Source of the DNA: Thermoproteus tenax Kra 1
GTDB lineage: Archaea; Thermoproteota; Thermoprotei; Thermoproteales; Thermoproteaceae
DNA length: 32,000 nucleotides
Direction of reading: 5' to 3'
Assembly: GCF_000253055.1 (NCBI RefSeq)
Contig: NC_016070.1
Location: 180,001-212,000 of the forward strand
Shown in pieces: positions 1 to 32,000 of this stretch (the first letter of the stretch is position 1; every line of letters begins with the position of its first letter). The notes beneath the pieces were generated by a model. That model searched no databases. It saw nothing but the letters and a program-made list of their open reading frames with translations, and was not told the origin of the DNA. A program made the position numbers and the translations under genes.

Positions 1-83
1 ACGTTTAGGCCCTCTGCCTGTACCGAAAAACGCGGACTTTCACTTGCGAGGAGGGGAACCGCCTCTAGGCGCATCCATAGGGG

Positions 84-1127
84 TTGGACAGAACTTTTAT
101 AAAGGCGCACAGTCGTGCCTCTTATGTCGGGGTGCACGAATGCCTTGAGGCTGTCGCAGAGCTTCTGAGGAAGGGCAGAGTAGTCGCCGATGACAAATCG
201 GCTCCCTGCCTCTCTTTGGTCTTCCTGCGTAAGGTCTCCTCTGGGGAAACCCTCGAGCTATCCGAGCTGTACCCAGCCGTAGATCCCTATAGAGTCTTCG
301 AGAGCCCACTGGAGCTGTTGTTGAAGGGAGGGCCGACCCCGCTCCTCAAGGTCGGCGAGAGGCCCAAGGAGGCTTGGGCGAAGTTGGAGTGGTACAATCC
401 GTTCAGCAGGAGCATCAAGGATAGGACGACGTACGCCCTGTTGAGGTCTGTCAACGGCGATAGGCTTGTGGAGGTATCAAGCGGCAACGTAGCCCTGGCG
501 CTGAGCGCCATGGGGCTCCTCATGGGGAAGAGAGTGAAGGTCTATGTGCCGACGGCGGGCAGATACGTAGAGCCCTTCCTAGAGATCTATGGCGTTGAGC
601 ACGAGGTCCTGGACGTCACTATGACCGTTGAGGCGTTGGAACACATCAGAAGCGATGTAGCCAAGGGCGCGGTGCACACGAACCAGTTCGAGAACGACGC
701 AAACTTCTTTGCGCATATACGCACAGCGGCAGAGCTCGACTGGCAGCTTCAACGCAGGGGGAGGAGGCCCGACTTCATCGTGGCGGGCGTGGGCACCTCG
801 GGCCATTCGGCGGCCCTCGGCTTCTACTTCTCTGTGAGGTACAAGTCGAAGTTGGTGGCGGTTCAGCCAAAGGACTGGATCCCCGGCCTCAGGAGGGTCG
901 AGACAGGGGTGAAGTGGCTGAAGTGGGTCGACGCAGAGGTAGTCGACGTATCTTTCGAGGAAGCTATGAAGGGCGTGAGGGCTCTCGCCAGAAAGTTCGG
1001 GATACTGGCCGGCATAAGCTCAGGCGCCGTGTACTACGAGTACCTAAGGAGGAGCGAGGAGGGAGTCTACGCCATGGTGTTCCCCGACGACCTTTTCAAA
1101 TACTACGAGGTGTTGAGGAGCCGCTGA
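84..1127 (+). CDS. PLP-dependent beta-family enzyme (cysteine synthase / O-phosphoserine sulfhydrylase-like fold)
   Basis: 347-aa ORF. Motif KLEWYNPFSRSIKDR carries the PLP-binding Lys context of the Cys-synthase/Trp-synthase-beta fold. AGVGTSGH is a Gly-rich phosphate loop. Start is uncertain: the ORF-track start is TTG 84, but a TTTTATAAA TATA box sits at 95-103 inside it, so in-frame GTG 132 may be the true leaderless start. Confidence 0.7.
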   Translation: MDRTFIKAHSRASYVGVHECLEAVAELLRKGRVVADDKSAPCLSLVFLRKVSSGETLELSELYPAVDPYRVFESPLELLLKGGPTPLLKVGERPKEAWAKLEWYNPFSRSIKDRTTYALLRSVNGDRLVEVSSGNVALALSAMGLLMGKRVKVYVPTAGRYVEPFLEIYGVEHEVLDVTMTVEALEHIRSDVAKGAVHTNQFENDANFFAHIRTAAELDWQLQRRGRRPDFIVAGVGTSGHSAALGFYFSVRYKSKLVAVQPKDWIPGLRRVETGVKWLKWVDAEVVDVSFEEAMKGVRALARKFGILAGISSGAVYYEYLRRSEEGVYAMVFPDDLFKYYEVLRSR

Positions 1128-1378
1128 GGGGCCCGACTCCTTAGCCCCTCTCAAGAGGCTCGGGATACAGGGCGCGCTGGAAAGGCCGCAGCAAATCCGC
1201 CGAAAACAGTAGCTCTGTCCCCTTATGAGAGAGACCGGCCCCCTGGAGGTCGCTCCGCCCATAATGCCGTTGGCGGAGAAGAGATATAAACAGGGACAAT
1301 CCCCACTATATGTCCTGCCCCACTCTCCCGAGCGATTTTCCTGGCCCCCCTGCCTATGTCGACTGTTGGAACTGCCCC

Positions 1379-2596
1379 ATGATGAAGAAGGAGATGGACG
1401 CGTTGGAGCTGGCCTTCAGACGTAAGACTAAGATAACGGCCTATCTGGTGGACTACATTAGAAAGTACGCCGAGGAGCTCGCCAAGAGGGACCCCAAGTA
1501 TGTCTACAAAATTATGGACTTCTGCGGCACCCACGAGTGGACTATCGTCCACTTCGGCCTCAGGAGCGTGCTCGAGATGGCGGGGGTCAGAAACGTGGAG
1601 CTTGTGGCCGGGCCCGGCTGCCCCGTCTGTGTGACGCCCTCCTACTACCTAGAGCAGGCCATGAAGCTCGCCTTCGACGGCGTAGTAATATATACGTACG
1701 GAGACGTCTTCAAACTGCCCGCGATAAACAGGGTGAACGGCGCCAGGTCGCTGGCGGAGGCCAAGGCCCGCGGGGCAGACGTGAGGCTCGTCCACACGTT
1801 CTTACACGCTGTTATAGATGCAAAGAAGCACAACAAGCCCTCAGTCTTCCTGGGCATAGGCTTTGAGACGGTGGCGCCCGGCTATTCTGAGGCCATACTC
1901 AAGGGCCTAGTGCCGCCCAACCTCAAGCTCATGAGCTTAGTGAAGCTCACTCCGCCGGCTATGTTCTACGCTTTAGATATGGTGAGGGAGAAGCCCACAG
2001 ACTACCCCATATCGGGCGTCATAGCGCCCGGCCATGTGTCGACGATAGTGGGAGGCAAGGCTTGGGCGCCTGTGGCCGAGCAGTACGAGATACCTGTAGT
2101 CGTGGCGGGCTTTGAGCCCAACGACGTCTTGACGGCCATCGCCGAGATACTCAAACAGCTGAAGAACGGCGAGCACAAGGTGGTCATCGAGTACGTCAGA
2201 GCGGTCAAATGGGAGGGCGACCTCAAGGCCCAGTCCTCGATAAACACAGTGTTCGAGACAGTGGACAGCGCGTGGAGGGGCATCGGCTATATCCCCAAGA
2301 GCGGGCTGGCCCTTAGAGAGAGGTTCAGACAGTACGACGCCTTGGAGCACTTCGGGATACCCGATCTGACGCCTGAGAGGTGGCAATACGACCTCCCGCC
2401 GGGCTGCAAATGCGCCGAGGTGAACTTGGGCAAGGCGAAGCCCACGGACTGCCCCCTCTTCATGAAGGCGTGTACGCCCGATAGGCCCATAGGCCCCTGT
2501 ATGGTCTCGGTGGAGGGCACTTGCGCCATCTGGGCCCGTTTCGGCGGAGGCGGGTTGGCCTTGGAGATAGCTAAGGAGATCGGCATAGCCGTTTAG
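1379..2596 (+). CDS. hypD: [NiFe]-hydrogenase maturation protein HypD
   Basis: Motifs FCGTHEW, GPGCPVCV, GFETVAP and a C-terminal Cys cluster (PGCKCAEV ... GPCMVSVEGTC). I placed the start at ATG 1379 (MMKKEMDAL...). The ORF also opens at ATG 1310, about 20 nt after a GATATAAA box at 1283-1290, so the N-terminus is ambiguous. Confidence 0.9.
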   Translation: MMKKEMDALELAFRRKTKITAYLVDYIRKYAEELAKRDPKYVYKIMDFCGTHEWTIVHFGLRSVLEMAGVRNVELVAGPGCPVCVTPSYYLEQAMKLAFDGVVIYTYGDVFKLPAINRVNGARSLAEAKARGADVRLVHTFLHAVIDAKKHNKPSVFLGIGFETVAPGYSEAILKGLVPPNLKLMSLVKLTPPAMFYALDMVREKPTDYPISGVIAPGHVSTIVGGKAWAPVAEQYEIPVVVAGFEPNDVLTAIAEILKQLKNGEHKVVIEYVRAVKWEGDLKAQSSINTVFETVDSAWRGIGYIPKSGLALRERFRQYDALEHFGIPDLTPERWQYDLPPGCKCAEVNLGKAKPTDCPLFMKACTPDRPIGPCMVSVEGTCAIWARFGGGGLALEIAKEIGIAV

Positions 2597-2598
2597 CC

Positions 2599-2946
2599 AT
2601 GTGTTGGGCCGTCCCCTCTGTGGTCAAAAGGATAGAGGGCGGCATAGCCTACGTGGACCCCGGCGACGGCGTTGAGAGGCCTGCCGTCATAGGCATAGAG
2701 GAGGGCTCCCTCCAAGTGGGCGACTTAGTTATGGTCCACGCCGGCGTCATTATAGCCAAGGTGGATTTAGACACACTTAAGGAAAGCATGGAGATGTGGA
2801 AACAGATGGCGGTGGAGCTGGCCGCGTCCTCGGGGCAGGACCCACAAGAGGCTGCCAAGATTGTGGAGGAGGAGATGTGGCGTGTTCTGAAGATTGTAGA
2901 GGAGGTCAAAAGAGGGAGGAGCGAGGGCTTGCGGCAACTTGCCTAG
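2599..2946 (+). CDS. hypC: Hydrogenase maturation chaperone HypC/HupF family, with long C-terminal extension
   Basis: The N-terminus MCWAVPS matches the invariant Met-Cys of HypC, and GDLVMVHAGVIIAKVD matches the HypC core. It starts 2 nt after the hypD stop. At 115 aa it is longer than the usual ~75-90 aa. Confidence 0.85.
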   Translation: MCWAVPSVVKRIEGGIAYVDPGDGVERPAVIGIEEGSLQVGDLVMVHAGVIIAKVDLDTLKESMEMWKQMAVELAASSGQDPQEAAKIVEEEMWRVLKIVEEVKRGRSEGLRQLA

Positions 2947-2990
2947 GGGTCTCGAAGCCCCCGGAGAGGGCCAGGTGCCGTGAAGGGGGC

Positions 2991-5243
2991 ATGCCTAGGG
3001 CCTATAGGATCTACGTTGTTGGGATAGTGCAAGGGGTCGGCTTCAGACCCTTCGTGAAGCTGCTGGCCGATAGGCTCGGCGTTAAGGGATACGTGCGGAA
3101 CTTGGGCGGGGGCGAGGTCGAGATATACGTTGAGGGAGATGGCGCCGGCGCCTTCGTGGAGGCCCTCAAAAGGGAGAGGCCCAGAGCGGTCGAACTGGAC
3201 GAAGTGCTAGTCGAGGAGGCAGAGCCTCTAGGGCTCAAGGACTTCGTCATTCTAAAGAGCGAGGCGTCGCGCAGATCGCTCTCTATGATACCGCCCGATC
3301 TAGCTATATGCGACGAGTGCCTCAGAGAGGTCCTCGGGGCCGGCGGCGTCAGGAGGTCCGGATACGCCTTTAATTCCTGCAGCTTCTGTGGCCCGAGGTT
3401 CGCCGTAATGAGGCGTCTGCCGTACGACAGAGAGAACACGAGCTGGGCCGCCTTTCCACTCTGCGAGGACTGTAGAAGGGAGTTCGGGGAGCCGGCGGTC
3501 GGAGGCATCAGGAGGTATTTCTACCAAGGGATATCTTGTAAAAGGGACGGGCCTACGTTGAAGCTCTACCGCTCCACGGGCGAGGCAGTGGACGGAGGGG
3601 ACCCCATCGTCGAGGCCGCCCGCTTAATAGACGAGGGGAAGATAGTCGCCGTAAAGGGAGTCGGAGGCTACCACATAATGGCGCTGGCCTCCGACGACTC
3701 AGTCGTGGCCGAGCTGAGGAGGAGGAAGAGGAGGCCTCAGCAGCCCTTCGCCGTTATGGCACTGGATTTGGACGCCGCGAGGAGGCTCGTCTACGTCGAC
3801 AAAGCCGCAGAAGAGCTTCTGACGTCGCCTCAGAGGCCGATAGTGCTTCTGCCCAAGAGGCCGGACAGCCCCGCCTCCCCCCTCGTCTCGCCTGGGTTGG
3901 ACATGGAGGGCGTCTTTCTGCCCTATACGGCGCTTCAGTATATGTTGCTCTCCAACTTAAGGGACAAGTTCGCGATAGCGACCAGCGGCAACGTCCACGG
4001 AGAGCCCATGTGCACCGACCTGGCTTGCGTCTTTGAGAGGCTGAGGGAGGTCGTGGACTACGTCTTGGAGCACACTCTGGAGATAGCGCACAGAGTGGAC
4101 GACAGCGTCGTCAGATTCACCGACGGAGAGGCTGTGTTGTTGAGGAGGAGCAGAGGCTACGCGCCCAAGTGGATCAAGCTGAGGAGGAGGCTTCCCAGGC
4201 CGGCTGTGGCCTTCGGCGGAGATCTACAGACGGCTGGGGGAGTGGGCGTTGAGGACAAGGCGATCCTCACGCAGTACATAGGCGATCTTGATAGCTTCAC
4301 AGCCTATCAAGACCTCGATAGAGAGCTGAGATGGTTCTCGTCGGTATACGAGGCGAGGGAGCCCCTGTTGGTCTGCGACCTCAACCCGGCATATAACTCC
4401 TCCAGGCTCTGTCTGGAGTGGGCCGAGGAGCTCGGCGCCGAGGCCGTGAGAGTGCAACACCACCACGCGCACGCCCTCGCTGTAGCGGCCGACTTAGGCG
4501 TGGACGAGCCCTTCGTAGCTATATCTATAGACGGAGTAGGGTACGGAGAGGACGGAAACGCTTGGGGCGGCGAGGTCTTGTTCGTCGATGGAGCAAAGTA
4601 CGTGAGGGCGGCCCACCTCAAGTATGTCCCCATGCCGGGCGGAGATCTGGCCGCCGCGAGGCCCGCCAGAATGGCGGCTGCCTATCTGTGGGAGTGTTGC
4701 CGCGAGGAACCGCCCGAGGAGCTCGCGAGGGGCCTTCCGGGCGGGCGGAGGGAGCTAGAGCTTGTGTTGAGGGAGGTGATATCTCCGAGGATCTTTACGT
4801 CCAGCGCAGGCAGATTTCTAGACGCTGTATCCTCGCTTTTGGGCATCGCGCATCAGAGAACCTACGAGGGGGAGCCAGCCATCAAGCTGGAGGCAGCAGC
4901 GGGTGGAGGCAGAGCCCTCTCTATAAACGCCGAGAACCAAGTGGAGCTTTTCGCAGAGATTGTGGATCACATGAGGAGGGGCGCGAGGACTGCCGACTTG
5001 GCCTATACGGCCCAATACGGCTTGGGCACATTGTTGGGGAGGTGGGCCTGCGAGGCGGCCCAGGCCCATGGAGCTCGCCAGATCCTCCTGGGCGGAGGAG
5101 CGGCCGTCAACACATATATAGTCAGAGGGATAAGGTCGGCGCTTGCCGAATGCGGCCTGGGTGCGCTGCTTCCCAGGAGGGCTCCCCCGGGGGACGGCGG
5201 ACTGGCTCTGGGCCAGATATATTATGCGACCTATTTGGCCTAG
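2991..5243 (+). CDS. hypF: Carbamoyltransferase HypF
   Basis: Acylphosphatase domain (YRIYVVGIVQGVGFRPFV), Zn-finger region (CDECLREV...CSFCGPRF, CEDCRREF...), YrdC-like domain (VAVKGVGGYHIMA) and Kae1-like C-terminal domain (ISIDGVGYGEDGNAWGGE). ATG 2991 was chosen because the protein then begins with the acylphosphatase domain. The upstream part of the 2796 ORF overlaps hypC out of frame. Confidence 0.9.
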   Translation: MPRAYRIYVVGIVQGVGFRPFVKLLADRLGVKGYVRNLGGGEVEIYVEGDGAGAFVEALKRERPRAVELDEVLVEEAEPLGLKDFVILKSEASRRSLSMIPPDLAICDECLREVLGAGGVRRSGYAFNSCSFCGPRFAVMRRLPYDRENTSWAAFPLCEDCRREFGEPAVGGIRRYFYQGISCKRDGPTLKLYRSTGEAVDGGDPIVEAARLIDEGKIVAVKGVGGYHIMALASDDSVVAELRRRKRRPQQPFAVMALDLDAARRLVYVDKAAEELLTSPQRPIVLLPKRPDSPASPLVSPGLDMEGVFLPYTALQYMLLSNLRDKFAIATSGNVHGEPMCTDLACVFERLREVVDYVLEHTLEIAHRVDDSVVRFTDGEAVLLRRSRGYAPKWIKLRRRLPRPAVAFGGDLQTAGGVGVEDKAILTQYIGDLDSFTAYQDLDRELRWFSSVYEAREPLLVCDLNPAYNSSRLCLEWAEELGAEAVRVQHHHAHALAVAADLGVDEPFVAISIDGVGYGEDGNAWGGEVLFVDGAKYVRAAHLKYVPMPGGDLAAARPARMAAAYLWECCREEPPEELARGLPGGRRELELVLREVISPRIFTSSAGRFLDAVSSLLGIAHQRTYEGEPAIKLEAAAGGGRALSINAENQVELFAEIVDHMRRGARTADLAYTAQYGLGTLLGRWACEAAQAHGARQILLGGGAAVNTYIVRGIRSALAECGLGALLPRRAPPGDGGLALGQIYYATYLA

Positions 5244-5926
5244 CTACAAATACAGAGGTTCCTCCTGCTCCTCTTAGAGCTGGGGAGGAGCACTCCGTCC
5301 CTCAGCTCGTACACTCTATCGGCTATTCTGCACACCAGCTCGAGGTCGTGGGTCGCGATGATCACGGCGGCGCCTCCATCCCTCAGAGCGCGTATAAAGG
5401 CGAGGGCGCGCTCCGAGGCGCCCTCGTCCAGATAGGTAGTTGGCTCGTCCAATATGAGCAGCTTGGGCATATGGGCCACGGCGGCGGCCAAAGCCACCAG
5501 CCTCTTCTGCCCTCCGCTGAGCTTATAGGGCTGTTTGTCTAACAGCGGTTTCAAGCCGAGCGCCTCGGCCACGTTAAGAGCCATCTCCAGGCCCTTCTCA
5601 GGCCCATGCGCCCTCACGGCGGTGTAGGCTATTTCGTCTCTGACGGTGGAGTTGAAAAACATATCGTCCGGGTTTTGAAACATTACGCCTATATGCCGCC
5701 TCGCCTCAGGGAGCTGATCCCAGAGGGGGCGCCCCATGAAGAGCACTTCGCCTCTCCACGGCCTCAGAAGCCCTGCTAGAGTTAGAAGGAGGGTGGTCTT
5801 GCCGGACCCCGTGGGCCCCACGACGGCGGCTATCTCGCCCTCTTCCACCGATATGTTCGCCTCTTTGACGACCGGCTCGACGTAGCCTGCCGCGACGCCG
5901 GAGGCCCTAAGGACTTCGCGCCTCAT
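5240..5926 (-). CDS. cbiO: ECF-type Ni/Co transporter ATPase component (CbiO/NikO)
   Basis: Walker A GPTGSGKTT, ABC signature LSGGQKRL, Walker B LILDEPT. Start is ATG 5926 (MRREVL...), or alternatively ATG 5962; either overlaps the end of cbiQ. The stop overlaps the hypF stop in a CTAG palindrome. Confidence 0.85.
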   Translation of the reverse strand: MRREVLRASGVAAGYVEPVVKEANISVEEGEIAAVVGPTGSGKTTLLLTLAGLLRPWRGEVLFMGRPLWDQLPEARRHIGVMFQNPDDMFFNSTVRDEIAYTAVRAHGPEKGLEMALNVAEALGLKPLLDKQPYKLSGGQKRLVALAAAVAHMPKLLILDEPTTYLDEGASERALAFIRALRDGGAAVIIATHDLELVCRIADRVYELRDGVLLPSSKRSRRNLCICS

Positions 5927-6503
5927 GGGCCATTCTGAGCGCCCTCCCCCTCTCAAGCCCATAGATCAAAACATCGCCGACAGCAGCCGCGAAGGCCCAC
6001 TTGTCGAATTGAAAGACTCTGGCCTCTCTGGCCGCTGCAGCCGATATGGCGGATCTCCCCAGCGCATATATCGAGAGGGGCATGAGCTCGAGGGCGCGCG
6101 AGAGATCTCTCGGCAGAATCCTCTTCAAAGCGTCGACGAAGCGCCACCAGCTGGTGGCCAAAACCCCTCCCGCGAGGACTGAGGCGGAGGACGCCGACCT
6201 GGCCACGAAGAGCACGGGGTCCACTTTGCTTTGGAGAAGGCCCAACAGCGCCGGGGCCGAGACGCCGGCGGCGAAGGCGGCGGAAAGAGCTGTTGCTATG
6301 GCCCATGCCTTGAGGGCCCTCGCGTAGATGGCGAATCCCAGGCCCGCCAGTAATAGTATAATCGATATATATTCATATGGCGAAAAGGCCGCTAGGACTG
6401 TAAGAGCTAGGACGAGGAGGGAGAAAAGAGGGGAGTTGATTCTTGGAGTTCTCTCGAAGGCGGCAACGGCGCTAGTAATACCTTCAACTACTTCTTTTAA
6501 CAC
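5907..6503 (-). CDS. cbiQ: ECF transporter transmembrane (T) component CbiQ/NikQ
   Basis: 198-aa polytopic hydrophobic protein located between the N-like and O components of a cbiMNQO-order cluster. The call rests mainly on position and hydrophobicity. Confidence 0.65.
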   Translation of the reverse strand: MLKEVVEGITSAVAAFERTPRINSPLFSLLVLALTVLAAFSPYEYISIILLLAGLGFAIYARALKAWAIATALSAAFAAGVSAPALLGLLQSKVDPVLFVARSASSASVLAGGVLATSWWRFVDALKRILPRDLSRALELMPLSIYALGRSAISAAAAREARVFQFDKWAFAAAVGDVLIYGLERGRALRMAHEARSP

Positions 6504-6795
6504 GTTTTACCACCAACAACACAATTAAATAGATTGCTAATCCGATGTACGCCGCCACTATGTAGCCGGCCCAGTCCGGGAGCCCAGGTACTGTGTAGTC
6601 GATAAACGGCGTCCAGTTTATCTGATACCTCGTGTCGTTCATGACGGGATGGCCCAGCGTCTTGTTGGCCATTTCGTTTATGAGATCGGCGGCCACGTCC
6701 AACGGCTCGTGGTAGCCTATCAAGTTGGCGAGCCATACTCCAAATATCGGCGAGAACAGCGCCATAATTGCCAGGAATATAAACAAGCGCCTCAT
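6484..6795 (-). CDS. Small two-TM accessory component of the ECF metal transporter (CbiN/NikN-like)
   Basis: Start ATG 6795 forms an ATGA overlap with the cbiM stop (6792-6795). The ~104-aa protein has N- and C-terminal TM helices flanking a hydrophilic loop (HEPLDVAADL...GLPDWAGY). The longer 6930 start lies inside cbiM and was rejected. Confidence 0.6.
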   Translation of the reverse strand: MRRLFIFLAIMALFSPIFGVWLANLIGYHEPLDVAADLINEMANKTLGHPVMNDTRYQINWTPFIDYTVPGLPDWAGYIVAAYIGLAIYLIVLLVVKRVKRSS

Positions 6796-7400
6796 GCTCT
6801 CAAATACTGCGGGGCCTTTCTGGCCAAGTATTCGACGACTACCGCAGTTATCATCCCCTCGACGAGCCCCAACAGCGCATGCCAAGACGTCATCACAGGC
6901 ACGCTTATCTCCCAGCCGTAGGGGAACCACGGGCTGAGGCCTATCTCCAAGCCTGCGAAGAAGCCGGCGACAGTTATGCTGGCCCAGCCCGCCACAAAGG
7001 CCGCTGCAAATCTGTTGTATCTCTTCAGGGCCTTGTAGACGAAGTATCCGACAAGCGGCGCCACAATGCCCATGTTGATCACATTGGCGCCCAACGTGGT
7101 GATCCCTCCGTCGTGGAACACCAACGCTTGCACCACCAAGACTAGCAGTAGGACAAAAAATGCATTAAAGGGCCCCAACATTATGGCGGCAAGAGCTCCG
7201 CCGACTAGATGGAGCGAGGTGCCCCCGGGGATCGGCCAGTTGAACATCTGGGCTATGAATATAGCTGCAGCCAAGCCCACGACGGTCTCTATATATCTGC
7301 CCAATTCTGTATGTTTATAGGCGTAGGCGCCGTAGCCCACCATTATCGTCCACGTAACGCCGGCAGAGACGGGGTCTAGGTATCCGTCGGGTATGTGCAT
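6792..7400 (-). CDS. cbiM: ECF metal transporter substrate-capture component CbiM/NikM
   Basis: The N-terminus MHIPDGYL is the hallmark metal-binding N-terminus of CbiM/NikM. The protein is polytopic, 202 aa, and is the first gene of the M-N-Q-O cluster. Confidence 0.85.
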   Translation of the reverse strand: MHIPDGYLDPVSAGVTWTIMVGYGAYAYKHTELGRYIETVVGLAAAIFIAQMFNWPIPGGTSLHLVGGALAAIMLGPFNAFFVLLLVLVVQALVFHDGGITTLGANVINMGIVAPLVGYFVYKALKRYNRFAAAFVAGWASITVAGFFAGLEIGLSPWFPYGWEISVPVMTSWHALLGLVEGMITAVVVEYLARKAPQYLRA

Positions 7401-7501
7401 GGATTGAGGATCAGCCTTATTTTAATACTTTAACTCGAATAAATTCTTAAAGATTATGTCGTATTGATGAAAAGTATAAAACCGAATAGAAAGCTAGAGA
7501 C
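7401..7501. promoter_or_regulatory. Divergent AT-rich promoter region between cbiM and nikR
   Basis: TATA AGTATAAA at 7473-7480 is centred ~26 nt before nikR ATG 7502. TATA-like TTATTTTAATA at ~7417-7428 is ~26 nt before cbiM ATG 7400 on the minus strand. An inverted repeat CTTTAA-N13-TTAAAG lies at 7428-7452 between them. Confidence 0.6.
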
Positions 7502-7894
7502 ATGAGAAGGATAAGCATAGCGTTGGACGATAGGCTCTACAGAGACATGGAGAAGGCAATGGCCCTAATGGGGGAGGTCAACCGCTCGCGCTTCATCGCC
7601 TCGCTGATCGCAGAGAAGATCAGCGAAGTGGTCCAAGCGCCTCTGGCCTCGGTCATAGTTATCGTCTACGACCACGAGGTCGGCGAGGTGTCAAAGAGCT
7701 TAACTGAGGTGCAACACGACTTCAGAGACGTTATAAGGGCGTCCACCCACGTGCATCTAGACGAGAGGAACTGCCTGGAGGTGATTCACGCTGTCGGCGA
7801 CTCCGCCAGAATAAGAGAGCTCGTAACCAGAATCTCGAGGATCGGGAGAGGGCTCAAATTGCTTCGCATCGTCAATGTGCCATCTCTTCAGTAA
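7502..7894 (+). CDS. nikR: Nickel-responsive transcriptional regulator NikR (ribbon-helix-helix + ACT-like metal-binding domain)
   Basis: N-terminal RHH MRRISIALDDRLYRDMEKA...NRSRFI. The C-terminal domain has the conserved His/Cys pattern (VYDHE..., THVHLDERNCLEVIHAVG). It is divergent from a Ni/Co ECF importer. Confidence 0.85.
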   Translation: MRRISIALDDRLYRDMEKAMALMGEVNRSRFIASLIAEKISEVVQAPLASVIVIVYDHEVGEVSKSLTEVQHDFRDVIRASTHVHLDERNCLEVIHAVGDSARIRELVTRISRIGRGLKLLRIVNVPSLQ

Positions 7895-7905
7895 TATTTT
7901 AATAC
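7894..7905 (+). promoter_or_regulatory. TATA box for hypA (leaderless)
   Basis: ATATTTTAATAC sits directly after the nikR stop and is centred ~26 nt upstream of hypA ATG 7924. Confidence 0.55.
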
Positions 7906-7923
7906 AAACCTCGTAGCTCTCCA

Positions 7924-8334
7924 ATGCACGAGTGGTCCCTCGCGCTCTCCATTGTCCAGACCCTAGACAGATGGGCCAGGGAGAGGGACGTCCAAATCAA
8001 GAGGGTGGTAGTGTCGGTGCCCTCTGTGTCGCAGCTTGACCTCTCGATAATGAGGGAGGCATTCGATATGCTTAAACAAGACTCAAGACTCTCGAACGCC
8101 GTCTTGGACCTGAAGGTGAGGAGCCCCAAATATAGATGTCGTTCTTGCGGCTACGAGTTCGGCCAAGAGGAGGTCGATGAACAAATAAAGAGGCTTGCCG
8201 GCGAGTACGGGGAGGAGTATCCCCTACATCTAATGCCGGAGCTGTTGCCCACATTCGTTAGATGCCCGCGTTGCGGCTCGCACGACATCGAGGCCGAGCT
8301 CTCAGTCAAAATAGACGAGGTGGAGACAATATGA
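7924..8334 (+). CDS. hypA: Hydrogenase nickel insertion protein HypA
   Basis: N-terminal MHEW Ni-binding motif. Two CxxC pairs (CRSCGYEF ... CPRCGSHD) form the Zn site. 136 aa. Confidence 0.9.
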   Translation: MHEWSLALSIVQTLDRWARERDVQIKRVVVSVPSVSQLDLSIMREAFDMLKQDSRLSNAVLDLKVRSPKYRCRSCGYEFGQEEVDEQIKRLAGEYGEEYPLHLMPELLPTFVRCPRCGSHDIEAELSVKIDEVETI

Positions 8335-9065
8335 GGCCTCTGTTGGAGGCGGCGAGAGGGAGGTTGAGCGACAGGAGGGTCATAGCCGTTGTAGCAGGTA
8401 AGGGCGGAGTGGGCAAGAGCATCGTGGCGGCCCTCCTGGCCCTTAAACGCCGGGCCCCCCTCGTGGATTTGGACCTCTTCGGCATGGCCGTCCCGAGGCT
8501 CTTCGGTTTGACGGGCAGACTACACGAGGTCGGCAAAGAGGGCATTGAGCCGCTCCAGGTGGGCGGGATCAAGATATTCAGCCTCGGCGGAATCGTCGGA
8601 GATAGGTACGTGGTGTTGCCTGGGTCTAACCAGGGCGGCATCGTGGAGGCGTTGCTCGCCTTCCTCAAGCTAGGGCCTGAGGACAGAGAGGTGGTCGTGG
8701 ATATGCCCCCCGGCATGGGCGAGGAGCTCCTGAGCTTGAGCAGAGTCACTAAATTCACACCGGTGGTGGTCTCGACGCCCTCGGCCGCCTCATACGGCGT
8801 TGTGAAGAACTTGGTGGACTACTTGGGGGAGATAGGCTTGAGGCCCGCGGCGGTGGCCCTCAACATGGCCTATGTCGAATGCGGCGGGCAGAAGGTCTAC
8901 CCATTCGGCTCAGGCGAGCGCGTGAGGATACTCGCCGAAAGTCTCGGCGTGCCCCTAGTGGAGATCCCCATAGAGCCTAGGCTGGAGGAGTACATAGGGA
9001 GGATCCACGAGTACAGAGGCCCTCTGGCTGACGCAGTGGGGAGGCTCTCGGAGGCTATCCGTTAG
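8331..9065 (+). CDS. Mrp/MinD-family P-loop ATPase, probable HypB-equivalent nickel-insertion partner of HypA
   Basis: Deviant Walker A VVAGKGGVGKS. ATG 8331 forms an ATGA overlap with the hypA stop. The CxxC Fe-S motif of ApbC/Nbp35-type Mrp proteins is missing (only ECGGQ is present). Thermococcales use an Mrp/MinD-type ATPase in place of the GTPase HypB. Confidence 0.7.
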   Translation: MRPLLEAARGRLSDRRVIAVVAGKGGVGKSIVAALLALKRRAPLVDLDLFGMAVPRLFGLTGRLHEVGKEGIEPLQVGGIKIFSLGGIVGDRYVVLPGSNQGGIVEALLAFLKLGPEDREVVVDMPPGMGEELLSLSRVTKFTPVVVSTPSAASYGVVKNLVDYLGEIGLRPAAVALNMAYVECGGQKVYPFGSGERVRILAESLGVPLVEIPIEPRLEEYIGRIHEYRGPLADAVGRLSEAIR

Positions 9066-10257
9066 CCCTCCACTGCTCTTGTTCATATCTATCTCGTAGA
9101 ATGGATCTGGCCGCGCTCTCCTCGCCTAAATAGAAGGCGTGCTCCGGCAGAAGCTTCGCGGCCTCTCTCCTCAGCGTCGCGCGGTCGGCGCTTAGGATGC
9201 GCCAGAGGACGCCGTCGGGCGTATAGTGGCTGATCGAGTCGCCGGCCAAGACGAAATTGCCGCGGGGGTCGTAGACCTCCCGTGAGTAGGCCGCGCGCCA
9301 CTCCCTCTCCACAACTCCTTGGGCCAGATCGAGGGACTCCTCGGATATATGCGCTATCATCACGTAGGTCAACAAGCCTGGCTCGAGCCCCTCCCTTGCG
9401 GCCGCAGAGCGCAAGGCCTCCTCTGCGTCAGCCAAGTCGCGGGGCCAGACGTTGACGACATCGTAGTCGCCGAGATATATCGCGGCGTTTAGGTAGCGCC
9501 CGTGCCTCCATACAAGTGCGCCAAGACAAGGGGGTCTCGTCTCGCCGGAGGCCAGCGCCGCGCCTCCGCACGTCCGGCGCACATCTCCCGGCCCCTCCCT
9601 CCTTGGGGCTCCGAAGACCCCCAACTGGGCGACTATGGGGGCCTTGAGGCCCGCCTCCCAACCCCCGTAGGTCATAACATAGTCCAACACCTTTATCCAT
9701 AGATATCGCGGCGATGTGTCGTAGACTATGCCCCAGCCGGCGGGCGCGGGAGATCCCAGAGTCCGCCTCGGCGGTTGGAGCGCCACCTCTATCTTTTCTC
9801 TGGGCCCCCTCGGCTTGTACCTCCTCCTTATCTCCTCGGCGAGCGCCGCCTCGTCCCCGTAGAGGTCCCTCAGATCTAAAACTTCGACGCCCAACTGAGA
9901 GAGAACCTCGCAGGGCACCCTAGCCCATTCGCCGCACCGCCCCCTGAGGGCCTCTATTAGGGCCTCGCCGGACTTTGTGAGGTCGGGCCCGTAGACTATG
10001 ACGAGGTCTATCCTCAGACGCCTGGAGGCCAAGTCGGCCAATATATAGTTTACGCCGTCTTTGCTGTAGAGGGAGCTCGCGAGAGCTACCATATTTCTCA
10101 CATCTGGGGGAAGCCTCTGGAGGATCTCCTCGGGCTTTGCCCAGAGCGTGATCAAGGCGATGTTGCTCTCGGCGTTGATCTCAATCACGTAGTCTGGAGA
10201 GACGGAGTATTTGAGCCCACCCGCCGGCGATCTATATAGCTCGGCGATATGGCACAA
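9055..10257 (-). CDS. Conserved hypothetical multidomain protein (N-terminal MtrA-like region, central ThyA-fold-like region, C-terminal DUF4346-like tail; tentative)
   Basis: 400-aa ORF with protein-like composition. Segment GVNYILADLASRRLRIDLVIVYGPDLTKSGEALIEAL recalls the MtrA-like domain. The C-terminal DPRGNFVLAGDSISHY recalls DUF4346. These assignments come from memory of the family signatures only. Confidence 0.45.
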   Translation of the reverse strand: MCHIAELYRSPAGGLKYSVSPDYVIEINAESNIALITLWAKPEEILQRLPPDVRNMVALASSLYSKDGVNYILADLASRRLRIDLVIVYGPDLTKSGEALIEALRGRCGEWARVPCEVLSQLGVEVLDLRDLYGDEAALAEEIRRRYKPRGPREKIEVALQPPRRTLGSPAPAGWGIVYDTSPRYLWIKVLDYVMTYGGWEAGLKAPIVAQLGVFGAPRREGPGDVRRTCGGAALASGETRPPCLGALVWRHGRYLNAAIYLGDYDVVNVWPRDLADAEEALRSAAAREGLEPGLLTYVMIAHISEESLDLAQGVVEREWRAAYSREVYDPRGNFVLAGDSISHYTPDGVLWRILSADRATLRREAAKLLPEHAFYLGEESAARSILRDRYEQEQWRANG

Positions 10258-10268
10258 TGTTTATATAG

Positions 10269-11873
10269 ATGGGGGTTCACCCCACTTATGCCGGGGATCG
10301 GGTCCAAGTTCTCGACACGACGTTGAGAGACGGCGCACAGGGCGCCAGCGTCTCCTTCACGCTAAAGGACAAGATAGCCATCGCGTTGAAGCTCGACGAG
10401 TTGGGCGTAGACTATATAGAGGGAGGCTGGCCCTACTCGAATCCTAAGGACTATGAATTCTTCAGGTCTATCAAGGAGTACGGCCTCAGAGCCAAGGTGG
10501 CGGCCTTCGGGAGCACTAGGAGGAAGGGCGTGAGGCCCGACAAAGACGAGAATTTAAACTCCATAGTGAAGGCCGATGTCCAGGCCGCAGTGATATTCGG
10601 CAAGTCCTGGACGCTCCACGTGAGGGAGGTGTTGGGCACTACGTGGGAGGAGAACTTGGCTATGATATCGGAGAGCGTCGAGTACCTCAAATCGCACGGC
10701 ATGGAGGTGGTCTACGACGCCGAACACTTCTTCCAAGGATACCAGGAGGACCCGGAGATGGCTCTGGCCTCCATAGAGGCCGCGTGGAGGGCCGGGGCCA
10801 GCGTGATCGCTCTAGCTGACACCAACGGCGGAACTCCCCCCAGCGAGATCTACAGAATAGTCCAGGAGGTGAAGAGGAGGTTCCCCGCCATGCCCCTCGG
10901 CGCCCACATGCACAACGACATAGGATGCGCCGTAGCCAACACGCTGATGGCTGTGGCGGCAGGCGCCAGACATGTGCAGGGGACTATAAACGGGATAGGC
11001 GAGCGCACTGGAAACGCCGATCTCACGGCCGTCCTGCCAACGTTGGAGCTGAAGATGGGCTTCAAGGTCTTGAGGGAGGAGCCCCCGCAGATCAAGTTCG
11101 GCAGATTGAGGGAGGTATCGCGCCTAGTGTACGAGGTCTTGAACGTGCAGCCGAACCCCTACCAGCCCTACGTGGGCGACTTCGCCTTTGCCCACAAGGG
11201 CGGAGTCCACGCAGACGCCGTCATGAAGGTCCCAAGGGCGTATGAGCATATAGACCCCGAGCTGGTCGGAAACAGGAGAGTCATTGTAGTCTCTGAGATG
11301 GCCGGAGGGGCTAGCTTGGCGCTCAGATTGAGCGAGTTGGGCATATCTGCCGAGAAGAGGGATCCGAGGCTCAAGGCAGCTCTGGAGGAGATAAAGAGGC
11401 TGGAGAGAGAGGGCTACTCCTTCGACGTGGGACCTGCGTCGGCCGAGCTCATAGTGTTAAAGCACTTGGGCCTCTACCGAGAGATGTTCAAGCTGAAGGA
11501 GTGGCGCGTTATCACCGGCCCCACGAGCGCCTCATATGCAGTGGTCAAAGTGGCCATCGGGGGGATAGACTACGTCGAGGGCGCCGAGGGCGTGGGGCCT
11601 GTTCACGCGGTCGATATGGCTCTGAGGAAGGCGCTCGCCAAGGCGTTCCCAGACCTCCAGAGGGTCGCTCTAAGGGACTATAAAGTCATTCTGCCGACGC
11701 TCGTGAAGAACACCGAGAGCGTAGTCAGAGTCACCGTGGAGTTCTCCGACGGTTCAAGAGTCTGGAGGACGGTGGGAGTTTCGACAAACGTCGTTGAGGC
11801 GTCGGTCAAAGCGCTGGCCGACGGCTTGGACTACTATCTACAGGTGGCCTCCTTGGCTGTTGCAAAAATCTAG
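10269..11873 (+). CDS. cimA: (R)-citramalate synthase / 2-isopropylmalate synthase family enzyme
   Basis: Motifs VLDTTLRDGAQ, IEGGWPYSNPKD, HMHNDIGCAVANT and GERTGNADL, plus a C-terminal LeuA-dimer-like regulatory domain. At 534 aa the GWP..NPKD signature favours the CimA-type branch. Confidence 0.8.
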   Translation: MGVHPTYAGDRVQVLDTTLRDGAQGASVSFTLKDKIAIALKLDELGVDYIEGGWPYSNPKDYEFFRSIKEYGLRAKVAAFGSTRRKGVRPDKDENLNSIVKADVQAAVIFGKSWTLHVREVLGTTWEENLAMISESVEYLKSHGMEVVYDAEHFFQGYQEDPEMALASIEAAWRAGASVIALADTNGGTPPSEIYRIVQEVKRRFPAMPLGAHMHNDIGCAVANTLMAVAAGARHVQGTINGIGERTGNADLTAVLPTLELKMGFKVLREEPPQIKFGRLREVSRLVYEVLNVQPNPYQPYVGDFAFAHKGGVHADAVMKVPRAYEHIDPELVGNRRVIVVSEMAGGASLALRLSELGISAEKRDPRLKAALEEIKRLEREGYSFDVGPASAELIVLKHLGLYREMFKLKEWRVITGPTSASYAVVKVAIGGIDYVEGAEGVGPVHAVDMALRKALAKAFPDLQRVALRDYKVILPTLVKNTESVVRVTVEFSDGSRVWRTVGVSTNVVEASVKALADGLDYYLQVASLAVAKI

Positions 11874-11942
11874 ACTCAACTATAATTTTAGATAACAATG
11901 AATTACTGCATAGAATATTTTTACTATTTACAAAGTACTTTC

Positions 11943-11955
11943 AAAATATTTAAAA
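11943..11955 (+). promoter_or_regulatory. TATA box for nuoJ unit
   Basis: AAAATATTTAAAA is centred ~27 nt upstream of ATG 11976, within a 100-bp AT-rich spacer. Confidence 0.6.
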
Positions 11956-11975
11956 CGAGGCGTAGTGGGCTCACT

Positions 11976-12374
11976 ATGGAGGTTCTATTCTTAATCTTAT
12001 CAATACTGGGGACGACCGCGATACTCATCACCAGGGACAACGTCCTCGCCGCTTTTTCTCTACTGGGTATAGGGATCGCCGTGGCGGGCTACGCAGCGGC
12101 CATGGGGTTGCCGGCGCTCTTCCTGTTGGTGGCCCTAGCCTATATCGCCTCGGCGTTAGTCCTTGTCATAGTCGCCGCCGCTGCCATTTCGGAGGACAAG
12201 GTTAAGACGAGGCTGACGCCGTACGCGGCGCTGCCACTCTTGCTTCTGTTTGCGTTGTTGCTCCCGGAGGGCCCCACCCTTAAGGCGGCTTTGCCGGACT
12301 CCCAAGTTCTCTACCCGTCGGCGGCCTTCATCCTCTTTATGTTGTTAATAGCAGTTGAGCTGGCCAGGAGATGA
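11976..12374 (+). CDS. nuoJ: Complex I-like subunit J (NuoJ/ND6-like)
   Basis: 132-aa hydrophobic protein starting at ATG 11976 (MEVLFLIL...). The C-terminus FMLLIAVELARR resembles the NuoJ terminus. It is ATGA-coupled to the nuoK-like gene. Confidence 0.6.
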   Translation: MEVLFLILSILGTTAILITRDNVLAAFSLLGIGIAVAGYAAAMGLPALFLLVALAYIASALVLVIVAAAAISEDKVKTRLTPYAALPLLLLFALLLPEGPTLKAALPDSQVLYPSAAFILFMLLIAVELARR

Positions 12375-12589
12375 CGCTCGCCCTCCTGCTCATAGCCCTC
12401 GGCTTGATAGTGATAATGGCGTCGAGAGATAGAATCAGGACGATAATAGGCGCCGAGCTGGCCGTGCTTGGGGCTATAGCGGCGGCCATAAGCTCGGGCG
12501 ATGCGAACATGGCGGCCGTCGCGTCGGCCGTGGGAGTCGCAGACACGCTCATGCTAGTGGCCGCCGCCTTCAAGCTGAGCCATGATTGA
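12371..12589 (+). CDS. nuoK: Complex I-like subunit K (NuoK/ND4L-like), short form
   Basis: 72 aa with 3 predicted TM helices. SRDRIRTIIGAELAVLGAI resembles the NuoK TM2 region with its conserved Glu. It has an ATGA overlap with nuoJ and an 8-nt overlap with the next gene. Confidence 0.6.
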   Translation: MTLALLLIALGLIVIMASRDRIRTIIGAELAVLGAIAAAISSGDANMAAVASAVGVADTLMLVAAAFKLSHD

Positions 12590-13823
12590 CGCGCTGATCT
12601 TCATAGGCGTAGTAGCACTGGCTTTATTGGGGCTTAGGCTGGGCCTGGCGCCCTCCCTGGCCTCAGTCGCTCTGTCGTTGCTCCTGTTGGGCAGAGAGAT
12701 CGACATACCGCCGTTGCCATATATCGGAGCCGCCAAGATGTACTTCGGCGGTCTCGCCGAGCCGTTTATAGCGACTACTGCCGCATTGGGCGTGTTAGTC
12801 CTCGTCTACTCTAGGGAGTACGCCAGACACCACGGATACGGGCCTTGGTTCTACGGCGTATTGGCTCTATACGTGATCTCTCTGGAGCTGATACCGGCGT
12901 TCGACAATCTGATATACGTCTTTATAGCGCTGGAGCTGGCCGTTATCACCAGCTTTATCTTGATCTATTATTTTGGGTACGGCGACAGGAGGAGGATAGG
13001 CCTTATGTACTTTATATGGTCCCAGATAGGCTCTATAGCCTTCCTAATAGGCGCCGCGCTGTCCGGGGCCTTCCTACCGCCCTACACCCTCGCCTTGCTT
13101 CCAGCCTCCTTGGCGGTGTTGGGCCTCCTCGTGAAGATGGGCACAGCCGGAGTGCACTTCTGGCTCCCCTACGCACACGCCGAGGCTCCAACCCCGCTCT
13201 CAGCTCTGCTGTCGCCGATCCACGTGGGGCTCATGTCGTATTGGCTCTACCTCCTCCTCCCCGCCACTCCTCTGCCGGCCCGCGACCTTGCCCTCTACGG
13301 GGCAGCAACCGCCATCTACGGCTCATTGCTCGTGTTCAGAGAGCTCGACCTAAAGAGGGCCCTCGCGGATTCCACGATAGCCAACATGGGCCTCCTGGTC
13401 GTGGCTGCAGCGCTGCGCGACTACAGCGCCGTCGTATTGTTGTTCGTTGGACACGCCCTGGCCAAGGCCGCCATGTTCATGGTGTCAGGCATAGGCATAA
13501 CCACTCAGAACGAGAGGAGGTTGGGCTATATGAAATTGGATAGATGGACCTTCGTGGGCTCGGCCTTGGGGCTAGTGGCCCTCGCCGGCGTTTTCGGGAT
13601 AACCCTCGTGGGCAAGGCCCTTCTGGCCGTGTCCTCGCCCAGCTCTCTGGCGCCCGCGCTCTATCTCGCTCTGTTTGCCACTGCGGTCTACAACTTCTAT
13701 ATCTTTGACAGACTGTACAGAGTGGGCAAGTCGGAGGTCGCCGCGCCGGTCTCCATGGCCGTGCCCATGATCTTGGCGTCAGCGCTTCCCTACGTCCTCT
13801 TGCTGGCGGCGCCATGGATATAG
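12582..13823 (+). CDS. nuoM: Complex I-like antiporter-type subunit (NuoM/ND4-like)
   Basis: 413-aa polytopic protein. Motif HFWLPYAHAEAPTPLSALLSP is typical of the Mrp/NuoLMN proton-conducting family. Confidence 0.7.
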   Translation: MIDALIFIGVVALALLGLRLGLAPSLASVALSLLLLGREIDIPPLPYIGAAKMYFGGLAEPFIATTAALGVLVLVYSREYARHHGYGPWFYGVLALYVISLELIPAFDNLIYVFIALELAVITSFILIYYFGYGDRRRIGLMYFIWSQIGSIAFLIGAALSGAFLPPYTLALLPASLAVLGLLVKMGTAGVHFWLPYAHAEAPTPLSALLSPIHVGLMSYWLYLLLPATPLPARDLALYGAATAIYGSLLVFRELDLKRALADSTIANMGLLVVAAALRDYSAVVLLFVGHALAKAAMFMVSGIGITTQNERRLGYMKLDRWTFVGSALGLVALAGVFGITLVGKALLAVSSPSSLAPALYLALFATAVYNFYIFDRLYRVGKSEVAAPVSMAVPMILASALPYVLLLAAPWI

Positions 13824-15379
13824 CCCCGATACTCCCCTTCGTCGGAGCCGCCGTAGACTCTTTAACTAAAAGGGGCGCCGGCGCAGTGGCCGTCGCCGCG
13901 ATTCTGACGGCTCTCTCGGGCCTGGGGAACAGTCTCCTGTTCCTCCTGAACTCCGTGTTTCTGCTCACTGCGCTGTACTCCCTCTGGTATGTCAGGGACG
14001 TGGAGAGGCCCGGCTGGTATTGGGCTTGGCTCGACGTCTTCTACGGCTCTATGTACTTGTTCTTGACTACAAACAACTGGTTGGCCCTTGTGGCCGCGTG
14101 GGGAGGCCTAGACGCGGCGAGCTGGGCCCTCATATTGACCTACCCCGAGGACAGGGATGTGGGAAGGGTGGGCTACGGAGGGGTCGGCAAATACGCCAAG
14201 TGGATCTGGACGCCCGCAGACTCCGCGATGAGGGCCATAGTGACTGTGGAGCTCGGCACAGCCGCTCTGGCTGTAGGCATGGCCCTCGGCGCATCGCTGT
14301 ATGGCCCCGACATCACCAGGTGGGGCCCGCTGCCGCCCACAGCCTCAGCGCTCATCTTGTTGGCCGCTTTCGTTAAAGCCGCCCAACTGCCCTTTACAGA
14401 CTGGCTCATGACCGCCATGTCTGCCCCGACTCCAGTATCGGCGTTGCTCCACAGCGCGACTATGGTCGCCGCAGGCCCCATACTCTTGATAAGGCTCGCC
14501 CCGGCACTGGCCTCCTATTGGCCCTATGCCCTCATCGTAGGCCTCGCCACGGCCATCTACGGAGGAGTGGTGGCTATATGGCAGAGGGAGCCCAAGGTGC
14601 TGCTCGCCTCATCCACCGCGTCCTATCTGGGCCTCGCTACAGCCTTCTCTCTGGCGAGCCCCGCCGCCGCGGCCGCCCTAATAATGATGCACGGCTTTGC
14701 CAAGGCCTCTCTGTTTATGGCTGTAGGAGAGTCGATACACCACGAGGGCACGAGGTTCCCCAAGTCTTACACTCTATTGGGCAAGGCTGCTATGGCGCTC
14801 GCTCTGGCGTCCCTCCTGGGCTTCCTCCCCTTAGGCGCTTACGCTAAATCCCAACTGCCGGAGTGGGAGACCGCCTTCTCCCTCTTGAGCGCGGGCTACA
14901 TAGGGATTCTACTCCTCCGCTCCCGCACTGAGGGCCTCGGAGGCCCTATGTCCGCGCTCGCCTTGATCTCAGCCGCCCTGGAGCTTCTACACGCCCCAAT
15001 CGCTCCCAGCCCCATCTGGCTTCTCGCTTTACTCGGGCTCTTGCTCTACATGAGGCCCCACGTAGGTCCCCTTGAGAGGAGGCTCTACCTCCCGGCACTC
15101 TTCTCGGCGGTTGGGAGAGGCCTCCTCGCGCTCGCCCTAGCGGTGGCCAGACTCGACTCCTTGATAGACAGAGGCCTCCTCGCATCGCCGCGCGGGTGGT
15201 ACAGGCTTGCGAGGGCAGTGGCAGCGTTGGACGGAGCGGCGGATAGCCTCCTCCACATGCGCTTCGTTGACGCCGTGAGGAGGATATCGACGTACTTCTC
15301 GAGCGTTGACGTCGAAGTGTACCTCTACGGCTTGGGCGCCGCCGCGCTCGCAGTATTCGTGGTGTTGGTAGTGATATGA
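13814..15379 (+). CDS. nuoL: Complex I-like antiporter-type subunit L (NuoL/ND5-like)
   Basis: LPFTDWLMTAMSAPTPVSALLHSATMVAAGPILLIRL is the classic NuoL motif. A C-terminal amphipathic stretch followed by a final TM helix (…YLYGLGAAALAVFVVLVVI) fits the lateral helix HL plus anchor. Confidence 0.8.
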   Translation: MDIAPILPFVGAAVDSLTKRGAGAVAVAAILTALSGLGNSLLFLLNSVFLLTALYSLWYVRDVERPGWYWAWLDVFYGSMYLFLTTNNWLALVAAWGGLDAASWALILTYPEDRDVGRVGYGGVGKYAKWIWTPADSAMRAIVTVELGTAALAVGMALGASLYGPDITRWGPLPPTASALILLAAFVKAAQLPFTDWLMTAMSAPTPVSALLHSATMVAAGPILLIRLAPALASYWPYALIVGLATAIYGGVVAIWQREPKVLLASSTASYLGLATAFSLASPAAAAALIMMHGFAKASLFMAVGESIHHEGTRFPKSYTLLGKAAMALALASLLGFLPLGAYAKSQLPEWETAFSLLSAGYIGILLLRSRTEGLGGPMSALALISAALELLHAPIAPSPIWLLALLGLLLYMRPHVGPLERRLYLPALFSAVGRGLLALALAVARLDSLIDRGLLASPRGWYRLARAVAALDGAADSLLHMRFVDAVRRISTYFSSVDVEVYLYGLGAAALAVFVVLVVI

Positions 15380-16476
15380 TCGGCCCGCTCCTCCCGACCT
15401 ATGTGTTTTTGCGTAGGGCGGCCAAATCTGGGGCACTGGCGCTGGCCTTGGACGTGGCCGTCTTCGCATACGCAGGCTACCTCTTGCTCTCAAGATCCCC
15501 TCTCTTGGTCGCGCTCGCGGCGCCCTACGTCATCGCCCCCCTCTTGGTGTCTCGGGGGCCCCTACGCGTCTACTCAGGCCTTGCCTCGGCGTTGGGCCTC
15601 CTCGGGGTCCTCCTCATGGCGCAGCCTCAGTTATACTATCAGGCCATAGGCTTCGCCATCGCCGTATCTTCGCCCGGCGCAGTCCTCGTCGCTACGCCGG
15701 ACAAGGGAAGCCTTGAGGGCCTCTTCAGATACTTCGTGGTTTCGACAGTCGCCAGCTCCCTCGTGGTGGCGGGCCTGTCGGGGGGCGGCCCGTTGGGCTC
15801 GGTGTTTGTGTTCTCGGGCATCGCGCTAGAGCTAGGGGCCTTTCCCGCCTTCTTCTGGGTACCCGACGTCTTCTCCAGAGCCTCGCCGGAGGGCTTAGTC
15901 TTGTTGTCCAGCTTGACCAAGTTGGGCGCAGCGCTCGCGTTGTCGCTTTTATCCTTCGACGTGCCTCCCTACGTTACAGTGCCCCTAGCCGCGGCCACCA
16001 TGTTGGTGGGCAACCTGGGGGCCACGACCAGCAGAGAGCCCGGCAGACTCCTCGGCTACGCCTCAGTCTACCACGCGGGTTTAGCTATAGCGGCCTACGC
16101 CTTGTATAAGCCTCTCGCCCCGTTCTTGATGTTCGCCGATGCAGTGGGCATGATGGGCTTGTTCTCCTACTTGGCCTCGCCAGGCCCCAAGTGGACTGCG
16201 TACGCGCTCGCCTTGAACCAAGTGGGAGTTCCGCCGTTGGTGGGCTTTTGGCCAAAGCTTGCGTTATTTGTGTTGGCCGCAAGGGCCAACCTCCCGCTGG
16301 CGATCTACGTTTTGGGCAACGTGGCCTGGTCAATAGTCTACTACGTCAGACTTGCGTCCTCCTTGGAGGGCGGCAGAAGGGCGCTGGCGGTGGCGCCATC
16401 TCTGTTTGCCTTGGCCTTAGGCTTGGCGGCGCCCCTCTGGCTTCTACCGCCGTTCTCTTTACTGTTGCACCATTAA
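15376..16476 (+). CDS. nuoN: Complex I-like antiporter-type subunit (NuoN/ND2-like), short
   Basis: 366-aa polytopic protein with FPAFFWVPDVFSRASPEGLVLLSSLTKLGA (NuoN-type motif). It has an ATGA overlap with nuoL. Confidence 0.65.
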   Translation: MIGPLLPTYVFLRRAAKSGALALALDVAVFAYAGYLLLSRSPLLVALAAPYVIAPLLVSRGPLRVYSGLASALGLLGVLLMAQPQLYYQAIGFAIAVSSPGAVLVATPDKGSLEGLFRYFVVSTVASSLVVAGLSGGGPLGSVFVFSGIALELGAFPAFFWVPDVFSRASPEGLVLLSSLTKLGAALALSLLSFDVPPYVTVPLAAATMLVGNLGATTSREPGRLLGYASVYHAGLAIAAYALYKPLAPFLMFADAVGMMGLFSYLASPGPKWTAYALALNQVGVPPLVGFWPKLALFVLAARANLPLAIYVLGNVAWSIVYYVRLASSLEGGRRALAVAPSLFALALGLAAPLWLLPPFSLLLHH

Positions 16477-16492
16477 AAATCATTATAATTTC

Positions 16493-16498
16493 TTTTTT
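16493..16498 (+). terminator. Oligo-T terminator after nuoN
   Basis: A T6 run lies 17 nt after the nuoN TAA stop (16474-16476) in an AT-rich spacer. Archaeal RNAP terminates at oligo-T tracts. Confidence 0.5.
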
Positions 16499-16542
16499 CA
16501 ACATAAAATATAGTCAAATTCTTCCTCAATAAATGAAAAAGG

Positions 16543-16552
16543 TTATTTATAG
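16543..16552 (+). promoter_or_regulatory. TATA box for the por-nuoIHABD operon (leaderless)
   Basis: TTATTTATAG is centred ~26 nt upstream of ATG 16573. Confidence 0.6.
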
Positions 16553-16572
16553 AATCCGACATAATATCTCAT

Positions 16573-17508
16573 ATGAGAATAGATACGGTGTGGATAGGGA
16601 GAGGGGGACAGGGGATAGTCACCGCCGTCTATATCGTGGCCCACGCCTCTATTGCTGACGGCTTTTACGCGTTGGCTAATCCAGAGTTTGGGGCAGAGAG
16701 GAGGGGGGCCCCAGTGAAGGCCTTTCTGAGGATATCCGACACGTTCGAGGACGCCCCGGAGCCCATAAAGACCCCCGATGTGGCCGTGATATTGGACGAT
16801 AAACTGATCGACCCCATGAGGGTAGTCATCGATGCCGTGAAGCCCGGGGGCTACGTCCTAGTCAGCTCCGGCAAAGACCCCGAGAAGGTGGCCGAGCTGA
16901 TCGGGAGAAAGGACGTGAACATAGCCGTAGTGGACGGGATAGGCATAGCCCTGAAACACGTGAAATTGGCGGTGCCCAACGGGCCTATGGTCGGCGTATT
17001 CGCAAGAGTTATGGGCTTCCCCAAGCTTCAGTCGATCAAGGAGGCGATAGAGTCCCAATTGGGCAAAGCCGTGGAGCAGAACTTCGCCGCGGCTGAGGAG
17101 GCCTACAAGACGGCGGTGATAATACCGGCCACTGAGCAGGGCACAGCCAAGGCCGCTGTGGAGATCCCCACGACCTCCGCCTTCTTGACCGGCGACTACG
17201 AGCTGGTGGGGTGGGACAAGATACCTGAGGGCGGTTTGACCTACCCGGGAAGCAGCCTGCGCTATAAGACCGGCTCTTGGCGTGTGGAGAAGCCCATCAT
17301 AGACCACTCCAAGTGTATCATGTGCAGAAAATGTTGGATGTTCTGTCCCGACGACGCCGTGCTGGAGGTATGGCGCGAGACCAAGCTGCCGAGCGGCAGA
17401 GTGGTCAGAGTAAAGGCCATAGACTTCAGCTACGAGTACTGCAAGGGCTGCGGCATATGTGCCGACGTGTGCCCCACTGGGGCAATACAGATGGTTAGAG
17501 AGATATGA
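16573..17508 (+). CDS. 2-oxoacid (pyruvate-type):ferredoxin oxidoreductase, fused gamma-delta subunit
   Basis: The N-terminal gamma domain has GRGGQGIVTA. The C-terminal delta domain has two 4Fe-4S motifs (CIMCRKCWMFCP and CKGCGICADVCP). 311 aa, roughly the sum of gamma (~185) and delta (~105). Confidence 0.85.
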   Translation: MRIDTVWIGRGGQGIVTAVYIVAHASIADGFYALANPEFGAERRGAPVKAFLRISDTFEDAPEPIKTPDVAVILDDKLIDPMRVVIDAVKPGGYVLVSSGKDPEKVAELIGRKDVNIAVVDGIGIALKHVKLAVPNGPMVGVFARVMGFPKLQSIKEAIESQLGKAVEQNFAAAEEAYKTAVIIPATEQGTAKAAVEIPTTSAFLTGDYELVGWDKIPEGGLTYPGSSLRYKTGSWRVEKPIIDHSKCIMCRKCWMFCPDDAVLEVWRETKLPSGRVVRVKAIDFSYEYCKGCGICADVCPTGAIQMVREI

Positions 17509-18701
17509 CCGCCGTAGCCCAACTGGAGGCCGCTAGGGTGAAGCAGAGGAGGATTGCTCTGACTGGAAACCACGCAGTGGCATTGGCGGCCAAGATGGCC
17601 AAGGTGGAGGTGATCGCCGCATACCCTATAACTCCCCAGACGCCCGCGGTGGAGAGGTTGGCCGAGTTCGTGAACAATGGGGAGTTGGACGCCGAGTATA
17701 TACCGGTCGAGGGCGAGCACTCGGCCCTCTCGGCCGTGTTGGGCGCTTCGGCGGCCGGAGCAAGAGTGTTCACGGCCACTAGCAGCCAGGGGCTGGGCTT
17801 CATGTACGAGATATTGCCCATAGCAGTAGGATTGAGGCTGCCCATAGTGATGGGGATAGCCACTAGGGCTTACTCGGCCCCTATCAACGTGTGGGGCGAC
17901 TACAGCGACGTCATGTCCATGAGGGAGCTGGGCTGGATAATCTACATGGTGTCCAATGTGCAAGAGGCCTTCGACACGACGATACAGGCCTACAGAGTCG
18001 GCGAGGACTCCTCAGTGCATCTGCCCGTGGTCGTCGCCTACGACGGCTTCTGGATAAGCCACGTGCTCCAGCCTCTGGACGTTCCTGAGGACGAGGAGGC
18101 AGTGATAAAGTATGCGCCAATTACGAGGACTTGGAAAAAGCTGGATGTGGACAACCCGGCCTCTCTAGGCGCCGTGGGCACGCCCGAGTGGTACTTCGAG
18201 ATCAGATATGCGGCGTACAAGGCGCTGGAGGAGTCGATAAAGGTCGTTGAACAGGCAGACATAGAGTACGGCAAAATGTTCGGCAGAAGCTACGGCTTCG
18301 GGTCGACCTATAGGCTGGAGGATGCAGACGTAGCCATTGTCACATACGGCTCGATCTACGGCTTGGCCAAGATGGCCGCGGATGCGCTGAGGCAACAGGG
18401 AATAAGGGCAGGCGCCATGAAGCTCAGACTTCTGAGGCCGTGGCCCACCGACTTCATTAAACGGAGCTTGGAGGGAGTAGAGAAGGTATTCGTCGTAGAC
18501 AGGGCCTTCAACCACGGCGGCTTGGTCGGACCAGTCGCCACAGAGGTTGCGGCCACTCTCGCCAGGCCGGTCTACAACGCCTACGCCACAATAGGGATGA
18601 GGGCCACCGACTCTAGGGCTATAGCGGCAGCCGCAGAGAGAGTGGCGAAGGGGGAGGTACAGCCCATGAGGCCGTTCAATATAGGTCTGAGGGGGCCATG
18701 A
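17505..18701 (+). CDS. porA: 2-oxoacid:ferredoxin oxidoreductase alpha subunit
   Basis: GNHAVALAAKMAKVEVIAAYPITPQT is the N-terminal signature. 398 aa, with ATGA overlaps on both sides. Confidence 0.9.
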   Translation: MTAVAQLEAARVKQRRIALTGNHAVALAAKMAKVEVIAAYPITPQTPAVERLAEFVNNGELDAEYIPVEGEHSALSAVLGASAAGARVFTATSSQGLGFMYEILPIAVGLRLPIVMGIATRAYSAPINVWGDYSDVMSMRELGWIIYMVSNVQEAFDTTIQAYRVGEDSSVHLPVVVAYDGFWISHVLQPLDVPEDEEAVIKYAPITRTWKKLDVDNPASLGAVGTPEWYFEIRYAAYKALEESIKVVEQADIEYGKMFGRSYGFGSTYRLEDADVAIVTYGSIYGLAKMAADALRQQGIRAGAMKLRLLRPWPTDFIKRSLEGVEKVFVVDRAFNHGGLVGPVATEVAATLARPVYNAYATIGMRATDSRAIAAAAERVAKGEVQPMRPFNIGLRGP

Positions 18702-19720
18702 GCTTCAAAATAAACGTCAGAGGGCTGCAGCTGCCTGGAGCGGGGAGAGGCGGCGCCCTGGAGGCGTTATACGAGTTTGAGAGCTTCGATCTGCCGGAGC
18801 AAGAGCTCTTCATGCCGGGGCACGGCCTCTGCGGAGGCTGTACTATACCCGTAATAACTAGGCACATGTTGAAGGTGTTGGGGCCCGACACGATCGTGGT
18901 GAACCCCACTGGATGCCTCGAGGTGTCCACAGTGACTTATCCGCGCACTAACTGGGCTGTGCCGTGGATACACGTGGCGTTCGGCAACGGCGGCTCCGTG
19001 GCCTCGGGCATAGAGGCGGCCATAAAGGTTCTAAAGAGGCGCGGCGTCATAGATCCCAACAGAAAGATAAACGTCGTGGTAGTGGCGGGCGACGGCGCAA
19101 CGGCAGATATAGGGTTCCAAGCGCTCAGCGGCATGTTGGAGAGGGGCCACAGAGTGATCTACGTGATGTACGACAACGAAGGCTACATGAACACGGGCAT
19201 ACAGAGGAGCGGCACAACTCCCCTCTTTGCCTCAGCCACGACCTCGCCGGCCGGCAAAAAGATACCGGGCAATCTGACGCACAAGAAGCCCATGGCGTTT
19301 ATAGCGGCCGCCCACGGGATACCCTACTCGGCCACTGCCAACCCAGCCTATTTAGCCGACATGATACAGAAGTTCAAAAAGGCCGCCGAAGTTGATGGGC
19401 CATCGTTCTTACACATAATACAGTCGTGCACGCCTGGCTGGCGCTTCGAGCCCAAGTACGGCATCAGAGTGATGGAGCTCGCCACAGAGACAGGCTTCTG
19501 GGTCAACTACGAGATAGAGAACGGCGTATTCAGAATAACGACTCCGGTGCCCAAGAGGAAGCCCATTGAGTGCTTCTTGAAGCTGCAAGGCCGGTTCAGA
19601 CATCTGACCAAGGAGCATATAGCGATACTACAGAAGGTGATAGACGAGGACGTCAAAAGGTTGAACGAGATGGCGGGCGGAGAATTCATCGGCCCAGTGG
19701 ACCCGGAGGCAAAATGTTAG
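18698..19720 (+). CDS. porB: 2-oxoacid:ferredoxin oxidoreductase beta (TPP-binding) subunit
   Basis: CGGC near the N-terminus and the TPP motif GDGATADIGFQALSGMLERGHRVIYVMYDNEGYMNTG. 340 aa. Confidence 0.9.
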   Translation: MSFKINVRGLQLPGAGRGGALEALYEFESFDLPEQELFMPGHGLCGGCTIPVITRHMLKVLGPDTIVVNPTGCLEVSTVTYPRTNWAVPWIHVAFGNGGSVASGIEAAIKVLKRRGVIDPNRKINVVVVAGDGATADIGFQALSGMLERGHRVIYVMYDNEGYMNTGIQRSGTTPLFASATTSPAGKKIPGNLTHKKPMAFIAAAHGIPYSATANPAYLADMIQKFKKAAEVDGPSFLHIIQSCTPGWRFEPKYGIRVMELATETGFWVNYEIENGVFRITTPVPKRKPIECFLKLQGRFRHLTKEHIAILQKVIDEDVKRLNEMAGGEFIGPVDPEAKC

Positions 19721-20109
19721 AGCACATAAGGCTCTTCGCCGTTGCCATCAAGAACGTTGTCAGAGGCCCCATAACTATCGACTATCCAAGAGAGGCGAGG
19801 GACTACGGCGGAAGGCTGAGGGGCTATATCGTCAACGACCTCTCCAAATGTATCAGCTGCGGCATGTGCGAGGCGGTGTGTCCGGCCAAGGCCGTCAAGT
19901 TCAGTGTGGGGCCCGACGGGAAGAGGTACCCTGGCATTGACTACGGGAGGTGTATTTTCTGCGGATACTGCGTAGACGCTTGTCCCACCGGCAGCCTCCA
20001 ACACACAACGTGGCACGAGGTCGTGTGGCCCGACTTGAACACGTTCGCCAAATACGCCGTGGGGGGCCCAGACCCCAAGGACCACAGACCAAGGAGGGCG
20101 TTGGTATGA
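19714..20109 (+). CDS. nuoI: Complex I-like subunit I (NuoI, 2x[4Fe-4S] ferredoxin-type)
   Basis: Start ATG 19714 (MLEHIRLF...) overlaps the porB stop within ATGTTAG. Two motifs, CISCGMCEAVCP and CIFCGYCVDACP. 131 aa. Confidence 0.85.
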   Translation: MLEHIRLFAVAIKNVVRGPITIDYPREARDYGGRLRGYIVNDLSKCISCGMCEAVCPAKAVKFSVGPDGKRYPGIDYGRCIFCGYCVDACPTGSLQHTTWHEVVWPDLNTFAKYAVGGPDPKDHRPRRALV

Positions 20110-21056
20110 GCGAGCTAGCAGCGGCCGTAGTATACCCGGGCCTCATCGCCATGGGCCTCTACTTGGTCCTGGCTGTGTGGGCCGAGAGGAAGCTCGCCGC
20201 GAAGGTCCAATGGAGGTACGGGCCGCTCTACGTCTCTAGGAGGTTGGGCGGAGTTCTGCAGACTGTCGCGGATATGTTGAAGCTAATTTTCAGCGAGCTG
20301 GTCATCCCCTCCTACACCAACAGGGCGCTCTTCGTGGCTCTGCCGGTGGCCGTCTTTACGGCTGAGGCGCTGCCGCTCTTGTTCATACCGGGCGCGCCCG
20401 GCCTAGTGATAGTGCCCTCCCACTACGGTCTCGCCTACATACTAGTGATCTTGCTCTTGGCGACGCCTGCTATAGTCGCCATGGCGTGGGTCGAGGCGGA
20501 CAAGTTCACCTATATAGGGGCTCTGCGCGAGATCTTGATCGAGGTGGCGTTCGAGGTGCCGTTGGTGATATCTCTGTTGGCCATGGTCATGTTGTACGGC
20601 CCCGACCCGGAGGGGGCGGTCTCGGCCCAACGGCTGCCCGGCATCGTGCTCAACCCGGCCGCGTTCTTCGCATTCTTCATCTCGGCCGCCATGTCCACCA
20701 GCAGATTCCCCTTCGAGATCCCCGACGCCGATACGGAGATCGTCTTCGGGCCCTACACTGAGTACGGCTCCACTCTGCTCCTCCTCTCCTACGGCGCCAA
20801 CTACGTGGGGCTCTACTCCTTCTCTCTATTGGGCGCTCTGTTGTTCTTGGGCGGCTGGGCGCCGTTCACGGGGCTCCTCGGAGCGCTATTTATGTACTTT
20901 AAGGCATTTCTATTGACTCTTGCCTGGCTCTTCCTCAGAGCTGTCTATCCTCGCCTCAGAATAGATCAAGCGCTCAAAATAGGCTGGACGACGCTCCTCT
21001 GGATATCCGTATTATCTCTGCTCATTTCGGCGGCTTGGAGGGTATGGCTTGGCTGA
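20106..21056 (+). CDS. nuoH: Complex I-like subunit H (NuoH/ND1)
   Basis: ATG 20106 forms an ATGA overlap with the nuoI stop. AERKLAAKVQWRYGP is the NuoH N-terminal signature. The protein is polytopic, 316 aa. Confidence 0.9.
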   Translation: MSELAAAVVYPGLIAMGLYLVLAVWAERKLAAKVQWRYGPLYVSRRLGGVLQTVADMLKLIFSELVIPSYTNRALFVALPVAVFTAEALPLLFIPGAPGLVIVPSHYGLAYILVILLLATPAIVAMAWVEADKFTYIGALREILIEVAFEVPLVISLLAMVMLYGPDPEGAVSAQRLPGIVLNPAAFFAFFISAAMSTSRFPFEIPDADTEIVFGPYTEYGSTLLLLSYGANYVGLYSFSLLGALLFLGGWAPFTGLLGALFMYFKAFLLTLAWLFLRAVYPRLRIDQALKIGWTTLLWISVLSLLISAAWRVWLG

Positions 21057-21361
21057 TCTTCCTCCTTCTGTTGATAGCGGGCGTCGCTGCCATGTTGATA
21101 GTGCCCGCGCTCTTTGCGCCGGCCAAAGGAGAGCAGGCAAAAGACGTGAGGTTCGAGGCTGGCAATCCTCCCTTCGGGAGAGTAAGGAGGAGGATGGCCA
21201 TGCAGTACCTCGCCTACGTCTATCTTGCGGTTGCTATCGAGGCAGTGGCCGGCCTGGCGTTCGTCTACTACTTGCTGACGTCCAACGTACTGGACATCGT
21301 AGTGGCCATCCTCGCCTCAGCGGCGACGGCCTACTTTATAGTGAGGGAGCATGGCAGGTAG
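21044..21361 (+). CDS. nuoA: Complex I-like subunit A (NuoA/ND3)
   Basis: About 105 aa and 3 TM helices, with the loop motif RFEAGNPPFG (equivalent to the YECG loop region). Start is ATG 21044 (or TTG 21035) and overlaps the nuoH end. Confidence 0.7.
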   Translation: MAWLIFLLLLIAGVAAMLIVPALFAPAKGEQAKDVRFEAGNPPFGRVRRRMAMQYLAYVYLAVAIEAVAGLAFVYYLLTSNVLDIVVAILASAATAYFIVREHGR

Positions 21362-21782
21362 AATCGTCAGAGATCTAACAAGGCTGGCGGCATCCTGGGG
21401 CACACGTTGGTCCCTCTGGCCTCCGCACATAGTGACGGCGTGCTGCGGCGTAGAGCTGGCCCACGCGTTCGGCCCGGCGTACGATGCAGAGAGGCTGGGG
21501 GTCCTACCGATGCCCTCGGCGAGGCACAGCAATTTGTTGATAATAGAGGGCACTATAACTATGAAGATGGCGAAATTCGTCAAATGGGTCTACGAGCAGA
21601 TGCCTGAGCCCAAGTTCGTGATAGCCATGGGGGCTTGCGCCATCAAGGGAGGAGTGTTCTATGGGAGCTACCACATGGTGCCCGCATCCAATGTAGTAAA
21701 AGTGGACTACTACGTCTCCGGCTGTCCGCCGACGCCCGAGGCCCTGTTGAGGTCTATACAAAAAGTACAGGAGAAACTATGA
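21351..21782 (+). CDS. nuoB: Complex I-like subunit B (NuoB/PSST, N2 cluster)
   Basis: Cys ligand pattern CCGVE, GACAIKGG and SGCPPTPE. 143 aa, with an 11-nt overlap with nuoA. Confidence 0.9.
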   Translation: MAGRIVRDLTRLAASWGTRWSLWPPHIVTACCGVELAHAFGPAYDAERLGVLPMPSARHSNLLIIEGTITMKMAKFVKWVYEQMPEPKFVIAMGACAIKGGVFYGSYHMVPASNVVKVDYYVSGCPPTPEALLRSIQKVQEKL

Positions 21783-22999
21783 TGGAGTGGCCCTTCGACA
21801 AAAGGCCGGGCTCCACTTTCTTCATAGAGAGGGAGGAGGAAATAGCGCCGGGCGAGAAAGGGCTTGCGCTTGTTGTAGGGCCTCAACATCCGGGCTCGGG
21901 CCACATGAGGCTCTTCGTCATAGTCGACGGCGATATAATTGTGGACGTCAGGCCGGACCCCGGCTTCGTGCACAGAGGCATAGAGAAGCTCGCCGAGAGG
22001 AGGCCCTTCTGGGTCGTGCCGCCGCTCATAGAAAAGGCCTCTATCATGGACAGCACAAACGTGATTCTGCCGTACGTACACGCAGTAGAGAAGGCGCTGG
22101 GGCTCGTGCCTCCTCCAAGAGCCAGATTCCTCCGCTCCATTATGTCGGAGCTGAACAGAATTAGAACGCACCTCTACGACTTGGCTCTACACGGTATATT
22201 CATAGGACACTCTACGGCCTTCATGTGGGGGTTCGGCATGGGCGACCTAATAGCTGAGGTTCAAGCCAAGGTGACGGGGGCGAGGACTACGTCGGCCTAC
22301 CCAATACCTGGGGGCGTGAGGAGGGATCTGTCCACAGACGATAGACAGACCATCTTGAGGCTGTTGGAGAAGCTCAGAGGGAGGCTGCCAGACTACGAGA
22401 AGATATTCCTAAAGAACCCTCTGGTCAAGATGAGGCTTGAGGGCGTGGGGGTCCTCGAGGCCAAGAGGGCGGCGGAGCTGGGGGCCGTTGGCCCGTCGGC
22501 CAGAGGATCCGGCCTCTTCCACGACACGCGCGCCGACGCCCCCTACGATGCATACGTCGATATCAAGCCCCGCGTAGTAGTCGAGAAGGGAGGCGACGCC
22601 TGGGCGAGGACGTTGGTAAGATGGGGGGAGATCTGGGCCTCGATAGAGTTCATAGAGGAGGCCATTAAGGCTCTGCCCGAGGGCGATATCATTGACGAGG
22701 GCCTTTTGGCCCTCGCGCCCAACTACAGAAGGGAGGGCAGCGTGACCGGCATCCTAGGGGTGTTGACTCAACTGAGGCCGGCGCGCGGCGAATATTCGTC
22801 TGTCGTCGAAATGTCCAGAGGCGCCTCCCTTGTGCAGATATATGCCACAGAGAGCGCCTATCTCAGGAGGGTCAGATTCGTTACGCCGAGCTGGCGCAAT
22901 TTAAAGCCCATGGTAGAGGCCATGAAGGGCTATAGGCTCGCCGATCTGCCTGCGATCTATATGAGCTTCGGCTATTTTCCGCCGGAGGCCGACAGATAG
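21779..22999 (+). CDS. nuoD: Complex I-like subunit D (NuoD/49-kDa), Cys-free
   Basis: ATG 21779 forms an ATGA overlap with the nuoB stop. Motifs GPQHPGSGHMRLF, FVHRGIEKL and a C-terminus ...FGYFPPEADR. No cysteine occurs anywhere in the 406-aa product, so there are no [NiFe] ligands. Confidence 0.85.
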   Translation: MMEWPFDKRPGSTFFIEREEEIAPGEKGLALVVGPQHPGSGHMRLFVIVDGDIIVDVRPDPGFVHRGIEKLAERRPFWVVPPLIEKASIMDSTNVILPYVHAVEKALGLVPPPRARFLRSIMSELNRIRTHLYDLALHGIFIGHSTAFMWGFGMGDLIAEVQAKVTGARTTSAYPIPGGVRRDLSTDDRQTILRLLEKLRGRLPDYEKIFLKNPLVKMRLEGVGVLEAKRAAELGAVGPSARGSGLFHDTRADAPYDAYVDIKPRVVVEKGGDAWARTLVRWGEIWASIEFIEEAIKALPEGDIIDEGLLALAPNYRREGSVTGILGVLTQLRPARGEYSSVVEMSRGASLVQIYATESAYLRRVRFVTPSWRNLKPMVEAMKGYRLADLPAIYMSFGYFPPEADR

Positions 23000-23054
23000 C
23001 CCGTCTGCCCGCGGCGTGAGGCCGCAAGTTTTTAATAGCTTAGTTTGTTGAGAC

Positions 23055-24515
23055 GTGACATCCGATATATCGGATTACGACGTCAGATACGCTTGGAGGG
23101 TGGCCCCGCTCCTCGGCTCTGTGGCCCTAGTGGTGATGTACACCGAGGCGATGCTTGTGCCGTCTCTGCCGAAGATACAGGAGGAGTTCAACGTTACGCC
23201 CGCCGAGGCCTCCTGGATACTCAGCATCTATCTGATCGTGGGCACCATCAGTGCGGCCCTATTCGGCAGTCTGGGCGACGTCTACGGCAAAAAGAGGATG
23301 TTGCTCCTAGTGCTCTCCGTATATTCCGTAGCTGTAACTCTCACGGGCTACGCGCCCACTTTCCCGCTCCTTCTGGCGGCTAGGGCGCTCCAAGGCTTGG
23401 GCATGGCCATGTTCCCCCTCGCCTTCTCTCTGATCAGAGAGGAGTTCCCCCCGAGGTTAGTCCCTACGGCCCAAGGCCTCGTCAGCGCCATGTTCGGCAT
23501 AGGCATCATAGTGGCTCTGCCAGTGGGGGCCTACCTCAGCCAGTACTACGGCTGGAGGGCTACGTACCACACAGTGACCCCCTTCGCCGTACTGTTGACT
23601 GTGCTCATAGCCTACTTCGTGAGGGAGAGCAGATACAGAGCGCCGAGAAGCGCCGACTATCTCGGCGTAGCCCTCTTCGCGGCCGCCGCCGTCTCCTTCA
23701 TCGTCGGAGTCACAGAGGCGCCCAACTGGGGCTGGACGGCCCCGCCCACTCTGGCCCTTTTCGCTCTAAGCGCCGCCTCAGCCGCCGTCTTTGCGATACA
23801 AGAGGCGACTACAGACGGGCCGTTCATACCGCGGGACATCTTGAATAGGAACGTGGTAGCCTCCACTGTGGCCATACTCATGGTGGCCTACGCCTTCCAG
23901 ATGTCGAGCCAGAACCTCTCCTACCTCTTCGAGATGCCTCCGCCGTATGGCTACGGGCTCTCGATATTGCAGACCGGCCTCTATATAGCGCCCACGGCTG
24001 TGGTGCAGATGATCGGCGCCCCAATAGCGGGGAGGCTCTTGTGGAGAGTCGGAGCTAAGAGGATGTCCTACATCGGAGTCCTCTTGGCTGTAGCAGGCTT
24101 CCAACTGGCCTCGGCCAACTTACACTCGGGGGTCTGGAACATCATAGCCTATATGTCCCTCGGCTTTCTGGGCCTTGCGCTGTTGAACGTCTCCCTCATA
24201 AACTTGTTGACGTTCTCCGTGCCTAGGCAGAGGCTCGGGGTAGCCACGGGGCTCAACACAGTGTTCAGAAACCTCGGCTCAGCTGTGGCCCCCGCTGTGG
24301 CGGGCACAGTCCTCACCACCTTCGCCACCACTGCAGTTTTCAAGCTCGGCCCAGCGGCGGTCTTCCTGAGCGTGCCGTCGACAACGGCCTACTCGGTCAA
24401 TTTCGACATAGCCACCGCCATGTTCTTGCTGTCTCTGATACCCATAGCTCTGGCCAAGGAGGTCTTCAGAGCTAGGGAGCCGAATGCCGCCCCGTTAAAT
24501 AGAGGATCGTCATGA
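23055..24515 (+). CDS. MFS transporter (14-TMS DHA2/EmrB-like)
   Basis: 486-aa polytopic protein with the motif-A-like GSLGDVYGKKRMLL. GTG 23055 start lies ~22-26 nt after the TATA GTTTTTAATAG (23028-23038). Confidence 0.75.
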   Translation: MTSDISDYDVRYAWRVAPLLGSVALVVMYTEAMLVPSLPKIQEEFNVTPAEASWILSIYLIVGTISAALFGSLGDVYGKKRMLLLVLSVYSVAVTLTGYAPTFPLLLAARALQGLGMAMFPLAFSLIREEFPPRLVPTAQGLVSAMFGIGIIVALPVGAYLSQYYGWRATYHTVTPFAVLLTVLIAYFVRESRYRAPRSADYLGVALFAAAAVSFIVGVTEAPNWGWTAPPTLALFALSAASAAVFAIQEATTDGPFIPRDILNRNVVASTVAILMVAYAFQMSSQNLSYLFEMPPPYGYGLSILQTGLYIAPTAVVQMIGAPIAGRLLWRVGAKRMSYIGVLLAVAGFQLASANLHSGVWNIIAYMSLGFLGLALLNVSLINLLTFSVPRQRLGVATGLNTVFRNLGSAVAPAVAGTVLTTFATTAVFKLGPAAVFLSVPSTTAYSVNFDIATAMFLLSLIPIALAKEVFRAREPNAAPLNRGSS

Positions 24516-25677
24516 GGTAGCGCCTGAGCTGTTGAGTTATCAAGAAGTTGCGCCTCACGTGCTCTCTGCCTGCGGCGCCCATCTCCCTCCTCAGTCTCTT
24601 GTTCTTCAGCAGGTAGACAATATAGTGGGCCGCCGCCTTGGGGGAGTCCACGAGGAAGCCAGTGACTCCGTGTATCACTTGGATTCTGATGCCTCCAGTG
24701 TTGCCTCCTATGACCGGCCTCCTCTTCCACAGAGCCTCGCTGACAGTGAGCCCGAACCCCTCTCTTATCGACTTCTGTAAAACTACGGCGGCGGCCCTCT
24801 GGAAGGCGTTGACCTCTATGTGGCTGTTGGGCGGCAACATCAACAAGTGTATGTCTTTATCGTCTCCGGCCGCCCTAAGGGCCTCTCTATAGACTTCCTC
24901 CCCCTCTGGGTCGTCCGAGGCGGGGCTGCCTAGGTAGACCAGCTGTACGTCTACATGCCGGCGGGCCAACTTGTAGGCCTCAATGACTCCAACAGGGTCC
25001 TTCGCTCTATCGAACCGAGATACTTGGAGCACTATAGGGCGCTCTGGATCAACGCCGTATTTCCTCACTATTCTGTCCACAGTGGCTCTGGGCAGAGGCA
25101 CGTTCTTGGGGCTCAGAGGGTCTATCGAGGGCGGTATAGATATCTGGGGCACATCTAGATCGTCTCTGGCAAACTCTGGTATCGAGACTATTACTCCATC
25201 GTAGGCCGATATATACCTCTTGAGGAAGGCCCAGACCTCGGGGTGGGGGTTGCTGATGTCGATATGGCATCGCCAGATCCAGACCCCCCTCCTTTTATAT
25301 CTAATGAGGCCAGCTGGCTGCGGATCGTGTATGAACACTACGTCGTAGTCCAGAGGGATCTCGCCGGCGTTGATCTCCTGCCATCTGTCGTATATCTCGA
25401 AGTACTCCCTGGGTATCGAGCCGGCGCCTGTCTGAAGCGCGTTGTGAAACGACTTGGTGACTCTGAAGAACTCCTCGTTCCCCCTTATCACTTTCCACTC
25501 TACGTTGAGCCCCAGCTCCCTCATCAGAGGGATCAATCTGTGGAGTATCTCGGCGACTCCGCCGCCGGCCGCCGTAGAGTTGATGTGTAGGATCGACAGA
25601 TCCCTCAGCCTTTCGGCGTATTTAAATATGGCGTTCAGCTCATGCTCGCCTATAAATTCGACGTAACGCTCTATCAT
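24472..25677 (-). CDS. treT: Trehalose glycosyltransferring synthase TreT (GT4 family)
   Basis: The N-terminal region ...ILHINSTAAGGGVAEILHRLIPLMRELGLNVEWKVIRGNEEFFRVTKSFHNALQ closely resembles the characterised archaeal TreT signature (VNSTSFGGGVAEILHSLVPLL...FFNVTKTFHNALQG). The GT-B C-terminal half has EGFGLTVSEA. Confidence 0.85.
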   Translation of the reverse strand: MIERYVEFIGEHELNAIFKYAERLRDLSILHINSTAAGGGVAEILHRLIPLMRELGLNVEWKVIRGNEEFFRVTKSFHNALQTGAGSIPREYFEIYDRWQEINAGEIPLDYDVVFIHDPQPAGLIRYKRRGVWIWRCHIDISNPHPEVWAFLKRYISAYDGVIVSIPEFARDDLDVPQISIPPSIDPLSPKNVPLPRATVDRIVRKYGVDPERPIVLQVSRFDRAKDPVGVIEAYKLARRHVDVQLVYLGSPASDDPEGEEVYREALRAAGDDKDIHLLMLPPNSHIEVNAFQRAAAVVLQKSIREGFGLTVSEALWKRRPVIGGNTGGIRIQVIHGVTGFLVDSPKAAAHYIVYLLKNKRLRREMGAAGREHVRRNFLITQQLRRYLMTILYLTGRHSAP

Positions 25678-26324
25678 AACAAGGCCCTCTCCAGCGTCCT
25701 CACAACTTCAGATTTCAACTGCCTTTCGTCGTTGTAGATGAGGGGGTCTATCCTGGATAACGCGTCAGCCGCCGAGGTCAAGCCGAACTCCTCAACAAGC
25801 CACCTTGAGAAGTCGTTTCTTCCGTTACCGTATAGGACTCTCGCCGTCACGAAGTGGTAGGCCACAGACTCGGGGGGCGCTGCCGCCACTGCGTCTAGAA
25901 ACTCCGCCAGCGTCTCTGCCTTGAGCCCCACTTCGTACACTATTGGGACCATGCTGACGAAAACGAACTCCCTCCTCGCCGCTCTCTCGTCCGCCCTAGG
26001 CTCGAGCACCGCGAGGAGCTCCCTCCTCACGTCCTCCACAGTGGCCGGCTCGGCGCCGGATATACTGGAGAGCTCTATGGCCAGATCATCGTCGTTTAAC
26101 TCCTCCCCCACCCATCGCGCGAAATCGTTAGTGTAATAGGGATGTAGGAGGTGTTTGGCGAAGACCACGTGGAAGACGTGGTGGAATATTACGCCTGGGT
26201 CCGCTGCCCTGATCCCCTCGGCTAGCTGCCGCAGATTGCGCGCCCTCCTTTTAGTGTAGAGGGATAGATAATACGCCGACTTGAAGACAAACGGCGACTT
26301 GGCCTTGGAGTCAAGATCGGCCAT
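25674..26324 (-). CDS. Hypothetical protein with internal tandem duplication, translationally coupled to treT
   Basis: 216 aa with two ~100-aa repeats, each containing F-x-F ... NDF(A/S)RW(V/L)xEE(L/F). Its stop overlaps the treT start (ATGA at 25674-25677). Its own TATA lies ~26 nt upstream of ATG 26324. Confidence 0.6.
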   Translation of the reverse strand: MADLDSKAKSPFVFKSAYYLSLYTKRRARNLRQLAEGIRAADPGVIFHHVFHVVFAKHLLHPYYTNDFARWVGEELNDDDLAIELSSISGAEPATVEDVRRELLAVLEPRADERAARREFVFVSMVPIVYEVGLKAETLAEFLDAVAAAPPESVAYHFVTARVLYGNGRNDFSRWLVEEFGLTSAADALSRIDPLIYNDERQLKSEVVRTLERALL

Positions 26325-26402
26325 GGAGTCTCCACGTGCCTACATTAAAAAGGCGTCGGTGGCTAAAACTTAAATAGTGGAGAGCGGGGGGCGAGGCATG
26401 GG

Positions 26403-27530
26403 GTGGACTTCGTAGTAACGCCGTGGGAAGTAAAGGGCAAGGTAGACTACGACAAACTGTTGCAACAGTTCGGCGCAAGGCCGCTCACCTCAGACCAGAT
26501 ATCCCTACTGAATAAATACGCGGGCGAAGTACACCCTCTGATAAGGCGCGGGTTCTTCTACGCGCACAGAGATTTCGACGAGATACTTAAGTGGCACGCG
26601 CAGGGGAGGCCCTGGGCCCTATACACGGGGAGGGGGCCCAGCGGGCCTGTGCATATAGGCCACATGGTCCCGTGGATACTGCTGAAGTGGTTCTCCGATA
26701 AGTTCGGCCTGGAGGTCTACTTCCAGATGACCGACGACGAGAAGTTCTACGACGACCCAGAGCTCTCTCTGAGGGACACCACGCGTTGGGCCTACGAGAA
26801 CGCTCTCGACGTAATAGCGCTTGGATTTGAGCCGGACAGACTACATCTGATAGTGGATACTCTGGACATAAAGCCGCTCTACCCTATAGCTGTGAAGGTG
26901 GCGAAAAAGCTCACTTGGAACACCGTGAAGGCCACCTTCGGGTTCACGGACTCCTCCAACATAGGCTTGATATTCTATCCATCTCTCCAGATAGCCGTGG
27001 CCTTCCTTCCCACTGAGCTTAGAGGCGAGACCACGCCCGTCTTGATCCCGTGCGCCATAGACCAAGACCCCTACTTCAGGCTGGCCAGAGATATAGCTGA
27101 TGGCTTGGGCTATCCCAAGCCAGCCACCCTTTATTCCAAGTTCATAATGGCATTGACGGGCGAGAGCAAGATGTCTGCCTCCAACCCAGAGTCGGCGATA
27201 TATACTGTGGACGAGCCTAAGGCGGTCAAGCGCAAGATCATGAACGCCTTCACTGGAGGCAGGCCCACCGCAGAGGAGCAGAGGAAGCTGGGCGGAAATC
27301 CGGACATATGTCCCGTCTTCCACTACCACATGTTGTTGGACCCCGACGACGCCTCAGTGGAGAAGATAAGACAGGACTGTAGGTCGGGCGCCTTGTTGTG
27401 CGGCGAGTGCAAGCTGAGACTATACGAGAAGATCGAGAGATTCTTAAAAGAGCATAAGGAGAGGAGGGAGAAGGCGAAAGATAGAGTTGACGAATATAGG
27501 CTTAGCGTGAAGCTCGATATAAAGAAATAA
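26403..27530 (+). CDS. trpS: Tryptophanyl-tRNA synthetase (archaeal/eukaryotic type)
   Basis: Class I motifs: HIGH-type (GPSGPVHIGHMVPW) and KMSKS-type (SKMSAS). 375 aa. GTG 26403 start; the nearby ATG 26398 is out of frame and stops after 5 codons. Confidence 0.9.
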   Translation: MDFVVTPWEVKGKVDYDKLLQQFGARPLTSDQISLLNKYAGEVHPLIRRGFFYAHRDFDEILKWHAQGRPWALYTGRGPSGPVHIGHMVPWILLKWFSDKFGLEVYFQMTDDEKFYDDPELSLRDTTRWAYENALDVIALGFEPDRLHLIVDTLDIKPLYPIAVKVAKKLTWNTVKATFGFTDSSNIGLIFYPSLQIAVAFLPTELRGETTPVLIPCAIDQDPYFRLARDIADGLGYPKPATLYSKFIMALTGESKMSASNPESAIYTVDEPKAVKRKIMNAFTGGRPTAEEQRKLGGNPDICPVFHYHMLLDPDDASVEKIRQDCRSGALLCGECKLRLYEKIERFLKEHKERREKAKDRVDEYRLSVKLDIKK

Positions 27531-27555
27531 AAAACTGCTCAGCGGATCTCCGCCT

Positions 27556-27798
27556 TTACTGGACTATCTTCGCTATGGCGTAGGTGCCTCCGACTTTCTC
27601 GATCTGGACTTTCACGCGCTGGCCCGGCTCGGCGCCTGGGACGAAGACTATGAAGCCTTCGACCTTGGCCACGCCGTCACCCCTTCTGGACTTCTCCACT
27701 ATGTCCACCTCTATTACGTCGCCCTCTTTGACCGGTTTCGGACCTCTTTCCCTTTGGCCGCGGAAAGACCTCCGCGGCCTCCTTCCTTCACCTTCCAT
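27556..27798 (-). CDS. Stand-alone TRAM domain protein (RNA-binding)
   Basis: 80 aa with a basic N-terminal tail. The TRAM core is VKEGDVIEVDIVEKSRRGDGVAKVEGFIVFVPGAEPGQRVKVQIEKV. A TATA box lies ~24 nt upstream. Confidence 0.8.
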   Translation of the reverse strand: MEGEGRRPRRSFRGQRERGPKPVKEGDVIEVDIVEKSRRGDGVAKVEGFIVFVPGAEPGQRVKVQIEKVGGTYAIAKIVQ

Positions 27799-27830
27799 TA
27801 GACCCTGGGATGAGTAGTATAAAAATCTTT

Positions 27831-28697
27831 CTATTTCGGCACTATGAAGTTGCGGCCATCCCTTTTCTCGACAGAGACGAGGCCTGCTTGCTCGAGCCTT
27901 CGCACGGCCCTAAAGACGGTAGTCCTTGGAAGTCCCAAAGTCTTCGCTACGTCGGATTCAAACGCGCCGCCAGTCCTCTGGATATATGATAATATCAGTC
28001 TATCTGTATCGCTCAGCCCGGCGATGCCCCCCTTCCCTCTTCTGGCCAGGTACAGAGAGGCGCCGGCGACGCCTGCCGTTGCTATGAGCCCGACTATGAA
28101 CAGATCGACCGTCGGCGGCCCTCGATTGGACGTCTGTTGGCTTGAGTTGGAGTAGCCGGAGGGGGAGGGCGCACTTGTCGTCGACTGGCTTGGGGCAGTC
28201 GAGCCGGAGGGCGGCGCACTCGTCGTAGAGCTCGTTTGCTGCGAGCTGGGAGGCGCCGTGTTAGTCGACGTGGAATTCGGAGCTGGCGTCTGTAGACTGA
28301 CTCCCTGTAGCGTGTAGGCAAGAGTACCGGGGCCCTGGGCCACCATCAAGATCGAGTTGTTGAACTTGCTGTAGTTTAGAATCTTTAGAGTGGGCAGGAG
28401 GACTACGCCGCCTTGTGCCCAGATTATGTAGGTGCCGTTAGTGACATTGAACGCGATAACGCCATCTACGGCTCTGACTCTTGGAACGTACTCCACAGTT
28501 ATAAGGGCTCTGCCCAAGACCGGTATCTCGAGCTCAGACCCGTTGAGTAGAGCAGGTATGGGGACTTTGTTGTGCATGACAACTGGACTCGTTAACGGCG
28601 CGGCGGGGAGCTGTAGCGTGAAGATATTGGCGACGACAGTCTGGTTGAACACCAACAGAACTGTGCCGTTGGCGAAGAGTAGAATTACCCACAACAT
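27831..28697 (-). CDS. Membrane-tethered winged-helix (MarR/TrmB-like) regulator with extracellular N-terminal domain
   Basis: An N-terminal hydrophobic signal/anchor is followed by a ~120-aa beta-rich domain with N-x-S/T sequons, then an S/T/P-rich stalk (DNA ~28115-28295), then a TM helix (VDLFIVGLIATAGVAGASLYLA). The C-terminus is a wHTH (LSDTDRLILSYIQRTGGAFESDVAKTLGLPRTTVFRAVRRLEQAGLV). Confidence 0.7.
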   Translation of the reverse strand: MLWVILLFANGTVLLVFNQTVVANIFTLQLPAAPLTSPVVMHNKVPIPALLNGSELEIPVLGRALITVEYVPRVRAVDGVIAFNVTNGTYIIWAQGGVVLLPTLKILNYSKFNNSILMVAQGPGTLAYTLQGVSLQTPAPNSTSTNTAPPSSQQTSSTTSAPPSGSTAPSQSTTSAPSPSGYSNSSQQTSNRGPPTVDLFIVGLIATAGVAGASLYLARRGKGGIAGLSDTDRLILSYIQRTGGAFESDVAKTLGLPRTTVFRAVRRLEQAGLVSVEKRDGRNFIVPK

Positions 28698-28713
28698 AAG
28701 GTGCTGACAAACA

Positions 28714-28726
28714 CCTATTTATCTTA
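28714..28726 (-). promoter_or_regulatory. TATA box for the 27831-28697 gene
   Basis: The minus strand reads AAGATAAATAGG, centred ~24-26 nt upstream of ATG 28697. The near-palindromic box could also fire in the + direction. Confidence 0.5.
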
Positions 28727-28734
28727 GTTGCGCC

Positions 28735-29150
28735 TCTCTTGGCCCTTTCGCTCTCCCCGGGGCTCCGAGCCCACAGCCTCAGACACGGGGATCGGCCGAG
28801 TCATTGCAACAGAGCGCAGCCGCCGGCCGATCCACAAGGTCTTATCGGCGACTCGCTGGTTTATAGGACGAGGTGGTTGCCGGATCAGTTTTCTTCCTGT
28901 GCATTGGGGAAAGCGTTTTTTCTGTGCAGACTGGGGGCTTAAGCGTATGCTTGCAACAAGGGGGCAGTGCCCCCACGATTCCCCGGCCGGGCTTTCCACC
29001 GTGGGGGCCTCGGCCGTTGCCCAGGGTTAGTGGGCCGCGTCGGTGCGGGCATTGCGGCGTCCCCCCGCCGGGGCCATCCTGCGTGTTTATGCGGTTGGCC
29101 CGCCCCGCCGTGTTGAACACACTGCTGTTTAAGCCCTTCTCTGCCCTCTT
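28735..29150 (-). ncRNA. Candidate structured non-coding RNA(s) of unknown class (weak RNase P-like motifs)
   Basis: A ~540-bp gap (28698-29237) has no credible ORF in a genome where spacers are usually under 100 bp. It is GC-rich with many local helices, e.g. GGGGGCACUGCCCCC, AAGCAUACGCUU, CGGCG-N6-CGCCG and GGAAAGC/GCUUUCC. The minus strand has no T-run of 4 or more, and a TATA-like AAACTATAAT (29171-29180) lies upstream. The plus strand contains T4 and T6 runs. Strand and ends are uncertain. Confidence 0.35.
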
Positions 29151-29185
29151 CACCGCTCTGTCATGAAAGAATTATAGTTTAGATC

Positions 29186-29224
<39 letters not shown>

Positions 29225-29237
29225 GGGGACGTTGAAA

Positions 29238-30332
29238 TTAATCGGAGCCGCTGTCTTGATCGCCCGAGCTTGCGGCTTGTTGGCTCGAGGTAGAGTTGTC
29301 CTCATCGCTATTGCCGCTGGAGCTCCCGGCGGAGCTGCCGCTGTTGTGGCTGTTGCCCTGTCCTGCTCCGGCCTTGCTGTGATCCTCATCGTGATGTTCG
29401 CCGGCCTTGTTGTGCTTCTCATGGTCCTCTCCAGAGCCCGCGGCTCCTTTGTGCTCCTCGTGATCCTTCTCGTGGTGTTCGCCGCCTATATGAACCTCTA
29501 TCTTGTACCCGTGACCCGTCTTGTGTATCTCTATTTGTGTTCCATTGGCCAACTTCAGCTCTAGCTCCTTGAAGGCTATTGTGATGTTGTTCAGTACTTT
29601 AGCCACCTCTGCCAGCTGGGCAGCGTCGGAGGGATTGTAGGGCTGCAGCTCCTTTGAGAGGGCGTTGAGGAACGAGGCTAACTGAGACAGATTGGACGCA
29701 AAGGCGTGTACCTCCAGCTCGCTGCTGGTCCCATTGATCTGCTTCAGCCCTTTCTTCAGCTCGTACTCTATCTTGGCGCGGAGATAGGTGGCGTTCGGCG
29801 CAGTCGCGTTTAGAGATCTGGCGGCCAACATTATGTTGAGCTCGGCCTTCTTGGTGGCGTTGTTGTTGGCCACATAGGCCGCCAGCTGTTTGAGGTAGTC
29901 GAGCGCCAACGTCGTATTGCCGCTCTTCAGCGCGTCCACGACCTTCTGAAGTGTCTGGGCCACGTAGGTGCTGTTGAAGGTGCCCAGCGCGTGGCCGACC
30001 ACGTGTACGTAATATGCAGTGGTTCCGTTGTAGATCACGGTCTTGAGGTTCGCAGTGATTACGTGTTTATTGTAGTTTATTACCAATTTAGTTGTATTTG
30101 AGACATAGACTATGTGGATAGTGCCCGAGGGCGTCGTAACTTGGACTAAAGTGGCGTTGCCGATCTGTGTGACGTTGGCCGCCGGACTGGTCGCGTTGAC
30201 TGAGGTGGAGTTCACTGCAGTTGTGTTAGTAGTGCCGTTGGGCGTGGCGAAGGCTACGGCGTGATGGCCTCCCATGAGCACGACCGCCAGTGCCAACACG
30301 GTTAGGGCTGTTATTGTTTTGACCCAGCTCAT
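29238..30332 (-). CDS. Secreted, heavily N-glycosylatable protein with His/Asp/Glu-rich C-terminal tail (putative extracellular metal-binding protein)
   Basis: Signal peptide MSWVKTITALTVLALAVVLMGG. There are more than a dozen N-x-S/T sequons and a helical central region. The C-terminal 82 aa (DNA 29241-29486) contain about ten His in EHHEKDHEEHK...GEDHEKHNKAGEHHDEDH, followed by an S/G/D-rich acidic end. There is no C-terminal TM anchor. Parts of the gene are markedly AT-rich (e.g. 30061-30120, ~28% GC). Confidence 0.7.
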   Translation of the reverse strand: MSWVKTITALTVLALAVVLMGGHHAVAFATPNGTTNTTAVNSTSVNATSPAANVTQIGNATLVQVTTPSGTIHIVYVSNTTKLVINYNKHVITANLKTVIYNGTTAYYVHVVGHALGTFNSTYVAQTLQKVVDALKSGNTTLALDYLKQLAAYVANNNATKKAELNIMLAARSLNATAPNATYLRAKIEYELKKGLKQINGTSSELEVHAFASNLSQLASFLNALSKELQPYNPSDAAQLAEVAKVLNNITIAFKELELKLANGTQIEIHKTGHGYKIEVHIGGEHHEKDHEEHKGAAGSGEDHEKHNKAGEHHDEDHSKAGAGQGNSHNSGSSAGSSSGNSDEDNSTSSQQAASSGDQDSGSD

Positions 30333-30408
30333 AGGCGCTGTGCAAGCCCGTCTTAAAAAGGAATATTTTTCAGGCGATGCGGAAAGGCCGGCCCCCGCGT
30401 TTCGCCCA

Positions 30409-30438
30409 GGAGGAACGGCCTCTGAGGGCCATTCCTCC
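30409..30438 (-). repeat. 12-bp inverted repeat / RNA hairpin abutting the CaCA gene stop codon
   Basis: The minus-strand RNA reads GGAGGAAUGGCC-CUCAGA-GGCCGUUCCUCC, 12 bp including one U-G wobble. On the plus strand that position is a C-A mismatch, which favours function on the minus transcript. Confidence 0.6.
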
Positions 30439-31364
30439 TATCTGAAATGCGCCAGATACCAAAGGTAGCCCACGATGCCTATGGGCGCCGTGAGGCCGAA
30501 GTAGCCGCGCCACACCGCGAGGGCCTCCAGGAGGGAGACGACCACGGCGATCGTCACGGCTGTGGTTGTGGCGGGGTCCAGGGAGTAGACGCCGAGGGCC
30601 ATCGCGAGGCCCGGGTAGAACGTGCCGTATAGGGCCTTCTCTCCGACTATAGCTCCTATGCCGTCTTCGTCTCTGCCTCTGTAGACCAATATGAGCCCCA
30701 CAACCGACTCGGGGATGACGGTGGCTATGGGGACGAGGACGACGGCGAGCGCCGCCTCGTCTAGCCCCAGCGCGCGGCCCAAGCCTGCTATGCCCTCCAC
30801 TAGCCACTCAGCGCCGAGATACAGTGCGGCCAACGCGACGGCCAGCTGTAGCAGAGGGTTCCTCAGCCACAGCTTGGAGACGGCCGAGGGCTGTCCCTCC
30901 CTCTTTATCAACATATAGGCGTATATAAAATACAGCGCAACTATGGAGAGCCCATATATACGCCCGTAGAGGCCGTAGCTCTGGGGGTGGAGCCAGAGTA
31001 TAGGTATCAAGGGGAGCGTGAAGGCCAACAGCGGCGCTGCCACTACCTTGTGCACGTGGGGGATCGGGCTGGCCCTTCTGTGGGACAGCCACGCGATGAA
31101 GGCTGTGGCGACCACCGCAGGGTAGATAATTGTGGAGGCCATGAAGGGCTGGGCTACTATGGAGCCCCACGCTATTCCCCCCTCCCCTCTGAGGATGGCG
31201 ATGAGGAACACGGCGAGCTCAGGGCTCGACGTTATCAACGGGGCGAAGACGGTGGCAACGCCGAAGGAGGACCTCCTCCACCTCCACGATATATACCCGA
31301 TCAGCTGCTCCACGAGCAGTCCGGCGACCAGAGTCAACGCGAGCCCGGGGATCAGCTGCAGCAT
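30438..31364 (-). CDS. CaCA-family cation/Ca2+ exchanger (YrbG-like)
   Basis: 308-aa polytopic protein with two alpha-repeat-like motifs, APLITSSPELAV and PIATVIPESVVG (compare the GTSLPE consensus). Confidence 0.7.
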   Translation of the reverse strand: MLQLIPGLALTLVAGLLVEQLIGYISWRWRRSSFGVATVFAPLITSSPELAVFLIAILRGEGGIAWGSIVAQPFMASTIIYPAVVATAFIAWLSHRRASPIPHVHKVVAAPLLAFTLPLIPILWLHPQSYGLYGRIYGLSIVALYFIYAYMLIKREGQPSAVSKLWLRNPLLQLAVALAALYLGAEWLVEGIAGLGRALGLDEAALAVVLVPIATVIPESVVGLILVYRGRDEDGIGAIVGEKALYGTFYPGLAMALGVYSLDPATTTAVTIAVVVSLLEALAVWRGYFGLTAPIGIVGYLWYLAHFR

Positions 31365-31394
31365 GGCCGCATTATTATATACCTAAATATAGAT

Positions 31395-32000
31395 ATGGAG
31401 TTTAAACCTGAGCTCAAAGTCGTCACAGAGAGGGGGGACCTGGGCCGGGAATTCTTTCAATTGCTCCTTGCTGTGGAGCTTTCGGGCTCCCTCAAGGGGG
31501 CCTCCGAGGCTCTGAAGGTGCCGTATTCAACGGCGTGGAACACTGTGGCGAGGGCCGAGAGGATCCTCGGCGTCAAGATAGTTGAGGCCTCCAAGAGGGG
31601 AGGCACCACCCTCACCGACAGAGGGCGGGAGCTGTTGAGGCGTTATATGGCGGAGGCGGGCAAGATGGGGCTCGTCCTCGGGCTGAGCGACTTCATATAT
31701 GCGGGAAGCCACGACCCGATTGTTGAGGCCGCCCTCCAGAGGTCTGAGGCGTATTTCGTGGGCTCTATGCGGGGCCTCCTCCTCGTGTCGGAGGGGCTGG
31801 CGCACTTCGGCGGCATCCACCTCGGCGATAACGTCCAGGCGGTGCGGATATACGGCGGAGGGCTCCGTCTGATCCACGGGTTCAAGCGGGAGGTGGGCGT
31901 GGCGTCGAGGCGGGAGCTGAGGCGGCTCAGGGACATAGTGGGCCTCAAAATAGTGAACAGACAGCCAGGCTCCGGGACAAGGCTCCACATCGATAGAGTC
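31395..32000 (+). CDS. ModE-like wHTH + PBP-like domain transcriptional regulator (partial, runs off window)
   Basis: Not in the ORF track because it is open-ended. My translation from ATG 31395 gives MEFKPELKVVTERGDLGREFFQLLLAVELSGSLKGASEALKVPYSTAWNTVARAERILGVKIVEASKRGGTTLTDRGRELL..., a ModE/LysR-type N-terminal HTH. Later comes ...IVNRQPGSGTRLHIDRV, an NRxxGSGTR motif of the PBP-like domain associated with molybdate/tungstate regulators. 202 codons with no stop. Confidence 0.7.
   Translation, partial: MEFKPELKVVTERGDLGREFFQLLLAVELSGSLKGASEALKVPYSTAWNTVARAERILGVKIVEASKRGGTTLTDRGRELLRRYMAEAGKMGLVLGLSDFIYAGSHDPIVEAALQRSEAYFVGSMRGLLLVSEGLAHFGGIHLGDNVQAVRIYGGGLRLIHGFKREVGVASRRELRRLRDIVGLKIVNRQPGSGTRLHIDRV

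What the first reader, a model, noticed from the sequence alone, without database searches (positions are those of the whole stretch)
16573..22999. A 2-oxoacid:ferredoxin oxidoreductase is encoded inside a complex I-like operon (porGD-porA-porB-nuoI-H-A-B-D), a candidate dedicated electron-input module
Seen in the sequence:
- Eight + strand genes run without any spacer.
- Every junction overlaps: ATGA at 17505-17508 and 18698-18701, ATGTTAG at 19714-19720 (porB stop / nuoI start), ATGA at 20106-20109, a 13-nt overlap at 21044-21056, an 11-nt overlap at 21351-21361, and ATGA at 21779-21782.
- The only promoter-like element is the TATA at 16543-16552. It is preceded by a T6 terminator after nuoN.

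Established knowledge: archaeal 11-subunit complex I-like enzymes lack the NADH-oxidising NuoEFG module, and their physiological donor is generally unresolved. Ferredoxin has been proposed or shown for Fpo-like enzymes lacking FpoF and for cyanobacterial NDH-1.

Inference: POR is co-translated with the Q-module and connecting subunits (NuoI/B/D/H/A). It may dock on them as the input module, with the fused gamma-delta 2x[4Fe-4S] domain acting as the wire. That would give a proton-pumping 2-oxoacid (pyruvate):quinone oxidoreductase, or at least a stoichiometrically coupled Fd-producing/Fd-consuming pair. I do not know of a biochemically characterised example.
Basis: partly seen in the sequence, partly recalled or inferred. 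Interest (0 to 1): 0.82.

Follow-up and report, generated by a model that had tools for sequence, protein, structure and literature searches.

The report
Oxoacid oxidoreductase genes heading complex-I operon
In Thermoproteus tenax, the genes for a pyruvate-type 2-oxoacid:ferredoxin oxidoreductase are fused into one operon with half of a complex I-like proton pump; this real, conserved arrangement was already described in the 2011 genome paper with the same hypothesis, which has never been tested biochemically.

Summary

The window is Thermoproteus tenax Kra1 (PorGD 100% identical). The locus is TTX_0208-0215. Siebers et al. 2011 (PMC3189178) already called this arrangement "unprecedented". They asked whether the oxidoreductase replaces the input module of complex I and funnels electrons into the quinone pool. 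The finding is therefore already known, though still untested. I found no follow-up paper.

What I add:
- The cluster is conserved in 11 Thermoproteus and Pyrobaculum loci.
- The porB/nuoI overlap is invariant. Other junctions in Pyrobaculum open into 90-120-nt AT-rich spacers.
- nuoJKMLN is a separate upstream unit; in one contig a 3.9-kb insertion splits it from por.
- NuoC is missing from the cluster, and NuoB and NuoD are fused in some species.
- The closest relatives of both POR and Nuo outside this clade are not linked.

Best reading: a co-expressed pair in which the oxidoreductase supplies low-potential electrons at NuoI to a quinone-reducing proton pump, most likely through ferredoxin. 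Stable docking remains possible (about 0.25-0.3) and cannot be tested with these tools.

The parts
11976..12374 (+). nuoJ-like membrane subunit. The ORF opens at 11898; the likely start is 11976, behind the TATA-like ATATTTAAAA at 11945-54.
   Evidence: The Pfam Oxidored_q3 match is weak (E=0.24). Position and tblastn similarity match the first gene of the cluster in other loci. AT-rich promoter-like region.
12371..12589 (+). nuoK-like subunit (72 aa)
   Evidence: Pfam Oxidored_q2 E=8e-4, below the curated cutoff. A 78-aa gene sits in the same position in Pyrobaculum loci.
12582..13823 (+). antiporter-like subunit (NuoM type, 413 aa)
   Evidence: Pfam Proton_antipo_M 1.1e-25
13814..15379 (+). 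antiporter-like subunit (NuoL type, 521 aa, with a long C-terminal amphipathic helix plus a terminal TM segment)
   Evidence: Pfam Proton_antipo_M 2.5e-24; sequence
15376..16476 (+). antiporter-like subunit (NuoN type, 366 aa); last gene of the upstream unit
   Evidence: Pfam Proton_antipo_M 1.9e-8
16477..16572 (+). 96-nt AT-rich spacer and operon boundary. It holds the palindrome ATTATAAT (16482-89), a T6 run (16493-98) and a BRE/TATA-like AAAAAGGTTATTTATAG (16536-52) ending 21 nt before the porGD ATG.
   Evidence: The spacer is 81-96 nt in 9 loci and its first ~60 nt are conserved among Thermoproteus. A 3.9-kb insertion sits at this position in L019.
16573..17508 (+). porGD: fused gamma (CoA-binding) and delta (2x[4Fe-4S]) subunit of a POR/VOR-family 2-oxoacid:ferredoxin oxidoreductase
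   Evidence: Pfam POR 1.5e-33 plus Fer4 dicluster. TIGR02175 PorC_KorC and TIGR02179 PorD_KorD both score above their cutoffs. 100% identical to the T. tenax protein.
17505..18701 (+). porA: alpha subunit (YPITP motif present)
   Evidence: Pfam POR_N 9e-68 and PFOR_II. The closest solved chain is 9bt4_B, a four-subunit PFOR alpha.
18698..19720 (+). porB: beta subunit (TPP-binding GDG...N motif and 4 Cys for the proximal cluster). It carries clade-specific N-terminal (~20-30 aa) and C-terminal (GPVDPxxxC) extensions.
   Evidence: Pfam TPP_enzyme_C. NF008819 PorB scores 382.6 bits against a cutoff of 405. Alignment.
19714..20109 (+). nuoI: 2x[4Fe-4S] subunit with the NuoI-type N-terminal segment (GPITIDYP). 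Its start overlaps the porB stop by 7 nt.
   Evidence: NuoI models are the best NCBIfam hits. PDB matches to MbsN, NdhI and TYKY start at residues 3-12. The junction overlap is conserved in 11 loci.
20106..21056 (+). nuoH: membrane subunit that forms the quinone channel
   Evidence: Pfam NADHdh 1e-70; NF004741 scores 313 bits, above its cutoff of 305
21044..21361 (+). nuoA
   Evidence: Pfam Oxidored_q4 6.5e-6
21351..21782 (+). nuoB: carrier of cluster N2 (CCGVE, GACA and GCPP cysteines all present)
   Evidence: Pfam Oxidored_q6 7.5e-29; NF005012 and TIGR01957 score above their cutoffs; sequence
21779..22999 (+). nuoD: 49-kDa-type subunit without [NiFe] cysteine motifs, so not a hydrogenase large subunit
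   Evidence: Pfam Complex1_49kDa 3.7e-61. NF004739 scores 341.6 bits against a cutoff of 360. Best PDB matches are Nqo4 (2fug_4) and MbsL (6u8y_L).
23011..23033 (+). GC hairpin (GCGGC-GTGAG-GCCGC) followed by a T5 run (23029-33): the likely end of the transcript

Best explanation
The locus encodes one functional unit made of two enzymes. The first is a dedicated POR/VOR-family 2-oxoacid:ferredoxin oxidoreductase (PorGD-PorA-PorB). The second is a complex I-like, quinone-reducing proton pump that lacks NuoEFG and NuoC (NuoI, H, A, B, D here, plus NuoJ, K, M, L, N from the operon just upstream).

The por genes are the promoter-proximal genes of the operon that also makes the electron-entry subunit NuoI and the rest of the Q module.

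Proposed mechanism:
1. The oxidoreductase oxidises pyruvate, or a related 2-oxoacid, to acyl-CoA plus CO2 (E0' about -500 mV).
2. The electrons leave through the two [4Fe-4S] clusters of the delta domain.
3. They enter the NuoI clusters, pass to N2 in NuoB, and reduce menaquinone at the NuoD/NuoH pocket.
4. Quinone reduction drives proton translocation by the three antiporter-like subunits.

I consider transfer by one of the organism's soluble ferredoxins, or by transient contact, more likely than a stable POR-Nuo supercomplex. The system is probably reversible. In the autotrophic members it could use the proton motive force and quinol to supply low-potential electrons for pyruvate synthesis.

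Shown: gene identities, cofactor motifs, operon layout and conservation. Inferred: substrate, direction, acceptor, and the route between POR and NuoI.
For: - Gene identities and cofactor motifs.
- Every junction from porGD to nuoD overlaps.
- The same order, JKMLN | porGD-A-B-nuoI-H-A-B-D, occurs in T. tenax, four Thermoproteus MAG species, P. ferrireducens, P. neutrophilum, a P. arsenaticum-type contig, P. islandicum and two metagenome contigs. Identity to T. tenax falls as low as 41-46% for NuoN and 60-62% for NuoD.
- porB/nuoI overlaps by 1-7 nt in all 11 loci. In contrast, nuoI|nuoH opens to 92-93 nt in two Pyrobaculum loci and nuoA|nuoB to 90-120 nt in four.
- The closest outside relatives are unlinked. 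Ignisphaera POR (PorB about 62%) stands alone with separate porG and porD genes. About 20 other POR loci at 30-45% identity have no nuo genes within 10 kb. The nearest NuoBD clusters (52%) have no POR.
- There is no NuoE/F/G or FpoF gene in the window.
- T. tenax has at least six ferredoxin genes and several OFORs (PMC3189178).
- The redox span from pyruvate (-500 mV) to menaquinone (-74 mV) is taken from the table in PMC9304861.
- From established knowledge: Fpo lacking FpoF, cyanobacterial NDH-1, Mbh and MBS all accept ferredoxin at the NuoI-type subunit.
Against: - No expression, localisation or activity data exist for this locus in the searched literature.
- Substrate specificity is open: the PorA and PorB scores fall below the NCBIfam pyruvate-synthase equivalog cutoffs.
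- NuoC, a core subunit of all characterised complex I enzymes, is not encoded here. The complex may therefore be incomplete, may borrow NuoC from the other nuo set, or may be built differently.
- Gene adjacency, however well conserved, does not prove electron transfer between the two enzymes.
- The invariance of the por-nuoI coupling fits a tighter physical association at least as well as a ferredoxin shuttle.
Confidence: 0.55

Rival explanations
1. Stable docking. PorGD-PorA-PorB binds the NuoI/NuoB/NuoD surface as the true input module, taking the place of NuoEFG. The fused gamma-delta subunit acts as the wire, giving a proton-pumping 2-oxoacid:quinone oxidoreductase with no free ferredoxin. 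2011.
For: - por-nuoI translational coupling is invariant in 11 loci while other junctions loosen.
- The linked clade has features that stand-alone PORs lack: a gamma-delta fusion with a conserved TTSAFLTG linker, a PorB N-terminal extension of 20-30 aa, and a C-terminal GPVDPxxxC tail.
- The linked NuoI lacks the C-terminal tail seen in the nearest unlinked NuoI proteins.
- NuoC is absent and there are no other input genes.
- From established knowledge: in formate hydrogenlyase, CODH-Ech and Fpo, an input dehydrogenase encoded with the complex is physically docked.
Against: - From established knowledge: characterised OFORs are soluble and reduce free ferredoxin. Docked systems use a dedicated adaptor polyferredoxin (HycB, CooF), and none is encoded here.
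- The gamma-delta fusion and its linker also occur in a sister POR whose upstream neighbours are not nuo genes, and in unrelated bacterial and archaeal PORs.
- In Pyrobaculum, probable internal promoters separate nuoH-A and nuoB-D from por-nuoI. Stoichiometric co-translation with the whole Q module is therefore not conserved.
Confidence: 0.27
2. The main role is the reverse direction. The complex uses the proton motive force to push electrons from quinol (produced by the membrane-bound uptake hydrogenase) up to ferredoxin or POR. This drives pyruvate synthase in the dicarboxylate/4-hydroxybutyrate cycle during growth on H2 and sulfur.
For: - T. tenax and P. neutrophilum are autotrophs that need ferredoxin-dependent pyruvate synthase. 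T. tenax has only one hydrogenase, which is membrane-bound and quinone-linked (PMC3189178; PMC12794621).
- From established knowledge: Ehb hydrogenase supplies anabolic POR in Methanococcus, and reverse-running complex I has been proposed for nitrite oxidisers.
Against: - The cluster is also present in P. arsenaticum, which was recently shown to be an obligate heterotroph (PMC12794621). An autotrophy-only role therefore cannot explain its conservation.
- I could not obtain expression data comparing autotrophic and heterotrophic growth; the Ramos-Vera papers are not held.
Confidence: 0.1
3. There is no functional link. A POR operon landed in the nuo cluster in the Thermoproteaceae ancestor and has been kept by operon inertia, and the two enzymes work independently.
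For: - Overlapping start and stop codons are common in this compact genome (90.6% coding; PMC3189178).
- Synteny inside one family is weak evidence of function.
Against: - The porB/nuoI overlap survives in 11 loci. Over the same divergence, neighbouring junctions acquire 90-120-nt spacers, nuoB and nuoD fuse in some lineages, a 3.9-kb element inserts next to por, and flanking genes change completely.
- The gene that por stays attached to is the predicted electron-entry subunit.
Confidence: 0.08

Closest known systems
The same locus as published: fqo/oor cluster TTX_0203-0215 of Thermoproteus tenax Kra1 (Siebers et al. 2011, PLoS One 6:e24222, PMC3189178)
   Same: It is the identical sequence (PorGD 100% identical). 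The neighbouring hypDCF and hypA genes match the paper's TTX_0192-0199. The paper makes the same observation: three oor genes in the middle of a second complex I gene set that lacks FqoF and one other fqo gene. It poses the same two alternatives, a soluble OOR or replacement of the substrate-oxidising module.
   Different: The paper gives no comparative or junction analysis and no experimental test. The new points here are conservation across Thermoproteus and Pyrobaculum, the invariant por-nuoI coupling, the operon boundary at nuoN|porGD, and the unlinked sister clusters.
F420H2 dehydrogenase Fpo/Fqo and its FpoF-less, ferredoxin-dependent form (Methanosarcina, Archaeoglobus, Methanothrix)
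   Same: An archaeal complex I-like core without NuoEFG and with a small NuoI. FpoD, FpoH and FpoI models hit NuoD, NuoH and NuoI. From established knowledge: the FpoF-less enzyme is thought to take ferredoxin directly.
   Different: The NuoD, NuoH and NuoI models score higher than the Fpo models. There is no FpoF, FpoO or NuoC/FpoC gene in the cluster, and an OFOR is encoded in the operon.
Ferredoxin-dependent complex I relatives: cyanobacterial NDH-1, and Pyrococcus Mbh and MBS (PDB 6hum, 6cfw, 6u8y)
   Same: NuoB, NuoD, NuoH and NuoI homologues accept low-potential electrons at the NuoI-type subunit. MbsL and MbsN are among the best solved matches. From established knowledge: in Pyrococcus the ferredoxin comes from a soluble POR.
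   Different: The membrane arm here is complex I-type (NuoA, J, K and three antiporter-like subunits), not Mrp-type. NuoD has no NiFe ligands. There are no NdhS/V/O-type ferredoxin-docking subunits. POR is co-operonic here, whereas the POR of Pyrococcus is soluble and separate (from established knowledge).
Complex I-like enzymes with a docked input dehydrogenase encoded in the same operon: E. coli formate hydrogenlyase (PDB 7z0s) and CODH-Ech (Coo)
   Same: The genes for a soluble dehydrogenase sit in the operon of a NuoB/D/H/I-type membrane module. HycE and HycF are detectable homologues of NuoD and NuoI.
   Different: Those enzymes reduce protons, not quinone. From established knowledge, they use an adaptor polyferredoxin (HycB, CooF). 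No adaptor is encoded here and docking is unproven.
Por-Bfu (POR plus BfuABC/NuoEFG-like bifurcating module; Schut et al. 2022, PMC9304861) and the engineered PFOR/Fd-Hyd-3 'pyruvate hydrogenlyase' (Lamont et al. 2017, PMC5817251)
   Same: POR subunits are linked, by operon or by design, to modules related to complex I. A natural example turned up here in a WOR-3 bacterium: porGD-A-B followed by NuoE-, NuoF- and NuoG-like genes (L011).
   Different: Por-Bfu couples POR to the soluble, NADH-side module homologues, not to the quinone and proton-pumping modules. The Hyd-3 system is synthetic and needs a ferredoxin fused to the hydrogenase.

Membership tests
2-oxoacid:ferredoxin oxidoreductase, four-domain POR/VOR type | Gamma (CoA-binding) domain PF01558 and a delta domain with two CxxCxxCxxxCP motifs | tested here: met
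   Pfam POR 1.5e-33 and Fer4 dicluster. TIGR02175 scores 153.6 bits (cutoff 81.1) and TIGR02179 scores 99.4 (cutoff 60.05). Both Cys motifs are visible in the sequence.
2-oxoacid:ferredoxin oxidoreductase, four-domain POR/VOR type | Alpha subunit with POR_N and PFOR_II domains and the YPITP motif | tested here: met
   POR_N 9e-68 and PFOR_II 5.8e-21. AYPITPQT is present in the sequence. The best solved match is PFOR alpha, 9bt4_B.
2-oxoacid:ferredoxin oxidoreductase, four-domain POR/VOR type | Beta subunit with the TPP/Mg motif GDG(X)nN and four Cys for the proximal [4Fe-4S] cluster | tested here: met
   TPP_enzyme_C 1.8e-22. AGDGATADIG...YDNEGYMNTG is present, along with Cys in GHGLCGGC, PTGC and QSCTPGW.
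Pyruvate synthase (PorABCD equivalogs, pyruvate-specific) | Score above the NCBIfam equivalog cutoffs for PorA, PorB, PorC and PorD | tested here: not met
   PorA_Arch scores 385 against 550, PorB NF008819 scores 382.6 against 405, PorC 131.5 against 270, and PorD_Arch 94 against 120. Pyruvate-type models are the best hits, but VOR and oxalate-OR models score close behind, so the substrate remains open.
Complex I-like (Nuo/Fqo-type) quinone-reducing core | NuoB with the four N2 cysteines, NuoI with two [4Fe-4S] motifs, and NuoD lacking NiFe cysteines | tested here: met
   NuoB has CCGVE, GACA and GCPP. NuoD has IEKASIMDS and FGYFPPEADR where hydrogenases carry their Cys motifs.
Complex I-like (Nuo/Fqo-type) quinone-reducing core | Membrane arm: NuoH, A, J, K and three antiporter-like subunits | tested here: met
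   NuoH is strong and NuoA passes. There are three Proton_antipo_M proteins. NuoJ and NuoK are only weak matches (E=0.24 and 8e-4), supported by position.
Complex I-like (Nuo/Fqo-type) quinone-reducing core | NuoC (30-kDa) subunit present | tested here: not met
   There is no Complex1_30kDa hit in any window ORF that I scanned. P. neutrophilum NuoC finds nothing in the window by tblastn. nuoB and nuoD overlap, or are fused in relatives. A nuoC gene exists elsewhere in these genomes (PMC3189178).
Complex I-like (Nuo/Fqo-type) quinone-reducing core | Canonical quinone-headgroup ligands of NuoD (T. thermophilus Nqo4 His38 and Tyr87) | tested here: inconclusive
   The His is present but shifted by one residue (GSGHM). 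Tyr87 aligns with Ile. The same holds for all archaeal NuoD proteins compared, including Sulfolobales and Korarchaeota. It is therefore a family-wide trait, not a peculiarity of this locus.
NADH- or F420H2-dependent enzyme (NuoEFG or FpoF input module) | Input-module genes in or next to the cluster | tested here: not met
   None is in the 32-kb window. The paper places NuoE/F/G candidates elsewhere in the genome and reports no FqoF.
Docked dehydrogenase / complex I-like supercomplex (formate hydrogenlyase and CODH-Ech type) | Stable physical association of the dehydrogenase with the NuoI-type subunit, with cluster-to-cluster distance of 14 A or less | not testable with these tools
   No multimer prediction is available. 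Structure prediction returns no coordinates or PAE and accepts only single natural sequences. Only indirect evidence exists.

The most novel reading that the evidence does not exclude
POR is a stably bound input module of an NuoEFG-less, NuoC-less complex I. That would make a proton-pumping 2-oxoacid:menaquinone oxidoreductase that bypasses free ferredoxin. In the autotrophic Thermoproteaceae, the same machine would run backwards as a pyruvate synthase driven by the proton motive force and quinol. The clade-specific PorB extensions and the fused gamma-delta subunit would be the docking elements.
Probability: 0.25. Interest if true: 0.8.

Novelty: already known. Interest (0 to 1): 0.45.

Why it matters
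The physiological electron donor of archaeal complex I-like enzymes that lack NuoEFG is still largely unresolved. Sulfur respirers such as Thermoproteus gain very little from NADH, so a ferredoxin- or 2-oxoacid-driven coupling site would account for most of their energy conservation.

This locus is one of the few places where the genome itself names a candidate donor. A membrane-bound, proton-pumping 2-oxoacid:quinone oxidoreductase would be a new respiratory enzyme class. If reversible, it would offer a new answer to how H2/S0 autotrophs with only a quinone-linked hydrogenase obtain reduced ferredoxin.

The locus and the idea have been in the literature since 2011. The present value is a sharper and cheaper test: the invariant por-nuoI unit, the 11 loci, and the choice of culturable Pyrobaculum species. 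It is not a discovery.

Tried and rejected
1. **Bacterial promoter/terminator scan.** The sigma-70-type model does not apply to an archaeon. I replaced it with direct scans for AT-rich boxes and T-runs.

2. **A non-quinone acceptor.** I considered that NuoD Tyr87->Ile, together with near-equal similarity to P. furiosus MbsL, might point to an MBS-like polysulfide acceptor. I rejected this as a locus-specific clue because every archaeal NuoD compared has the same substitution. The membrane arm is also complex I-type.

3. **The gamma-delta fusion as a signature of nuo linkage.** Rejected. The fusion and its linker occur in a sister POR with non-nuo upstream neighbours and in many unrelated lineages.

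4. **Genome-contig scan with NuoD.** It returned only 5 loci because the peptide patterns were exact.

5. **Metagenome scan with a PorGD alignment.** It used generic motifs and added only two linked loci.

6. **Downstream context of the sister POR.** Both contigs end inside porA, so it is unresolved whether nuoI follows there.

7. **Papers on autotrophic regulation in T. neutrophilus.** PMC2698501 and 10.1128/JB.00729-10 are not held, so no expression evidence was obtained.

8. **Rfam scan of the window.** No hits.

9. **Absence of T5 runs in the operon.** Not significant on its own.

10. **Interface modelling.** I did not attempt structure prediction of a POR-NuoI interface.

Full report
**Observation**

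- ORF listing and translation give eight + strand genes: 16573-17508, 17505-18701, 18698-19720, 19714-20109, 20106-21056, 21044-21361, 21351-21782 and 21779-22999.
- Every junction is an overlap of 4, 4, 7, 4, 13, 11 and 4 nt, with the quoted sequences.
- Pfam and NCBIfam identify the genes as follows:
  - a fused gamma-delta subunit (PF01558 plus a 2x[4Fe-4S] domain);
  - the alpha subunit (POR_N, PFOR_II);
  - the beta subunit (TPP_enzyme_C) of a POR/VOR-family 2-oxoacid:ferredoxin oxidoreductase;
  - NuoI, NuoH, NuoA, NuoB and NuoD.
- NuoB keeps the N2 cysteines. NuoD has no [NiFe] cysteine motifs, so it is not a hydrogenase subunit.
- Upstream lie nuoJ-like, nuoK-like and three antiporter-like genes (11976-16476).
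- A 96-nt AT-rich spacer follows. It holds a T6 run (16493-98) and TTATTTATAG (16543-52), which ends 21 nt before the porGD ATG.
- After nuoD come a GC hairpin and a T5 run (23011-33).

1. The cluster has ten complex I subunits, not eleven. No NuoC is encoded in the window.
2. The por genes head a second transcription unit. They do not sit inside a single operon.
3. The TATA at 16543 is not the only promoter-like motif. The absence of T5 runs inside the operon is not significant on its own.

**Identity of the window and prior knowledge**

- PorGD is 100% identical to the Thermoproteus tenax protein on a 1,841,542-bp contig.
- The upstream hypD, hypC, hypF, nikR and hypA genes match the TTX_0192-0199 genes of the published genome.
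- The locus is therefore TTX_0203-0215.

Siebers et al. 2011 (PMC3189178) describe it explicitly. They report a second complex I gene set, "fqo/oor", with three 2-oxoacid oxidoreductase genes (TTX_0208-0210) in the middle, and call it an "unprecedented observation". [quoted passage not shown]

Searches by locus tag, organism and concept found no later paper that tests or extends it.

**Conservation**

The order nuoJ-K-M-L-N | porGD-porA-porB-nuoI-nuoH-nuoA-nuoB-nuoD recurs in:

- four Thermoproteus MAG species (L004-L007);
- P. ferrireducens (L001);
- P. neutrophilum (L010);
- a P. arsenaticum-type contig (L014);
- P. islandicum (L015);
- two hot-spring metagenome contigs (L018, L019).

PorGD orthologues (64% identity or more) also exist in T. 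uzoniensis, P. calidifontis and assemblies labelled P. aerophilum. Divergence is substantial: NuoN is 41-46% and NuoD 60-62% identical between T. tenax and Pyrobaculum.

A junction table shows:

| Junction | Spacing across loci |
|---|---|
| porGD/porA, porA/porB | overlap in every locus |
| porB/nuoI | overlap of 1-7 nt in all 11 loci |
| nuoN\|porGD | 81-96 nt in nine loci; 3.9-kb insertion in L019 |
| nuoI\|nuoH | opens to 92-93 nt in two Pyrobaculum loci |
| nuoA\|nuoB | opens to 90-120 nt in four Pyrobaculum loci |

The Pyrobaculum spacers are AT-rich and contain TATA-like boxes. Internal promoters are reported to be usual in Pyrobaculum operons (PMC3388794). In L019, the nuoN|porGD spacer holds a 3.9-kb insertion with a 509-aa ATPase and other ORFs, while por stays joined to nuoI.

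The unit that selection keeps intact is therefore porGD-porA-porB-nuoI: the oxidoreductase plus the predicted electron-entry subunit.

**Outgroups**

- The closest PorB relatives outside the clade (Ignisphaera, 62-65%) belong to stand-alone porG-porD-porA-porB operons.
- About twenty further POR loci at 30-45% identity have no nuo gene within 10 kb.
- The closest NuoD relatives outside the clade (52%, NuoB-NuoD fused) sit in clusters without POR. One, in a MAG next to CODH/ACS genes, reads nuoC-nuoH-(nuoI)-nuoA-nuoBD-nuoJ-K-M-L-N.
- A Desulfurococcales MAG has a POR-free nuo cluster in the order nuoA-B-D-H-I-M-L-N, with a NuoC-like hit between nuoB and nuoD.
- A sister fused PorGD (55%) has non-nuo genes upstream. 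Its downstream side is cut by contig ends.

The linkage therefore arose in the Thermoproteus/Pyrobaculum lineage. It goes together with loss of nuoC from the cluster. In several species nuoB and nuoD are fused outright.

**Features of the linked proteins**

- PorB of the linked clade has an N-terminal extension of 20-30 residues, a C-terminal GPVDPxxxC tail, and Gly in place of Glu in the conserved HVAFEN motif.
- PorGD has a conserved TTSAFLTG linker, which the sister POR shares.
- The linked NuoI lacks the C-terminal tail of its nearest unlinked relatives.

These could be docking adaptations, but nothing here tests that.

- Substrate specificity is open. Pyruvate-synthase models are the best hits but score below their equivalog cutoffs, with VOR and oxalate-oxidoreductase models close behind. 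The closest solved structure is a four-subunit PFOR.
- NuoD aligns Ile where T. thermophilus Nqo4 has the quinone-binding Tyr87. All archaeal NuoD proteins compared do the same, so I draw no locus-specific conclusion from it.

**Mechanism**

The best-supported reading is a functional unit.

1. The oxidoreductase generates electrons at about -500 mV.
2. They enter at NuoI, pass through N2 of NuoB, and reduce menaquinone (-74 mV; potentials from PMC9304861).
3. This powers the three antiporter-like subunits.

Such a site would be the main energy-conserving step for a sulfur respirer.

I cannot decide whether the link is a soluble ferredoxin or a stable complex. In favour of a ferredoxin shuttle:

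- T. tenax has at least six ferredoxin genes.
- Known OFORs are soluble (from established knowledge).
- Known ferredoxin-dependent relatives (NDH-1, FpoF-less Fpo, Mbh, MBS) accept free ferredoxin at the NuoI-type subunit (from established knowledge).
- No adaptor polyferredoxin is encoded here.
- The Q-module genes are probably transcribed separately in Pyrobaculum.

My weightings are:

| Reading | Weight |
|---|---|
| Ferredoxin shuttle | about 0.55 |
| Stable docking | about 0.27 |
| Primarily reverse (anabolic) role | about 0.1 |
| Meaningless adjacency | under 0.1 |

The reverse role is attractive for the H2/S0 autotrophs. It cannot be the whole story, because the cluster is also present in P. 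arsenaticum, now shown to be an obligate heterotroph.

**Comparison and verdict**

The closest known thing is the locus itself, as published. In kind, it resembles three groups:

- FpoF-less Fpo/Fqo and other ferredoxin-dependent complex I relatives;
- formate hydrogenlyase and CODH-Ech, in having the input dehydrogenase in the operon;
- Por-Bfu, in wiring POR to complex I-related modules. One natural example surfaced in a WOR-3 bacterium.

It fails one membership feature of canonical complex I (NuoC), and it lacks NuoEFG and FpoF.

The finding is real, correctly read and biologically meaningful. It is already in the literature with the same interpretation, and it remains untested. I rate novelty as "already known" and interest as moderate (0.45). 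The value lies in a long-standing question that this locus makes testable, now with a sharper target: the invariant por-nuoI unit, and several culturable hosts.

Noticed in passing
window 1310-9065: A hydrogenase-maturation and nickel neighbourhood lies a few kb upstream of a complex I-like cluster whose NuoD has no NiFe ligands. It comprises hypD (1310-2596), hypC (2599-2946), hypF (2796-5243), an ABC/CbiM-type Ni/Co transporter on the minus strand (5240-7400), NikR (7502-7894), HypA (7924-8334) and an Mrp/NUBPL-type P-loop ATPase (8262-9065). It matches TTX_0192-0199 of the published genome.
   Followed up: partly
window 16477-16540; L004-L006 same position: The first ~60 nt after the nuoN stop are strongly conserved among Thermoproteus species whose proteins are only 65-87% identical. 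The block includes the perfect palindrome ATTATAAT (16482-89), the T-run, and AACATAAAATATAGT. This is more conservation than a bare terminator or promoter needs, so it may be a regulator binding site. Rfam finds nothing there.
   Followed up: partly
L019 6100-10000: In one Pyrobaculum-like metagenome contig, a 3.9-kb insertion sits exactly in the nuoN|porGD spacer. It carries a 509-aa AAA-type ATPase and several small ORFs on both strands, and looks like a mobile or defence island.
   Followed up: partly
L010 16734-18716; L015 11226-15406; L014 14755-15024; L001 14532-14786: Pyrobaculum loci carry a conserved 89-91-aa ORF directly after nuoD. It has no Pfam family and is absent from T. tenax. 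P. neutrophilum and P. islandicum also have a second nuoB plus a nuoC gene on the opposite strand a few kb downstream; this is the only NuoC seen near the cluster.
   Followed up: partly
L004 9527-11212; L006 9518-11212; proteins P0308, P0309, P0324, P0332, P0414: NuoB and NuoD are fused into one polypeptide of about 560 aa, with no NuoC between them. The fusion occurs in T. uzoniensis, two Thermoproteus MAGs, a Pyrobaculum cluster and more distant archaea. It is the reverse of the well-known NuoC-NuoD fusion.
   Followed up: partly
window 18698-19720 (PorB residues ~105-112 and the C-terminus): All nuo-linked PorB proteins read HVAFGNGG where stand-alone PORs read HVAFENA(A/S/T), so a conserved Glu is lost. 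All end in a conserved Cys within a short C-terminal extension (GPVDPxxxC). The functional meaning is unknown.
   Followed up: no
L011 8001-14034: A WOR-3 bacterial contig has porGD-porA-porB followed directly by NuoE-like, NuoF-like and NuoG-like genes. This matches the proposed but uncharacterised 'Por-Bfu' bifurcating enzymes of Schut et al. 2022.
   Followed up: partly
L008 2301-2657: In the Desulfurococcales MAG, the only NuoC-like tblastn hit between nuoB and nuoD is on the opposite strand. It may be an inversion, an assembly artefact or a spurious frame.
   Followed up: no
window 9055-10257 (-) and 29238-30332 (-): Two long ORFs (400 and 364 aa) have no Pfam family at E<=1e-3. The first abuts the 2-isopropylmalate/homocitrate synthase-like gene (10269-11873) that precedes the nuo cluster.
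   Followed up: no
window 24472-26324 (-): A trehalose synthase TreT-type glycosyltransferase is followed by a DUF5752 protein, downstream of an MFS transporter (23055-24515). The MFS gene is the neighbour of nuoD in T. tenax. In two related Thermoproteus MAGs it lies 3-4 kb further away, so the downstream flank is not conserved.
   Followed up: no
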